62,276 bases of DNA. Origin: Pelagibacteraceae bacterium AG-426-P20. Its GTDB lineage: Bacteria > Pseudomonadota > Alphaproteobacteria > Pelagibacterales > Pelagibacteraceae. Of this stretch, positions 1 to 62,276 are shown piece after piece. Within the stretch, counting starts at the first letter, position 1. Every line of letters begins with the position of its first letter. Under the pieces are notes generated by a model, which ran no database searches, was not told the DNA's origin, and saw nothing but the letters and a program-made list of their open reading frames with translations. Position numbers and translations under genes: made by a program. The stretch is from contig QCNX01000001.1 in assembly GCA_003210015.1 (NCBI GenBank), positions 1-62,276 of the forward strand, given 5' to 3'.

Positions 1-2099
1 AAATCCTTTTTAAAAAAGACGAAACATCTTTGCAAGCTTTACTTCAATTAAAAAAAAGAAACTTAAATATTGAAAAATCAAAATCATCAGTAGTTTTTGA
101 TACAGGAACAAAAGCTGGTGAAAAAGTTAAGTTTAAATCAAAAGACAAATGTTATTGTATCTTTGCTGCACCAGGAAACAGAATGATGGTTCATGAACAA
201 AACCCATCTACTGAACTCACAATAATGGTAAAAAGATCGGTAATAAAAGAAGATAAAGATTTTTCATTAATTCCAGATCCTGTTTACGATCCATCTAATG
301 AAATAAATATTGCTAGAACAACTGCAAATTCTTATCAAGTTAAAGAAGGTGATTACATTCAGGTAATTACTCCCACTGGTAGACAGTGCTCTGATTTTGT
401 TGCTTACGATACTTCAAAACTAGATAAGGGAAAAGAAAATGGATTGGATTGGCAAACAACAAGAACTTTTATGGGTCATACTTTTCCAGGACCAGGTTTA
501 TTTTCAAAGTTTTATGATGTAGATCATGAACCTCTTGTTGAAGTAGTTAGAGATACCGTTGGAATTCACGATACATTTAATTTAGCTTGCACTTCTAAAT
601 ACTATGAAGACGCAGGGTATTTTGGACATGCAAACTGCTCTGATAATTTAAATGATGTTATGGAAAAATATGGTGTTCAAAAAAAAAGAGGTTGGCACGC
701 AATAAACTTATTTTTTAACACTTCTGCAGGTGGTCTAAACTCGGTATTATCAGATGAGTCATTTGCAAGACCTGGTGATTACGTAATTTTTAAAGCATTA
801 AAGGATCTAACTTGTGGTACTACTGCTTGTCCAAGTGATATTGATAGTTGTAATGGATGGAATCCGACTGATATATTTGTTAGAACTTATGACAAAAAAA
901 AAGAATTTACAAAATCTTTTGCTTTTAGAATGAAAACTGACTCAGAAAAAAAACTTACTAGAAATACTGGCTTCTATGAGAGAACTTCTAAGTTAACAAG
1001 AAACTTTGTTGATGCTCGAGGGTTTTGGCTACCAAATGATTATACTAAGCATGGTGTTATTAATGAATATACAGCATGTAGAGAAAAAGCTGTTGTAATT
1101 GATTTATCTTCATTGAGAAAATTTGAAATTATAGGGCCTGATGCAGAAGAGTTAATGAACTATACATTAACAAGGAATATCAAAAAACTCTCTGTTGGAC
1201 AGATTGTTTATTCGGCAATGTGTTATGAGAATGGCACAATGTTTGATGATGGTACTCTTTTAAGATTGAGCGAAACAGGCTTTAGATGGGTATGTGGAGA
1301 TGAATATGCTGGGGAATGGCTCAAAGAACAAGCGCAGAAAAAGAAATTTAAAGTCATTATAAAAAATTCAACTGATCAAATTAATAATATTTCAGTTCAA
1401 GGACCTAATAGTAGAAAAATTTTAGAAAAAATAATTTTTACACCACCAACACAACCAACAATTTCTGAACTTCAATGGTTTAGATTTACTATTTGTAGAT
1501 TAGAAGAATTAAATGGAATTCCTTTAATCGTTTCAAGAACAGGTTATACTGGTGAACTAGGATACGAAGTTTGGTGCCACCCTGATCATGCGCCTCAAGT
1601 TTGGGACAAAGTAATGGAGGCAGGTAAAAATGAAGGATTGATACCTGCGGGATTTGCTGCACTAGATTTGTTGAGAATTGAAGCTGGGTTAGTTTTATTT
1701 GGTAATGAGTTTGACGGGCAACAAGACCCTTACGAGGCTGGCATAGGTTTTGCTGTACCACTTAAAACAAAAACTGACGAATTTATTGGTAAAGAAAATT
1801 TAATTAAAAGAAAAGAAAATCCACAAAAGAAATTGGTTGGGCTTGAATTGATAGGTAAAGAAAAAGCCAATCATGGAGACTGTGTTCATATTGGAAGAGC
1901 ACAAGTTGGAATAGTAACTAGTGCATGCTTATCTCCAACTCTTGGGAAAAATATTGCTTTATGTAGAATTGACGTTGGCCATTCAGAAATAAACACTGAA
2001 GTTGAAATTGGAAAAATTGATGGTCATCAAAAAAGAATTCCAGCGAAAATAGTTGGATTTCCTCACTACGATCCACAAAAAACAAAAGTTAGATCTTAA
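1..2099 (+). CDS. tdm: Trimethylamine N-oxide demethylase (DUF1989 + GcvT-like THF-binding domains), 5'-truncated by the window edge
   Basis: DUF1989-type motifs GRQCSDF, HDTFNLAC, HANCSDN, ACPSDID followed by an aminomethyltransferase domain (DLSSLRKFEI, DDGTLLRL, SRTGYTGELGYE, LRIEAG). The frame is open back to position 3, so the TTG at 30 is not the true start. Next to the mgs/gmaS cluster. Confidence 0.85.
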   Translation, partial: ILFKKDETSLQALLQLKKRNLNIEKSKSSVVFDTGTKAGEKVKFKSKDKCYCIFAAPGNRMMVHEQNPSTELTIMVKRSVIKEDKDFSLIPDPVYDPSNEINIARTTANSYQVKEGDYIQVITPTGRQCSDFVAYDTSKLDKGKENGLDWQTTRTFMGHTFPGPGLFSKFYDVDHEPLVEVVRDTVGIHDTFNLACTSKYYEDAGYFGHANCSDNLNDVMEKYGVQKKRGWHAINLFFNTSAGGLNSVLSDESFARPGDYVIFKALKDLTCGTTACPSDIDSCNGWNPTDIFVRTYDKKKEFTKSFAFRMKTDSEKKLTRNTGFYERTSKLTRNFVDARGFWLPNDYTKHGVINEYTACREKAVVIDLSSLRKFEIIGPDAEELMNYTLTRNIKKLSVGQIVYSAMCYENGTMFDDGTLLRLSETGFRWVCGDEYAGEWLKEQAQKKKFKVIIKNSTDQINNISVQGPNSRKILEKIIFTPPTQPTISELQWFRFTICRLEELNGIPLIVSRTGYTGELGYEVWCHPDHAPQVWDKVMEAGKNEGLIPAGFAALDLLRIEAGLVLFGNEFDGQQDPYEAGIGFAVPLKTKTDEFIGKENLIKRKENPQKKLVGLELIGKEKANHGDCVHIGRAQVGIVTSACLSPTLGKNIALCRIDVGHSEINTEVEIGKIDGHQKRIPAKIVGFPHYDPQKTKVRS

Positions 2100-2447
2100 A
2101 TGAAAACTACAAAAGAGTTATTGAATTTTTGGGAAGATCAAATGAAATTATCTCATACTTCAAGCAATTATTTTTTTCGTAAATCTCCATCACATTATCA
2201 TATGATGCTTTTAGTAATGAATGCATATAAATATAACGAAAATTTAACAGTCGAAGAGTTAAAAACTAGATTATTTAAAACTTCTAGGCCAAAATCTGCA
2301 TTAATGATCACTGAAGCTTGTGAGAAGGGTTTTTTCTTACTAGAAAAAACATCTAATGATCAAAGAAAAAAATTTATAAAACCAACTGAAAGTTTCATAA
2401 ATGAATTTGAGGATTACTTAAAAAGATTGAGAGAAATTTCAATCTAA
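2100..2447 (+). CDS. Putative MarR-like winged-helix DNA-binding protein
   Basis: 115 aa. Helical region followed by the wing motif DQRKKFIKPT (DxR..i.lT-like). ATG directly follows the tdm stop codon. Confidence 0.55.
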   Translation: MKTTKELLNFWEDQMKLSHTSSNYFFRKSPSHYHMMLLVMNAYKYNENLTVEELKTRLFKTSRPKSALMITEACEKGFFLLEKTSNDQRKKFIKPTESFINEFEDYLKRLREISI

Positions 2448-5134
2448 CCAGTATTCTTCATTGCTGCTGATATTCCAGCTATTGAAGTAATCATTGCGTC
2501 ATTAAGATATTTTTTGTCAACATTTTTTAATTTCTTATTAGTGGTTTTATTCATTACCACTGCTTGCAAAATATTTAAAACTTCTGAATAAATATTCCTA
2601 ACCAAAACAGTTGTTCGAAATTTTTTTCTTTGATTAAGTATTTCTACTGGAGTTATGTATTTATTTAATCTTTTTATAATATCAAATTCAGATCTAAGTT
2701 TATGACCCACTTCTTTCAATTTTTTATCAGCGAGATTATTTTCGTAAACCTCTGAAATTTCTGGATCAACTTTTGAAACCACCATATCTAATATATCCAT
2801 TGTAGAATTGAAAAATGGCCAATTCTTCTCCATATCTGTAAGTATTTTTTTATATTTTCTATTAGATGAGTATTTTAATGCATCGCCTGTTCCTAGCCAT
2901 GCTGGGAGCATTAATCTAATTTGAGTCCAGGCAAACACCCAAGGTATAGCTCTTAAACTTTGAATATTATCAACATTCTTTCTTTTTGAAGGTCGTGATC
3001 CAATCGACAGTTTTCCAAGAGCTAAATGAGGTGTTACAGTTTTAAAATACCTAATAAAATCAGAATTTTCATTAATATTTTTTCTATATGCTGCTGTTGA
3101 AATTTTTGTCATTTTTTCAATTAAATTTCTCCAACTATCTTTAGGGTATGGAGGTGGATTTAAAGTTGCTTGCATAACAGATCCTATATAACTGCATAAA
3201 TTATATTTTGCTAAAGGTTCATAACCATATTTTTGTTGTATCATCTCACCTTGATCAGTAATTCTAATACGTCCATATACTGATTTTGGTGGTTGTGATC
3301 TCATCGTTGCTTGAATTGGACCGCCACCACGACCTGCTGAACCTCCTCTACCATGAAAAAAAGTGAGTTGGATTTTGTATTTCTTTGCAATCTTTAAAAC
3401 TTCCTCCTGAAGTTTATATTGATGCCAGCTAGCTGATAATTTACCAGCATCTTTACTTGAGTCTGAATAGCCAATCATAATCTCCTGTTGATTACGTATC
3501 AATTTTCTATACCAGCTTAATGAAAAAAGTTTTTCCATTATAGATTTCGCATTTTTTAAATCTTGTAAAGTTTCAAAAAGTGGAACCACTCGTAATTTAG
3601 TTTCTATATTTGCCTCTTTCTGCATCAAATAAACTGCTAAAATATCAGATGCGGCTGAAGTCATAGATATTACATATGCGCCTAGGCATTCTGTAGGTTC
3701 TTCGGCTAAAATTTTAAATGTTGACCAAACCTCGTTATTTTCTTTGTTTTTAAAAATAAAATTCTTAAAATTCTTTTTAGTATTTCTCATAGCATTTGAT
3801 AAGTATCTAATTTTTTTATCCTCATCCCATGCTAGAAAATTAGAATTATTATTCCGCTTAATAAATTCTGCTAATAACTGCGCATGCCTTGAAGACTCTT
3901 GTCGTATATCTATTTTAGCAAGATTTATTCCAAAACATTTAGCTCTTCTCATTAAATCAAGCAATTCACCACTTGCTATATTTTCACTCTGATTATTTTC
4001 TAAAGATTCACGTACAACTCTTAATGGTTTTAAAATCTCTTCCTTGGACGATAAAAGTTTTTTTGGATTTAATGGTTTGTTTGCAACTAAATGTCTTTCA
4101 ATATGTCTGTGAGTTTTTCTCATTTTGTCTCTCAATGGTCTTAGAAAAACTCTATATGGCTCGTAAGTTTTTCCAGTAATTTTTAATATCTTTTTTGAAC
4201 ATTTATCCATAGAAAGTCCTCTAATTAATTTAGTTAATTCTTTCTCATAAAGTTTTGCAGCTTCCCATCTGGATAATAAAATTACCTCTTTAGTAGTTGT
4301 TGATGTCACATTGGGATTACCATCTCTATCACCGCCCATCCATGAACCGAACTCAATTGGATTAAAATTTTTTGGCAAACTTTTGCCCATGTGTTTTAAA
4401 AATATAGCATTCAACCTTCTATAAACTTTTGGAATAGTTTCCCATAAACTGTCCTCGATTACAGCTAGTCCCCACCTTGCCTCCTCTACTGGAGTCGGTT
4501 TAAATCTTTTTAAATCATCAGTATTCCATATAATTGTAAATTCATCGTAAAGTTTTTTATCTAAAATTTTCAATCTTGATGGTTTATTTTTAAGAAGATC
4601 TCTTTGATCCATTATCTCTGTAATTTTGTGGTACTTTTGAATTAATGTCCTTCTTTTTACCTCAGTGGGATGAGCGGTAAGAACTATTCCAATATGAAGA
4701 TTTTTTGCGATGTTATATATCTTTTGAGGCTTAATTTTTTTATTTTTAAAAAGACTTTCAAAAATTTCCTCAATAAAAATATTTTTATGTTTGTCTTTTA
4801 AATTTGAGTTTTCATATTCATCTAATTTTCTAGATGCATCTATTGACTCAGTAAGATTAATAAAATTCATAAAATGTGTAAATGCTCTAGCTAATTTGAA
4901 TATTTTTATAGGTTTTAGTTTCTGAATTTCTGAAGTAATTTTCTTAAATCTATTTTTATTATTTTTATTTTTGGTATTTGCTTTGGATAATAGTCTTATC
5001 TTTTCAACTAAATTGAAAAAACTTTCGCCCTCTTGTTTTTTTATTACTCTACCTAAGATATTTCCTAAATATCTAACATCATCTCTTAAAGATTTGGTAG
5101 GTATACTCTCATAATAAAGATCTCTTTTTAACAT
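2444..5134 (-). CDS. ppc: Phosphoenolpyruvate carboxylase
   Basis: VLTAHPTE, GSWMGGDRDGNP, MIGYSDSSKDAG, FHGRGGSAGRGG, LRAIPWVFAWTQ and C-terminal MKNTG; 896 aa. Confidence 0.97.
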   Translation of the reverse strand: MLKRDLYYESIPTKSLRDDVRYLGNILGRVIKKQEGESFFNLVEKIRLLSKANTKNKNNKNRFKKITSEIQKLKPIKIFKLARAFTHFMNFINLTESIDASRKLDEYENSNLKDKHKNIFIEEIFESLFKNKKIKPQKIYNIAKNLHIGIVLTAHPTEVKRRTLIQKYHKITEIMDQRDLLKNKPSRLKILDKKLYDEFTIIWNTDDLKRFKPTPVEEARWGLAVIEDSLWETIPKVYRRLNAIFLKHMGKSLPKNFNPIEFGSWMGGDRDGNPNVTSTTTKEVILLSRWEAAKLYEKELTKLIRGLSMDKCSKKILKITGKTYEPYRVFLRPLRDKMRKTHRHIERHLVANKPLNPKKLLSSKEEILKPLRVVRESLENNQSENIASGELLDLMRRAKCFGINLAKIDIRQESSRHAQLLAEFIKRNNNSNFLAWDEDKKIRYLSNAMRNTKKNFKNFIFKNKENNEVWSTFKILAEEPTECLGAYVISMTSAASDILAVYLMQKEANIETKLRVVPLFETLQDLKNAKSIMEKLFSLSWYRKLIRNQQEIMIGYSDSSKDAGKLSASWHQYKLQEEVLKIAKKYKIQLTFFHGRGGSAGRGGGPIQATMRSQPPKSVYGRIRITDQGEMIQQKYGYEPLAKYNLCSYIGSVMQATLNPPPYPKDSWRNLIEKMTKISTAAYRKNINENSDFIRYFKTVTPHLALGKLSIGSRPSKRKNVDNIQSLRAIPWVFAWTQIRLMLPAWLGTGDALKYSSNRKYKKILTDMEKNWPFFNSTMDILDMVVSKVDPEISEVYENNLADKKLKEVGHKLRSEFDIIKRLNKYITPVEILNQRKKFRTTVLVRNIYSEVLNILQAVVMNKTTNKKLKNVDKKYLNDAMITSIAGISAAMKNTG

Positions 5135-5170
5135 TCAAATTTTCCTTTGAATTTAAGAATATCTATTTTC

Positions 5171-6064
5171 TTATATTTTTTTACCATTTAAAACTGACTT
5201 AACAGTTTCGCCCATTACTGATGGATTCTTTGATATTGTCACACCACACTCTTTCAAAAGCTCAACTTTCTCTACTGCACTTTCGCCATATGCAGAAACA
5301 ATAGCACCTGCATGACCCATTACTCTTCCCTTTGGAGCTGTTAGTCCTGCAATGTATCCTATAACTGGTTTTTTCATATTATCTTTTGCAAACTCTCCTG
5401 CTGCAACTTCTTGTGGTCCACCAATCTCACCAATCATTAAAATTGCATCAGTTTCATTATCAGTCTCAAATTTTTCAATTATATCTCTAAATGAGCTTCC
5501 ATTAATTGGATCTCCTCCAATTCCAACACTGGTCGAAATTCCAATTCCTAAATTTTTCATTTGTTCTGCCGCCTCATAGCCTAAAGTTCCCGATCTGCTT
5601 ATTATTCCAACTTTACCCTCTTTATAAATATGACCGGGCATAATTCCCAGCATTGATTTTCCTGGACTAATAATTCCTGCACAATTTGGTCCGACTAATG
5701 TCATTTTTTCATTTCTAGAATACCTTCTCATATATCTTTTAATTCTGATCATGTCATGAGATGGAATACCATCAACTATAGCTACACAAGTTTTTATACC
5801 CGCATCTGCTGCTTCCATTGCAGAGTCAGCTGCAAAAGCTGGTGGTACAAATAATATTGATGCTGTTGCTCCAGTATGTTTCACAGCATCTTTGACTGTA
5901 TTAAAAACAGGTCTATCCAGATGTTTTTGACCTCCTTTTCCGGGAGTTACACCGCCAACAACATTAGATCCATATTTTATCATTTCTTCTGCATGAAAAG
6001 TCCCCATCTTTCCAGTGAAGCCTTGTATTAAAATTTTTGTATTTTTTTCAATTATGACTGCCAT
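5171..6064 (-). CDS. mtkB: Malate--CoA ligase (malate thiokinase) alpha subunit, SucD family
   Basis: QGFTGKMGTFH, GPNCAGIISPG, phospho-His motif MGHAGA; lies between mtkA and ppc. Confidence 0.85.
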   Translation of the reverse strand: MAVIIEKNTKILIQGFTGKMGTFHAEEMIKYGSNVVGGVTPGKGGQKHLDRPVFNTVKDAVKHTGATASILFVPPAFAADSAMEAADAGIKTCVAIVDGIPSHDMIRIKRYMRRYSRNEKMTLVGPNCAGIISPGKSMLGIMPGHIYKEGKVGIISRSGTLGYEAAEQMKNLGIGISTSVGIGGDPINGSSFRDIIEKFETDNETDAILMIGEIGGPQEVAAGEFAKDNMKKPVIGYIAGLTAPKGRVMGHAGAIVSAYGESAVEKVELLKECGVTISKNPSVMGETVKSVLNGKKI

Positions 6065-6065
6065 T

Positions 6066-7229
6066 TTATTTTTTTAATGCCGCTACTGCTTTATTAGCAG
6101 CATCCTCTAAAGTGTTAGCTTCAATATAATTTAACTTACTATCCCTAAGAATTTTATTTCCTTTTTCAACATTAGTTCCTGCTAATCTTATTACTAAAGG
6201 AACCTTTATTTCTATTTTTTCTAATGCTTGAACTATTCCCTCCGCAACCCAATCACATCTATTTATTCCAGCAAAAATGTTTACTAAAATTACTTTTACT
6301 TTCTTATCCATCGTGATTAATTTAAAAGCTTTTACTATTTTTTCTGGTGTTGCCCCTCCACCTACATCAAGAAAATTAGCTGGTTCTCCCCCTGCTAGTT
6401 TAATCATATCCATAGATGCCATTGCTAATCCAGCGCCATTAATAATATTTCCAATATTTCCATCTAAGCTTACGTAATTTAGACCTCTATCAGATGCATA
6501 AACTTCTTTTTCATCTTCTTGAGTTTTATCTCTAAGTTCAGATACTTTATCTCTCCTAAACATTGCATTATTATCAAAGCTCATTTTACAATCTAAAGCT
6601 AAGATTTGTTTTTGTTTTGAAATTACTAATGGGTTAACTTCAACCATTGTAGCATCCAATTCACTAAAAGCTTTAGCGCAGCCAATAATAGTTTCAGATG
6701 CTCTCCTTATTAATTCTGGTTCGATACCAAGACCAAATGCCAATTCCCTTGCTTGAAAACTTTGTATACCAACCGCAACTTCAATTTTTGATCTAATAAT
6801 AGATTGTGGTTTTTCTTTAGCAATTTCCTCCACACTCATTCCACCTTCAGTGGAAGCTACAACCATTATACTTTCTGAACTTCTATCAAAAACTAATCCT
6901 AAATATAATTCTTTCTCAATGTCAGTTGCTTCCTCAATATAAATTCTATTAACTATTTTACCTTCAGGACCAGTTTGATTTGTTACTAATTTTTTTCCTA
7001 AGAGTTTATCTGTTGCTTGAGCAACTTCTAAAGGTGTATTGCAAATAATTACTCCGCCTGCTTTACCTCTTGCCCCCGAGTGTATTTGTGCTTTTACTAC
7101 CCACTTTGATCCCCCTATTTCTCTAGCTTTATTCTCTGCTGTCTCAGGGCTATAAACTATTCCACCTCTCGGAACTGTAACACCAAAACTAGATAAAATT
7201 TCTTTTGCTTGATATTCGTGTATATCCAT
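6066..7229 (-). CDS. mtkA: Malate--CoA ligase (malate thiokinase) beta subunit, SucC family
   Basis: MDIHEYQAKE, KAQIHSGARGKAGG, NGAGLAM; MtkA-type NIFAGINRCDWVAEG, where SucC typically has NIFGGI[VM]RCD; adjacent to mcl. Confidence 0.88.
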   Translation of the reverse strand: MDIHEYQAKEILSSFGVTVPRGGIVYSPETAENKAREIGGSKWVVKAQIHSGARGKAGGVIICNTPLEVAQATDKLLGKKLVTNQTGPEGKIVNRIYIEEATDIEKELYLGLVFDRSSESIMVVASTEGGMSVEEIAKEKPQSIIRSKIEVAVGIQSFQARELAFGLGIEPELIRRASETIIGCAKAFSELDATMVEVNPLVISKQKQILALDCKMSFDNNAMFRRDKVSELRDKTQEDEKEVYASDRGLNYVSLDGNIGNIINGAGLAMASMDMIKLAGGEPANFLDVGGGATPEKIVKAFKLITMDKKVKVILVNIFAGINRCDWVAEGIVQALEKIEIKVPLVIRLAGTNVEKGNKILRDSKLNYIEANTLEDAANKAVAALKK

Positions 7230-7231
7230 AT

Positions 7232-8170
7232 TTATTTATTATTAATTTTTTTATCAATACTAACAATATTTTCTGCCATTCTTGCTGATGCAGCATCTAT
7301 CATTCTTCCATCGAGTTGGGCAGCACCTTTTCCTGCTTTAGCAGCCTTATCTAATTCCTCTAAAATTCTTTTTGCTTTAGTTACTTCTGATGAAGGTGGA
7401 GAAAAAACTTTATTAGCAAGTTCAATTTGTGAAGGATGAATTGCCCATTTACCTTCTATGCCAATAGCTGCTCCTCTTTTTGCTGCTTCGATATAGGCAT
7501 CAGGATCATTAAAATCACCAAATGGACCATCAATTGCTCTTAAACCATATGCTCTACAAGTCATAACTAATTGAGAAAGTCCATGGTGCCATTGATCACC
7601 CGGATAATCAGGATTTAATCCTCCTATGACAACAGTCCTAGCTCTCAAGCTTGCCGCATAATCAGCAACTCCAAAATGAAGTGCCTCTAACCTTTCACTA
7701 GATTTTGCAATCTCTTTAATGTTCGACATCCCCAGTGCTGTCTCAATTAAACATTCAATGCCTATTTTATTTTTAAATTTTTTGCTGGTTTCTATTTGTG
7801 TCAATAAACAATCAACCATATAAACATCACTAGCAGTTCCAGCTTTTGGTAAAAGAATCGTATCAAGTTTTTCTCCTACTTCTTCAACTATATCGACCAA
7901 ATCTCTATACATATAATGCGTATCAGGACTATTTATTCTTACCGATATAGTTTTTCCACCCTCTCTCCAATTAATATCTTTCAAAGCTTTGATTACATTT
8001 TGACGAGCTGAAATCTTATCCATTGGTGATACCGCATCTTCCAGATCTAAAAAAATATAATCTGCTTTGGAATTTAAAGCTTTTTCAAACATTTCAGGTG
8101 AAGAGCCAGGTACAGCTAGTTCACTTCTTTGCAGTCTTGATCTTGCTGGTTTATAATATTTAAAACTCAT
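7232..8170 (-). CDS. mcl: Malyl-CoA/beta-methylmalyl-CoA lyase (CitE superfamily)
   Basis: RLQRSELAVPGS, FLDLEDAV, SVRINSPDT, LIETALG, LHFGVADYAAS, GKWAIHPSQI, GRMIDAAS. Confidence 0.92.
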   Translation of the reverse strand: MSFKYYKPARSRLQRSELAVPGSSPEMFEKALNSKADYIFLDLEDAVSPMDKISARQNVIKALKDINWREGGKTISVRINSPDTHYMYRDLVDIVEEVGEKLDTILLPKAGTASDVYMVDCLLTQIETSKKFKNKIGIECLIETALGMSNIKEIAKSSERLEALHFGVADYAASLRARTVVIGGLNPDYPGDQWHHGLSQLVMTCRAYGLRAIDGPFGDFNDPDAYIEAAKRGAAIGIEGKWAIHPSQIELANKVFSPPSSEVTKAKRILEELDKAAKAGKGAAQLDGRMIDAASARMAENIVSIDKKINNK

Positions 8171-8206
8171 TCAAATATTATAAATTTTGTTTAAATTCTT
8201 TAATTA

Positions 8207-8230
8207 ATATAATTAACGTATTAATTATAT
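8207..8230. promoter_or_regulatory. Perfect inverted repeat in the divergent promoter region; candidate operator
   Basis: ATATAATTAA-CGTA-TTAATTATAT between mcl and the flavoprotein operon; arms are all A/T so chance is possible. Confidence 0.35.
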
Positions 8231-8305
8231 ATATAGTTTTTAGTAGTAAAAAATAAACTTTAAAAAAATTTTTCCTTTTGTTACAGATTCATTAATTAGT
8301 GAATT

Positions 8306-9634
8306 ATGTCAAAATTACCAACTAAAGCAAAAGTAGTAATAATTGGTGGCGGTATCCACGGTCTTAGTACTGCTTGGAAATTATCTGAGACATACAAAAA
8401 TCCTGGAGACATAGTAGTCCTAGAAAAAAAAGACACTGCAGCAGGTGCAAGTGGAATAGCCTGTGGTGTAATTAGAAATAATTATTTTCAGCCAGCAATG
8501 AGAGAGTTGATGGCTCATTCAGTTTCAGTTTGGGAAAGTGATCCAAAAGCATTTAAATATAATGCAGTTGGTTATTTACAAATATCTCCTGAAGTTATGC
8601 ATAAAGATGTTGCAACAATTTATGAACAGCAAAAAGCAATAGGATACGACTCTGAATTCATTGAAGGTGAAAAAGATTGCATGAATTATATGAAAGGTAT
8701 GTTTGACGATTGGCAAGCCCAAGGAATTACTTCGGTACTTCATGAAAAAAAGGGTGGTTACGCGTTCAATAAAGATTCAATCAAAGCTCTTGAGAATAAA
8801 TCTACATCTAATGGCGTTCAAGTTATTAAAGGTGTTAAAGTAAATGGATTTAAAAGAGGAAGTAATAGCAAAGCTGTTACAGGTGTTGAAACCGATAAAG
8901 GAACTATAGACTGTGAACAGGTGGTTATTGGTGCAGGCCCTTGGGCTAGAGATTTTTGGAATATGCTTGAACTTCCTAAAACTGCAAATATTAAAGGTAA
9001 AGATGGTAAAATGCACACAACTGACATGTGGACATATTGGATGTTACAGGAAGGTGTAATTGGTGTTGAGCCAGATTTTTTAAAAATGAATAATGGTAAA
9101 GCACCACCTGTTATTCACGTAGACTCTACTGCACCTTTGTATTCTGATAAAACAAAAAAATTAATTACAGATAAAATTTGGGGAATTTATTATAAACCAG
9201 ATATCGAAGGCTTAGGAGTGCAAGGTGGTACCTCTCCTTATATTGTTGATAAACATTTTGATCAAGTGAATGTGGATCCTTACGGAATTGACTCACCAGA
9301 GTATCAAACTACTGAAGCGTTTAATGATATGTGGTGTTCTGCTTTGGCTCATTGTCAAAAAAGATTTGAAGGTAAGTCTGATCTTTATAGAAAAGGTCCA
9401 TCAGGTGGATTGGGATGTATGACACCAGACTCTTTCCCGATATTTGATAGATTTTTAGAGAACGTTTATATGATTGCTGATGCTAATCACGGTTATAAAA
9501 TGATTGGTGTTGGTGAATTAGTTGCAAAAGAAATTTTAGGACAAGAGAGTGATTTGTTGAAACCATTCAGATTCAACCGTTACGAGAAGGGTGAACTTCA
9601 CCCTACTTCGAACAGTCCGTTTCCTTGGAGCTAG
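8306..9634 (+). CDS. FAD-dependent amine oxidoreductase, DAO/sarcosine oxidase beta (SoxB/MgdA-like) family
   Basis: VVIIGGGIHG Rossmann motif, GASGIACGVIRNNY, TPDSFPIF, HGYKM; first gene of the NMG operon. Confidence 0.8.
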   Translation: MSKLPTKAKVVIIGGGIHGLSTAWKLSETYKNPGDIVVLEKKDTAAGASGIACGVIRNNYFQPAMRELMAHSVSVWESDPKAFKYNAVGYLQISPEVMHKDVATIYEQQKAIGYDSEFIEGEKDCMNYMKGMFDDWQAQGITSVLHEKKGGYAFNKDSIKALENKSTSNGVQVIKGVKVNGFKRGSNSKAVTGVETDKGTIDCEQVVIGAGPWARDFWNMLELPKTANIKGKDGKMHTTDMWTYWMLQEGVIGVEPDFLKMNNGKAPPVIHVDSTAPLYSDKTKKLITDKIWGIYYKPDIEGLGVQGGTSPYIVDKHFDQVNVDPYGIDSPEYQTTEAFNDMWCSALAHCQKRFEGKSDLYRKGPSGGLGCMTPDSFPIFDRFLENVYMIADANHGYKMIGVGELVAKEILGQESDLLKPFRFNRYEKGELHPTSNSPFPWS

Positions 9635-9663
9635 CTGATCTAAGTAGACAGACGTTTTTTTTT
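9615..9663 (+). terminator. Terminator/attenuator-like hairpin spanning the flavoprotein stop codon
   Basis: GTCCGTTT(9615-22)/AGACAGAC(9646-53) and CTTGGA(9624-29)/TCTAAG(9639-44) stems, followed by 9 T (9655-63). Confidence 0.5.
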
Positions 9664-9701
9664 CAGTTACTTTTTGATCTTAAAATTCTTAAAGGGGGAA
9701 T

Positions 9702-11171
9702 ATGACGGATTTAGAAAAACATGTAAAAAAACCTGGTAGAGACAAATTAGTTAAACAAGTTAGAGCAAAAATTAACGAACTTGGAATTGAGTATATTTTT
9801 TTTCAATTTATATCTGTTACAGGAAGAGTTGTTGGTAAAGGTATTCCTTCAGATCATTGGGAAAGAACATGTGAAAAAGGATTTCAATTAGTTTATGGAG
9901 CAACTGCAAACTTATTTTTAGATAGACACAATAATTACATTGGTTATGGACCTGAAGCTAAAGAACTTGTGGGTATTCCTGATCCAGAAACTTTTTGTCA
10001 ATTACCTTGGGATAAAAAAGTTGCAAGAGTTTTTGTAACTTGCTTTAGAAATAGAGAAGAGAGAGAAAATCCAGGTGGTCATTTAACTTCTGACTGTAGA
10101 GGAAACTTAAGAATAATTGCTGAAGAATTTAAGAAAAAACACGGTTATCAACTTAGAGTTGGAACAGAGCCTGAAATGATGTGGTTAACTAGAAATGAGG
10201 ATGGAACTCCAACTGGTAAAGGGTTTTCTAAACCATACTGTTATCATATTGATCAATTTGAATCTTTGAGACCTGTATTTATGAAAGTTATGGAATACGC
10301 AAGAGCTATGGGATTTGATATGATTCAAGGTGACCATGAAGATGCACCAGGACAACTAGAATTAAATTGGATGTTTGATGATGTATTAAGAAATGCTGAC
10401 AGATTATCTACTTACAGACAGATATGTGCACAAGTTGCTAGAGAGTTTAACTTAATAGCATGTTTTATGACAAAACCATTTATGGGTGTTTCAGCAAGTG
10501 GTTGTCATACTAATATGTCGTTATGGTCTGGTGGAAAAGATGTAGTGAATAAATTAGGACATAAATCTATTCCTGCAATGGATGAAGTTTTTAGTTATGT
10601 GGAAGGCGGAACAAATACTTTCATGCCAGATACAAAAGATGTTCAATTACCTGGTAAAGTAGGATTAAAATCAATTGGTGGAATAATGAAACATCTTCCT
10701 GCATTAACTGCAATTGGATCTTCTACCGTTAATTCTTACAGAAGATTATGGGATCAAGGATTTTGGGCGCCAGTCTATGCTGATTGGGGTTATCAAAATA
10801 GAACTTGTGGATTAAGAGTTTCAGCTCCAGGAAGATTTGAATATAGATCAGTTGACTCTATGCATAATCCTTATTTGATGGGCGCAGCATTATTTAAAGC
10901 TATGGATGATGGTTTAACAAATAATATTGATCCGGGTAAGCCTGAGTCGAGAAATATTTATGAAGCTCAAAAAGCTGGTAAAGATGTAAAAAAATTACCT
11001 TTAAGTCTTGGTCAAGCATTAGATAGATTGTCTGAGGATAAAGTTATTCAATCTGCGATGCCAGATGAAATGTATAAAATATTTCATTGGTATAAAAATG
11101 ATGAATGGGAGAGATTTTTAGGTGCAACAACTCAATGGGATCTAGATACTTATTTAGATTGCTTACCATAG
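9702..11171 (+). CDS. Glutamine synthetase-family gamma-glutamylamide ligase (GmaS/GlnT-like paralog)
   Basis: GTEPEM, DHEDAPGQLELN, KPFMGVSASGCHTN, QNRTCGLR, RFEYRSVD..NPYL; SD GGGGG. Confidence 0.8.
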   Translation: MTDLEKHVKKPGRDKLVKQVRAKINELGIEYIFFQFISVTGRVVGKGIPSDHWERTCEKGFQLVYGATANLFLDRHNNYIGYGPEAKELVGIPDPETFCQLPWDKKVARVFVTCFRNREERENPGGHLTSDCRGNLRIIAEEFKKKHGYQLRVGTEPEMMWLTRNEDGTPTGKGFSKPYCYHIDQFESLRPVFMKVMEYARAMGFDMIQGDHEDAPGQLELNWMFDDVLRNADRLSTYRQICAQVAREFNLIACFMTKPFMGVSASGCHTNMSLWSGGKDVVNKLGHKSIPAMDEVFSYVEGGTNTFMPDTKDVQLPGKVGLKSIGGIMKHLPALTAIGSSTVNSYRRLWDQGFWAPVYADWGYQNRTCGLRVSAPGRFEYRSVDSMHNPYLMGAALFKAMDDGLTNNIDPGKPESRNIYEAQKAGKDVKKLPLSLGQALDRLSEDKVIQSAMPDEMYKIFHWYKNDEWERFLGATTQWDLDTYLDCLP

Positions 11172-11201
11172 GTCTTAAAATATTATTGAAAGGGTAAATT
11201 T

Positions 11202-12146
11202 ATGTGTGGAATTGCTGGTTTAATTCATAGAGGTAAATCTTCAAATGTTGGAAGTGAGCTACAGGGTATGCTTCAAGCACTAAAACATAGAGGTGAAGAC
11301 TCAACAGGTTATGCTTTATATGGAGATACTGATGGAAAAAATTTTGTCATGCGTTTTAAAGTTGGAGAAAATGTTGGTGAGGGAAGTTCATCAGTTATGG
11401 AAGATGTTTCAGTTTATGATGAGAGAAAAAAAATTGTAGATGAATACCTTTCAGAGATGGGAGCAAAAATTGTTAAAGAGGAAAGAACTCTTCCTTACTC
11501 ATTAAGATATGAAATTGATTATGATGCAAAAGACTTGTTGGAATTTTCTCAAAAAATAGAAAGTATTCCAGGTGTTGAAATTCTTTCAATGGGAAAATCA
11601 TTAGAAGTAATCAAAGATTTAGGTAATGCGAAAATGGTTTGTGATAGATACAGTTTAGATAAAGTTGTTGGTACACATGCTATCGGTCATGCTAGAATGG
11701 CAACAGAGTCAGGGGTTGATATTAAATCTGCCCATCCTTTTTGGGGCTACCCATTCAGTGATGTATCTGTTGTCCATAATGGACAACTTACAAATTACTG
11801 GAACAATAGAAGAGCTTTGGAAAATAAAGGCATGAGATTTATGTCAGAGTGTGACTCAGAATTAATAGCCGTTTATATAGCGCAAAAAATGAGAGAAGGA
11901 GCTAGTCTTGAAGAGGGAATGAAAGACTCTTTGTTAGGTCTTGATGGGGTATTTACATATTTTGTTGCAACTAAGGACTCTTTAGGAATGGCAAAAGATA
12001 CAATGGCTGCCAAACCATTGGTTCTTTATGAGTCAGATGAATTGGTGGCAATGGGTTCAGAAGAAATAGCAATTAGATCAGTTCTACCACAAGAAATTGA
12101 TACATATGATCCATTTGATGGGGAGGTAAAAGTATGGCGAATATAA
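11202..12146 (+). CDS. mgsA: N-methylglutamate synthase subunit A (class II glutamine amidotransferase, GlxB)
   Basis: N-terminal MCGIAG, HRGEDSTG, GHARMATES, AHPF, HNGQLTN. Confidence 0.85.
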   Translation: MCGIAGLIHRGKSSNVGSELQGMLQALKHRGEDSTGYALYGDTDGKNFVMRFKVGENVGEGSSSVMEDVSVYDERKKIVDEYLSEMGAKIVKEERTLPYSLRYEIDYDAKDLLEFSQKIESIPGVEILSMGKSLEVIKDLGNAKMVCDRYSLDKVVGTHAIGHARMATESGVDIKSAHPFWGYPFSDVSVVHNGQLTNYWNNRRALENKGMRFMSECDSELIAVYIAQKMREGASLEEGMKDSLLGLDGVFTYFVATKDSLGMAKDTMAAKPLVLYESDELVAMGSEEIAIRSVLPQEIDTYDPFDGEVKVWRI

Positions 12147-12988
12147 AAACTATTGAAAAAAAATCAAAAGCTCAGTCAATGGGAATGCACACTGAAGTTT
12201 TAACGGGTAGAACTCAACAAAAATTTTTTAATCCTGATGAAGCTGAAAATTTTTATTACTTCGGTACATATGATGTGGATTTTAATAAAAGAACAGATCT
12301 TGATGTAAAAGATATGACAGCACCAGAAGCAAATAAGGAAATTGATAAATTAATGAGTGAAGGTTATGGAACAATTGTAATCAAAAACCCTCAAGGTAAA
12401 CATAGTTTAGGCGTTGGTATTCTTAATAAACTAAACTTAATTTTCGAAGGTAGCTTGGGTTATTTTGGTATGGGCTCATGTGATGGACCTACAGTTAGAA
12501 TCAACGGTAGAGTTGGTTGGTCTTGTGCAGAAAATTTGATGGCAGGTAAAGTGGTTATTGAGAAAAATGCTGGATCTTGTTTTGGAGCAGCTATTAGAGG
12601 TGGAGATTTGATATGTAAAGGAAGTGTTGGTGCTAGAACTGGTATCGATATGAAAGGTGGAACTATAATAATTGGCGGTGATGCTGGAGCTTTTACAGGT
12701 TTTATGATGCAAAGAGGACGAATTATCATCTTGGGAGATGTTGGAATAAACCTAGGCGACTCTATGTATGATGGGACAATTTTCGTAGGTGGAAAAATTG
12801 GTTCTTATGGTAGTGATGCCGTTGACTCTGAACTTACCAAAAGTGATCAAGATTGGTTAAAAAGAAAATTGAAAGTTGCAGAGATTGGTGAAAATTTTAA
12901 TGTAAGTAAAATGAAAAAAATTGTAGCAGGTAAAAAACTTTGGAATTACGATAACTTAGAACCTACTGAGAAAAAAGGAGCGATCTAA
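12134..12988 (+). CDS. mgsB: N-methylglutamate synthase subunit B (GXGXG beta-helix, GlxC)
   Basis: Repeated GXGXG-type units, ENLMAG, GIDMKGG, GDSMYDG, C-terminal KLWNYD. Confidence 0.85.
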   Translation: MANIKTIEKKSKAQSMGMHTEVLTGRTQQKFFNPDEAENFYYFGTYDVDFNKRTDLDVKDMTAPEANKEIDKLMSEGYGTIVIKNPQGKHSLGVGILNKLNLIFEGSLGYFGMGSCDGPTVRINGRVGWSCAENLMAGKVVIEKNAGSCFGAAIRGGDLICKGSVGARTGIDMKGGTIIIGGDAGAFTGFMMQRGRIIILGDVGINLGDSMYDGTIFVGGKIGSYGSDAVDSELTKSDQDWLKRKLKVAEIGENFNVSKMKKIVAGKKLWNYDNLEPTEKKGAI

Positions 12989-14397
12989 TGGCAAAAAGAA
13001 AAGTAAAAAAGAAATCAAATGGTAAAGGTGTGGGCGGAAAAGCTGATGTTCATGCACATGAAGAAGGTAAAAGAAATAAAAGCCTACTTGGACATAATGC
13101 TATTTTTACCCCTGAGGTAATAGACGATATTCATATAAAGTCTCAGTTAGGAAGATACAGAATGCGTGGAATGGCGCTAATGAAAAAAATTCCTACATTT
13201 GACGACTTGGTATTTTTACCAGGAACATTAACAAGATTTGTAATTGAAGGTTACAGGGAAAAATGTGAAACAAAAACTGTTATTGGGCCAAGATGTGAAA
13301 ATCCAATTGAGTTAGATATTCCTGTTTACATTACGGGGATGAGTTTTGGAGCACTTTCTTATGAGGCAAAAACAGCTTTAGCTAGAGGAGCTACAATGGC
13401 TGGAAGTGCAACATGTTCAGGAGAGGGTGGAATGATACCAGATGAAAGAAGATACTCTGAAAAATGGTATTACCAATGTATTCAATCAAGATATGGTTTC
13501 AATCCTCATCATGCGCAATTAGCTGATGGAATAGAAGTTTTTATTGGCCAAGGACAAAAAGTTGGTATGGGAGGTCACTTAATGGGCCAAAAAGTAACTG
13601 ACCAAGTTGCTGAAATGAGATCACTACCATCAGGTATTGACCAAAGATCACCTGCGAGACACCCAGACTGGTTAGGTCCAGATGATTTAGCTCTCAAAGT
13701 TGAAGAGTTACGACAATTAACTAAAAATAAAGTGCCAATTCAATTAAAGCTTGGTGCATCAAAAGTTTATGATGATGTCCGTATGGCTGCAAAATGTGAT
13801 CCTGACTCTATATATTTAGATGGTATGGAAGGATCTACTGGAGCTGGTCCGCACATCGCAGCTGCAAACACAGGAATTCCAGGAATTGCTGCTATCAGAG
13901 AAGCTAGAAGAGCCATTGATGATGTTGGTAAAACTGGAAAAGTAACTTTAATTTATGCTGGAGGAGTTAGAGATGGTGCTGATATGGCAAAAGCTTTAGC
14001 GTTAGGTGCTGACGCAATTGCAATTGGTACTGGATCTATGATTGCGTTAAATTGTAATAAAGATATTCCAGAAGCAAACTTTGAAAAAGAAATGGGTGTA
14101 AAAGCTGGTGAATGTTATCACTGCCATACTGGAAGATGTCCAGTAGGTGTTGCTACTCAAGATCCAAAATTGAGAGCAAGATTAAACCCAGATGATGCAG
14201 CTCTTAGAGTTTATAATTATTTACATTCTATGACATTAGAAGCACAACTTTTAGCAAGAGCGTGTGGAAAAACAAATATCCACTCATTAGAGCCTGAAGA
14301 TTTAGCTGCACTAACATCTGAAGCCTCAGCTTTAGCAAAAGTTCCATTAGCTGGAACTAATTATACAGTTGGAGTTGATAACTATCACAAAATATAA
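12988..14397 (+). CDS. mgsC: N-methylglutamate synthase subunit C (FMN/Fe-S glutamate synthase family, GlxD)
   Basis: GMSFGALS, SGEGG, GQGQKVGMGGHL, RHPDWLGPDDL, CYHCHTGRCPVGVATQ. Confidence 0.88.
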   Translation: MAKRKVKKKSNGKGVGGKADVHAHEEGKRNKSLLGHNAIFTPEVIDDIHIKSQLGRYRMRGMALMKKIPTFDDLVFLPGTLTRFVIEGYREKCETKTVIGPRCENPIELDIPVYITGMSFGALSYEAKTALARGATMAGSATCSGEGGMIPDERRYSEKWYYQCIQSRYGFNPHHAQLADGIEVFIGQGQKVGMGGHLMGQKVTDQVAEMRSLPSGIDQRSPARHPDWLGPDDLALKVEELRQLTKNKVPIQLKLGASKVYDDVRMAAKCDPDSIYLDGMEGSTGAGPHIAAANTGIPGIAAIREARRAIDDVGKTGKVTLIYAGGVRDGADMAKALALGADAIAIGTGSMIALNCNKDIPEANFEKEMGVKAGECYHCHTGRCPVGVATQDPKLRARLNPDDAALRVYNYLHSMTLEAQLLARACGKTNIHSLEPEDLAALTSEASALAKVPLAGTNYTVGVDNYHKI

Positions 14398-14408
14398 GGA
14401 TAATAACT

Positions 14409-14825
14409 ATGGCGAAAAAAAAGGTTAAAAAAGTAGTTAAAGCAAAAGTTAAAGAGGTCAAAGGCCAATTAGGTAAAAAAGCAGAAACAGCTAGAGAAAA
14501 AATGATCGGTCAATCAATTGGTTACCGATATGATGTTAATCTTTTACCTGACTACAGTAAACTAACACCCTTTCTTAAAAAATACATAGAAGCAATGGGG
14601 TGGGATGATTTGAATTGGTTAGAAGATGTTCATATGGGATATGAAGAAGATAGGCCGGCAGTATTTTGCAGAAATGCTAACGGCTGGGTTACAATCCCGA
14701 AATCTATAAAGCTACCAAATAACCAGCAAGATAGAGATATGATAGCAAGAGAGCTTTTGGTTAAGTTCCAAATGTCACCTAAACATCCTCTTGTTGATTT
14801 GAAAAAAGCTTACCTAAAATTTTAA
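14409..14825 (+). CDS. Hypothetical protein in the mgs operon
   Basis: 138-aa ORF with SD AAGGA, 11 nt after mgsC; Lys-rich N-terminus. Confidence 0.75.
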   Translation: MAKKKVKKVVKAKVKEVKGQLGKKAETAREKMIGQSIGYRYDVNLLPDYSKLTPFLKKYIEAMGWDDLNWLEDVHMGYEEDRPAVFCRNANGWVTIPKSIKLPNNQQDRDMIARELLVKFQMSPKHPLVDLKKAYLKF

Positions 14826-14851
14826 TTTCACAATCTAAAGTTGATTTTTTT

Positions 14852-14884
14852 TTAAAAACCTACTGTCTTAGTTGGGTTTTTTAA
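14852..14884 (+). terminator. Probable intrinsic terminator after the mgs operon
   Basis: AAAAACCTACT-GTCTT-AGTTGGGTTTTTT hairpin with T-run. Confidence 0.55.
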
Positions 14885-14953
14885 GCTTCTTTTGTTTGTC
14901 ACTCCTCTTAAAATTTAATAGGATTTTGAAAACTAAATAAGGAGAAAGAGAAT

Positions 14954-16354
14954 ATGACTGATCAGTTAGGTGCTCTTACAACCATATTTACAGAATTTTA
15001 CTACTGGGTAACAGTAGTACTAATGTTTTTAATTCACGTTGGTTTCTGTATGTATGAAGTTGGAGCTTCTCGATACAAACACCATCAACATACTCTTATG
15101 AAAAATACTATGCTGATACCATTGGTAACAGTAACTTGGTTTTTCTTTGGTTGGTGGATTTACTGGGCATTCCCAACAGGACCGGGAATAGCGCCTTCAA
15201 TAATGAATGAAAGCACTGCTTTAATTACCGATGAAAGTACTTTTAGTGCTAGATGGTACGTTGCAGCAAGTGAATACATGGCAATTAATTTAGGAGATCA
15301 CATTTCTGGTGTATTCTGGGCTGCATTCTTACTGTTCTCATGGACAGCTGCTTCTATTGTTTCAGGAGCAATCATTGAAAGAATTACAACTTTTGCATTT
15401 GGAATTTTAGCAATAGCAATTGGATCTGTATTTTGGACAATTGACGCTGCTTGGGGATGGCACTTTGATGGATGGATGCTTAAAATTTTAGGATATCATG
15501 ATGCTTATGCATCAGGAGTAATTCACGCAATTGCAGGTGGATTTGCTTTAGGTGTTCTATGCGTTTTAGGACCAAGAATTGGTAAATTTTCATCAAGTGG
15601 TGAACCAAGAAATATAGGACCAAGAAATCCTTGGCTAGTAACAGTTGGATTATTTTTAATTTATACTGGTTTCTGGGGATTTTATGCAGCATGTAATATA
15701 CCAATCTTTGACCTTGGACCCGAATATGGGATGGAAGGTGTAACTTATTGGACAGCTACAAACATATACGTAACCCCTACTACACTTAGTGGTATTACTT
15801 TTAACTTCTTGATGTCATTATCAGGTGGATTATTAGCCGGTTATTGGATTGCTAAAGGTGATCCTTTCTGGACATACTCAAGTGGACTAGCAGGTGTTAT
15901 CTGTGCTTCAGCTGGAAATGATTTATATCATCCAATTCAAGCAATGATCATTGGTATGATCGGTGTTGTAATTGCATACAAACTACATTACTGGGTTGAG
16001 CGTAAGTTCAAAATTGATGATGCAGTTGGTGCAGTAGCAGTTCATGGTTATGCTGGCTTTGTTGGTCTAGTAATTTGTGGTTTTGTCTTAAATGGATATC
16101 CATCATCTGGTTACAGTGTTGGTGCTATGTGGGATGGAACAACTTATGCATCAATCAATCCATTGGGGCAATTCTTAGGAGCAATAATAATGTTTGGTGT
16201 TCTTGGAATGCTACCAGGTTATGTCATAGCTAAAGTACTTCATGGAATGGGTAAATTAAGAATCCCGCGTGAAGTAGAAATAGCTGGACTTGACTATGAA
16301 ATGATGGAGTCTGCTAAGAGTGATGAAAAAGCAGTTTCATCCGCAACCAGGTAA
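14954..16354 (+). CDS. amt: Amt-family (methyl)ammonium transporter, divergent
   Basis: About 11 hydrophobic segments, SGAIIER, twin His (VIHAIAG, DDAVGAVAVHG), LGPRIGKF; SD AAGGAG. Confidence 0.9.
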   Translation: MTDQLGALTTIFTEFYYWVTVVLMFLIHVGFCMYEVGASRYKHHQHTLMKNTMLIPLVTVTWFFFGWWIYWAFPTGPGIAPSIMNESTALITDESTFSARWYVAASEYMAINLGDHISGVFWAAFLLFSWTAASIVSGAIIERITTFAFGILAIAIGSVFWTIDAAWGWHFDGWMLKILGYHDAYASGVIHAIAGGFALGVLCVLGPRIGKFSSSGEPRNIGPRNPWLVTVGLFLIYTGFWGFYAACNIPIFDLGPEYGMEGVTYWTATNIYVTPTTLSGITFNFLMSLSGGLLAGYWIAKGDPFWTYSSGLAGVICASAGNDLYHPIQAMIIGMIGVVIAYKLHYWVERKFKIDDAVGAVAVHGYAGFVGLVICGFVLNGYPSSGYSVGAMWDGTTYASINPLGQFLGAIIMFGVLGMLPGYVIAKVLHGMGKLRIPREVEIAGLDYEMMESAKSDEKAVSSATR

Positions 16355-16366
16355 AGGAGATAAAAT

Positions 16367-16591
16367 ATGGCTACAGTTACAAACTGGATCGATCACCTAA
16401 GTGCTGAAGAAGTTGTAGGTGCTGTTTACCCTGGTGCTGGTGGTTCAGAAATGACACTAGTTATCATTGGTATCGTTTTATGGTTAGGCTGGCATGTTTT
16501 GACTGCAAGATCTGAAAGTGAAGAACTTTCAAGACTAGCAAGAAAAAGACATGGAGCTAATGATCATAAAAGCAATATTACCGATTGGTAA
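16367..16591 (+). CDS. Small single-pass membrane protein co-transcribed with amt
   Basis: SD AAAGGAG; TM segment LVIIGIVLWLGWHVL; terminator follows. Confidence 0.8.
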   Translation: MATVTNWIDHLSAEEVVGAVYPGAGGSEMTLVIIGIVLWLGWHVLTARSESEELSRLARKRHGANDHKSNITDW

Positions 16592-16606
16592 TTTAAAATG
16601 AAATTT

Positions 16607-16636
16607 GGGCGCTACTTAATTGTGGCGCCCTTTTTT
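16607..16636 (+). terminator. Rho-independent terminator
   Basis: GGGCGCTAC-TTAATT-GTGGCGCCC followed by TTTTTT. Confidence 0.85.
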
Positions 16637-16652
16637 AATCTTCAATCATAAA

Positions 16653-16808
16653 ATGTCAGAAGAAAATAATAACGAAGAATTAAGACCGACCAAAATGCGA
16701 GGGGTTGCGTTCCCTAAAGCAAAATACGGGGTAATATTGGCAGTAATTATAATTATTGTTGTTAATATTATATACTACAAGGAAACAATTTTTTCTTTTT
16801 TTAAATAA
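16653..16808 (+). CDS. Small hypothetical membrane protein (51 aa)
   Basis: The ATG at 16653 lies past the terminator, whereas the track start at 16620 lies inside it; one TM segment GVILAVIIIIVVNIIYY. Confidence 0.55.
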   Translation: MSEENNNEELRPTKMRGVAFPKAKYGVILAVIIIIVVNIIYYKETIFSFFK

Positions 16809-16825
16809 CTATGTTAATTTAATTT

Positions 16826-18151
16826 ATGCCAAAAAACTTATTCAAAATTGCTAAAGAAAAAAAAATAAAGTACTTTTTGATTAGTTTTATAGACTTGTTT
16901 GGGGTATTAAGATCAAAGTTAGTTCCTGCAAGAGCTATTCAAGAAATGCAAGAAGCTGGTGCTGGCTTTGCAGGCTTTGCGGCATGGTTAGACATGTCTC
17001 CTGCTGACTCTGATATGTTTGGTATTCCAGATCCCGATAGTCTTATTCAATTACCATGGAATAAAGAGGTGGGTTGGTTAGCCTCAGATCTTTGGATGAA
17101 TGGAAAACCTGTAGAAGCGTCACCAAGAATAATGCTCAAAAACCAAATTAAAAAACTTAAAAAAAAAGGTCTTACAATGAAGTCTGGAGTAGAATGTGAG
17201 TATTTTTTAATTTCACCAGATGGTAATTCAATAGCAGATCCAAGAGACACTCAATCAAAGCCTTGTTATGATCAGTCAGCTCTAATGAGAAGATATGATC
17301 TAATTAAAGAAATTTGTGACTGTATGATTGAAATGGGATGGGGTCCTTATCAAAATGACCATGAAGATGCTAATGGTCAATTTGAAATGAATTGGGATTA
17401 TGATGATTGTTTAATTACTGCAGATAGACATACATTCTTCAAATTTATGGTCAAAACGATTGCAGAAAAACATGGTTTAAGAGCAACTTTCATGCCTAAA
17501 CCATTTGAGAATTTAACAGGCAATGGATGTCATGCACATATTTCTGTTTGGGATGGTAAAAAAAATAAATTTTTAGATAAATCAAACAATTTAGGCTTAA
17601 GTAAAATGGCTTATAACTTTTTAGGTGGTGTAATTAAAAATGCTTCATCACTATCAGCCTTTTTTAACCCAACGATAAATAGTTACAGAAGAATTAATGC
17701 TCCTCCAACTAAGTCAGGTGCATCATGGTCGCCTAGTAGCATTTCTTACACTGGTAATAATAGAACTCATATGGTTAGAATTCCTGATCCAGGTAGATTT
17801 GAATTAAGATTAATGGATGGCTCTGCTAATCCTTATTTGTTGCAAGCAAGTGTATTGGCCGCTGGATTAGACGGTTTAGAAAATAAGATAGATCCAGGAA
17901 AACCATTAGATTGCAATATGTATGAAGATTATAAAAAGTACCCTAACCTTCCAAAACTCCCCGATGAACTAGATCAGTCTCTTGAAAAGCTAAATAATAA
18001 TAAAGATATGATCGAAGCGTTTGGTAAAGAAACAATTAATAGCTATATCAAACTAAGAAATTCAGAAATTAAAGAATTTAAACAAAAAGAAAATTTTGAC
18101 AAAACCAAACCTATTACTAGGTGGGAACGAGATAATACGTTAGACTGTTAG
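16826..18151 (+). CDS. gmaS: Gamma-glutamylmethylamide synthetase (type III glutamate--ammonia ligase, GlnT)
   Basis: KYFLISFIDLFG, GAGFAGFAAWLDM, GVECEYF, KPCYDQSALMR, YQNDHEDANGQFEMN, C-terminal TLDC. Confidence 0.92.
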   Translation: MPKNLFKIAKEKKIKYFLISFIDLFGVLRSKLVPARAIQEMQEAGAGFAGFAAWLDMSPADSDMFGIPDPDSLIQLPWNKEVGWLASDLWMNGKPVEASPRIMLKNQIKKLKKKGLTMKSGVECEYFLISPDGNSIADPRDTQSKPCYDQSALMRRYDLIKEICDCMIEMGWGPYQNDHEDANGQFEMNWDYDDCLITADRHTFFKFMVKTIAEKHGLRATFMPKPFENLTGNGCHAHISVWDGKKNKFLDKSNNLGLSKMAYNFLGGVIKNASSLSAFFNPTINSYRRINAPPTKSGASWSPSSISYTGNNRTHMVRIPDPGRFELRLMDGSANPYLLQASVLAAGLDGLENKIDPGKPLDCNMYEDYKKYPNLPKLPDELDQSLEKLNNNKDMIEAFGKETINSYIKLRNSEIKEFKQKENFDKTKPITRWERDNTLDC

Positions 18152-18154
18152 AAT

Positions 18155-19282
18155 ATGACAATTTTATCTAACGGCCATTTGTGGAAACACAGTGAGTTTA
18201 TTGAAAATAAAAATTTTTCATTCAATAAAAATAAAATTCTTAGCTCATTATCTAAAAAAGATATTGATGATGCTTACTTAAGCATATCAAGCTGGGAAGG
18301 ATATTCTCCAACTCCATTAATTGAATTAGATAAACTTTCAAAAGAACTAAACTTAAATAAAATTTTTTACAAAGATGAGAGTAAAAGATTTGACCTTAAA
18401 TCTTTTAAAGCTCTTGGTGGAGCTTATGCAGTAGAAAAAGTTTCTAACGGAAATAAAGATATAGTAGTTGCAACTGCAACAGCAGGTAATCACGGTAGAT
18501 CTGTTGCCTGGGGTGCAAGAAGACTTGGTTTGAAATGTAAAATTTTTATAAGTGAATTTGTAAGTGATGCAAGAGGACAGGCAATGGCTGATCTTGGTGC
18601 TGATGTTGTAAAAGTCAAAGGCAATTATGAAAAATCATTAATTGAGTGTATTAAACAATCAACAGATAATAACTGGCAAATAGTTCAAGATGTTGCCTGG
18701 AAAGATTATATGATTGTTCCAAAGTATACCATGGCAGGTTATACGGTTATGATGAGAGAAATTGTTGATCAGATTAATGTAAATAAAATTACCCATATAA
18801 TTTTACAAGCAGGTGTAGGTGGCATGGCAGGAGCAATGGTAGCAGGAATAGCAAGATATCTTGATAATGTTCCAACTACTATAACTGTAGAGCCAGATAG
18901 TGCAGCATGTGTTTTGGAAAGTATCAGAACAGGTAAAATAGAAAAAATTGATATCAAAAGAGAAAGCTTAATGGGGGGTATGTCGTGTGGAGAAGTATCA
19001 TTGGTCCCATGGGAAATTTTAAAAAATTCTGTTAAATATTGTATTAGTTTACCTGATGATGATATTGCAAAAACAATGAAATTACTTGGAAACGCAAGTT
19101 TTAGTGAAGAGAAAATAATTGCTGGAGAAAATTCTGCTCCTGGCGTAATCAGTTTAATTACAAGTTGTGAGGATGAAAAAATAAAAGAAAAAATTAAGTT
19201 AAATAAAGATTCAAATGTAATGCTAATTGGTTGCGAGGGAGATACAGACCAGAAAATGTACCAAAAATTAATAAGCCAATAA
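18155..19282 (+). CDS. dpaL: Diaminopropionate ammonia-lyase (PLP fold II)
   Basis: KDESKRFDLKSFKALGG (PLP lysine), ATAGNHG, QAGVGG, GMSCGE, EGDTD. Confidence 0.8.
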   Translation: MTILSNGHLWKHSEFIENKNFSFNKNKILSSLSKKDIDDAYLSISSWEGYSPTPLIELDKLSKELNLNKIFYKDESKRFDLKSFKALGGAYAVEKVSNGNKDIVVATATAGNHGRSVAWGARRLGLKCKIFISEFVSDARGQAMADLGADVVKVKGNYEKSLIECIKQSTDNNWQIVQDVAWKDYMIVPKYTMAGYTVMMREIVDQINVNKITHIILQAGVGGMAGAMVAGIARYLDNVPTTITVEPDSAACVLESIRTGKIEKIDIKRESLMGGMSCGEVSLVPWEILKNSVKYCISLPDDDIAKTMKLLGNASFSEEKIIAGENSAPGVISLITSCEDEKIKEKIKLNKDSNVMLIGCEGDTDQKMYQKLISQ

Positions 19283-19291
19283 AAAATTTTA

Positions 19292-19756
19292 ATGAAAAAA
19301 ATTTATAAAAAAAAGAGTGAAAATCTTGATTTCTATAAGATTTTTAAACCTGAATTAACTCCAAAGAGAATGATGGAATTAGGTGTTTTTGGAGGAGCAT
19401 ATTTTGGATTGGATGTTAAAGAATACCCAAAAACCTGGTTTAAAAATGTTAAATTAAGTAAGACCTTTGATGTAAAATTGAATAGATTCAAAATTGTATC
19501 AGGATTATCAAGAGAGCATTGGATTGAAAAAGGGTGGATTTTTAAAGAAGATCCTCTCGGTTGGTTTCAATGGTATTGCAGATTTACAAATGGAAGAAGA
19601 GTTCCTCACATGGATGAAATTCAAATCAAAAGATGGAAAAATTTTAGGAGACATGTGATTGCAATAGAAAAGAATTGTGAAAAAGGTGATTTAAGTTGTC
19701 GAAAAAGACAAAGACAAGCAATTTTGCAATGGGCTTATGATCCGTATAAAAGATGA
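19292..19756 (+). CDS. Conserved hypothetical protein
   Basis: FKPELTP..M.ELGVFGGAYF, DPLGWFQWYCRF..GRR, QIKRW, RQRQAILQWAYD. Confidence 0.75.
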   Translation: MKKIYKKKSENLDFYKIFKPELTPKRMMELGVFGGAYFGLDVKEYPKTWFKNVKLSKTFDVKLNRFKIVSGLSREHWIEKGWIFKEDPLGWFQWYCRFTNGRRVPHMDEIQIKRWKNFRRHVIAIEKNCEKGDLSCRKRQRQAILQWAYDPYKR

Positions 19757-19759
19757 GGT

Positions 19760-20179
19760 TTAATTTCCAATAAAATGAAATACTATTTTTCTAACTTGAG
19801 CATTTAATCTATGTTCAAAAAGATATAAACCTTGCCAGGTTCCAAACAATATTTTTCCATCTTTAATACTCAGTGTTATTTGATTATTAGTTAAAGAGGA
19901 TTTAATGTGTGCGGGCATATCATCTTTACCTTCTGCAGTATGGGTATAAAGAGAATTATCCATTGGAGCTAGTTTATCAAAATAATTAATTAAATCGGTT
20001 TGAACATCTGGATCAGCGTTTTCTTGAACAATTAATGATGCGCTAGTATGTTGGATGCTTAAATTTATAATACCATTATTAAATTTATTTTTTTTTATCC
20101 AATTAAATACATCATTTGTAAATTCATAAAGTTTTTGTCCATTGGTATCAATCTGATAGTTTAAAAATTCCTGTCTCAT
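19760..20179 (-). CDS. yjbQ: YjbQ/UPF0047 family protein (secondary thiamine-phosphate synthase)
   Basis: HTSASL..QENADPDV, DMPAHIKS, GTWQGLYLFEHR. Confidence 0.92.
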   Translation of the reverse strand: MRQEFLNYQIDTNGQKLYEFTNDVFNWIKKNKFNNGIINLSIQHTSASLIVQENADPDVQTDLINYFDKLAPMDNSLYTHTAEGKDDMPAHIKSSLTNNQITLSIKDGKILFGTWQGLYLFEHRLNAQVRKIVFHFIGN

Positions 20180-20182
20180 ATA

Positions 20183-21229
20183 TTAATCATAACTAACAGA
20201 AGTAAGTTCATGTAAACGACTGATGGTTCTTTTAAATGGTTCAGCTATACTCTTTGAGGATTTAAGCGAATTTAAATCTACTTCTGATGTAATCATTAAT
20301 GGAATTTTTTTTTCATAAACAATATCAATTAAAGTAATAAATCTTTGTTGTTGATTTGAATTTTCATCTCCAAATTGAGGTAAATTTTCTATGAAAATAA
20401 AATTACATATTTTAGAAATCATTATATAATCTTCGGAACCCAAATTTCTATTACATAGTTCATCAAATTTAAATTTAGCAACTCCATCATAAAAATTTTC
20501 AATTATTAGTTCACGTCCTTTAATTTCTAAAATTTTTAAAGTTTTATTCTTATCTTTAGTAATTTTTCTAAAAAATTTATTAAATATAAAATTAGAAGAC
20601 TCATTTGCAGGAAATAAAAATCTTTTATTTTCTAAATTATTACTTAATCTATAATCATCCGTAATTGATAATTTCTTTTCATAACAATTATTCTCTAAAA
20701 TTTTTATAAATGGTTTAAATTGATCCCTTTGAAGACCATCTTTATAAAGATCATTAATATTTATATTTGAGGAAAAAATAACTTTAATTTTTTCTTCAAA
20801 TATTCTTTTGAATAATTTTCCCAATATCATTGCATCGACAATATTAGTTACCTGAAATTCATCAAAATAAATAATCTCAGTTTTTTTATTTAAATTTTTT
20901 ACAAAAAGTTCGACTCCATTTTCTTTTTCTTTGTTTTGAAAAATAAATTCGTGAAATTTAATCATGAACTCATTAAAATGAAGTCTTATTTTTTTTTCTT
21001 CTATCTTATCGAAAAAAAAATTTAAGATCATTGTTTTTCCTACCCCTACCTCACCCACTAAATAATATCCAAGTTTACTATTTTTTTTTTGGAATAATCT
21101 TTTCAAAAATGACCGGTTGAAATTATTTTTATGATAATCTCTAAGATCATCTATAATTTCAATTTGACTAAGATTAAGTTCATATTGATTATCCTCACAA
21201 TGTTTCGAAAATGATTTTTTTAAATTCAT
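20183..21229 (-). CDS. zapE: Cell division ATPase ZapE (AFG1 family)
   Basis: Walker A GEVGVGKT, RLHFNEFM, FDEFQVTNIVDAMIL, LYKDGLQR, RFITLID, RTISRL. Confidence 0.92.
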   Translation of the reverse strand: MNLKKSFSKHCEDNQYELNLSQIEIIDDLRDYHKNNFNRSFLKRLFQKKNSKLGYYLVGEVGVGKTMILNFFFDKIEEKKIRLHFNEFMIKFHEFIFQNKEKENGVELFVKNLNKKTEIIYFDEFQVTNIVDAMILGKLFKRIFEEKIKVIFSSNININDLYKDGLQRDQFKPFIKILENNCYEKKLSITDDYRLSNNLENKRFLFPANESSNFIFNKFFRKITKDKNKTLKILEIKGRELIIENFYDGVAKFKFDELCNRNLGSEDYIMISKICNFIFIENLPQFGDENSNQQQRFITLIDIVYEKKIPLMITSEVDLNSLKSSKSIAEPFKRTISRLHELTSVSYD

Positions 21230-21654
21230 TTCTTTATTTTAAAGTCAATTCCATATTCAGATCTAGGTCCATTTCTTAATCCAAAAGGACCTGGTATAAA
21301 AATAGTCATAGGTCTTGTTCCATGTTTTAAATCTACTCGATGGTAATCGTTTGCTGATCTAAAGCCAATATAGCCAGGCTTTCTCCAAAATTTACCTTTT
21401 TTAGTTGTTTCCCAGTAACCTCCCTTAAGAATTATTGTTATATAAGGACATAAATGATTATGTACCCCTTCACCATGGTCATCTGCTAGCATCTCATGAA
21501 TTAGGATATTAAAAGGAAACCATTTAGGCCTATTTCTGAATAATACATAATATCTATTTAACCATGGTTTAGCCAAATTGTATTTTGGATGAGATGGACC
21601 ACGATCTAAAACAACTTTTTTTCTTCCAAATTTTTCTAAAATTTTTAAGAACAT
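21226..21654 (-). CDS. Cupin-like hypothetical protein
   Basis: HNHLCPYITIILKGGYWE plus a distal YHRV, an HxH...E...H metal-site pattern. Confidence 0.6.
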   Translation of the reverse strand: MFLKILEKFGRKKVVLDRGPSHPKYNLAKPWLNRYYVLFRNRPKWFPFNILIHEMLADDHGEGVHNHLCPYITIILKGGYWETTKKGKFWRKPGYIGFRSANDYHRVDLKHGTRPMTIFIPGPFGLRNGPRSEYGIDFKIKK

Positions 21655-21662
21655 TAGATTAA

Positions 21663-22973
21663 CTAATATATTTTTACAATTTCATTATTTTTAATAATAA
21701 ATAACTGCTTGTTGTTTATAAATGGTTTGCTTAATTGATTTCCACCAACATTCAATATTGATGATTGTTTTCCATCGCTAATATTTGCTTCTAAAATTTT
21801 TCCATTATTTAAAGATAAATAAATTGCATTATTACTTAATATAAACCCAGAAATTTTAATTTTGGATCTTTTTCTTTTACTTAAATTTTTAAACAAATCA
21901 TTAATTCTGACAATGTTTCCATTTCTTTTATCTATAACAAATAAATAACCCTCATTATTAACAGTAAAAATTAAATTTTTTGCTATTATTGGTGTAAAAT
22001 AGGAACTTATATTTTGTTTCCAATTTATAACTCCATTATTTTTATCAAGAGAAAAGAAAGCATTTTGATTATTTGAAAAATACAAACTATCCTTATCTAA
22101 AACTAAATTTGAATTCTTATGCAGAAATGATTTTGTCGAAATATTTGTATTTCTTAAAGGTATAAGCCATGCCAATCTACCTGAATTTTTATCTAAAGAA
22201 TAAATATCACCATTTGAATTATTAAAATATAATTTTTTATCATCCAATACAATTGATAGTTTCTTTTGTGATTTTATCAAAAGATTTTCTGTATTGAAAC
22301 TCCAAAGTTTTTTTCCATTAATCAAATTAAAACAAAAAATATTATTGTTTGAGTCAACTGCAAAAAATTTATCTTTATCAATTTTGACTTTAGAAATGAA
22401 AATAGTTTCATGACTTTCATCCCAAATTATTTCACCTGTAGTTAAATTTAAAGCGTAATATTTTGATAAACTATCATTAACAATTAATATTTTTCCATTA
22501 GTTGAAAAATTTAAGATTGGTAATGACTTTTTTTCTTGTTTAGAATAAAAATTTTTTTTCCAAATTACTTTTGAATTATCATTGAATTTTATAATCGTAC
22601 CATTTTTATCAAAAAAAATTAAATTATCTTTATCAAAAATTAAATCATAACTAAAATTTTCAAAATTTTTAATTTTTGAAAATTTATATTTTGATTTTTT
22701 CTTAAAAGTTTCAAAAGTCAATAAAGGTCCTGAATTATTATCATTTTTAAAGTTATAATTTATTTTTGTTTTTAAAGGTGTTTTTATAATTAAATTTTGA
22801 TTTAACTCTTTAGTATCAATTTTTTTAATTTCAAAAAGAATTTGAGATTTAGACTCTAGTGAGGCTTCTTTTTTAATATTCTCAGTTTGAGTCCATATTC
22901 CTGATCTAGTATCAAAGGAACAATTTGAATAGATTGTAATAATAAATAAAAAAAATGATATTTTCTTAATCAC
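21663..22973 (-). CDS. PQQ-type beta-propeller lipoprotein, BamB-like
   Basis: Signal peptide with Cys, repeated ..G...W propeller motifs, downstream of a YfgM-like gene. Confidence 0.75.
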   Translation of the reverse strand: MIKKISFFLFIITIYSNCSFDTRSGIWTQTENIKKEASLESKSQILFEIKKIDTKELNQNLIIKTPLKTKINYNFKNDNNSGPLLTFETFKKKSKYKFSKIKNFENFSYDLIFDKDNLIFFDKNGTIIKFNDNSKVIWKKNFYSKQEKKSLPILNFSTNGKILIVNDSLSKYYALNLTTGEIIWDESHETIFISKVKIDKDKFFAVDSNNNIFCFNLINGKKLWSFNTENLLIKSQKKLSIVLDDKKLYFNNSNGDIYSLDKNSGRLAWLIPLRNTNISTKSFLHKNSNLVLDKDSLYFSNNQNAFFSLDKNNGVINWKQNISSYFTPIIAKNLIFTVNNEGYLFVIDKRNGNIVRINDLFKNLSKRKRSKIKISGFILSNNAIYLSLNNGKILEANISDGKQSSILNVGGNQLSKPFINNKQLFIIKNNEIVKIY

Positions 22974-23611
22974 TAAAAATCTCTATTTAACCTTTTTTGT
23001 GACTCAATTTTTAAAGTTCGATTAGCTTCTTCTAAAGAAATAATTTTATTAAAAAATTCTTTTGACTTTTGTTTTTCACCTTTGGAATAGAAATATTCAG
23101 CCATTAAATATAAACCGTGAGATTTCCAAACACTTTTGGAATTTATTATAGGACTTAATATATCTAATAGTTGAATTTCATTGCTATTATCTGCGTTATA
23201 TAAGGCTTTTTTATATATAATTAAATTTCTAATTTCTTTCTCAAGTGACACTTCTTCAATAATTATGTCAAACAATTCATTAATTTTTGTCTGATTTGTA
23301 ACGAGAGCATTATCAATTATAAAATATAATGATAAAGGTGAATATGTTGAGTCTTTTTTATTTATCAGATCAATTAATGCATTTTTTGTAATTTCACTAT
23401 TTTTTTTTGAATACTCTGCAACTATAAGGTTATATTGGTTTGATATTTTTATTTTATTTCTTTCTTTAAACTCACCAAATATAAAAAAGCTTATAAGTAA
23501 AAATATAATGAAAACTAAAAATGAAATTAATAATTTTTTATTGTTAATTAAAAAATTTTTTACCTTTTCATTTCTGGTGTTACTGTTGATTATAGCTATA
23601 TCTTCATCCAT
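22973..23611 (-). CDS. YfgM-like TPR membrane protein
   Basis: N-terminal TM anchor followed by helical repeats; upstream of the BamB-like gene. Confidence 0.65.
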   Translation of the reverse strand: MDEDIAIINSNTRNEKVKNFLINNKKLLISFLVFIIFLLISFFIFGEFKERNKIKISNQYNLIVAEYSKKNSEITKNALIDLINKKDSTYSPLSLYFIIDNALVTNQTKINELFDIIIEEVSLEKEIRNLIIYKKALYNADNSNEIQLLDILSPIINSKSVWKSHGLYLMAEYFYSKGEKQKSKEFFNKIISLEEANRTLKIESQKRLNRDF

Positions 23612-23613
23612 AT

Positions 23614-26283
23614 TTAAATCATATTTCTAAGAACGTACTGAAGAATTCCTCCATTTTTATAGTATTCTATTTCATTCTTTGTGTCTATTCGGCAAAGGGT
23701 GTCTACTAATTTTATATCTCCAGAAGAGTACTTAATCTCTATTTTCACAATATCAGATGGTTTTATGCCTTTCTCAATATCTATAACACTAATTAACTCT
23801 GATCCGGTTAAATTTAAATTTATCCTATTCATGTTATCTTTAAATTGCAATGGCAAGATTCCCATTCCTATTAAATTTGACCTATGAATTCTTTCAAAAC
23901 TTTCAGCAATCACCGCTTTAATACCTAATAATTTAGCTCCTTTGGCTGCCCAGTCTCGTGATGATCCAGTTCCATACTCTTTACCGCCTATAACCACTAA
24001 ATCTGTTCCTCTTTTTTTATATTCAACAACTGCATCATAAATTGGCATAATTTTATTTTCTGGATATAATTTTGTAAAACCACCTTCTGTTCCTGGTGCC
24101 ATTTCATTTTTAATTCTTATATTTGCAAAAGTTCCTCTCATCATAACTTCGTGGTTTCCTCTTCTTGAGCCATAGGAATTATAATCTTTTGGTAAAATTT
24201 GGCGCTCCATGAAATAATCTCCTGTCGGACTATCTTTTTGAATATTACCTGCTGGAGATATATGATCTGTTGTTACCATATCGCCTAAAATTAATAATGG
24301 TCTTGCATCTTTAATTTCTTTAAAACCTTCGGGTTTATCTGAAAGGTTATCAAAAAATGGTGGTTTTTTTACGTAGGTTGAATTGTCTTCCCAATTATAA
24401 ATACTACTTTTTTCAGTTTTGATTTGCTGCCATTGTATAGGGCCTTCAGAAACATTAGAGTATCTTTTGATAAACATTTCTGCACTTAAAGATGATTTTA
24501 AAGTTTCCTCTATTTCCTTATTTGATGGCCAGATATCCTTCATAAATATATCTTTACCATCTTTATCTTTTCCTAGAGAATCTTTATATAAATCAAAATT
24601 CATATGACCGGCTAAAGCATAAGCAACAACTAATGGAGGTGATGCTAGGTAGTTTGCTTTTATATGGGGTGAAATCCTTCCCTCAAAATTTCTGTTACCA
24701 GATAAAACTGAAACTGCATAAATATTTTCTTTTTGGATAGCTTCAACAATATTTTCCGCCAATGGTCCAGAATTGCCAATACATGTTGTGCAACCATATC
24801 CAACAAGATTGAATCCAAGTTTATCTAAATAAGTATTCAGTCCAGCTTTTTCTAAATAATCAGTAACTACTTGAGATCCAGGTGCTAGTGAAGTTTTAAC
24901 CCAAGGTTTTACTTCAAGGCCTAATTCAACTGCTTTTTTTGCTAGTAAACCAGCTCCAATAAGAACATTTGGATTAGATGTATTTGTACAGGAAGTTATT
25001 GCGGCAATTAAAATTGAACCGTCTTTAATTTCAAATTCAGAATTTGGAACTTTAGAAATAGAGAAATCTTTTTTTTTTGTTATTTCTTTAAAGCTATCAT
25101 TAAAACTCTTTGCAGCATCAGTTAATAAAACTTTATCTTGTGGTCTTTTAGGACCAGATATTGTTGGCACTATTGTGGACATGTCCAATGTTAAAGTGTC
25201 AGTAAACTCAATTTCATTGCTGGCCCATAAACCTTGCATCTTAGCATATTCTTCAACAATTTTGATTGTATTTTTATCTCTACCCGAAAATTCAAGATAT
25301 TTTAAAGTTTCTTCATCTATCGGAAAAAAACCACAAGTCGCACCATACTCAGGAGCCATATTTGCAATTGTAGCTCTATCAGCTAATGTTAAATTTTTTA
25401 ATCCTTCACCATAAAATTCTACAAATTTTCCTACTACACCTTTGTCTCTCAACATCTTAACAACAGTTAAAACTAAGTCGGTAGCAGTTGTGCCCTCTGG
25501 CATTTTATTTTTCATTTCAAAACCAATTACCTCTGGAATTAACATTGAAATTGGCTGACCTAACATACCAGCTTCTGCTTCAATACCTCCAACACCCCAA
25601 CCTAATACTGATAGACCATTTACCATAGTGGTATGACTATCTGTACCCACTAGGGTATCAGGAAATAAATAGTTATCTTCTTTATATTTTGCTGACCAAA
25701 CTACTTTAGAAAGATACTCCAAATTTACCTGGTGACATATTCCTGTACCAGGTGGAACAATTCTCAAATTATTAAATGCCTGTTGTCCCCACTTTAAAAA
25801 AGAATATCTTTCACCATTTCTATTAAATTCAATTTCTACATTTTTATCAAATGAGTCTGATTTTGCAGATTGGTCTACTTGGACAGAATGATCAATCACA
25901 AGATCAACAGCTGAAAGAGGGTTAATAGTGTTTGGATCTTTATTTTTTTCTTTAACAGCCTCTCTCATTGCGGCTAAATCAGCAACAGCTGGTATACCAG
26001 TATAATCTTGTAGTAAAACTCTAGCTGGCCTGTATGCTATTTCTGTTTTTGAATTTTTTTCTTCCAACCAATTTTTTATTGCCTCTATTTGATTTTTATT
26101 AACCGATAAATCATCTTCATATCTTAAAAGGTTTTCTAAAAGTACTTTAAGCGATTTTGGCAATTTAGAAATGCCTTTTAAACCATTTTCTTCTGCTTTA
26201 ATTAAAGAAAAAATTTTATAATTTTTGCCATTAATCTTTATGTCAGATAGTGAGTTATATGAATTTTTTGTTCCTGGTTTCAT
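23614..26283 (-). CDS. acnA: Aconitate hydratase A
   Basis: QDYTGIPAVADLA, GTDSHT, ITSCTNTSNP, GCTTCIGNSG, TTDHISPAG, GSSRDWAAKG. Confidence 0.98.
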   Translation of the reverse strand: MKPGTKNSYNSLSDIKINGKNYKIFSLIKAEENGLKGISKLPKSLKVLLENLLRYEDDLSVNKNQIEAIKNWLEEKNSKTEIAYRPARVLLQDYTGIPAVADLAAMREAVKEKNKDPNTINPLSAVDLVIDHSVQVDQSAKSDSFDKNVEIEFNRNGERYSFLKWGQQAFNNLRIVPPGTGICHQVNLEYLSKVVWSAKYKEDNYLFPDTLVGTDSHTTMVNGLSVLGWGVGGIEAEAGMLGQPISMLIPEVIGFEMKNKMPEGTTATDLVLTVVKMLRDKGVVGKFVEFYGEGLKNLTLADRATIANMAPEYGATCGFFPIDEETLKYLEFSGRDKNTIKIVEEYAKMQGLWASNEIEFTDTLTLDMSTIVPTISGPKRPQDKVLLTDAAKSFNDSFKEITKKKDFSISKVPNSEFEIKDGSILIAAITSCTNTSNPNVLIGAGLLAKKAVELGLEVKPWVKTSLAPGSQVVTDYLEKAGLNTYLDKLGFNLVGYGCTTCIGNSGPLAENIVEAIQKENIYAVSVLSGNRNFEGRISPHIKANYLASPPLVVAYALAGHMNFDLYKDSLGKDKDGKDIFMKDIWPSNKEIEETLKSSLSAEMFIKRYSNVSEGPIQWQQIKTEKSSIYNWEDNSTYVKKPPFFDNLSDKPEGFKEIKDARPLLILGDMVTTDHISPAGNIQKDSPTGDYFMERQILPKDYNSYGSRRGNHEVMMRGTFANIRIKNEMAPGTEGGFTKLYPENKIMPIYDAVVEYKKRGTDLVVIGGKEYGTGSSRDWAAKGAKLLGIKAVIAESFERIHRSNLIGMGILPLQFKDNMNRINLNLTGSELISVIDIEKGIKPSDIVKIEIKYSSGDIKLVDTLCRIDTKNEIEYYKNGGILQYVLRNMI

Positions 26284-26286
26284 AGT

Positions 26287-26877
26287 TTATATATAAAATG
26301 TAATTATGCTCAAAAGAAGAAGCCCTGACATAGCATAATTAAAGTACTTAATAAATTTATCATTTGTCGCAAATTTCCTTAGAAATTTACCTATAAATGT
26401 CCATAAGGTAATACTTGTTAGTGAAAATAAGAAAGCAAGTACAACCACTTGAGTCGCATAATTAATATAATTCTCTCCCAGTTCAACATAGGTAGAAACT
26501 ACAATAATTGCCACCATCACACCTTTTGGATTCAAATATTGAAAAAAAAAGGTTTCTATAAATTTAACTGGATTTTCTTTTTTTGTTTCATCAGAATTTG
26601 TGGAAGATGCAATTTTGTAAGCTAAGTAAATTAAAAATAATGTTCCCAAATATTTAATTATAATTTGTATTATTGGAAATAACTTAAATACATTAATCAA
26701 TCCAATCGTTAAAAAGATGACTAATGAAGTAAAGCCCAAAGTTACTCCAAGAATATGTGGAATAGTTTTGGTAATACCAAAATTAAAACCTGAATAAGAA
26801 GCAACTACATTATTTGGTCCTGGTGTATAAGCTGTTACAAACCAGAATAAAGCTATTGATAATATTTCAGGATGCAT
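26287..26877 (-). CDS. LysE/RhtB-family translocator
   Basis: TPGPNN and LNPKG motifs, multi-TM. Confidence 0.9.
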   Translation of the reverse strand: MHPEILSIALFWFVTAYTPGPNNVVASYSGFNFGITKTIPHILGVTLGFTSLVIFLTIGLINVFKLFPIIQIIIKYLGTLFLIYLAYKIASSTNSDETKKENPVKFIETFFFQYLNPKGVMVAIIVVSTYVELGENYINYATQVVVLAFLFSLTSITLWTFIGKFLRKFATNDKFIKYFNYAMSGLLLLSIITFYI

Positions 26878-26879
26878 GT

Positions 26880-27221
26880 TTATGCTATTGGCAATCCATT
26901 TTCAGATTTTTGAGATGGGTGCACTAAAATTACTTTTCCCTCTTTATCAATAGAACCTAAAATCAAAACCTGAGAAACTACACCAGCAATATTTTTTTCA
27001 GCGAAATTACAAACACCTATTACCTGTTTACCCTTTAAATTCTCTTCATTATAATAATGAGTGATCTGAGCTGAAGATTGTTTAATCCCAACTTCTTCAC
27101 CAAAATCTACTTCAACAACTAATGATGGTTTTCTGGCCTTTTCATTTTTTTTGACTGAAATTACAGTTCCAACTCTAATATCAACTTTATCAAAAATATC
27201 GTATGTTATTTGTTCTTTCAT
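26880..27221 (-). CDS. csaA: CsaA/Trbp111 tRNA-binding chaperone
   Basis: FDKVDIRVG, KQSSAQIT, IAGVVSQVLILG. Confidence 0.9.
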   Translation of the reverse strand: MKEQITYDIFDKVDIRVGTVISVKKNEKARKPSLVVEVDFGEEVGIKQSSAQITHYYNEENLKGKQVIGVCNFAEKNIAGVVSQVLILGSIDKEGKVILVHPSQKSENGLPIA

Positions 27222-27250
27222 AAATGCAGTATTTATATTAATTATTACTT

Positions 27251-28441
27251 ATGAGTACAGAAATTAATTTAGATGAATTATATAACAATTCAGTTCAGAT
27301 TTTGACTGATCTAATAGGATTTAGAACAATTTCTGGGGAAGATAATAGCGCTTTAATAAATTATTGTGAAAACTATCTTCACAAGCTTGGAGCTACTTCT
27401 TTTAAAACCTTTGATAAAGAAAAAAAAAGAGTAAATCTTTTTGCTACTCTTAAAGCAAAAAAATCTAACGGTATAAAACCAATAATTTTATCTGGACATA
27501 CAGACACAGTTCCTGTGTCAAAAAGCTGGAGCACTGATCCATTCAAGGCTACTGTTAAAGGTGACAAGCTTTATGGCAGAGGTTCGTGTGATATGAAAGG
27601 TTTTATAGCTTGCACTTTAGCTTTTGCTCCTATTTATGCTAAAACAGATTTAAATAGAGATATTCATTTTTGTTTTACTTTTGATGAAGAAACAGCCTGT
27701 TTAGGAGCTCCAATATTGATTGAAGAATTAAAAAAGAGAAATATCCAAGATGGTATTTGTATAATTGGAGAACCCACAAAAATGAAAATTATTGATGCCC
27801 ATAAAGGATGTTATGAATATACAACTTATTTTGAAGGTTTAGCAGGTCATAGTTCTGCGCCGCATAAGGGTGTTAGTGCAGTAGAGTTTGCAGCAAGATA
27901 TGCAAATAAATTAATTGAACTAAGAGAACAACTTAAAAAAAGAGCTCCTAAAGACTCTATATTTGATCCACCTTTCTCGACTTTACAAGTAGGAGGGATT
28001 TTTGGTGGAATAGCTCACAATGTAATTGCAGATAAATGTCATATCAATTGGGAAACACGACCAGTAATTAAGGAAGACGGAGTATTTTTGAATAATGAGA
28101 TTGACAAATATGCAAATGAAATTCTTTTGCCAGAAATGAAAAAAGTTTTTTCTAAGTCTAACATAAAAAAAGAAATTATTGGGGAAGTCACAGGGTTTGA
28201 TCGTGTTAAAAAATCTGAAGCATGTGAGTTAGTTTCTAGTTTGACTGGTGATAATTCTAGAGAAGTAGTTTCATTTGGAACTGAAGCGGGCTTGTTTCAA
28301 GAAATAGGTATTAGTACTGTTGTATGTGGACCTGGATCTATCGAACAAGCACATAAAGTAGATGAATTTATTGAACTTAACGAATTAAAAAAATGTTTAA
28401 GTTTTTTAAATGGTATAAAGTCCAAATCTACATCAAATTAA
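27251..28441 (+). CDS. argE: Acetylornithine deacetylase-like M20 amidohydrolase
   Basis: LSGHTDTVP, GRGSCDMKG, FDEE, GEPT, FGTEAG, GPGSIEQAH. Confidence 0.85.
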   Translation: MSTEINLDELYNNSVQILTDLIGFRTISGEDNSALINYCENYLHKLGATSFKTFDKEKKRVNLFATLKAKKSNGIKPIILSGHTDTVPVSKSWSTDPFKATVKGDKLYGRGSCDMKGFIACTLAFAPIYAKTDLNRDIHFCFTFDEETACLGAPILIEELKKRNIQDGICIIGEPTKMKIIDAHKGCYEYTTYFEGLAGHSSAPHKGVSAVEFAARYANKLIELREQLKKRAPKDSIFDPPFSTLQVGGIFGGIAHNVIADKCHINWETRPVIKEDGVFLNNEIDKYANEILLPEMKKVFSKSNIKKEIIGEVTGFDRVKKSEACELVSSLTGDNSREVVSFGTEAGLFQEIGISTVVCGPGSIEQAHKVDEFIELNELKKCLSFLNGIKSKSTSN

Positions 28442-28479
28442 TAAATTGTTAAGAAATCTAAATTAATTTATAATTGTAC

Positions 28480-29379
28480 ATGGTTAAAAAAAATTTAAGA
28501 GACTTAGTGGGCTATGGCTCTAAAGGAAAAAAGATCACTTGGCCAAATAGTTCAAAATTAGCACTTCAATTTGTCTTAAACTATGAAGAAGGTGGAGAAA
28601 ATTGTGTTTTAAATGGAGATAAATATTCTGAAACCTTTTTATCAGAGATAATTAACGCCAAAGCAATCAAGGGAAGACATATTAGTATGGAAAGCATTTA
28701 TGAATATGGATCGAGAGCTGGATTTTGGCGATTAGATAAATTGTTCAAAGAAAAGAAAATTCCAGTAACAATCTTTGGAGTGGGACTAGCCTTAAAACAA
28801 AACCCTGAAGTATGTAATGCTTTAAAAGATGGCGACTATGAAATTGCAGCACACGGCTATAGGTGGATTGATTATCAAAATATTAAAAGGTCAATTGAAA
28901 AAAAACACATGCAACAAGCAATCAAAACAATTAAAGATATTTTTGGTTCAAGACCATTAGGTTGGTATACAGGTCGATGTAGCCCTAATACTAGAGATTT
29001 AGTTTTTGATGATGGTGGTTTTTTATACGATAGTGATAGCTATAGCGATGATCTGCCTTACTGGGAATACAGAGGTAAAAAGAAACAACTTATTATTCCT
29101 TATACATTAGATAATAATGATATGAGATTTGCTACAAACCAAGGTTTTAATACAGGTGATCATTTTTATAATTATTTAAAAGATAGTTTTGATGCGTTAT
29201 ATGAAGAGGGAAAAACAAACCCTAAAATGATGTCTGTTGGATTACATTGCAGACTTATAGGAAGACCTGGAAGAATTCAGTCATTAAAAAAATTTTTGGA
29301 CTATGTTCTTAAATTTGAGGATGTTTGGATTTGTAAAAGAATTGATATAGCCAAGCATTGGATTAAAAATTATTCATAA
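28480..29379 (+). CDS. puuE: Allantoinase PuuE (polysaccharide deacetylase fold)
   Basis: VLNYEEGGEN, SIYEYGSRAGFWR, HGYRW, PYTLDNNDMRF, GLHCRLIGRPGR. Confidence 0.93.
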   Translation: MVKKNLRDLVGYGSKGKKITWPNSSKLALQFVLNYEEGGENCVLNGDKYSETFLSEIINAKAIKGRHISMESIYEYGSRAGFWRLDKLFKEKKIPVTIFGVGLALKQNPEVCNALKDGDYEIAAHGYRWIDYQNIKRSIEKKHMQQAIKTIKDIFGSRPLGWYTGRCSPNTRDLVFDDGGFLYDSDSYSDDLPYWEYRGKKKQLIIPYTLDNNDMRFATNQGFNTGDHFYNYLKDSFDALYEEGKTNPKMMSVGLHCRLIGRPGRIQSLKKFLDYVLKFEDVWICKRIDIAKHWIKNYS

Positions 29380-29380
29380 T

Positions 29381-30364
29381 ATGAAAGAAAAAATAATATT
29401 TACTAATGGATTAATAGACTTGGCTCAACCAAGGCTGGGCACAAAGGTAATTTATAAAACTGATGATTTTTTTGCATCAGCTAATAGAATTATTAGTCCA
29501 TCTATTCCAGTATTTAAAGATGGTGTATTTGATAAGCATGGAAAGTGGATGGATGGATGGGAGTCACGAAGAAAAAGAATTCTAGGGCATGATTACATTA
29601 TCTTAAAACTCGGTAAGCCAGGAAAAATTTCTAAGATTGATGTAGATACATCTCACTTTAATGGCAATCAACCAGCAATGGTTTCAATTGAAGGTTCATT
29701 CTCAAGCTCAAATAATATTAATCAATTAAAATGGATTTCAATTCTTACAAAAAAAAAGGTTAAAGCCAATTCTCATCACTTTTTTTCAATTAAAAACAAA
29801 AAAATATTTACTCATATCAAATTTAATATTTTTCCTGATGGTGGTGTTGCCAGATTAAGGTTATATGGATCTATTGCAAAATCAAAAAAAATTATCAATA
29901 AAAAAATGAATCTTGCTTCATTATTAGATGGGGCATCAGTTATCGCTTGCAACAATGAACACTTTGGTAAAGCTGAAAATATTTTAGCTCCAGGTAAAGC
30001 AAAAAATATGGGTGACGGCTGGGAAACTAGAAGACGAAGAGGTAAAGGAAATGATTGGTTAATTTTAAACTCAATTGATGGAAGTTCTATTGATAAAATT
30101 GAAATTTCAACTCATCATTTTAAAGGAAATTTCCCTAGTTACTGTTCTTTACAAGCAGCTTATTTACCAACCAAAAATTCTAAACAAATAGTTAACTCCT
30201 CTAATAAATGGAAATATTTATTAAAAAATTCAAAATTATCAGCCAACAAAACTCATATATTTAAAAATTCTTTAATGAAAAAAGATAAAATTAATCATAT
30301 AAAAATTAATATATTTCCTGATGGTGGTATTTCGAGATTTAGAATTTTTGGAAAAAAGATATGA
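29381..30364 (+). CDS. alc: Allantoicase
   Basis: Duplicated domains with DGWE[ST]RR and FPDGG[VI][AS]R motifs. Confidence 0.95.
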   Translation: MKEKIIFTNGLIDLAQPRLGTKVIYKTDDFFASANRIISPSIPVFKDGVFDKHGKWMDGWESRRKRILGHDYIILKLGKPGKISKIDVDTSHFNGNQPAMVSIEGSFSSSNNINQLKWISILTKKKVKANSHHFFSIKNKKIFTHIKFNIFPDGGVARLRLYGSIAKSKKIINKKMNLASLLDGASVIACNNEHFGKAENILAPGKAKNMGDGWETRRRRGKGNDWLILNSIDGSSIDKIEISTHHFKGNFPSYCSLQAAYLPTKNSKQIVNSSNKWKYLLKNSKLSANKTHIFKNSLMKKDKINHIKINIFPDGGISRFRIFGKKI

Positions 30365-30864
30365 CAAATTTAATTATTAAACCAAAACCTATTACTAAAG
30401 AAAACTTCAAGAAATTTGGTGACATGATAACAACTACAGATATCAAACCAATTGAAATTAATGATGGCTATGCAAAAAGATACGACGGTATTGCAAACTT
30501 AAATACAAAAAAAGATAATGGTGAGTCCACTATTAGTATTTTTTCTGCTCTTAAAAGATCTTTTCCAATGAAAGTTGATATGATGGAAAAACATCCCCTT
30601 GGAAGCCAAGCTTTTATTCCAATGAAAGAGACAACATTTTTAGCATTCGTTGCTCCGGAGGGAGATGAACCTGACTTAAAAAAAGTCGAGTCATTCATAA
30701 TTCCTAGAGGAATTGGTGTTAATTATAATCCAGGGGTTTGGCACTTCCCATTAATCTCAACTGAAGATATGAATTTTTTAGTTGTAGATAGATTAGGTGA
30801 TGGAGATAACTTAATTCTTCACGACCTAAATAAGGAAAATATCCTTTTAGAATTCCAAATATAA
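30361..30864 (+). CDS. allA: Ureidoglycolate lyase
   Basis: MEKHPLGSQAFIP, GVNY..GVWH, FLVVDR. Confidence 0.93.
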   Translation: MTNLIIKPKPITKENFKKFGDMITTTDIKPIEINDGYAKRYDGIANLNTKKDNGESTISIFSALKRSFPMKVDMMEKHPLGSQAFIPMKETTFLAFVAPEGDEPDLKKVESFIIPRGIGVNYNPGVWHFPLISTEDMNFLVVDRLGDGDNLILHDLNKENILLEFQI

Positions 30865-30897
30865 AAAAAAGCCCACCAATTTAAATTGATGGGCTTT
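30863..30897 (-). terminator. Intrinsic terminator between convergent allA and NCS1 genes
   Basis: A8 followed by GCCCACCAAT-TTAA-ATTGATGGGC-TTT; gives a U-run on the minus strand. Confidence 0.8.
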
Positions 30898-30910
30898 AAT
30901 TAAAATTTAA

Positions 30911-32365
30911 TTATCTTTTATTTGATGATATTGCTAAGTGAATCACAGCACCTAATGATGCTCCAATTATCCAAGCATATCCTCCACCACCACCTAAGTT
31001 AGCGAAGAAATCATCCATTCCTAAGAATAAGATGTTTGGCCAAACTGTACCAACAGCAATGTATCCTGATAGTGCCCATGCCAACATACCTTTACCATTG
31101 AAACCACCATTATAGTGATACTTGCCGTTAGGCGAGTCACTAAACAAGTCATCAATATCTAATCTTTGTTTTTTGATTATATAGTAGTCAGTAATCATTA
31201 TACCAAACACAGGAGCTAAAATTGCACCTAAAGTGTTTACAAACGGGAATAGTCCCATTTGAGTAATTACTGCAACCCACATACCACCAATTACAAAACC
31301 AAAAGCAGCAGTTATTAAACCACCAGTTCTGAAGTTGATTTTACTTGGCATTAAGTTTGCAAGGTCATACGCAGGAGGTATAAAGTTAGCAACCATATTG
31401 ATACCAACTGTTGCTGCAAAGAATGCAAATGCTGCAACGATTGTTAATACAATATTGTCTACTTTAGCTACCATGTCTGTTGGGTTTGCTACATATTCAC
31501 CAAAGATAGCGATTGTTCCACCAGTAATCATTAAAGTAATGAATGAGAAGAAAATAACGTTACCCACTAATCCCCATAGGTTACCTTTTTTCATTTCATT
31601 TTCATTTTTAACAAATCTAGCGAAGTCACCAAAATTGATTACCACAGCAGCAAAGTATCCTACCATAATTGAAAATACTGCTAGGAATGCTCCAAATGAA
31701 CCTAAACCTTCAAATCCACCTGTTCTTGTTCCTCCAGAAAATATTTCACCAACCTCTGATAAAAGACCTCCACCAGCTTTGAACCAAATTACTATCATTA
31801 ATAGAACCATCACTACATATACTGCTGGTCCTGCAAAGTTTAAGAATCTTTTTACAAGATCTACACCTTGCCAGAATAAGTAAACTTGGAATGCTGATAC
31901 AAATATAAATGACACCCACATTACTCCTGTCATTCCTAAAAACATCTCAGTACCTGGATTACCAGTGAGACCTGTAATTAGAAGTGCTACAGCAGTTGAT
32001 GCCGCATATGTTTGAGCTCCATACCAGAACATTGCCACAAGCCCTCTTGCCATCGCAGGAAAGTTTGCACCAAATACACCCATACTTACTCGAGCGAATA
32101 CTGGATAAGGAATTCCATGTTTAACACTTGGTTTACCTGATAAGTTCACTAACCACATAATAAAAAAGCCAGCAAGTATTAATGCTAAAAATACTGCCCA
32201 ACCATTTAATCCTGAGGCTAAGAATAAAGATGCTGCCAAAGTATATCCAAATAAACTTTGAACATCGTTTGCCCATACGTTAAAGATTTCAAACCATCCC
32301 CAATTTTTTTTATTAGTTGGAGTTGGTGCTAAATCTGCGTTGTAGAGCGATTTTGATCTACTCAT
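30911..32365 (-). CDS. NCS1 nucleobase:cation symporter (probable allantoin permease)
   Basis: YNADLAP, WANDVQS, GIPYPV.AR..G..GA, NFGDFAR, GINMVANF; SD GAGGAG; next to allantoin genes. Confidence 0.9.
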   Translation of the reverse strand: MSRSKSLYNADLAPTPTNKKNWGWFEIFNVWANDVQSLFGYTLAASLFLASGLNGWAVFLALILAGFFIMWLVNLSGKPSVKHGIPYPVFARVSMGVFGANFPAMARGLVAMFWYGAQTYAASTAVALLITGLTGNPGTEMFLGMTGVMWVSFIFVSAFQVYLFWQGVDLVKRFLNFAGPAVYVVMVLLMIVIWFKAGGGLLSEVGEIFSGGTRTGGFEGLGSFGAFLAVFSIMVGYFAAVVINFGDFARFVKNENEMKKGNLWGLVGNVIFFSFITLMITGGTIAIFGEYVANPTDMVAKVDNIVLTIVAAFAFFAATVGINMVANFIPPAYDLANLMPSKINFRTGGLITAAFGFVIGGMWVAVITQMGLFPFVNTLGAILAPVFGIMITDYYIIKKQRLDIDDLFSDSPNGKYHYNGGFNGKGMLAWALSGYIAVGTVWPNILFLGMDDFFANLGGGGGYAWIIGASLGAVIHLAISSNKR

Positions 32366-32547
32366 ATTTATCTCCTCTGTGTATTGCGAGTTATAACTAG
32401 TTTAATATATCGCAACGTTAATAGCTGAACCCTAATGATTTCTTTAATAAATACAAATAAATGATTTTTTCTTGGTAGTCCCTAAGTGTTGACTATCAAT
32501 GTTAAATTAATGTGAGCCTAAAATGAACACTTCTTAATTGAAAAAAA

Positions 32548-33984
32548 TTAGTTATTCCAACCACTAACAGCTTTAACCTCTAAATATTCTTCCAGGCCTA
32601 GTTTTCCAGCTTCACGGCCAATACCGGAGTGCTTGTAACCACCAAATGGTGCGTCTGGTGCTAGACCTGCGCCATTGATATCAACCATTCCTGATCTAAG
32701 TTTTCTTGCAACACGATTTGCTTTTTCTTGATCTTGTGTTTGAATAAAATTTAAGAGTCCATATGGAGTATCATTAGCAATTTTGATTGCTTCTTCTTCT
32801 GTTTCAAATGGTATTATCGATAAGACAGGTCCAAATATTTCAGTTCTAGCTATTTGCATTTGATTATTAACATCTGCAAATGCTGTTGGTTTTACAAAAT
32901 ATCCTTTATCCAAACCATCAGGTTTACCAGTTCCGCCAGCAACTAATTTTGCTCCCTCATCAATTCCAACTTGAATTAATGATTGAATTTTATCGAATTG
33001 AGTTTTAGATACAACGGGACCAATATGGTCTCCCTCTTTAGATGCAACATCTACTTTCATTGAGTTAGCAAATTTTTTAACTCTTTCAACTGCTTCATTA
33101 TACATTGATTTTTCAACTAACATTCTAGTTGGTGCATTGCAAGACTGTCCTGTATTTCTAAAACATCTTAAAGCACCTCTTTCAACCGCCTCAGCATCAG
33201 CGTCTTTAAATATTATATTGGCTCCTTTACCTCCAAGCTCTAAACTTACTCTTTTAAAATCTTTAGCTGCATTTTCAGAAATCAAAGCCCCTGCTCTAGT
33301 TGATCCGGTGAATGAAATCATATTAATATCTGGATGACTTGTTAGTGCATTCCCAGTAACTGCGCCATCTCCATTTACTAAATTGAATACACCTTTTGGT
33401 AACTTAATTTCATCAATCATCTCTGCTAAAATCATTGACGATAGTGGTGCAATTTCAGATGGCTTAAGAACCATTGTACAACCAGCAGCAATAGCTGGAA
33501 TTACTTTTAAACATGTTTGATTCATTGGCCAGTTCCATGGTGTAATTAAAGCACAAACCCCTTTTGGTTCGTGCAAAATATTATTATTAGGAGCATGTTC
33601 CCCAAGTTTTGCTTCAAATGTATATTCTTTTAAAACTTTTATATAAGATTTTATATGACTGGCGCCTGTTCCAGCTTGTAATTGAGTTGAAAAATCTATT
33701 GGTGCGCCCATCTCTAAAGATATAGCTTTAGCCATATCGGCCCACCTTTTTTTATATACAACGTACAAAGCTTCTAAGTATTTTAATCTTTCTTCTTTAG
33801 AAGAAAACGCCCAAGTTTCAAAAGCTTTGGTAGCTGCACTAACGGCAGTATTCACATCATCTACCCCACCTAGAGATATAACAGCACACTCTTCTTCAGT
33901 TGAAGGGTCTATTACTTTAAAATCATTTGGTTTTTTTGGGGCAACCCATGCTCCATTGATATAAAAATTTTTTTTATCTAACAT
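32548..33984 (-). CDS. NAD(P)+-dependent aldehyde dehydrogenase
   Basis: ITPWNWP, KPSE, FTGS, LELGGK, GQSC, EIFGP, PFGG. Confidence 0.95.
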   Translation of the reverse strand: MLDKKNFYINGAWVAPKKPNDFKVIDPSTEEECAVISLGGVDDVNTAVSAATKAFETWAFSSKEERLKYLEALYVVYKKRWADMAKAISLEMGAPIDFSTQLQAGTGASHIKSYIKVLKEYTFEAKLGEHAPNNNILHEPKGVCALITPWNWPMNQTCLKVIPAIAAGCTMVLKPSEIAPLSSMILAEMIDEIKLPKGVFNLVNGDGAVTGNALTSHPDINMISFTGSTRAGALISENAAKDFKRVSLELGGKGANIIFKDADAEAVERGALRCFRNTGQSCNAPTRMLVEKSMYNEAVERVKKFANSMKVDVASKEGDHIGPVVSKTQFDKIQSLIQVGIDEGAKLVAGGTGKPDGLDKGYFVKPTAFADVNNQMQIARTEIFGPVLSIIPFETEEEAIKIANDTPYGLLNFIQTQDQEKANRVARKLRSGMVDINGAGLAPDAPFGGYKHSGIGREAGKLGLEEYLEVKAVSGWNN

Positions 33985-34004
33985 TTTGAGAAACTAACCT
34001 TTCT

Positions 34005-34964
34005 TTATGATTTTGCAAATAAATTTGTTAACTCATAAACAATAGTTGCCGCAGCTAATGAAGTAACTTCAGCATGATCGTACGCTGGTGAGACTTCAAC
34101 CACATCAGCAGAAACTAGATTTAATCCTGAAAGGCCTCTTAAAACATTAACCATTTCTCTTGTAGTCATACCCGCAATTTCTGGTGTACCTGTTCCAGGA
34201 GCAAATGCTGGATCTAATACATCAATATCAATTGATAAATATAAAGGATTGTTACCTACTCTTTTTTTTATTCTTTCTGCAATTTTATCAGTACCTTCTG
34301 TTTGAAATTCATCACAATGAATTATCTTAAATCCAAAACTTTCATCATTTTTAATATCATCTCTACTATAAAGTGGGCCTCTAATACCAACATGCATTGA
34401 AGCATCATCTAAAAATAATCCTTCCTCTCTTGCTCTTCTAAACGGAGTTCCGTGTGTATAGGGTGCTCCAAAATAAGTATCCCAAGTATCTAAATGAGCA
34501 TCAAAATGAACTAATGAAACAGGTCCATTACATTTTTTATTAATTGCTCTTAAAAGTGGAACTGCGATTGTATGATCTCCTCCTAAGCTAATTATACCAC
34601 CAACTTTATTTAATAAATCTGTCGCTCCAGCCTCTATCTGTTTTATCGACTCATCAATACTAAATGGATTACAAGTGATATCACCAGCATCAGCTACTTG
34701 TTGAACTTTAAAAGGTTCAACATCATAACTTGGATGATAATTGGTTCTTAAATGTCGTGAGGCCTGTCTAATGCTCATAGGTCCGAATCTAGCGCCAGGT
34801 CTATAACTTGTCCCTGCATCAAATGGGATTCCAACTATTGCAACATCGCAACTTTCAACATCTCTTAGCTCTGGCAATCTTGCAAATGTTGAAGGGCCAG
34901 CAAACCGTGGCACTTTAGTTCCACTAACAGGTTGGATTGGATCTTTATTTCTTTTTTTTTTCAC
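34005..34964 (-). CDS. speB: Agmatinase/guanidinoalkanoate ureohydrolase
   Basis: GGDHT, HFDAHLD, HGTPF, SIDIDVLDP, EVSPAYD; exact substrate uncertain. Confidence 0.85.
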   Translation of the reverse strand: MKKKRNKDPIQPVSGTKVPRFAGPSTFARLPELRDVESCDVAIVGIPFDAGTSYRPGARFGPMSIRQASRHLRTNYHPSYDVEPFKVQQVADAGDITCNPFSIDESIKQIEAGATDLLNKVGGIISLGGDHTIAVPLLRAINKKCNGPVSLVHFDAHLDTWDTYFGAPYTHGTPFRRAREEGLFLDDASMHVGIRGPLYSRDDIKNDESFGFKIIHCDEFQTEGTDKIAERIKKRVGNNPLYLSIDIDVLDPAFAPGTGTPEIAGMTTREMVNVLRGLSGLNLVSADVVEVSPAYDHAEVTSLAAATIVYELTNLFAKS

Positions 34965-35017
34965 AGTAAAATTGTATCACATTCTTTTAAATTGGAATAT
35001 CTTCTAAATAAAAATTT

Positions 35018-35743
35018 ATGAATATAATAAGAATAATCATATTATCTTTGTTTATCTTTACACAATCTCAAGCTGATACAATTTATAATCTGATAAAAAT
35101 TCCTAATCTTGAAATTTATGAGATCAACACTTCAAATAAACTTAGATACTTGTACGCCAAACAACCATTCACAATTGGTGTAGATAATAATATTAATTGC
35201 TTTAACCCAGAAAAAAAAGTTTTAGATGAAAAGTATAAAATAATTCAAAAAAATCTAAATAGATATAATCAAAAATTTTTAAAAAAGATTAATCTTAAAT
35301 ACATTGTTCTCTGTGAAGATTTATCAATTTCAAATATTAATACCGCAGGAATACCAGATAATGTAATGAAAACTTTAATCCTAGATATAAGATTTGATGA
35401 AAAATATTTTGAACGAGTAATTCATCATGAAGTATTTCATATTATTAATGATAGTTACAAAGAAGTATTTAATGAAAAAGTATGGTCTAATTTTAATGTT
35501 AAAAATTTTAGATACGCAGAATGCTCTACTTGCACAGATAAATTGGGGCTTAATACTTATTCTGATACAGAAGGTTTTTTTACTGAATATTCACAATCGA
35601 CTGCATCAGAAGACATGGCTGAAGTTTTCTCCCATTTAATGATTGGGTCAGATTTGAGTAATAATGATCCTATTTTAGATAAAAAAATTCAATTCATTAA
35701 AAAAAACCTATTAAAAATAGATAAAAACTTTGTTTATGATTAA
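35018..35743 (+). CDS. Putative exported zinc metallopeptidase-like protein
   Basis: Signal peptide, HHEVFH (HExxH) and EDMAEVF. Confidence 0.6.
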   Translation: MNIIRIIILSLFIFTQSQADTIYNLIKIPNLEIYEINTSNKLRYLYAKQPFTIGVDNNINCFNPEKKVLDEKYKIIQKNLNRYNQKFLKKINLKYIVLCEDLSISNINTAGIPDNVMKTLILDIRFDEKYFERVIHHEVFHIINDSYKEVFNEKVWSNFNVKNFRYAECSTCTDKLGLNTYSDTEGFFTEYSQSTASEDMAEVFSHLMIGSDLSNNDPILDKKIQFIKKNLLKIDKNFVYD

Positions 35744-36383
35744 GAAAATTAAAGCCTCTAGATCTGAAAAAATAATTTTCGTTTTTATTATTCTTTTAGC
35801 AACATTTTCATTTGGTTCTTTCCTTTTAATTAAAGATAAATGTTTATTTGTCAAAAGTTATGATCCTAAAAAAATTAAATTTGATAATCCTAAAAACATT
35901 GCAATATTAAATGTACCTTGTGGAAATGTTATTATTGAACTTTATCCAAAAATTTCTCCTAATGGAGTAAAAAGATTTGTAAGTTTAATTAATACTAAGG
36001 CTTATGACGATATTGCCTTTCACAGAGTTATTAAAAATACACTTGTACAGGCTGGAGATTTAGAATTTGGAAAAAAAGGGAATATAGATTATGGAAAAAT
36101 TGGAACAGGAAAGTCAGGATTAGGAACCATTAATTCTGAAGTAGATGCACCATTTAATTTTGATAAAGGTAGTGTTGCTTTAGCTAGAACACAAAAATAC
36201 AATACTGAAGACAGTCAATTCTTTATTGTGCTGAGAGATGAACCTTTATATGAAACTGAATATACTCCTATTGGAAAAGTAATTTATGGCTTGAAAGCTT
36301 TAGAAAAAATAAAATATTTAGACAAATCTCAATATGTATTAAGACCTGACTTTATAAATTCAATTAGGATGTTAATTAACTAA
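35736..36383 (+). CDS. Cyclophilin-type peptidyl-prolyl isomerase with N-terminal membrane anchor
   Basis: FHRVI, QAGD, VALAR, SQFFI, GKVIYG. Confidence 0.9.
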   Translation: MIKKIKASRSEKIIFVFIILLATFSFGSFLLIKDKCLFVKSYDPKKIKFDNPKNIAILNVPCGNVIIELYPKISPNGVKRFVSLINTKAYDDIAFHRVIKNTLVQAGDLEFGKKGNIDYGKIGTGKSGLGTINSEVDAPFNFDKGSVALARTQKYNTEDSQFFIVLRDEPLYETEYTPIGKVIYGLKALEKIKYLDKSQYVLRPDFINSIRMLIN

Positions 36384-38594
36384 GGGTTTACCGGTAGCTA
36401 AAGTATGCTTTATTCTATCTTGGGTTTTTTGAGTTTCAATTAATCTCATAAAGGCATCTAGTTCTAATTTAAATAAATCATCTTCTGTTAAAGTTTTATC
36501 AATTGAGGTATCTCCTCCACTTAAAACATGTGCTAATTCTTTTGCAACTACAACACCGTGATCTAAAATAACTTTTTCATTATAAAGTTTGTCTAAAATT
36601 TTATCCATTTCTCCCCTTACAGCCTTGCCTGGTAATTTAAATTCAAATTCATTTGGTACTTTAAAATCTTTATTATCTTTAAGAATGTTTTTAGAAACTT
36701 CTAGTAAACTATTTCTGTTCATTATTTTTTTATCACTAGGTCTTAAATATTTCATTGGCTCTGCTTCAACAGGTGATGTAGCTGTTTTTCCATACCCAAT
36801 AATATCAAAAACTTTTAAAGGTGCGTAATTTGGATCTTTTTTTGCCTCATCAGTATCAAGCCATCTTGCTAACATTTCTTTACATCCGCCCCCTGCTGGA
36901 ATTAATCCAACAATAGTTTCAACTAATCCAACCACAATGTTGGTATGAGAGGCAACAAAGTTACTTTGTACCATTACTTCAAATCCACCTCCCAATGTTA
37001 ATCCTGATGGAGCTGAAACAACTGGATATTTTGAATATTTCAAATGTTTACATGTCTCTTGAAAATATTTGATAAACTTTTCAATTGATTTAAAATCTTT
37101 TTTGTCTGCAAATTCCATTGTGTAAGTTAAGTTTACACCTGCAGAAAATTGCATACTTTCATTTATTATTATTAGAGGTTTATCAGTTGCTTTTTTTAAA
37201 GCATCCATTGAGTCATAATCTAAAGCATTAGCTTTAGTGGTAAATTCAACAATATTATAATCAGTAAATCTATAAATTTTTGCAGAGTCATTTCCATCTA
37301 AACTTGATGCTGTCTTTTTAACTTTCCCTAAAGTTTCTATGTTCGTATATTTTTGTCTCTCACCATAAAAATCTTCATTTTTAGTTTTTGATAGGTCTTC
37401 TAAAAAACCATTGCCAGTAAAGTCATCAACTCTATTAAAGAAATTTTTTACACCTATTTCTTCAAGCATTTCGAAAGGACCTTTGGTCCAGTTAAAACCT
37501 AGTCTCATTGCTTCATCAATATCATTAAATTCTTTGGTAATACTTGGAATTAACGAGGAAGCATATTTAATAATTTTAGACAACACTGACCAAGCATATT
37601 CACCATATTTATCTTTTCGATTGATTAATGCCTGTAGATCTACTTTATCTGATTTAACATCAATCTTTTTACTTGGAGAATAGCCTCCAGTTTCAAGGTT
37701 GATGGCTTCCATAACTTTTGTGACCCCTGTTTTGTTCATTCGATAAAATCCACCTTTGCCTTTTCTTCCGGTGTAGCCGGTCTCAATCAATTTTTTTACT
37801 AATGGAATTTCTTTTGCAACTTCATGAAATTTATCAGATTTTGGCAGTTCTTTTATAAAACTTTTTAATACATCTGCCATCAGATCAATGCCTATTAAAT
37901 CATATAATCCAAATACACCTGTTTTTGGAATACCCATTGGTCTACCAAATATTGCATCTGCCTCTTCAACAGAAAGTTTCATTTTAAAGGCTTCAGTCAT
38001 TGCAACTTGCATTGCATAAACGCCAACTCTGTTTCCTAAAAAACCTGGAGTATCGTTACAAACTATTGCACCTTTACCCAGTTCTATTTCACAAAATTCT
38101 TTTAATTGATTAATCTTATTAAGATCATTGTTTTCATTTTTAACAATTTCTAATAAACCCATGTATCTAACAGGATTAAAAAAGTGTGTAATACAGAAGT
38201 CTTTTTTTTGTTCATTTTTTAAGTGTTCAGATAAAACTTTAATAGGAATTGACGATGTGTTTGAGGAAACAATTGCCCCATCTTTTCTTTCTTTAAATAT
38301 TTTTTCATAAATTTGGTGTTTAATGTCAATTCTTTCAACTACTGCTTCGACTATCCAATCAGCTTCTTTAACCACATCAAAGTTATCATTAATATTTCCA
38401 ACTTTGATATTATTAATTTTGGATTTATCAATTAATAATGGAGGCCTAGATTTATGAATTTTATCTCTTGCTTTTTCACTAATCTCTGTTTTTAAATCTA
38501 ATAAAGTTACCGGTATATTGGCATTACATAAATGTGCAGCAATACCACTACCCATTGTTCCAGAGCCAATCACCACTACGTTCTTAATCTTCAT
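36372..38594 (-). CDS. 3-hydroxyacyl-CoA dehydrogenase/enoyl-CoA hydratase fusion (FadN-like)
   Basis: GSGTMG, EAVVE, SNTS, HFFNPVRYM, PGFLGNR; C-terminal crotonase domain FSAGVNL, LGGGFE. Confidence 0.93.
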   Translation of the reverse strand: MKIKNVVVIGSGTMGSGIAAHLCNANIPVTLLDLKTEISEKARDKIHKSRPPLLIDKSKINNIKVGNINDNFDVVKEADWIVEAVVERIDIKHQIYEKIFKERKDGAIVSSNTSSIPIKVLSEHLKNEQKKDFCITHFFNPVRYMGLLEIVKNENNDLNKINQLKEFCEIELGKGAIVCNDTPGFLGNRVGVYAMQVAMTEAFKMKLSVEEADAIFGRPMGIPKTGVFGLYDLIGIDLMADVLKSFIKELPKSDKFHEVAKEIPLVKKLIETGYTGRKGKGGFYRMNKTGVTKVMEAINLETGGYSPSKKIDVKSDKVDLQALINRKDKYGEYAWSVLSKIIKYASSLIPSITKEFNDIDEAMRLGFNWTKGPFEMLEEIGVKNFFNRVDDFTGNGFLEDLSKTKNEDFYGERQKYTNIETLGKVKKTASSLDGNDSAKIYRFTDYNIVEFTTKANALDYDSMDALKKATDKPLIIINESMQFSAGVNLTYTMEFADKKDFKSIEKFIKYFQETCKHLKYSKYPVVSAPSGLTLGGGFEVMVQSNFVASHTNIVVGLVETIVGLIPAGGGCKEMLARWLDTDEAKKDPNYAPLKVFDIIGYGKTATSPVEAEPMKYLRPSDKKIMNRNSLLEVSKNILKDNKDFKVPNEFEFKLPGKAVRGEMDKILDKLYNEKVILDHGVVVAKELAHVLSGGDTSIDKTLTEDDLFKLELDAFMRLIETQKTQDRIKHTLATGKPLVN

Positions 38595-38609
38595 GAGATA
38601 TTTTTTTTA

Positions 38610-39464
38610 CTATCGGTTTATTCCTCTGAGTCTCTCAGATCTTCTTCTTAAGAGTTCAGCAGTAACTAAAATTAACGTTGATAATATAATTAGACAAGTT
38701 GCTACAGCTAGAATAGTTGGACTTAGCTGTTCTCTTAAACCTGTCCACATCTGAATTGGTATAGTGGTATTTTCAAGTCCAGCTAAAAATAAAACAACTA
38801 CAACTTCATCAAATGATGTTACGAATGCAAATAATCCACCTGAAATAACACCAGGTAAAATTAATGGTAAAGTAATTTTCATAAAAGTATTTACAGGATT
38901 ACTTCCAAGACTTGCTGCAGCTCTTGTTACGCTATGATCAAATCCTGATAATGTGGCTGTAACAGTAATTACAACAAATGGTGTTCCTAAAATAATATGA
39001 GCAAGAACTATTCCTGTGTGTGTAGCTGCCAAACCGGCTTTTGCCATGAAGAAAAATATTGCTACACCTGAAATAATTAAAGGAACAATCATTGGAGAGA
39101 TTAGTACCGCCATAATAATACCCTTATATGGCATGTGTCGGCTGCTTAATCCCAATGCAGCAACAGTTCCGAGTAATACAGATCCTATAGTTGCAAAAAT
39201 TGCAATTATAAAACTATTCTTAGCTGCTAAACCCCATGGGTTTTTTGTTCCATAAATCATATCTTTATACCATCTCAATGAAAAAGCATCTGGATCTAAT
39301 CTCTTCATTCCATCAGAAAAACTTAAAAACTCTTCTGCATTAAAAGACAGTGGAAATATTACAAATAATGGTGCAATTAAAAAAAAGAAAACTGCTCCAC
39401 ATATAGTCAAATAAAAATAGTGCCAAATTCTATAATGTAATTCTGTATGTTTTGGTAAAGCCAT
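38610..39464 (-). CDS. potC: PotC-like ABC permease
   Basis: PMIVP, RAAASLG (EAA loop), SFDEVVV. Confidence 0.85.
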   Translation of the reverse strand: MALPKHTELHYRIWHYFYLTICGAVFFFLIAPLFVIFPLSFNAEEFLSFSDGMKRLDPDAFSLRWYKDMIYGTKNPWGLAAKNSFIIAIFATIGSVLLGTVAALGLSSRHMPYKGIIMAVLISPMIVPLIISGVAIFFFMAKAGLAATHTGIVLAHIILGTPFVVITVTATLSGFDHSVTRAAASLGSNPVNTFMKITLPLILPGVISGGLFAFVTSFDEVVVVLFLAGLENTTIPIQMWTGLREQLSPTILAVATCLIILSTLILVTAELLRRRSERLRGINR

Positions 39465-39469
39465 TATAT

Positions 39470-40723
39470 TTATCCTAATTTGATATTATCTATTCCAACT
39501 AATTTGTTATAAACCCAATAAATCGCCAAAACTCCACTAAGCAACATTAAGCCCATTGCTGAAGCAAAGCTCCAATCAAGTGTACTTTTCATATGAAAAG
39601 CAATTTGATTACTTATTAATGTACCGGATGCCCCACCAACTAAGGCAGGTGTAATATAATAGCCAATCGCTAATATGAAACACAACAAACATCCTGCTCC
39701 GATACCAGGGATGGTTAATGGAAAATAAACTTTCCAAAAAGCTACTATTGGCGTTCCACCTAATGATTTTCCAGCTCTCATTAAGCTTGGCGAAATAGTT
39801 TTCATAACACTATAAAGAGGCAAAACCATAAAAGGGAGCAATATCTGTGTCATTGCTACATACGTTCCAGTTTTATTATACATCATCTCAGGTCTTGCAT
39901 CGTCAGCAACCAAACCTATTCCAACAAAAAAATCATTAACGACTCCTTGTTGTTGCAACAAAATCATCCAACTGGCAGTTCTTACAAGTAATGATGTCCA
40001 AAACGGAAGCAGAACGCATATCATTAGTAAGTTACTGTACTTCATTGGTAAAGTAGCTAACAAATGAGCTATTGGATAGGCCATCAAAAAACAAAATAGT
40101 GTAACAAAGAATGCTATTTCTAAAGTTCTTAGCCATAAAATTCTATGAATTCTTCTATCTTCTTCAACGCTAACTATCTCTCCACTTTCATTCTTATACA
40201 TATCCATGCCTTTAAGATATTTTTGACCGGTAATAGCTGGAGCTCTTCGTTTAATTGCTTTCCAATATTCAACATCTGCCCATCTTTTGTGAACAGCCAT
40301 TATTTGTTCTTTGTAATTTCCCTCTTCAAAATTTTTTGATTTTCTTCTTAATTTTTTAATAATACTTTTGAAACCATTTTTTGTGTAATTAAGCTGTGTA
40401 GATAATTTTCCTTCACGTTTTTCATCAACTAATTGTCTAAAATCTAGATAAAAAGCTTCAAAAACTTCTTCCTCTGGTAATTCTTTTCCATCCCACTTTT
40501 CCATTGCTTTAAATGTTTTAGGAAGCATTTCAGTTACCATTTTATCATCAACACTTCTCAAAAGCATGTCACCAATAGGAAACACATACGTGATAATTAA
40601 AAATAATAATAACGGAGCAACTAGTAAGAAAGCTTTTATTTTATTTCTTCTCTCAGCTTTCTTTAGACTTACCTCTAAAGGAATTCCATCAGTTGTTAAA
40701 ATTTGTTTTGTTTCTGAGCTCAT
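39470..40723 (-). CDS. potB: PotB-like ABC permease
   Basis: LPFWTSLLVR, LPFMVLPLY, GYYITPALVGG. Confidence 0.85.
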   Translation of the reverse strand: MSSETKQILTTDGIPLEVSLKKAERRNKIKAFLLVAPLLLFLIITYVFPIGDMLLRSVDDKMVTEMLPKTFKAMEKWDGKELPEEEVFEAFYLDFRQLVDEKREGKLSTQLNYTKNGFKSIIKKLRRKSKNFEEGNYKEQIMAVHKRWADVEYWKAIKRRAPAITGQKYLKGMDMYKNESGEIVSVEEDRRIHRILWLRTLEIAFFVTLFCFLMAYPIAHLLATLPMKYSNLLMICVLLPFWTSLLVRTASWMILLQQQGVVNDFFVGIGLVADDARPEMMYNKTGTYVAMTQILLPFMVLPLYSVMKTISPSLMRAGKSLGGTPIVAFWKVYFPLTIPGIGAGCLLCFILAIGYYITPALVGGASGTLISNQIAFHMKSTLDWSFASAMGLMLLSGVLAIYWVYNKLVGIDNIKLG

Positions 40724-40726
40724 AAT

Positions 40727-40757
40727 AAAAAAGGGCGGTTATTAAATAACCGCCCTT
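40727..40757 (-). terminator. Intra-operon terminator/stabilising hairpin after the solute-binding protein gene
   Basis: AAGGGCGGTTAT-TAA-ATAACCGCCCTT perfect stem with a U-run on the minus strand. Confidence 0.85.
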
Positions 40758-40794
40758 AAATTATAATATATAATTAAGTTTAATAAAACTTAAA

Positions 40795-41916
40795 TTATAG
40801 ACCAGCTTTCATAGCTTCCCACTTCTCACCAAGCTCTGTTCCGTTATCAGCCCAGAAAATTGGGTCAACTAAGAAATAGTTTTTAGTGTTTTGTGGTGCA
40901 GTTGGCATTTGTGGTACCATATTAGTTTTACCATCTTTATACCAAGGCTCCCCTGCTTCCATAATCGCTATAGAAGATTTTCTCCAAGGAGCGTATGCGA
41001 TATATTTCGCACTTCCTGCTAACATCTCTGTACTAGTCATCATAGCTAAAGCTTTTTTGGCCATACCATTAGCATCGTTTGGTCCACCCTTAACTTGAAC
41101 GAAATATTCGTAGTCAAGACCTTGTCCATCCCATACTTGTACGATTGGCGCACCTTCTCCAACTTCTGCGTTAAAGAATCTGCCATTCCAACCTGTAGCC
41201 ATTACAACTTCACCTGAAACTAATAATTCTGGTGGTTGAGCACCTGCAGACCAAAATACACATCCACCTTTTGGATCTGTACATAATTCTTTGATCTTGT
41301 TCATAGCTCTTTCAACACCTTTCTCAGTGTTTAAAGCTTTGTAGATTTTTGCTCCACCTTTTCCTGGTTTGATACCATCTGCAGCTAACGCGATCTCTAA
41401 GTTAGTTAAAGCGCTTTTGTAGATAGCTCTTTTTCCAGGGAATTTTTTAGTGTTAAAGAAATCTTTGATAGTCTTTGGAGTGCCTTTAACATTGTTTTTG
41501 TTATAAGCGTAGTTCCAAGAATATAAAATATTTCCTACAGCACATTTACTTGGCATTGAAGTAAAGAAGTCTTTACTTGCAGGAGTTCCATCTGGTGCAG
41601 GTGGGAAATCTTTGTCAAAATCAAATTCAACAAATAATCCTTCATCGCAACCATTGATAGTGTCCATAGCAAATACGTCGATTATATCCCACGTAATTTT
41701 GCCAGCCTCTTTTTGTGCTTTGATCTCTGATAATCCACCTGAATAGTCAACCCAGTTAATTGTAATACCAAGTTTCTTACCAGTAGGATCACCATAACCT
41801 AACTTTTGAGACTCTGTGTAAGCTCCACCCCAAGACACTGCAGTTACTGCAAATGCTGAAGTAGTTACAGAGATAGCAAAAGAAATGGCTAGTAATAATT
41901 TACTAATTGTCTTCAT
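40795..41916 (-). CDS. potD: PotD-like periplasmic solute-binding protein
   Basis: ATG at 41916 with SD GGAGG, signal peptide, SWGGAYTESQ, WNGR; substrate uncertain. Confidence 0.85.
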   Translation of the reverse strand: MKTISKLLLAISFAISVTTSAFAVTAVSWGGAYTESQKLGYGDPTGKKLGITINWVDYSGGLSEIKAQKEAGKITWDIIDVFAMDTINGCDEGLFVEFDFDKDFPPAPDGTPASKDFFTSMPSKCAVGNILYSWNYAYNKNNVKGTPKTIKDFFNTKKFPGKRAIYKSALTNLEIALAADGIKPGKGGAKIYKALNTEKGVERAMNKIKELCTDPKGGCVFWSAGAQPPELLVSGEVVMATGWNGRFFNAEVGEGAPIVQVWDGQGLDYEYFVQVKGGPNDANGMAKKALAMMTSTEMLAGSAKYIAYAPWRKSSIAIMEAGEPWYKDGKTNMVPQMPTAPQNTKNYFLVDPIFWADNGTELGEKWEAMKAGL

Positions 41917-42008
41917 TTTTCCTCCGTTTAAACGTTTTTTTAAAAAACAGATTACAACAAGATAGATAATGAGAGTCAACAGCCCATTTTACCTAATTTA
42001 ACGATATA

Positions 42009-43088
42009 TTACTTGGGATCTAGAGCTCTTGCGTCTTCACTGTTCCAGCCTATCTTGATATCTTTACCAAGCTTAATATCCATATTGGCTGAGCTATTTG
42101 GAACTTTTAAAATAAATTGGTTATTTCCTAAAATGTTAATTCTAACTCTTGTATGGTCTCCGTGATATATAACCTCCTCAATTTTTCCTGAGTGAATGTT
42201 GTCCATTTTATCACTTGGATTAATCAAAGCCCTCTCAGGTCTTAAAGAAATTTTTGTTTTTTCTCCTTTGCCTTTAACAGATATAGGATTAGCTAATATT
42301 TCTGTATTAGCTATTTTAACTTTACACTTTCCACCAGAAATATCAGAAACTTCTCCAGCAAAAGTATTATTTTCTCCTATAAATTCAGCCACAAATGAGT
42401 TTACAGGCTTTTCATATAATTCATCAGGACTTGAAAGCTGCTGAACTTTTCCATCATTAAATACTGCTATTCTATTTGACATTGTTAAAGCTTCACTTTG
42501 GTCGTGAGTTACATAAACAACTGTTACCCCAATACTTTCATGTATATGTTTAATTTCATATTGCATGCTTTCTCTTAAATTTTTATCTAAAGCTCCTAAA
42601 GGTTCATCCATTAAAACTAATTGTGGATCAAATACTAATGATCTTGCAACAGCAACCCTTTGTTGTTGTCCACCAGATAACTGTCCTGGCATCCTTTCAG
42701 CAAAACCTTGAAGAGATACCATTGATAGCGCCTTATCAATTTTTTTATCTGCCTCATCTTTTGGAATTTTTCTAACTCTAAGTGGGAAAGCTAAATTTTC
42801 ATAAACTGTCATGTGAGGGAACAAAGCATAGTTTTGAAATACCATTCCAATACCTCTTTTATGAGGAGGAATACTTGATATTGCTCTGCCATCTAAATAA
42901 ATTTCACCATGTGTTGGTGTTTCAAATCCCGCTAACATCATTAAGCAAGTGGTTTTACCAGAACCAGAGGGTCCCAACATTGTAACAAACTCACCCTCTT
43001 CGATATCTAATTGAAGATCTTTAACAACTAAAGTTTTACCGTCGTAACTCTTGTCTACTTTATCAAATTTTACGAATTCTTTATTCAT
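42009..43088 (-). CDS. potA: PotA-like ABC ATPase
   Basis: GPSGSGKT, VFQNYALFPH, LSGGQQQR, DEPLGALD, TOBE-like tail. Confidence 0.9.
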   Translation of the reverse strand: MNKEFVKFDKVDKSYDGKTLVVKDLQLDIEEGEFVTMLGPSGSGKTTCLMMLAGFETPTHGEIYLDGRAISSIPPHKRGIGMVFQNYALFPHMTVYENLAFPLRVRKIPKDEADKKIDKALSMVSLQGFAERMPGQLSGGQQQRVAVARSLVFDPQLVLMDEPLGALDKNLRESMQYEIKHIHESIGVTVVYVTHDQSEALTMSNRIAVFNDGKVQQLSSPDELYEKPVNSFVAEFIGENNTFAGEVSDISGGKCKVKIANTEILANPISVKGKGEKTKISLRPERALINPSDKMDNIHSGKIEEVIYHGDHTRVRINILGNNQFILKVPNSSANMDIKLGKDIKIGWNSEDARALDPK

Positions 43089-43144
43089 TGAAATAATTTA
43101 ATGAATTTAAAACATTTGTGAGAATAAATATCAACCCCTAATAT

Positions 43145-44314
43145 CTAGCTTTTAATATGAAGATCTTTAGAAAAATTACAAAATAGCTCTGAACCTTTAT
43201 CTGTAACTCTTATAGCCTCAGAAGCTTCAACTCCCCAATTTCCAAATTGCATTACTGCAATCATGTGAAAAGTAACGTTAGGTTGTAATACTGTCATATC
43301 ACCTTTTGATATATTTAAAGTATGCTCTCCCCAGTCTGGTGGATAACCTATACCAATAGAATATCCAGTTCTTGAAGTTTTTTCTATTCCATACTTATCT
43401 AATACTTTCCAGAAAGCCTGCGCAACATCATCTGCTGTATTACCGGCTTTAACAAGATCAATACCTGCTTGAAGTGCCTCGTTTGTTTTTTTCATCGTAT
43501 CGATTTTCTTTTGGTCTGGTTTACCTAGTAAAACTGTTCTTGCCATTGGACAATGATATTTTTTATTAACTCCTGATAATTCAATAATTGTAGCTTCTCC
43601 CTCTACAAATTTATCTTCTGACCATGTTAAGTGTGAGGCCGATGTGCCTTTTCCTGTTGGTATCATTGGGACAATAGATGAGTAATCGCCTCCAAATTCG
43701 GGCGTTCCTTTTATTAATGTAGTATAAATTTCTGAAACTGCATCGCACTGTCTTACCCCAGGACTAATAGCATCAAAAGCTTTTTTCATTCCTAATTCAG
43801 TAATTTGAGCTGCTGCTTTCATAAACTTTATTTCAGCATCTGATTTAACAACTCTAACCCAATTGACTAATCTTTCACAATCTAAAACTTTAGCATTAGG
43901 TAAACCTTGTTTAATTTTTTCATAACAATAAGCTGTGAAATAATGGCTATCCATTTCTAGGCCTATAGAAAGTTTATCCCACTTTCTTTCTTTAATAAGA
44001 TCTACAAGTGCATCATAAGGATGTAGTGGCCAAGTATGGATATATTTCTCATGATACTTAATTATATTTTCATCTTTAAGATAAGTTTTAATATACGCTC
44101 CACCCGCATCTTGATTTCTAACAAAACAAATCGGCTCTTCAGCATTCACATGTACTATTACACATTGAGCATAATAAAATGACCACGCATCATAACCTGT
44201 TAGATAATTCATATTAGATGGGTCTTGTGAGATTAATAGCTCAATACCTTTTTTCTGCATTGAAGCTTGAACTTTTTTTAATCTTGATTTGTATTCGTCA
44301 TTAGTAAAATTCAT
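43145..44314 (-). CDS. doeA: Ectoine hydrolase-like M24 protein (DoeA/EutD)
   Basis: NMNYLTGYDAWSFY, LVNWVR.VKS, SASHLTW, YHCPMART, RTGYSIGIGYPPDWGEHT. Confidence 0.8.
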   Translation of the reverse strand: MNFTNDEYKSRLKKVQASMQKKGIELLISQDPSNMNYLTGYDAWSFYYAQCVIVHVNAEEPICFVRNQDAGGAYIKTYLKDENIIKYHEKYIHTWPLHPYDALVDLIKERKWDKLSIGLEMDSHYFTAYCYEKIKQGLPNAKVLDCERLVNWVRVVKSDAEIKFMKAAAQITELGMKKAFDAISPGVRQCDAVSEIYTTLIKGTPEFGGDYSSIVPMIPTGKGTSASHLTWSEDKFVEGEATIIELSGVNKKYHCPMARTVLLGKPDQKKIDTMKKTNEALQAGIDLVKAGNTADDVAQAFWKVLDKYGIEKTSRTGYSIGIGYPPDWGEHTLNISKGDMTVLQPNVTFHMIAVMQFGNWGVEASEAIRVTDKGSELFCNFSKDLHIKS

Positions 44315-44317
44315 AAT

Positions 44318-45061
44318 TTAATTATTAAATAATTCACCAAATCCTTCAACTTTATTATTATAATTTATTTCCTTAAGAGTATCCCAAATTAAAGTTTGGT
44401 TGCTTGATAAAACAACTTTATTTATCTTTTTTTCTAATTCATTGATAACTGAAAGCACTGGTAACGCTGTGCAAGAAACAAATAAAGCATCGCTCTTGGA
44501 TAAATCTATTTTTACAAGAGTGTCAAACACATGTTGTGGATCAACTTTACCGATATCTAAATCTGAGGCAATATCAAAATAAGAAAGTTCATCAATTTCT
44601 ATATTTTCTTTTTTAAAATAATTAATTACTGATTGATTAATCTCATCTGTATAAGGAGTAAAAATTGATAATCTTTTTATCTTTAAACTTTTAAGTGCAT
44701 TTATTGCAGATGTTATTGGTGTTGTAACTTTGGTATTTGGTTTTGCTAAATTAACTTTTTTATGAATTGATTGATACCCTGCAGCAATTGTTCCTGAGGT
44801 ACATCCGTATGCAACACAATCTAATTCTTGATCTGGCAAAATATCCTTGGTAACTTTTGGAATATCGTCTGCCATTTTTTTTAACGTTTCGTTAGTTAAG
44901 GGATTGTAGCATTTAATTCTATTGCAGTATAAATCTATGTCCTTACCATAAATTACATTATTAAAATCTTTTTCAATTCTAAAATCACTAGCTAATGTAA
45001 TTAATCCTATCCTTGGATTATGCTTTTTTAGATATTTTGGTTCTATCTTAGTTAATTTCAT
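44318..45061 (-). CDS. eutA: Asp/Glu racemase-maleate isomerase family protein (EutA-like)
   Basis: RIGLITLASD, YGCTSG, TPY, FVSCTAL, SSNQ. Confidence 0.7.
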   Translation of the reverse strand: MKLTKIEPKYLKKHNPRIGLITLASDFRIEKDFNNVIYGKDIDLYCNRIKCYNPLTNETLKKMADDIPKVTKDILPDQELDCVAYGCTSGTIAAGYQSIHKKVNLAKPNTKVTTPITSAINALKSLKIKRLSIFTPYTDEINQSVINYFKKENIEIDELSYFDIASDLDIGKVDPQHVFDTLVKIDLSKSDALFVSCTALPVLSVINELEKKINKVVLSSNQTLIWDTLKEINYNNKVEGFGELFNN

Positions 45062-45068
45062 TTAAAGC

Positions 45069-45094
45069 TTGATTAAATATATATTGATTAAATA
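45069..45094. promoter_or_regulatory. 11-bp direct repeat in the divergent promoter region
   Basis: TTGATTAAATA at 45069-45079 and 45084-45094. Confidence 0.35.
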
Positions 45095-45201
45095 GTCTAG
45101 TTAAATTACAGTCTTGTTTGAGCGATACATAACTCGTCGATATTTACAAAATACGAAAGTGGGATCAATCGTCTTAGATTTAATTATTTAAGGAGGTTAG
45201 A

Positions 45202-46307
45202 ATGAAATTTGGTTACTTTTGCAATACCACAAACTGGGATCACAAACCCTATAATCAATTATTAGATGAAACTAAAGAGATCACAACTTACTGTGATGAA
45301 AATAACTGGAACTCTATTTGGTATACCGAACATCACTTTAATCATGAAGGAATGGAGTCTTGTACTAACCCAATAATGATGGGTGTTGATGCTGCTGCAA
45401 GGACTAAACAAATAAGAATAGGTCAAGCTTGTAATGTTATCACTTTCCATAACCCAATAAGATTAGCAGAGGACATCGCTTTATTAGATCAATTATCAAA
45501 TGGAAGAGTCGAGGTTGGAATTGGCAGAGGCATCTATGGAAGAGAAGCTATTAATATGAATAAAGAGGCTGACCTTAAAGATCAGGCTAAGAATTTTAGA
45601 TTATTTGATGAAACATTAACTATAATGAAAAAAGCTTGGACTGAAGAGTTTTTTAGTCACAAGGGTGAATTTTATACTTATCCATCACCAAATTTTGTTT
45701 GGCAACATGATATGAGTCCACCAAGTGAAAAGTTTTTAGATACAAAAACAAATGAAATTAAAAAAATAAGTATTGTTCCAAAACCAAAACAGGCGCCCCA
45801 TCCTCCTATTTGGCAGGTGGTAGATGGTGCAAGATCAATTGAATGGGCAGCTCAAAACGGTTTGAATACTATAATGTGGATACCTACTGTAAAAGCGTTA
45901 AAGAAAAGATTTGAGATATATAGAGATGCAAAATCAAAAGCTGAAAATAGAGATGTTCCATTAGGTGAAGGAATTTCTTTAGTTAGAGATATGTTTGTTG
46001 CAGAAACAATGGAAGAAGCAGAAAAATTAGCTGGAGAACATATTATAAATTACCAGAGACAAAGCATAAATTGGATCTTCTTAACTACGATTTCTTACAT
46101 AAAAGAAATTTATTATTTGGCACTCCTGAGTATGTAGTAAATAAAATTAATGAATTGAAATCAGAATTAAATTTACAAAACTTGCAAGTTTGGTCAAACT
46201 TCCCAGGAATTGATCATAAAGCTTGTATGAGAAGTATAAAACTGTTTAATGATGAAGTGATACCTAAAATTAATTTTGATAACGACGATATTGAGAAAGC
46301 TAGTTAG
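45202..46307 (+). pseudogene. Luciferase-like flavin monooxygenase (LLM; TgnB position), split by a frameshift near 46050
   Basis: SD AAGGAGG; WYTEHH, HNPIRLAEDIALLDQLSNGRVEVGIGRG, PHPPIW. The LLM C-terminus (LFGTPEYV, SIKLFNDEVIP) is in another frame (46071..46307 ORF). Confidence 0.8.
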
Positions 46308-46894
46308 TGAAACTTGAATTAAGAAAGTTTACAAAGTTCGTTGATAAAACTTTTATTGAGGGTGGTAAAGAAGCTAAGGAACCAGTTTTAATGGTTTCAG
46401 TGGCAGCTATTTTTAAAAACCCTTGGGCTGGACAAGGATTTGTTGAAGATTTAAAACCGATTATTTTAGATTTGGCACCAAAACTTGGCGACATATTAGT
46501 ACCAGAGTTAATTAAAGAAATTGGATCACCTGAAAAAATTTTAGCTTACGGTAAAGCTGGCACTGTAGGATTGAACGGTGAAATAGAACATGCATCAGCC
46601 TTTATTCATACTTTAAGATTTGGTAATAAATTTAGAGATGCAGTTGGTGGTACATCATATTTAAGTTTTACAAATACAAGAGGGCCAGCAGGATCCAAGA
46701 TTTCTATTCCTATGATGCATAAAACAGACTCTGGTTTAAGACCCTATTATTTAACTCACGAATTTACTATTCATGATGCTCCGTTTGATGATGAAATTGT
46801 AATTGCAATTGGTGGTGCTTCAAGTGGAAGAGCTCATGCTAGAACTGGAGATCGTTATCAAGATATGAAAGAAATGGGATTAGATCCCAAATAA
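46307..46894 (+). CDS. 'Amino acid synthesis' (AA_synth/DUF1185) family protein, TgnF-like
   Basis: NPWAGQGFVEDL, AYGKAGTVGLNGEIEHASAFIHTLRFGN, DAP.DDEI, GRAHAR.GDRY. Confidence 0.85.
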   Translation: MKLELRKFTKFVDKTFIEGGKEAKEPVLMVSVAAIFKNPWAGQGFVEDLKPIILDLAPKLGDILVPELIKEIGSPEKILAYGKAGTVGLNGEIEHASAFIHTLRFGNKFRDAVGGTSYLSFTNTRGPAGSKISIPMMHKTDSGLRPYYLTHEFTIHDAPFDDEIVIAIGGASSGRAHARTGDRYQDMKEMGLDPK

Positions 46895-46898
46895 TCTA

Positions 46899-47681
46899 AT
46901 GTCCCTAAATTTTGATCCAAATCAAAATTATTATTTCTTTAATAAAAAAAATACTATTCCTATTGTATTTATCCATGGAGTGGGTCTTGATCATCAAATG
47001 TGGGATTATCAAATCAATTACTTCAATGAATATTCAACTCTAACTTATGATTTATTAGGACATGGAAAAACATCATGTAATAAAGACAAACTTAGTCTTA
47101 AGGATTTTTCAAATCAACTTTTAGAAATTTTAGATCATTTGGGAGTTGAAAAAATAAATCTTATAGGTTTTTCTTTAGGCTCTTTAATTGCATTAGATTT
47201 TTCATCTCATTTTCAAAAAAAAGTGGAAAAACTTATATTAATTGGCACTACTTATAAAAGATCAGATGAAGAGAGATCGCTTGTATTAGATAGATATAAT
47301 CAAGCAAAATTAAATAAACCAATATCTAAACAAGCTTTGAAAAGATGGTTTAGTGACAAATACCTTGAGGATAATCCAAAAACTTATGATTTGTTTATGA
47401 AAATCCTAAATAAAGAACCGAAGGATCACAAAAACTTTCTCAAAGCTTATGAATTATTTGCTAATCATTATGATGATTTTGAAGCCATTAAAAAAATAGA
47501 CAGAAAAACTTTAATAATGACTGGTTCAGATGATGTTGGCTCTACTCCAGCAATGTCTAAAGAATTAGTAAAAGACCTTGTTAATTCTACTTATATTGAA
47601 ATTAAAAATGGAAAACATCTTTGTAGTATAGAATGTGCAGATGATGTTAATATGAAAATTAAAAATTTTATTAATAACTAA
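46899..47681 (+). CDS. Alpha/beta hydrolase, TgnD-like
   Basis: HGVGLD, YDLLGHG, GFSLG nucleophile elbow, TGSDDVGSTP, catalytic His in GKHL. Confidence 0.85.
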   Translation: MSLNFDPNQNYYFFNKKNTIPIVFIHGVGLDHQMWDYQINYFNEYSTLTYDLLGHGKTSCNKDKLSLKDFSNQLLEILDHLGVEKINLIGFSLGSLIALDFSSHFQKKVEKLILIGTTYKRSDEERSLVLDRYNQAKLNKPISKQALKRWFSDKYLEDNPKTYDLFMKILNKEPKDHKNFLKAYELFANHYDDFEAIKKIDRKTLIMTGSDDVGSTPAMSKELVKDLVNSTYIEIKNGKHLCSIECADDVNMKIKNFINN

Positions 47682-49163
47682 ATGTCAAAAATTCAAGATT
47701 TTAAAATGTATATTAATGGTGAATGGGTAGATTCATCCTCTGGAAAAAAAATTGAAACATTAAATCCTGAAAATAATGAAGTTTGGGCAACTGTTCCTGA
47801 AGCAAATGAAAAGGATGTAGATAAAGCTGTTCAATCAGCTCAAAAAGCTTTTGAAAATAATTGGTCTACACTTCATCCAAGAGAAAGAGCAAAGTATTTA
47901 AAATTAATTGCTGATCAACTAAGAGCTAATGCAGAGCATCTTGGAAAAATAGAAACCATTGATACTGGTAAACTTTATAGAGAAACGAAAACTCAAGCTA
48001 ATTATATTGCAGAATATTATGATTACTTTGCAGGTTTAGCTGACAAAGTAGAAGGAACTGTTGTCCCAATAGATAAACCAGATATGCAAGTTACAACAAC
48101 AAGAATTCCTATAGGTGTTGTGGCTGCAATTATTCCTTGGAATTCTCAAATGCTATTAACAGCTGTCAAACTTGCACCAGCTCTTGCAATGGGAAATACT
48201 GTTGTAATTAAAGCTTCTGAACTTGCACCTGTAACTCTTTTAGAGTTTGCAAAGTTAATTGATAAAGCTGGATTACCAAAAGGGGTGATTAATATAATTA
48301 CCGGTTTAGGTGAGCCTTGTGGTAAAGCTTTAACTACTCATAATCTTGTAGAGAGAATTGCATTTACAGGCGGGCCAGAAACTGCAAAACATATTGTTAA
48401 AAATTCTGCTGAAAATTTATCTCAAGTAAGTTTAGAACTTGGTGGCAAAAGTCCAGTTGTAGTATTTGATGATGCTGATCAAGAAAATGCTTTAAATGGA
48501 ATAACTGCAGGAATATTTGGAGCAAGTGGTCAAAGTTGCATTGCGGGATCTAGACTTTATTTACAATCTAGTATTTATGATGAATTTTTAAAAAAATTAA
48601 TTTCTAAAGCTGAAAAAATAAAATTAGGTGGTCCAATGGAAAAAGATACTCAAATGGGGCCATTAAATAGTTTTAAACAATTAGAAAATATAGAAAAAAA
48701 TATTAAAGCCACTATTGAACAAGGTGGAAAGATTAGATGTGGTGGAAAAAGATCTTCTGTTTCAAATAAAGGTTACTACTTTCCAGCAACAATAATTGAA
48801 TGTAAAAACCATAATCTTCCTGTTGCGGAAAACGAATTATTTGGTCCAATATTATCTGTTATGAAGTTTGATAAAGAGGATGAGGTAATAAATAAAATGA
48901 ACGATAATAAATATGGACTTTCATCTGGAGTTTATACTTCTAACTTTGCACGTGGTTTAAGAGTATCTAAAGCTATACGTGCTGGTATAGTTTTCATAAA
49001 TACTTACCGATTAATATCTCCAATGGCTCCTTTTGGTGGTATTAAAGATAGTGGTTATGGTAAAGAAGCAGGTATTGAATCTATTAAAGAATACACAAGA
49101 ATAAAGACCACATGGTACAATTCATCAGACAAACCGATGACTGATCCATTTACAATGGGTTAG
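47682..49163 (+). CDS. Aldehyde dehydrogenase, TgnC-like
   Basis: DTGKLYRET, PIDKPDM, PWNSQ, FTGGPETAKHIVKNSAENL, GQSCIAGSRL, C-terminal DPFTM; resembles TgnC as I recall it. Confidence 0.85.
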   Translation: MSKIQDFKMYINGEWVDSSSGKKIETLNPENNEVWATVPEANEKDVDKAVQSAQKAFENNWSTLHPRERAKYLKLIADQLRANAEHLGKIETIDTGKLYRETKTQANYIAEYYDYFAGLADKVEGTVVPIDKPDMQVTTTRIPIGVVAAIIPWNSQMLLTAVKLAPALAMGNTVVIKASELAPVTLLEFAKLIDKAGLPKGVINIITGLGEPCGKALTTHNLVERIAFTGGPETAKHIVKNSAENLSQVSLELGGKSPVVVFDDADQENALNGITAGIFGASGQSCIAGSRLYLQSSIYDEFLKKLISKAEKIKLGGPMEKDTQMGPLNSFKQLENIEKNIKATIEQGGKIRCGGKRSSVSNKGYYFPATIIECKNHNLPVAENELFGPILSVMKFDKEDEVINKMNDNKYGLSSGVYTSNFARGLRVSKAIRAGIVFINTYRLISPMAPFGGIKDSGYGKEAGIESIKEYTRIKTTWYNSSDKPMTDPFTMG

Positions 49164-49166
49164 AAT

Positions 49167-50024
49167 TTGCCTTTAAAACATTTATTAATTTTACTTTTTA
49201 TTGCAATGGCTCATGGGAGTGCATTTCCTTTTACCAAATTAGTATTAAATGACTCTGTTCCTCCAATTCTTATGGCATCACTAAGGATGGGATTAGTGTT
49301 GTTGATATTAATTCCTTTTTGGAAATTTAAAATACCAGAAAAGAAATACATGCCTTCATTGATAGCTTTTTCAATCTCGATGGGTGTTATGGTTTATGTA
49401 TTTATGACACTTGCACTTTACTATTCTTCTATAATCTCACCTGTAATTGTAGGTTCTCAATTAGCGATACCTTTTGGAATACTTGCTAGTGCATTCATGT
49501 TAAATGAAAACATAAGTTCAAAAAAGTGGTTTTTAATATTTTCAGCTTTTATTGGTGTATTGATAATATTTTTTGATCCTAAATTAGTAGATAATTTTTT
49601 AGGGTTATTTTTTGCAAGTTTAATGGCATTAGCTTTTGCTTTTGCTCAAGTTTTTTCAAGGCAGCTAAGAGATTTAGATATTAGTTTAACTAATGCATTC
49701 ACTGGTTTATTTGGTTTTATAATTTTGTTAATACTATCTTTTTTGATTGAGGGTGATACCATCTCAACTATTAAGTCCATAAGTCGTAATTCTTGGATCT
49801 TAATATCCTATCAGGCAATCGTTGTTTCTTTAGGAGCACACTTATTAATGTTTTATTTATATAAGTTTTATACAGTAGGCCAAATCTTTCCTTCTTATTC
49901 TCTATTTCCAATATTTGGGATAGCTTTAAGTTTTTTAATATTTGGTGAAGTTCCAACTGTTTTGTTCATATTGGGTGGTATTATCGTTATATCTTCAGTG
50001 TTTTTTCTACACAAAATTAAATAA
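49167..50024 (+). CDS. DMT/EamA-family transporter
   Basis: About 10 TM segments in two EamA repeats (PP...R motif, GE..T..GG). Confidence 0.85.
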   Translation: MPLKHLLILLFIAMAHGSAFPFTKLVLNDSVPPILMASLRMGLVLLILIPFWKFKIPEKKYMPSLIAFSISMGVMVYVFMTLALYYSSIISPVIVGSQLAIPFGILASAFMLNENISSKKWFLIFSAFIGVLIIFFDPKLVDNFLGLFFASLMALAFAFAQVFSRQLRDLDISLTNAFTGLFGFIILLILSFLIEGDTISTIKSISRNSWILISYQAIVVSLGAHLLMFYLYKFYTVGQIFPSYSLFPIFGIALSFLIFGEVPTVLFILGGIIVISSVFFLHKIK

Positions 50025-50098
50025 TTTGCTTATTGAAAATTTATTGAAATAGGCTTTAATTTATTTTTTATAAATTGTTAACAATAAGAAGGAAAATA

Positions 50099-51280
50099 AT
50101 GAAAAAACTATTTATTGCTGCATTTATATTCGTTTCTACTTTTACTACGAATACATTTGCAGAAGTTAAAATGGGGATCATTTTAGGATTTACTGGTCCT
50201 ATTGAATCTCTAACACCAGCTATGGCTGCATCTGCAGAACTTGCTTTTAAAGAAGCTTCAGACTCAGGTTCGCTATTAGGTGGAGAAACTATTTCAGTAG
50301 TAAGAGCAGATTCAACTTGTGTTGATTCAGCAGCAGCGACTGCAGCAGCTGAAGGTGTTATTTCACAAGGTGTTGCCGCTATTATGGGTGCTGACTGTTC
50401 AGGTGTAACTGGAGCTATTGCTTCAAATGTTGCTGTACCAAATGGTGTAGTAATGATTTCACCTTCTGCAACTTCGCCTGGTTTAACTACTTTAGATGAC
50501 AAAGGGTATTTCTTTAGAACTGCTCCTTCAGATGCTAGAGGTGGTCAAATCTTAGCTGATATTACTAAAGACAGAAAAGTTAAAAGTGTTGCAATAACTT
50601 ACACTAACAATGACTATGGAAAAGGTTTAGCAGATGTTTATAAAGCAGCTGTTGAGGCTCATGGTATAAAAGTAACTACTGTAACTGCTCATGAAGATGG
50701 TAAAGCAGACTACTCTTCTGAAGTAGCAACTCTTGCTTCAGCAGGTGGTGATGCAGTAGCTGTAATTGGTTACTTAGACCAAGGTGGTAAAGGAATTATC
50801 CAAGCATCTTTAGACTCTGGTGCATTTGATAAATTCATTTTGTCTGATGGTATGATCGGTCAGTCTTTAGTTGATGCATTTGGGAAAGATTTAAAAAAAT
50901 CTTTTGGTTCAATGCCTGGTTCAACTGGAAAAGGTGCTGGAGTATTTGGTAAAGTAGCAAAAGCTGCTGGTATCGATAGCTCAGGTCCTTACACAGGTGA
51001 GTCATATGATGCTGCTGCTTTAATTGTTTTAGCAATGCAAGCAGGTGGATCAGCTGATAGAGCATCAATTGCAAAAAATGTAATGGATGTTGCTAACGGT
51101 CCTGGAACAAAAATATACCCAGGTGAACTTAAAAAAGGTTTAGATTTATTAGCTAAAGGTAAAAAAGTTGACTATGAAGGTGCGACTGGTGTTGCTTTTA
51201 CTAGCGTCGGTGAAGCTGAAGGTTCTTTCTTAGAACAAGAAGTTAAAGGCGGAAAATTTAAAACTAAAAAACAAAGATAA
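50099..51280 (+). CDS. Branched-chain amino acid-type ABC solute-binding protein (LivJ/K-like)
   Basis: ATG at 50099 after AAGGA; signal peptide; GADCSG, ISPSATSP, FFRTAPSD, NNDYGKG, YDAA. Confidence 0.9.
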   Translation: MKKLFIAAFIFVSTFTTNTFAEVKMGIILGFTGPIESLTPAMAASAELAFKEASDSGSLLGGETISVVRADSTCVDSAAATAAAEGVISQGVAAIMGADCSGVTGAIASNVAVPNGVVMISPSATSPGLTTLDDKGYFFRTAPSDARGGQILADITKDRKVKSVAITYTNNDYGKGLADVYKAAVEAHGIKVTTVTAHEDGKADYSSEVATLASAGGDAVAVIGYLDQGGKGIIQASLDSGAFDKFILSDGMIGQSLVDAFGKDLKKSFGSMPGSTGKGAGVFGKVAKAAGIDSSGPYTGESYDAAALIVLAMQAGGSADRASIAKNVMDVANGPGTKIYPGELKKGLDLLAKGKKVDYEGATGVAFTSVGEAEGSFLEQEVKGGKFKTKKQR

Positions 51281-51293
51281 TATTTGTTAATAT

Positions 51294-51325
51294 AACCCTA
51301 GCGAATTCATTCGCTAGGGTTTTTT
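51294..51325 (+). terminator. Rho-independent terminator
   Basis: AACCCTAGCGAAT-TC-ATTCGCTAGGGTT followed by a T-run. Confidence 0.9.
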
Positions 51326-51327
51326 AT

Positions 51328-52089
51328 TTAAATAACATTCATTATTCTTATAATTCCAATTATTGAAACAATAATTAAAAAATAAAATACTACTTTTCTG
51401 TAAGTTTCCTCTTTACTTTTTACAAAAAATTTATCTCCAATAAATACGCCTATGGGCAATATAATGACTAATGGTATAGTTCTATAAATAGTTGTCATAT
51501 CAACAATGTTTGCAAAAAAACTTAAAATGAAAGCGTAAATATCTGTTAAAAAAAATAAGGCTGCTAGTGAGGCTCTTATAATTACTGGCTGTATGCTTGT
51601 GACTAATAAGAAAAGTGCAACTGGCATTCCTCCAAGTGTTGTTAGACCATTGAGTGTTCCTGATATAATTCCAGTAAAAAATTTTCCAGAGTTATTATTA
51701 ATATTTTGATTTGAATATCCTTGCATTAATAAAAATGAAAAAAATATTATAATTATACAAACAGATAGATGTGTTATTTCTGAGTCCAGATATTTTAGAA
51801 GAAATAGGCCTACAGGAGAACCTAATAGTATTCCAATTAAAATTTTAAAAACAAAATTCCAATCAATTTTTTTCCAAATATATGGAATCATAAAAATACT
51901 AATTAGTACCTCTAAAATTAATATGATTGGAACTATTTCAATAGCTGGAAGAATAAAAGAAAATCCAGAAATACAAGTCGCAGAAAAACCAAATCCATTA
52001 AATCCTCTGATGATAGATGCAATAAAAACTACAAGAACTACAAAAACAAATTCTATTAAGTTTAATTGAAAGTAAGATAATATATCCAT
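51328..52089 (-). CDS. TauE/SafE-family membrane exporter
   Basis: RGFNGFGF, G.ISG.LNG..TLGGMP, about 8 TM segments. Confidence 0.85.
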   Translation of the reverse strand: MDILSYFQLNLIEFVFVVLVVFIASIIRGFNGFGFSATCISGFSFILPAIEIVPIILILEVLISIFMIPYIWKKIDWNFVFKILIGILLGSPVGLFLLKYLDSEITHLSVCIIIIFFSFLLMQGYSNQNINNNSGKFFTGIISGTLNGLTTLGGMPVALFLLVTSIQPVIIRASLAALFFLTDIYAFILSFFANIVDMTTIYRTIPLVIILPIGVFIGDKFFVKSKEETYRKVVFYFLIIVSIIGIIRIMNVI

Positions 52090-52128
52090 TTATTTTTTAT
52101 TAATTCTAATCTTTTAGATTAGTGTAAT

Positions 52129-52197
52129 TTAAAACACGTATTTATCAGCCATGTACATAGCCCAAGCTATTGCAGCACCTAATATTATATATTTCAT
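52129..52197 (-). CDS. Putative 22-aa membrane micropeptide MKYIILGAAIAWAMYMADKYVF
   Basis: ATG 4 nt after the livM stop; occupies most of the 112-nt gap; hydrophobic helix; below the ORF-track cutoff. Confidence 0.55.
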   Translation of the reverse strand: MKYIILGAAIAWAMYMADKYVF

Positions 52198-52201
52198 ATA
52201 A

Positions 52202-53572
52202 TTATTTTATTTCTATTTTTTCAGGAAGTATACCCTTTGGCCTGTATCTCATAATTAATAACAGGCCTATACCCATCATTAAAAATCTAAAATATGGTAC
52301 ACTTTCAATTAAATGAATTTTTAAAAAATGAGTATCATCTAAACCAGCAGTTGTTAAATTTACTAAATACAATCCTATTGGTGCAGCTTCAATCCATAAG
52401 AACCAAACAGCAAAACCACCAAGAATTGCACCAAAATTATTTCCACTTCCTCCAACTATGACCATAACCCAGATTAAAAAAGTGTATCTCATTGGTCTAT
52501 AACTTCCTGGAGTAAATAATCCATCTTGAGTTACTAACATTGCTCCAGCAATTCCAACTATAGCTGAGCCTAAAACAAATATTAAAAGATGTTGCTTAAC
52601 AACATTTTTACCCATAGCGTTAGCTGCTTCCTCATTATCTCTAATAGCTCTCATCATTCTTCCCCATGGCGAATAAAGTGCTTTTTGAGTTAAAATCAAA
52701 AGAATGATCACAACTACTAGAAATAGTCCTGAGTAGCAAAGTTTTACAAAAACTGAAGATCCTTCAATAACAAATTGGTTTAGAGCAGCTTGTCTTTCAG
52801 CAATATCTGAAATTAAATTCAATTTACTTGAATTAAATTTTTCAACTAAATTAATAAACCAATCTGTTTGTTGTAAATTTACCTCATAAGGTGCAGGACG
52901 TTTTAATCCAATCACATTTTTAACTCCCCTTGTCAGCCAATCTTCATGTTTGATAATTGCAATTACAATTTCAGATATTAATAAAGTTGCTATCGCTAAG
53001 TAATCAGCTCTTAAACCTAGAGCAACTTTACCTATAACAAATGCCAGTCCACCAGCAAACAAAGCTCCAACTATCCAAGAAAAAATAATTGGTAGACCAA
53101 GACCACCCAAAAAACCTGTTTTTGCTGGATCTACTTCTTCAATTGCCTCAATTCCAGGCTCAGATACAAATCGTATTGTAATAATGCCCAATATGATAAT
53201 TGTAGCAATAATATAAGTTCTTATTTTAGATTTTTCATATTTCTTTAAAACATATCTAACAGCTAATACCATTCCTATAATAAGAAATAGACTAAATAAA
53301 ATATTTGAACCACCTGCACTCCAAGCTTCTTGAACTGGATTAACAGAAATTAAAACTGCTGCCAAACCACCCAAGGCTGTATATCCCATTATTCCAAAGT
53401 TAATTAAACCAGCATAGCCCCATTGAATATTGGCACCCATTGTCATGACAGCTGAAATCAAGCAAAGATTAAATATTGATAGAGCAATATTCCAAGATTG
53501 AAATATTCCTACAAGTATAATTAATCCCATCATTATACTGTAAGCTGCTATTACATTTAAATTTTTTCTCAC
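52202..53572 (-). CDS. livM: Branched-chain amino acid ABC permease LivM
   Basis: GYAGLINFG, LRADYLAIATL, SPWGRMMRAIRDNE, VIVGGSG. Confidence 0.9.
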   Translation of the reverse strand: MRKNLNVIAAYSIMMGLIILVGIFQSWNIALSIFNLCLISAVMTMGANIQWGYAGLINFGIMGYTALGGLAAVLISVNPVQEAWSAGGSNILFSLFLIIGMVLAVRYVLKKYEKSKIRTYIIATIIILGIITIRFVSEPGIEAIEEVDPAKTGFLGGLGLPIIFSWIVGALFAGGLAFVIGKVALGLRADYLAIATLLISEIVIAIIKHEDWLTRGVKNVIGLKRPAPYEVNLQQTDWFINLVEKFNSSKLNLISDIAERQAALNQFVIEGSSVFVKLCYSGLFLVVVIILLILTQKALYSPWGRMMRAIRDNEEAANAMGKNVVKQHLLIFVLGSAIVGIAGAMLVTQDGLFTPGSYRPMRYTFLIWVMVIVGGSGNNFGAILGGFAVWFLWIEAAPIGLYLVNLTTAGLDDTHFLKIHLIESVPYFRFLMMGIGLLLIMRYRPKGILPEKIEIK

Positions 53573-54579
53573 AATATTTTTCCCTTAAATATCCCTGATG
53601 GTCGATACAGTAAAACGATCACAAGTATTGAAAATGATACTGCGAATTTATAATCGGTAGATAATAACTGAACTAAGCCATCTGGTTCCATGGTTTCTGG
53701 CAAAACGTACATAAAGAATTTTCTATAAGCGTAAGTTAAGAGTATTTCTGAAAAAGCAATAACATAACCTCCTAAAAATGCACCAAATGGGTTCCCAATA
53801 CCTCCAACAATAGCAGCAGCAAATATTGGAAGCATATTATTAAAATATGTAAAAGGTTTAAAACTTTTATCCAATCCATACAAAGCTCCGCCAATTGTTG
53901 CTAGAATCCCTGCTATAATCCAAGTAATCATAACTATCTTTTTAGGATCTATTCCTGAAAGCAATGCTAAATCTTCATTGTCTGAGTATGCTCTCATACT
54001 TTTTCCTGTTTTTGTTTTATTTAAAAACCAAAAAAGAGTAGAAACTAAAGCCATTGTTACGATAATTGTAAGTACTTGAGTAGATTTAATTGCAAGACCT
54101 TCATTTAAACCTGTTATTTCTTTAAATTCTCCTGCTTTAATTATAAATTTTTCTCCATCAAAAAACCTTCTATCTGATGGACCAATTATAATTCTCACTA
54201 CAGCTTGGGTTACAAACATTACACCAATACTGACCATTGCTAATTGAACTGGAGGGCTCTTATTTACTCTGTAATATTTAAAAACAAATTTATCTATTAA
54301 AAGCATGTAACCAATCATAAATATTATTGCAAAAGGAATAGCTAAAAGAGCTGTTGGTAAAACACCTAGACTAATGCCTAAAGATTGAAAATACCAAGTG
54401 AATAGAATTGTAAACATGGTTCCAAAAGACATCATGTCTCCAGTCGCAAAGTTTGCAAATCGTAAAATTCCATAAATTAATGTAACAAAAATTGCACCGA
54501 GTGCTAATTGAGATCCATATGCCAATGCAGGAACAAAGATATAATTTAATAAGAGTATGATTGCATTTATAAAATCCAT
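53569..54579 (-). CDS. livH: Branched-chain amino acid ABC permease LivH
   Basis: LIYGILRFANFA.G, GKSMRA.SDN..LA.LSGI, FAAAIVGGIG, RPSGIF. Confidence 0.9.
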   Translation of the reverse strand: MDFINAIILLLNYIFVPALAYGSQLALGAIFVTLIYGILRFANFATGDMMSFGTMFTILFTWYFQSLGISLGVLPTALLAIPFAIIFMIGYMLLIDKFVFKYYRVNKSPPVQLAMVSIGVMFVTQAVVRIIIGPSDRRFFDGEKFIIKAGEFKEITGLNEGLAIKSTQVLTIIVTMALVSTLFWFLNKTKTGKSMRAYSDNEDLALLSGIDPKKIVMITWIIAGILATIGGALYGLDKSFKPFTYFNNMLPIFAAAIVGGIGNPFGAFLGGYVIAFSEILLTYAYRKFFMYVLPETMEPDGLVQLLSTDYKFAVSFSILVIVLLYRPSGIFKGKIL

Positions 54580-54580
54580 A

Positions 54581-55288
54581 TTAACCTCCTAAAAAAGAAC
54601 TCCTTACTCTTGGATCGTTTAATAATTCTTTCCCAGTTCCAGAATAACGATTTTCACCTGTGACTAACACATAGCCCCTGTCTGAAATATTTAATGCTTG
54701 TTTTGCATTTTGCTCTACCATCAAAATTGCAACATTTGTTCTTTTTACTTTAATTATATGATCAAATAATTCATCCATCACAATTGGTGAAACACCTGCT
54801 GTAGGTTCATCAAGCATTAAAACTGATGGTTTAATCATTAAAGCTCTTCCTAATGCAACCTGTTGTCTTTGACCTCCTGATAATTCTCCAACTAATTGAT
54901 TTCTTTTTTCCTTTAATATTGGAAATAAATCATAAATTTCATCAATAATTTTTTTATAATCATCATTAATTAAAAAAGCTCCCATTTCTAAATTTTCTTC
55001 GACGGTCATACCTGAAAAAACATTTTTAGTTTGAGGTACAAATGAAATTCCCTCTTTTACTCGATCTTGAGGTGAGAGATGTGAAATATCTTTTCCATCA
55101 ATTTTAATTGATCCTGTTTTTAAATTTAATAAACCTAGCATTGCTTTCATTGCTGTAGACTTTCCAGCTCCATTGGGTCCTAGAATTGAAACTATCTCCC
55201 CTTTTTCTACATTGACAGAACACGAATTAATAATGTCTGGACCTTTTCCATATCCTCCAGTCATGTTATTGCCCTCAAAAAATGCCAT
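54581..55288 (-). CDS. livF: ABC ATPase LivF
   Basis: GPNGAGKST, LSGGQRQ, LDEPTAG, VEQNA. Confidence 0.92.
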   Translation of the reverse strand: MAFFEGNNMTGGYGKGPDIINSCSVNVEKGEIVSILGPNGAGKSTAMKAMLGLLNLKTGSIKIDGKDISHLSPQDRVKEGISFVPQTKNVFSGMTVEENLEMGAFLINDDYKKIIDEIYDLFPILKEKRNQLVGELSGGQRQQVALGRALMIKPSVLMLDEPTAGVSPIVMDELFDHIIKVKRTNVAILMVEQNAKQALNISDRGYVLVTGENRYSGTGKELLNDPRVRSSFLGG

Positions 55289-55290
55289 TA

Positions 55291-56076
55291 TTAATTATCC
55301 TTTAGTTTTGATCCTCTGCCTAAATAACTCTCAATAACCTTTTCATCTTTTTTTGCATCTTCCACACTTCCTTCAAACAGAACCGATCCTTCCGCCATTA
55401 CAATTACTGGGTCACACAATCTTCCTATAAAATCCATATCGTGCTCAATCATACAAAAAGTGTAACCTTTTTCTTTATTAAGTTTTTCAATTGCAGTACC
55501 TAGCTCTTTAAGTAAAGTTCTATTAACACCCGCTCCTACTTCATCTAATAAAACTAATTTAGCATCAACCATCATTGTTCTTCCTAGTTCTAACAATTTT
55601 TTTTGACCCCCTGATAAATTTCCAGCTAATTCATTTTTTAAATGACTAAGATTAAGGAAATCTACCACCTCCATTGCTTTTTCTTTAATTTCCTCTTCTT
55701 CTTTAGCAACTAATGATGGTTTAAGAAAAGTATTCATTAATTTTTCCCCAGATTGATCGCCTGGCACCATCATAAGATTTTCTAAAACAGATAAATTTGT
55801 AAACTCATGAGCAATTTGAAATGTTCTTAATAAACCTTTTGAAAATAATTCATATGATGGAACATCAGTAATTTCTTCGTTATTAAAAAACACATTTCCA
55901 CCTGATGATTTTAAATTTCCTGCTATTAGATTAAATAAGGTTGTTTTACCAGATCCATTAGGTCCTATTATTCCTGTGATAGAACCTTTCTTTACTTTAA
56001 TAGAGCAATCTGAAACAGCAGCTAAACCACCAAAATATTTTGATAAATTATTAATTTCTAAGATATTTTCTGACAT
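55291..56076 (-). CDS. livG: ABC ATPase LivG
   Basis: FGGLAAV, GPNGSGKTT, RTFQ, LSGGQKKLLE, IEHDM, SYLG. Confidence 0.92.
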   Translation of the reverse strand: MSENILEINNLSKYFGGLAAVSDCSIKVKKGSITGIIGPNGSGKTTLFNLIAGNLKSSGGNVFFNNEEITDVPSYELFSKGLLRTFQIAHEFTNLSVLENLMMVPGDQSGEKLMNTFLKPSLVAKEEEEIKEKAMEVVDFLNLSHLKNELAGNLSGGQKKLLELGRTMMVDAKLVLLDEVGAGVNRTLLKELGTAIEKLNKEKGYTFCMIEHDMDFIGRLCDPVIVMAEGSVLFEGSVEDAKKDEKVIESYLGRGSKLKDN

Positions 56077-56079
56077 TAA

Positions 56080-56847
56080 TTAATTATTTAGTCTTTTATA
56101 AATACTATTTAAAGTTTTTACGACAGATTTATAAACACCTTTTTTTGACATTTCTTTTAAACCTTGCTCGTTTAATCCTTTGGGTGTTTGAGACTCTTTT
56201 ACTAAAAATTTTAAATCTTTTTTAGAATTAACAACTGCATCCTCAGATAAAGCTAAAAATAATGAAGTTATATATTTTTGTGCATCTTGTCTTTTAATAC
56301 CTTTTTTAACTAACCAATTACTCATCACTTTAATTAATTCATAATAGGATGCCATCATGCCTGATGTTGACCAAAAGTTTTTTGAAAGTTTTTCATTTTT
56401 AATTTCTATTGTTGAGCCAATTTTATCAAAAAAACTTTTTACTTCTTTGTTTGGTGGACAAATTGGGACTGGTCCTTTTTTAAGAGATATTGGTGGCAAA
56501 GGTATAGCTCTAACAATTTTTGCTTTTACTTTAACAGCCTTTTTTAATTCAGATAAAGTAATTGTAGAAATAAAACTGACTATTGTTTGATTTGGCTTAA
56601 ATCTTAAATGTTTAATTATTTTATTACCAACTTGAGGTGTTATTGATAAAAATATCCATTTGCACTTATCTATAATTTGCTGATTATTCTTAGCGATAAT
56701 AATTTTGTCTAATTTTCTTTTTAAATCTTTAGCAATTTTTCTATTTCTTGGAGAAATATATATTTTTCTAAAACTTATTTTTGATTTAGAAATACCTATA
56801 ATTACTGATGAAGCAATTTTACCTGTACCTATAAATCCAATGTTCAT
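56080..56847 (-). CDS. proC: Pyrroline-5-carboxylate reductase family protein
   Basis: IGFIGTGKIA, RAIPLP, SQTPKGLNEQG. Confidence 0.75.
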   Translation of the reverse strand: MNIGFIGTGKIASSVIIGISKSKISFRKIYISPRNRKIAKDLKRKLDKIIIAKNNQQIIDKCKWIFLSITPQVGNKIIKHLRFKPNQTIVSFISTITLSELKKAVKVKAKIVRAIPLPPISLKKGPVPICPPNKEVKSFFDKIGSTIEIKNEKLSKNFWSTSGMMASYYELIKVMSNWLVKKGIKRQDAQKYITSLFLALSEDAVVNSKKDLKFLVKESQTPKGLNEQGLKEMSKKGVYKSVVKTLNSIYKRLNN

Positions 56848-56874
56848 AAAATGACAATCATAATAAACTTAGGT

Positions 56875-56909
56875 AAAAAAAAACCCCTAATTAATATTAG
56901 GGGTTTTTT
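56875..56909. terminator. Intrinsic terminator downstream of the OMP gene (bidirectional form)
   Basis: A9-CCCCTAAT-TAAT-ATTAGGGG-T6. Confidence 0.85.
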
Positions 56910-56941
56910 AAAAAAGGTATAGTTTTAATTATTAATAATAA

Positions 56942-57622
56942 TTAAAATTGTTTTCCAACTGAAAGCGCGAATGCTGTATTGTCTAAATCAGCAGTTGCTT
57001 TCGTACTGTTAGATGTTGTAAATGAAATTGTATCGTAGTCTGTTTCTGCATAGTCAGCTTTTATAAATAATCCGCTGTCATATACATGTTTAATTCCAAC
57101 TCCGATTTTAGTTCCATCTAAGTCTACATCTTTATTAATATCTGTGTGTGTTATAGACTTTGACTTACCATTAACAGTTGCTGAAGCGAAACCTAAAGTT
57201 CCGTAAAGCATAGTGCTTGATCCAATCATATATCCAGGTTGGATATAAATTGTCATGTGATCACTTACAGTACCTTCTACTGAGTTTGTTCCAGTTGAAG
57301 CTGAGTCATCTTCATCACCAAGCTCACTTTGAGTAATTGATCTTTTGTCAATATCTGCGTCAAACGGAATATAATCTACCCCTAGAGTAATTCCAAATCT
57401 ATCACCCATGTTTGTAAATTCTGCAAAAATTGATCCAACTGCAAAATCATCAGAAACAGTTTTAGTTGCATCTATTGTTCCGTTGCTATCAACGTCCTCT
57501 TTACCGGCAGTATCTAATGTGTTATCAGAAACTGATACACCTACTGCCCAACTTCCTGCGTTTGCTATTACAGGATTCAACATAAGAGCTAATGTTGAGA
57601 ATAATAATATAATCTTTTTCAT
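56942..57622 (-). CDS. Outer-membrane beta-barrel protein (Omp25/OmpA-like)
   Basis: Signal peptide (ANA), alternating amphipathic strands, C-terminal Phe (VGKQF), SD AAGGA. Confidence 0.85.
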   Translation of the reverse strand: MKKIILLFSTLALMLNPVIANAGSWAVGVSVSDNTLDTAGKEDVDSNGTIDATKTVSDDFAVGSIFAEFTNMGDRFGITLGVDYIPFDADIDKRSITQSELGDEDDSASTGTNSVEGTVSDHMTIYIQPGYMIGSSTMLYGTLGFASATVNGKSKSITHTDINKDVDLDGTKIGVGIKHVYDSGLFIKADYAETDYDTISFTTSNSTKATADLDNTAFALSVGKQF

Positions 57623-57745
57623 ATTAATCCTTTACTATTACCTTTTTTTAAAACTCTACTTATTTTGTGAATCTATACACCAAATTTTAGGTTAATAAAG
57701 ACTCAAAAAACGTAAAATGTTCTATAAATTTATAATAATCCTAAA

Positions 57746-57763
57746 TGTTGTAAAAATACAACA
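57746..57763. promoter_or_regulatory. Palindromic candidate operator upstream of the OMP gene
   Basis: TGTTGTA-AAAA-TACAACA. Confidence 0.5.
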
Positions 57764-57864
57764 GTTATTTAATGAAAATTAGATTTATTTGAATTTAGAG
57801 ATTAATTTATAAAAAAATCATGTTTTAAAGTAATTTATTGAAAATATTACTATAATTATCTTAA

Positions 57865-58479
57865 TTAATAACTTTCTGATAAAAAAATAACTAAACCAAT
57901 CAAAACTAAAACACTCGCTGAAATTGTATTAATTGTTTTTGGGTTTGCTTTGATCCAAATAATTAATTTTTGTGCCAGTAAAGCGTAACCAATCAAAGAT
58001 AAGAAATCTAAAACAATGTAAGTTGTTATCAAAATAAAAAATTGAACTACATAATTTGAATTAAAATCAATGAATTGTGGAAATATTAAAGGAAAAAACA
58101 ACCATGCCTTTGGACTTAATCCTGCTACTAGAAAACCATCTTTGAAGAAAGATAAAAAACTTTTTGAACTAATTTTTATTGAATTTACTTCCTTAGGTGA
58201 CGATTTCAAAATATCAAAAGCTAAATAAAATAAATAAAATACTCCAAGCCATTTAAAAATATTTAAAAAGTTAGGATTGTCTGAAAAAAAACTTCCTAAA
58301 ACAAAAATCACTAAAGTGGCTTGAATAAAATTTGCTGTAATATCTCCTAATGCTGTCCAAATACATTTTTGAACACCATAATTCATAGAGTATGAAACAA
58401 TAACAATTCTTGGAGTACCAGGTGTTATAAATAAAAAAATGATAATTTGTAAAAATAGGATAAAATCTACAGGGAACAT
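57865..58479 (-). CDS. rhtB: LysE/RhtB-family translocator
   Basis: ITPGTP, GVFYL, DGFLV...SPKAWLFF...FPQFI. Confidence 0.8.
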   Translation of the reverse strand: MFPVDFILFLQIIIFLFITPGTPRIVIVSYSMNYGVQKCIWTALGDITANFIQATLVIFVLGSFFSDNPNFLNIFKWLGVFYLFYLAFDILKSSPKEVNSIKISSKSFLSFFKDGFLVAGLSPKAWLFFPLIFPQFIDFNSNYVVQFFILITTYIVLDFLSLIGYALLAQKLIIWIKANPKTINTISASVLVLIGLVIFLSESY

Positions 58480-58480
58480 T

Positions 58481-58536
58481 AAAAAAGAGATAGTCCTTAA
58501 AAACCGGGAGCTAAAGATGGCTAAGAAGGACTATCC
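58481..58536 (-). ncRNA. Bulged hairpin upstream of rhtB, probably the SAR11 'rhtB' candidate RNA motif
   Basis: GATAGTCCTT(58489-98)/AAGGACTATC(58526-35) stem, with an inner AGCC/GGUU helix on the minus strand. The context (hypothetical gene, rhtB, proC, livM) matches my recollection of the published Pelagibacter motif. Confidence 0.6.
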
Positions 58537-58598
58537 AGATGAATATAGCAGATCCAAAAAAAAATGCATTATCTATTTTTTTCAAATATAAAGGAATT

Positions 58599-58895
58599 AT
58601 GAAAAAAAAAGGTCACAGGCCAGTCACCAGGGTCAAAAATCCAGAGCCAAAAATTGATGATCCAGATTGGGTCATCTGGGCAGCCTGGGCTGATAGGATC
58701 ACTTTTGAGGAAATAGAAAAAAAGACAGGTTACAATGAGTCTACTGTTATAAAAGTAATGAGAAGATCTTTAAAACCTTCATCATTTAGATTATGGAGAA
58801 AAAGAGTTAATCAGAAAAGTATAAAACATAGAAAAAAGTTTGAATACTCTAGAAAACAAATAACTAGTAAAATTAAAAAAAGTAACTACTTATAG
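58599..58895 (+). CDS. TIGR03643-like conserved protein
   Basis: WAAWADRITFEEI, VIKVMRRSLKPSSFRLWRKRV; ATG at 58599 after AAGGA. Confidence 0.8.
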   Translation: MKKKGHRPVTRVKNPEPKIDDPDWVIWAAWADRITFEEIEKKTGYNESTVIKVMRRSLKPSSFRLWRKRVNQKSIKHRKKFEYSRKQITSKIKKSNYL

Positions 58896-58898
58896 TCT

Positions 58899-59153
58899 AT
58901 GAAAAAAATTACAATTTATACTGGCCCAATGTGCAATTATTGTGAAGCAGCTAAACGGTTACTAACAAGAAATAATGCAACGTATAATGAAATTAATATT
59001 GCAACTGTTGATGGTGCAATGGATGAAATGATTAAGAGAGCTAATGGAAAAAGAACAATACCACAAATATTTTTTGATGATCAGCACATTGGTGGTTATG
59101 ATGATGTTAGAGCTTTAGAAAAAGAAAATAAGCTTAAAGATCTTTTAAAATAA
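58899..59153 (+). CDS. grxC: Glutaredoxin 3
   Basis: CNYC, TIPQIF, IGGYDD. Confidence 0.93.
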   Translation: MKKITIYTGPMCNYCEAAKRLLTRNNATYNEINIATVDGAMDEMIKRANGKRTIPQIFFDDQHIGGYDDVRALEKENKLKDLLK

Positions 59154-59486
59154 AACAAAATATATCACTAAAAAAATTAAACCATATTCAAGAAAACTTT
59201 TCAAATTTGTTAATTGTTTTTCATTAAATTTTTGATTTGCATATTTTTTTAATAAATAAAAACATATATTAACTAACAAAATTCCAATTATAATACCTAT
59301 AACAGTAGATTTAATTGTGAAATTTTTATAACCAAAATAACAAGCTGCAATTAAGCTAAACCAAGAAATTTTTGTAACAAATATTTTAAATATTAATCCA
59401 GCTTTTTTACTAAATACTGATTGTGTTTTTATAATTGAGTAAGACCAAATTATACCAATTAAAAAAGTAATATACTTGATAATCAT
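59145..59486 (-). CDS. Hypothetical membrane protein
   Basis: 113 aa, about 4 TM segments, overlaps the msrB stop. Confidence 0.7.
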   Translation of the reverse strand: MIIKYITFLIGIIWSYSIIKTQSVFSKKAGLIFKIFVTKISWFSLIAACYFGYKNFTIKSTVIGIIIGILLVNICFYLLKKYANQKFNEKQLTNLKSFLEYGLIFLVIYFVLF

Positions 59487-59854
59487 TTTTTTTCTTTAAA
59501 AACTAAACAAACTCCGTTATTGCAATATCTTTTTCCAGTTGGTTGCGGACCATCTTCGAATATATGACCATGATGACCGCCGCAGTTTTTGCAATGATAT
59601 TCTGTTCTAGCGTAACCTAATAGATGATCTGTCTTAGTCTCAAAAACATCAGGTAATGACTGGTAAAAAGATGGCCAACCTGAACCACTTTCATACTTTG
59701 TGCTAGACTCAAACAATTTAATTCCACAATTAGCGCAATGATAATCGCCTTCTCGCTTTTCTTTATTCAATTCGCTAGTATTAGGAGGTTCTGTTCCATC
59801 CTCAAACATTACTAGTCTTTGTTCTGCTGTTAGTTTTGGGTTTTTTTTAACCAT
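59483..59854 (-). CDS. msrB: Peptide-methionine (R)-S-oxide reductase
   Basis: GTEPP, CxxC pairs, KYESGSGWPSF, GHIFEDGP, RYCNN. Confidence 0.96.
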   Translation of the reverse strand: MVKKNPKLTAEQRLVMFEDGTEPPNTSELNKEKREGDYHCANCGIKLFESSTKYESGSGWPSFYQSLPDVFETKTDHLLGYARTEYHCKNCGGHHGHIFEDGPQPTGKRYCNNGVCLVFKEKK

Positions 59855-59857
59855 ATT

Positions 59858-60808
59858 TTATTTAAGTTCTCGCACAGGCTTTCCACTTACACAAGACTCT
59901 AGAGCTTCAATCATCTGTGTGTAAAAAATACTATAGTTTTCGGCAGTAACATAACCTATGTGTGGTGTTAATAAAGCGTTAGGAAGAAATCTTAATTTAT
60001 TGTTTTCTGGTAATGGTTCTTTTTCATAAACATCTAGCCCAGCTCCTGCTATTACATTTGTTGATAATGCAATTATTAAATCATCTTCATTAATAATTGG
60101 TCCTCTTGAAGTATTAATAATAAATGAAGTTTTTTTCATTTTATCCATTTCTTTGAGAGTAATACAATCTTTGTACCTATCTCCACCCTGAACATGAATA
60201 GATAAAAAATCAGAATCTTTTATTAAATCATCCTTGCTACATGGAAGAACGTCTAATTCTTTACATTTATCTAAATTAAGATTTTCGCTCCATGCCATTA
60301 CTTGCATGCCAAAAGCTTTACCAATTTTAGCCACTTGTGATCCAACTCTACCTAGGCCAATTAAACCCAGGATTTTTCCTTTTAATTCTATCCCTACAGT
60401 TGTTTGCCAATACCCTTGGTACATATTGTCTATCTCTTCTTTTAAATTTCTAGCTAATCCCAATATTAAAGCCCAAGTTAATTCAGGGGTTGGGTGAATA
60501 TTGGTATCAGTTCCACAAACAATAATTTTTCTTTTTTTTGCACTCTCAAGATCAATTGAATTATTTCTTAAACCACTGGTAATAATAAATTTTAACTTAC
60601 TCAAATTATCAATTATATTTTTAGTCATTGGAGTTCTTTCTCGCATTATCAATAATGCCTCAAAATCAGCTAATTGTTCAAGAGTGTCAGCTTCATCTAC
60701 AAATGGTTCACTAAAAATTTTAAATTCATATTTTCCAGATAGTTTTTCAAGGTCAACAAATTGTTGAGAAACATTTTGATAATCATCTAGGATTGCAACT
60801 TTAAGCAT
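59858..60808 (-). CDS. D-2-hydroxyacid dehydrogenase family protein
   Basis: ILDDYQ, MRERTP, GLGRVG, NTSRGP, DVYEKEP, TPHIGY. Confidence 0.92.
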   Translation of the reverse strand: MLKVAILDDYQNVSQQFVDLEKLSGKYEFKIFSEPFVDEADTLEQLADFEALLIMRERTPMTKNIIDNLSKLKFIITSGLRNNSIDLESAKKRKIIVCGTDTNIHPTPELTWALILGLARNLKEEIDNMYQGYWQTTVGIELKGKILGLIGLGRVGSQVAKIGKAFGMQVMAWSENLNLDKCKELDVLPCSKDDLIKDSDFLSIHVQGGDRYKDCITLKEMDKMKKTSFIINTSRGPIINEDDLIIALSTNVIAGAGLDVYEKEPLPENNKLRFLPNALLTPHIGYVTAENYSIFYTQMIEALESCVSGKPVRELK

Positions 60809-61694
60809 TTTTAATTTCCTTATTTGATAAAAATAAACCTAATACAATTAAAATTGATCCTATTAAATGAAAAAATTGAAATTTTTCATTAAAGAATGTT
60901 ATTGCCATTAAAGTACTAAAAAAAGGAATTAAAGAAAGAAATATACCTGCTCTATTTGCTCCAATAATTGCTACTGCACCAGCCCAACAATAGTAAGAGC
61001 CTATACTAGGAAATAAAGCTAAATAAATAAGAGTATAAACAAGATTAGTGTTTAATTTTACAGTAAGGCCTTGAGATAATTCATATAAAAACTGAGGTAA
61101 TATAAATAATAAACCAAAAGTGCACAAAACATGAACCAAAGTTAAAAGAGGTAGAGTAAATTTCTTTTTTTTTAAAAAAGAAGAATATAGACCCCAAGTG
61201 ATTACTCCCCCAATCATTATTAAATCACCTTTATTAAAATTTAGAGAAAGTAAAATATTTAAATCTAGTTTTGTAATAATCGATAAAATTCCAAATACAG
61301 AAATAATCAAGCCCAAAATCTGAAATTTATTAGTTTTTTCAATTTTTAGTAAAAAACATAAAAAAATTATCATTGCAGGAATTGCAGTATTAAAAAGTGA
61401 AGCATTAATAACTTGAGTATGAACTAATGATAAATAAGTAAAAGTATTAAATAATCCAACACTCGTTAAAGCTAAAAAAAATAATAAAGGTAAATTATTT
61501 AAAATTATATCTTTGTACTTTAGTATTTCCTTGTAAGTAAAAGGTAATAAAATTATCCATACCAGCAACCATCTAAAAAATACCAATGACATTGGGGGAA
61601 TATTTTCTAAATAGGCTAATTTTCCCACCATAAAGTTTCCTGCCCAAAATAATGTTGCACATACCAACATTATATAAGCTTTGGTATTTTGCAT
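60801..61694 (-). CDS. DMT/EamA-family transporter
   Basis: FWAGNF, PPMSLVFFRW, GDLIM, about 10 TM segments. Confidence 0.9.
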   Translation of the reverse strand: MQNTKAYIMLVCATLFWAGNFMVGKLAYLENIPPMSLVFFRWLLVWIILLPFTYKEILKYKDIILNNLPLLFFLALTSVGLFNTFTYLSLVHTQVINASLFNTAIPAMIIFLCFLLKIEKTNKFQILGLIISVFGILSIITKLDLNILLSLNFNKGDLIMIGGVITWGLYSSFLKKKKFTLPLLTLVHVLCTFGLLFILPQFLYELSQGLTVKLNTNLVYTLIYLALFPSIGSYYCWAGAVAIIGANRAGIFLSLIPFFSTLMAITFFNEKFQFFHLIGSILIVLGLFLSNKEIKNA

Positions 61695-61697
61695 GAA

Positions 61698-62276
61698 TTA
61701 GCTGAATCTTGTTGAGCTATATGGACTTAAATTTAAATTTGTATTTTCTTTAGCAATCATTCCTGAAATAATTTTACCTGAAATTGGCCCTAGGGTCCAA
61801 CCAAGATGATGGTGACCAAAACAATAAAATATGTTTTTATAATTTTTAGAAGGTCCAATTACGGGTAAAAAATCTGGTAAAGTTGGTCTAAATCCCAGCC
61901 ATTCATCCTCATGTTCTGGAAGATCTCCTAGCATATATCTTGCATTACTAATTAGATTCTTAACTCTAAGTTTTGAAGGAGGGTTTTTTAAACCACCAAA
62001 CTCAACTGTTCCTACTACTCTTAATCCTTGTTCCATCGGAGTAATTCCAAAACCTCTATTTTGAAATATCACAGGTCGAGTTAAAAGATGATCACAATTT
62101 TTAAAATGTACGTGATATCCTCTTTCTGTATCTAAAGGTATTTTTTCTCCTAAATTATCAGTAAGTTTTTTTGAAAATGCACCACAAGTAATAACTAATT
62201 TGTCAAAAATATACTTTTGAGTTTCCGTTTGTACTATAGGTTTTTCTTTATCAAAATTGATATCTTGAACGTTCAT
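61698..62276 (-). CDS. dadA: D-amino acid dehydrogenase-family FAD oxidoreductase, C-terminal part (truncated by the window edge)
   Basis: ERGYH, WLGFRPTLPD.LPVIG, FGHHHLGWTLGP. Confidence 0.75.
   Translation of the reverse strand: MNVQDINFDKEKPIVQTETQKYIFDKLVITCGAFSKKLTDNLGEKIPLDTERGYHVHFKNCDHLLTRPVIFQNRGFGITPMEQGLRVVGTVEFGGLKNPPSKLRVKNLISNARYMLGDLPEHEDEWLGFRPTLPDFLPVIGPSKNYKNIFYCFGHHHLGWTLGPISGKIISGMIAKENTNLNLSPYSSTRFS

Follow-up and report, generated by a model that had tools for sequence, protein, structure and literature searches.

A mobile mcl-mtkA-mtkB cassette with a recruited ppc at the methylamine site of a Pelagibacteraceae genome: a putative glyoxylate supply for glycine and serine

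In Methylorubrum (Methylobacterium) extorquens AM1, the malate thiokinase (MtkAB), malyl-CoA lyase (Mcl) and phosphoenolpyruvate carboxylase (Ppc) activities of the serine cycle are clustered (PMC2948502). Marine Gammaproteobacteria and Gemmatimonadales carry folD-sga-mcl-mtkA-mtkB-hpr-ppc-mtd clusters (L070, L075, L081, L097, L099, and L103). An engineered pair, MtkAB and Mcl, serves as a reverse glyoxylate shunt in the E. coli C1+GLY-AUX sensor (PMC11880463). In SAR11, mcl (K08691) and mtkA (K14067) have been listed among offshore-associated genes (Tucker et al., 2025; PMC12636525, supplementary file 2), with both genes in Superipelagibacter, Atlantikopelagibacter and half of Accedentipelagibacter. 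They are filed there as 'Malate/oxoacetate metabolism', and the terms 'malyl' and 'mtk' do not occur in the main text; in the parts examined, the genes are tabulated without a mechanism, gene context, ppc recruitment or serine-cycle reading.

The window is a stretch of 62,276 nucleotides from Pelagibacteraceae bacterium AG-426-P20. Its neighbouring and housekeeping genes have a median identity of 62-93% to named Pelagibacteraceae contigs, which confirms the SAR11 origin proposed in an earlier, sequence-only reading. That reading had also described four intact, co-oriented genes, spaced by 1-2 nt from mcl to mtkB and divergent from the N-methylglutamate operon, and this layout holds: all four ORFs, spanning 2444..8170, are open on the minus strand (Table 1), with gaps of 2 nt (mcl/mtkA), 1 nt (mtkA/mtkB), and 36 nt (mtkB/ppc), and mcl is 135 nt from the start, at 8306, of a divergent FAD oxidoreductase, which from its context we take to be MgdA-like. 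The region between them presumably holds the promoters of both directions; it has no Rfam match, and promoter-like sites in it are not enriched (27 vs. 32 in shuffles). The N-methylglutamate cluster comprises the FAD oxidoreductase, a glutamine-synthetase-family gene, three glutamate-synthase-like subunits, an ammonium transporter and a type III glutamate–ammonia ligase (GmaS-like; 16826-18151; TIGR03105, 623.5 bits, cut-off 469.6). On the other side, tdm scores 1082.9 bits against a cut-off of 1100, its N-terminus being lost at the contig end. The 115-aa ORF between tdm and the cassette, missing from the earlier reading, has no match in NCBIfam or Pfam. It is convergent with ppc, which it overlaps by 4 nt, and in three cassette-free genomes (G023, G073, and G008) 75-100 nt separate it from the FAD oxidoreductase.

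Table 1. Features at and around the cassette (positions in the window).
Feature	Position	Strand	Basis
mcl, L-malyl-CoA lyase (predicted), 312 aa, first cassette gene	7232..8170	-	ORF, structure matches, orthologues
mtkA, malate thiokinase (malate–CoA ligase) beta subunit (predicted), 387 aa	6066..7229	-	NF010647, motif
mtkB, malate thiokinase alpha subunit (predicted), 297 aa	5171..6064	-	SucD-family; assigned by context
ppc, ordinary SAR11-type phosphoenolpyruvate carboxylase, 896 aa, behind mtkB	2444..5134	-	NF000584
Divergent AT-rich intergenic region, 135 nt, mcl vs. methylamine genes	8171..8305	.	spacing
Conserved 115-aa ORF without known family, downstream of tdm; one insertion-site edge	2100..2447	+	
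tdm, TMAO demethylase, context gene; N-terminus cut by contig end	30..2099	+	NF053776
N-methylglutamate-pathway cluster, context	8306..18151	+	profile matches

Curated models and structure matches agree with the identities first proposed for mcl, mtkA, mtkB, and ppc. MtkA scores 634.8 bits on the malate–CoA ligase beta model NF010647 (cut-off 604), 107 bits above its 527.7 on the SucC model NF001913, whereas the genome's own, partial SucC shows the reverse order (432.5 and 462.2, respectively). That SucC and a SucD lie on another contig (C17), adjoining sucAB-like genes; the refuting outcome named in the earlier reading, a ligase that groups with SucCD as the only copy, is not what is seen. 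The MtkA motif noted earlier is present: the protein carries NIFAGINRCDWVAEG (NIFAGINRCD) where the SucC of this genome has NIFGGIMRCD. The substrate-loop motif FAGINRCD is found in 53 of 54 cassette-type rows, as compared with FGGIMRCD in the own SucC and FGGIVRCD in that of E. coli. MtkA groups with the MtkA of serine-cycle clusters, and is 50% identical to the own SucC. The mtkB product, a SucD-family protein, passes SucD models only and has no match to an MtkB-specific model; it is 53% identical to the own SucD, and 61-72% identical to alpha subunits encoded beside mcl and mtkA in serine-cycle-type clusters outside SAR11. MtkAB is thus predicted to be a malate thiokinase (EC 6.2.1.9), distinct from the SucCD of the TCA cycle. 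Mcl best matches, in the PDB, the malyl-CoA lyase 5ugr (E 7e-116, 390 bits), presumably from M. extorquens, followed by 4l9y (E 2e-82, 280 bits), while CitE-like structures reach 105 bits or less. Residues R78, E143, D170, and D292 occupy the catalytic positions, mapped by hand from the 5ugr alignment to Arg76, Glu141, Asp168, and Asp299 of PMC3832036, and the C-terminal catalytic residue is D292, an Asp where the thioesterase group has Glu. As these residues are common to most of the CitE superfamily, the prediction of an L-malyl-CoA lyase rests on sequence closeness.

The trio mcl-mtkA-mtkB occurs in 72 of 284 genomes of the genus, with Mcl orthologues 84-96% identical in 71 of the 283 others. 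Among the 48 copies whose contexts were examined, 20 are at the methylamine site and 26 lie between hisE and hinT, without C1 genes or ppc. The tree of the trio does not split by site, the window's clade of 12 mixing copies from both, and the trio without C1 genes is also found in marine Alpha- and Gammaproteobacteria (L050-L065). What moves is the trio, between two alternative sites, and the four genes are not a serine-cycle operon brought in from outside. The name 'serine-cycle signature operon', given to them in the sequence-only reading, is overstated: the hisE-hinT copies lack C1 genes and ppc, and both ppc and (where present) the aminotransferase are SAR11-type genes recruited around the trio. 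An AGXT-type aminotransferase joins the cassette in 4 of the 20 methylamine-site copies, SerA-like and SerC genes lie beside it in two genomes (G085 and G030), and formate dehydrogenase-like and Fhs-like genes in another (G152); the SerA, Fdh, and Fhs labels are our assumption from domain matches. None of the 48 contexts shows a transporter gene moving together with the trio. The methylamine genes belong to the near-core even where the cassette is missing: in a panel of 65 genomes (28 cassette carriers and 37 non-carriers), the first gene of that cluster is matched in 63, cassette present or not.

Ppc is irreversible and a supplier of C4 compounds. The window's Ppc scores 943.5 bits on NF000584 (cut-off 815), and its gene is the single tblastn match in the genome, with no second copy found in the assembly; neither native ppc site is occupied (C5:2544/2557 and C29:805/808). 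The protein shares 65-91% of its residues with unlinked SAR11 Ppc and 25-29% with the Ppc of methylotroph clusters, and the SAR11 and serine-cycle-cluster enzymes form separate clades, with a joining branch of >4 changes per column. Of the 20 methylamine-site copies, 14 have a co-oriented ppc behind mtkB; of the 26 hisE-site copies, one of which ends at a contig edge, none has (Fisher p 2e-7, overstated by kinship). The slot is filled by three Ppc lineages, with identities to the window's Ppc of about 90%, 74%, and 51%; for two of them the nearest relatives lie at unlinked sites. Judged by these relationships, ppc is an ordinary SAR11 housekeeping-type gene that appears to have been recruited behind the three-gene cassette.

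The reading we favor, with a probability of roughly 0.55, is that the cassette is a carbon-sparing glyoxylate supply for glycine and serine, with C1 oxidation as the power source. PEP and bicarbonate would yield oxaloacetate, malate, malyl-CoA and finally glyoxylate and acetyl-CoA, cleavage being the likely direction, so that one C3 unit would give two C2 units with no CO2 lost. Glyoxylate would be transaminated to glycine, which GlyA would convert to serine with methylene-THF derived from TMAO or methylamine; by this route part of the methyl carbon would reach biomass. C1 oxidation through the neighbouring genes would meet the ATP and NADH cost. The genes mcl-mtkAB and ppc are presumably co-transcribed, and the cell would be helped to make scarce glycine and serine. 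In function the module would resemble that arm of the serine cycle which regenerates glyoxylate, as a natural reverse glyoxylate shunt. Of three options offered at the outset, this relief of glycine need through glyoxylate is the best supported.

Several observations argue for glyoxylate supply: the repeated finding of ppc after mtkB, confined to the methylamine site, the three Ppc lineages in that slot together with the empty native sites, and the glycine/serine or C1 character of the genes that join the cassette. Malate synthase (glcB) is intact here (C31) and kept in 26 of 28 carriers, so that glyoxylate disposal is already covered, and GlyA, PPDK-family, Eno, and Mdh genes each occur in 5/5 carriers tested (here GlyA on C9, Eno on C53, Mdh on C51, and a PPDK-family fragment). 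In the middle estimate from standard energies, cleavage stays favorable up to a product [acetyl-CoA/CoA] x [glyoxylate/malate] of about 7-700; the least favorable estimate gives an equilibrium ratio of ~1 and counts against. Engineered MtkAB and Mcl rescue an E. coli C1 and glycine auxotroph (PMC11880463). Other observations weigh against glyoxylate supply. The cassette is not the sole glyoxylate source, since isocitrate lyase is present in 23/28 carriers; this genome, 76% complete, gave no aceA match. No Sga/AGXT was found in this genome with two queries and Pfam PF00266 (two generic class I aminotransferases, on C2 and C3, are candidates), nor an AGXT-type gene in 20 of the 28 carriers; it is no commoner in carriers (8/28, 3 linked to the cassette) than in non-carriers (16/37). 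The hisE-hinT copies have no C1 link, the methylamine cluster does without the cassette, and 2/28 carriers have no ppc match. Glycine dependence is reported to be genus-wide (10.64898/2026.04.03.716430), and HTCC7211, which may or may not carry the cassette, has a four-fold lower yield without glycine (PMC6775983).

An unlikely alternative is a serine cycle that is closed, of the ICL type and dependent on a plant-type glycerate 3-kinase, with net C1 assimilation in at least some carriers. Glycine and methylene-THF would pass through serine, hydroxypyruvate, glycerate, 3-phosphoglycerate, PEP, and malate to glyoxylate and acetyl-CoA. GlyA, enolase, Mdh, Ppc, Mtk, and Mcl are present in this genome, and a Ppc of the serine-cycle-cluster type is absent (25-29% identity). 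In its favor, a class III glycerate-kinase-like gene (C29:4547-5473; best PDB match the D-glycerate 3-kinase 6ckg, E 8e-21) is matched in 58/65 panel genomes, and an Hpr/glyoxylate-reductase-like gene (C2:8996-9949; 39% to serine-cluster Hpr, under curated cut-offs) in 62/65. Both are, however, near-core, unlinked and equally common in non-carriers (35/37 and 36/37, respectively), and class I and II glycerate kinases occur in 0/65. The AM1 glycerate kinase forms 2-phosphoglycerate, so that the class III route would need a mutase step. The parts list (AGXT, Hpr-like, GLYK-like, ppc, and the trio) is complete on paper in 6/28 carriers (G295, G385, G179, G263, G126, and G009), five of them also with aceA. 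The SAR11 AGXT forms a clade apart from methylotroph Sga. The partner genes had been called unrecognizable in the window, which stands for gck; for hpr, a 2-hydroxyacid dehydrogenase at 59858-60808 is a 34% match, weaker than the C2 gene. In the modified serine cycle, a synthetic design, the L-serine dehydratase SdaA reportedly feeds pyruvate back to PEP or oxaloacetate; SdaA (PF03313) is found in 0/5 carriers, and Ccr and Gcl above cut-off in none of the 5 genomes tested for each. PALP-family matches resemble a diaminopropionate-lyase-like protein and what we take, from context, to be CysK, ThrC, and TrpB. The option of true or partial methylotrophy gains from the six parts lists, but loses to the missing AGXT here and to G217 (98% complete, same four-gene order), which has no match to the AGXT, Hpr-like or glycerate-kinase queries. 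In supplement 2 of PMC12636525, K15918, the glycerate-kinase-like gene, is annotated 'Core', and mcl, mtkA, and agxt occur together in two named genera; in SAR11-dominated natural communities, on the other hand, only 2-6% of C1 label reaches biomass (PMC3160333). A closed methylotroph serine cycle is not demonstrated in this genome. It is doubtful that some Pelagibacter lineages join resident parts (SAR11-type Ppc, AGXT, glycerate 3-kinase, Hpr-like reductase, and isocitrate lyase) to mobile mcl-mtkAB in a working cycle assimilating methylamine/TMAO carbon and CO2; if they did, some members of the most abundant clade in the ocean would be facultative methylotrophs, instead of pure methylovores.

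It is similarly improbable that the cassette splits external C4 acids from phytoplankton exudate (malate, citramalate, beta-methylmalate) to acetyl-CoA and glyoxylate, its methylamine link being a by-product of a recombination-prone site. The change of sites without a matching tree split and the trio's occurrence without C1 genes in other marine proteobacteria fit such a role, as do the promiscuity of MCLs (PMC3832036), the filing under malate metabolism in offshore genera (PMC12636525), and the malate exchange proposed between Prochlorococcus and SAR11 (PMC6775983). Against it, malic enzyme, a cheaper route for malate, is present in 4/4 near-complete carriers tested (no match in this 76%-complete genome), no transporter accompanies the cassette in any of the 48 contexts, and the repeated placement of ppc is left unexplained.

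Reverse operation is a still fainter prospect: Mcl would join glyoxylate (from purines, glycolate or isocitrate lyase) with acetyl-CoA, and Mtk would save the thioester energy as ATP, bypassing malate synthase. Both reactions are reversible (PMC3832036 for Mcl), an allantoinase, an allantoicase and a ureidoglycolate-lyase-like gene at 28474-30864 would yield glyoxylate, the 26 hisE-site copies have no adjoining ppc, and no glycine riboswitch precedes glcB here or in 4 of 5 other loci scanned. The retention of glcB weakens the idea, raised earlier, of a malate synthase substitute, as that enzyme would out-compete a near-equilibrium route unless it were off; a module that made malate would hardly be coupled to ppc again and again, and the estimated thermodynamics mostly favor cleavage. 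Finally, that MtkAB is just another succinyl-CoA synthetase and Mcl a CitE-like enzyme of generic kind, in a cluster without malyl-CoA function, is very hard to credit: all 11 PDB matches of the ligase are succinyl-CoA synthetases, with no Mtk among them, its alpha subunit passes only SucD models, and relatives of Mcl are publicly annotated as 'citrate lyase beta' or 'CoA ester lyase', but the MtkA score and its motif shared with serine-cycle clusters, as well as the bit scores of Mcl, point the other way.

How, then, does a glyoxylate-supplying cassette compare with the known systems? With AM1 it shares the clustered MtkAB, Mcl, and Ppc activities and an MtkA that passes the curated malate–CoA ligase model. 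It differs in that the SAR11 Ppc is of housekeeping type, sga and hpr lie outside the cluster, class I/II glycerate kinases (0/65) and Ccr (0/5 above cut-off) were not found, and malate synthase, and isocitrate lyase in most carriers, are kept. The folD-sga-mcl-mtkA-mtkB-hpr-ppc-mtd clusters have the same mcl-mtkA-mtkB order, with Mcl 69-72% and MtkA 62-66% identical; they carry their own Sga and Hpr, however, and their Ppc is only 26-28% identical to that of SAR11, whose Ppc and AGXT form clades separate from the cluster counterparts. The engineered module performs the same two-step cleavage of malate to glyoxylate, and on to glycine and C1 units, that we propose here (PMC11880463). It is synthetic and plasmid-borne, and built from Methylococcus and Rhodobacter enzymes, whereas the SAR11 module is natural and probably runs in the same direction.

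The genes for malyl-CoA lyase (mcl), the beta and alpha subunits of malate thiokinase (mtkA and mtkB) and PEP carboxylase (ppc) form a set of four intact, co-oriented ORFs in the window, as the sequence-only reading had claimed. They are separated by 2, 1 and 36 nt, so that the 1-2 nt spacing claimed among the first three is borne out. The set is also divergent from the N-methylglutamate (NMG) operon, as that reading had it: the FAD-oxidoreductase gene that opens the NMG cluster faces away, with 135 nt between. At its other end the set converges with a family-less 115-aa ORF downstream of tdm. This ORF (2100-2447, plus strand) lacks a Pfam or NCBIfam match, directly follows tdm and is 72-83% identical in genomes with and without mcl-mtkA-mtkB alike. 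Its appearance prompts the guess that it encodes a small DNA-binding protein regulating the TMAO/methylamine genes.

Coordinates of the four-gene set in the window
Gene	Position	Strand	State
mcl	7232-8170	-	intact ORF
mtkA	6066-7229	-	intact ORF
mtkB	5171-6064	-	intact ORF
ppc	2444-5134	-	intact ORF

The host is SAR11, in keeping with the origin first proposed for the contig, because neighboring and housekeeping genes of its genome (G000; 909,565 bases, 59 contigs, 76% complete) have a median identity of 62-93% to named Pelagibacteraceae contigs, versus 34-46% to two non-SAR11 loci over few shared genes. In GC and GC3 the set resembles the genes around it, so composition gives no sign of recent foreign origin. 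Promoter and terminator scans gave matches at chance level only, and no riboswitch was found in the window. Other features share the contig. A diaminopropionate ammonia-lyase-like PLP enzyme (18155-19282, plus strand; NF006058, 395.9 bits, cut-off 276) is encoded immediately after a GmaS-like gene, also in cassette-free genomes G023 and G073; speculatively, it could supply the NMG pathway by splitting an N-methylated diaminopropionate into methylamine and pyruvate. A glyoxylate-yielding purine-breakdown block (28474-32365) comprises allantoinase PuuE, allantoicase, a ureidoglycolate-lyase-like gene and an NCS1 transporter. An Rfam rhtB sRNA motif (RF01814, 80.6 bits) lies at 58471-58553 (minus strand), at the start of a RhtB/LysE-type transporter gene.

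By sequence, Mtk, Mcl and Ppc are bona fide members of their families. MtkA scores 634.8 bits on the curated malate--CoA ligase beta model (cut-off 604), above its SucC-model score. The ligase is not the only copy: the separate sucCD that was sought is present on contig C17, before sucAB-like genes, with products 50-53% identical to MtkA/MtkB and a SucC whose model preference is the opposite. The claimed MtkA motif is there too, as the loop NIFAGINRCD, found in 53 of 54 cassette-type rows; the genome's own SucC has NIFGGIMRCD. Among solved structures, Mcl comes nearest to malyl-CoA lyases (5ugr, 390 bits; 4l9y, 280; CitE-like structures at most 105), and it retains the catalytic Arg, Glu and Asp and the C-terminal Asp described in PMC3832036. 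Ppc scores above its model's cut-off and was found as a single copy in the assembly. These are ordinary enzymes, for which annotation already exists; MtkA of the cultured taxa Ca. Pelagibacter sp. RS40 (P0080) and Ca. P. communis (P0060) is correctly named in public databases.

A close Mcl orthologue occurs in 28 of 400 other genomes of the family and in 72 of 284 Pelagibacter species representatives, nearly all at least 85% complete, or about a quarter; both counts take in one unpublished genome (G223), used nowhere else. At 90% completeness or more, the genus count is 30 of 171. Context was compared in 48 genomes: G000, 27 of the 28 family-search carriers, and 20 picked non-randomly from 49 new genus-search carriers. 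The mobile unit is the three genes mcl-mtkA-mtkB. Twenty genomes have it in the methylamine/TMAO neighborhood, 26 have it flanked by hisE and hinT, and two have it elsewhere, one of these last copies adjoining formate-dehydrogenase-like and Fhs-like genes. The methylamine site is empty in non-carriers G023, G073 and G008, and the hisE-hinT site is empty in G000. In FastTree phylogenies, from which the MtkA of G152, broken in its locus, was excluded, the SAR11 trios share one group with those of some marine Alphaproteobacteria and of a small sister pair from Gammaproteobacteria; trios of the two sites are intermixed. In G085 (locus L165) and G030 (L171), a cassette with ppc adjoins serC and genes for a SerA-like dehydrogenase and a DUF1015 protein, which together form a block for serine biosynthesis seldom found in Pelagibacter.

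The fourth gene has a different history. A co-oriented ppc stands behind mtkB in 14 of 20 methylamine-site copies and in none of the 26 hisE-site copies, one of which ends at a contig edge. The window's Ppc is 65-91% identical to unlinked SAR11 Ppc and 25-29% identical to that of gammaproteobacterial and Gemmatimonadales serine-cycle clusters. The slot behind mtkB holds three Ppc lineages: one has the window's Ppc together with those of G217 and G546 and an unlinked copy in G315; another has the Ppc of G507 together with unlinked copies in G385 and G073; the third is about 51% identical. On these relationships, ppc was recruited from SAR11 stock, not imported. Import of a whole methylotroph operon is rejected on the trees of Ppc (a quick tree; the others are FastTree) and of an AGXT-type aminotransferase, which lies beside four of the 20 methylamine-site copies and falls in a SAR11 clade whose sister is a stand-alone paralogue. 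Both native ppc positions known from relatives are vacant in G000: one on C5, flanked by a putative aldehyde dehydrogenase gene and a ccdA-like one, and one on C29, after a glycosyltransferase-like gene. Replacement of the resident allele is suggested because the Ppc of G000 is nearer that of G217 (90%) than those of closer relatives (72-73%). In G263 (L254, C1:447632-450255) the native-site ppc is frameshifted, next to a ccdA-like gene that looks truncated, and the cassette ppc is intact and divergent; the frameshifted copy could be either a resident gene in decay or an artifact of assembly.

The rest of the pathway was surveyed in a panel of 28 carriers plus 37 same-genus non-carriers, which were drawn non-randomly from the genomes listed in the family search; SAR11-type ppc itself occurs in 26 and 29 of them, respectively. 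Malate synthase (glcB) is present in 26 of 28 carriers, G000 included, and 37 of 37 non-carriers, and isocitrate lyase (aceA) in 23 of 28 and 35 of 37, which excludes mutual exclusion of the cassette with either enzyme. In the 76% complete G000, neither isocitrate lyase nor an AGXT-type gene was found. The AGXT-type gene occurs in 8 of 28 carriers and 16 of 37 non-carriers after removal of three weak matches (E about 1e-4 to 1e-3). Spot checks of five genomes found GlyA, PPDK-family, enolase and Mdh genes in all five and malic enzyme in four; SdaA, Ccr and Gcl were found in none of the five, leaving unsupported both a glyoxylate carboligase route and a serine cycle modified to run through SdaA. 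No glycine riboswitch reaches the Rfam gathering score in the accA-glcB intergenic region of G000 (C31, L206) or in four of five other loci (L114 is the sole positive), so riboswitch control of glcB is apparently patchy.

Glycerate kinases of classes I and II are absent from all 65 panel genomes (search controls positive), but the view that there is no glycerate kinase at all is overturned by a class III candidate on C29, whose best structure matches are D-glycerate 3-kinases and which occurs in 23 of 28 carriers (two copies frameshifted) and 35 of 37 non-carriers. An Hpr-like (hydroxypyruvate reductase) gene on C2 has matches in 26 of 28 and 36 of 37. With this plant-type kinase, a closed cycle is conceivable in a minority of carriers, and six (G295, G385, G179, G263, G126 and G009) hold AGXT, Hpr-like and glycerate-kinase-like genes, ppc and the trio together; G217, 98% complete and with the window's four-gene order, has no match to the first three. 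Overall we regard such a cycle as unlikely, and methylotrophy equally so. The kinase gene (C29:4547-5473, L208), near-core in the genus (58 of 65), together with the Hpr-like gene, glycine cleavage and GlyA, resembles a photorespiration-like salvage from glycolate or serine to 3-phosphoglycerate. On C2 (8996-12544, L205), a class I aminotransferase, a candidate glyoxylate transaminase, stands in line with a GlcD-like oxidase and the Hpr-like reductase, with no glcF, which precedes the reductase in glycolate-positive genomes; tandem lactate-dehydrogenase/hydroxy-acid-oxidase-like genes lie at 12617-14920, the second apparently in two ORFs. GlcF-type matches occur in 3 of 21 near-complete same-genus carriers versus 16 of 37 non-carriers (p 0.04), but an anti-correlation of cassette and glycolate oxidase was dropped, as five of six other-genus carriers have GlcF-type genes and kinship confounds the comparison.

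Gene content and context favor malate cleavage for glycine and serine supply as the role of the cassette, with a probability of roughly 0.55. Ppc is irreversible and yields oxaloacetate, and its repeated placement behind mtkB argues for malate supply and cleavage, not malate synthesis. Ppc would convert one C3 and bicarbonate to oxaloacetate, supplying malate, and cleavage would then give glyoxylate and acetyl-CoA from that C3 plus bicarbonate, the ATP and NADH cost being met by the neighboring TMAO/methylamine oxidation. Glyoxylate would yield glycine, and GlyA with methylene-THF would yield serine. A rough calculation with standard energies favors cleavage in most cases, not all. Glyoxylate is the known glycine precursor in SAR11 (PMC6775983), and an engineered E. 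coli strain auxotrophic for C1 units and glycine is rescued by the two-step Mtk-Mcl module (PMC11880463). Against this reading, most carriers already have isocitrate lyase as a source of glyoxylate, no AGXT-type aminotransferase was found in 20 of 28, over half of the copies lack any link to C1 genes or ppc, and a genus-wide dependence on glycine has been reported (10.64898/2026.04.03.716430). That the module serves to catabolize malate, or a related acid, taken from outside is as doubtful as the closed cycle. ATP-conserving reverse operation of Mtk-Mcl, which the position of ppc disfavors, is slightly less probable still, and misassignment of the enzymes is very improbable.

Expression data are set aside as evidence. 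Only 0.05-0.23 of sampled words were shared in 24 runs. All four genes are covered, at 85% likeness, by contigs of four RNA runs, and the ppc-mtkB and mtkB-mtkA junctions are spanned by single contigs; the contigs come from relatives, may include DNA and give neither strand nor level.

SAR11 is described as oxidizing C1 compounds for energy only (PMC3160333). At the methylamine site, a malate-cleaving module has repeatedly been joined to the Ppc with which the cell itself fixes CO2. Forward operation would let such lineages use C1-derived energy to save organic carbon, to fix bicarbonate and to produce precursors of glycine; this would bear on SAR11 niche partitioning and on anaplerotic CO2 uptake in the ocean. 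Direct testing is possible because cultured taxa carry MtkA and an E. coli selection strain exists.

The genes themselves have been reported. In supplementary file 2 of PMC12636525, mcl and mtkA are entered as offshore-associated for three named SAR11 genera, agxt is entered for three, and D-glycerate 3-kinase appears as core; the main text contains neither 'malyl' nor 'mtk', and its section 17 is silent on these genes. No interpretation of the module in SAR11 was found in the literature outside subscription journals and bioRxiv supplements (including that of the 135-genome preprint). In its workings the locus resembles the arm of the M. extorquens serine cycle that regenerates glyoxylate (PMC2948502). 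The 'serine-cycle signature operon' of the sequence-only reading stands for the identities of its four genes, but departs from the canonical cluster in Sga, not found in the G000 assembly, and in the type of Ppc. Added here to what is known of these genes are how widely they occur, that they use two insertion sites, that resident ppc was recruited repeatedly but at the methylamine site alone, and that a glycerate kinase of class III exists.
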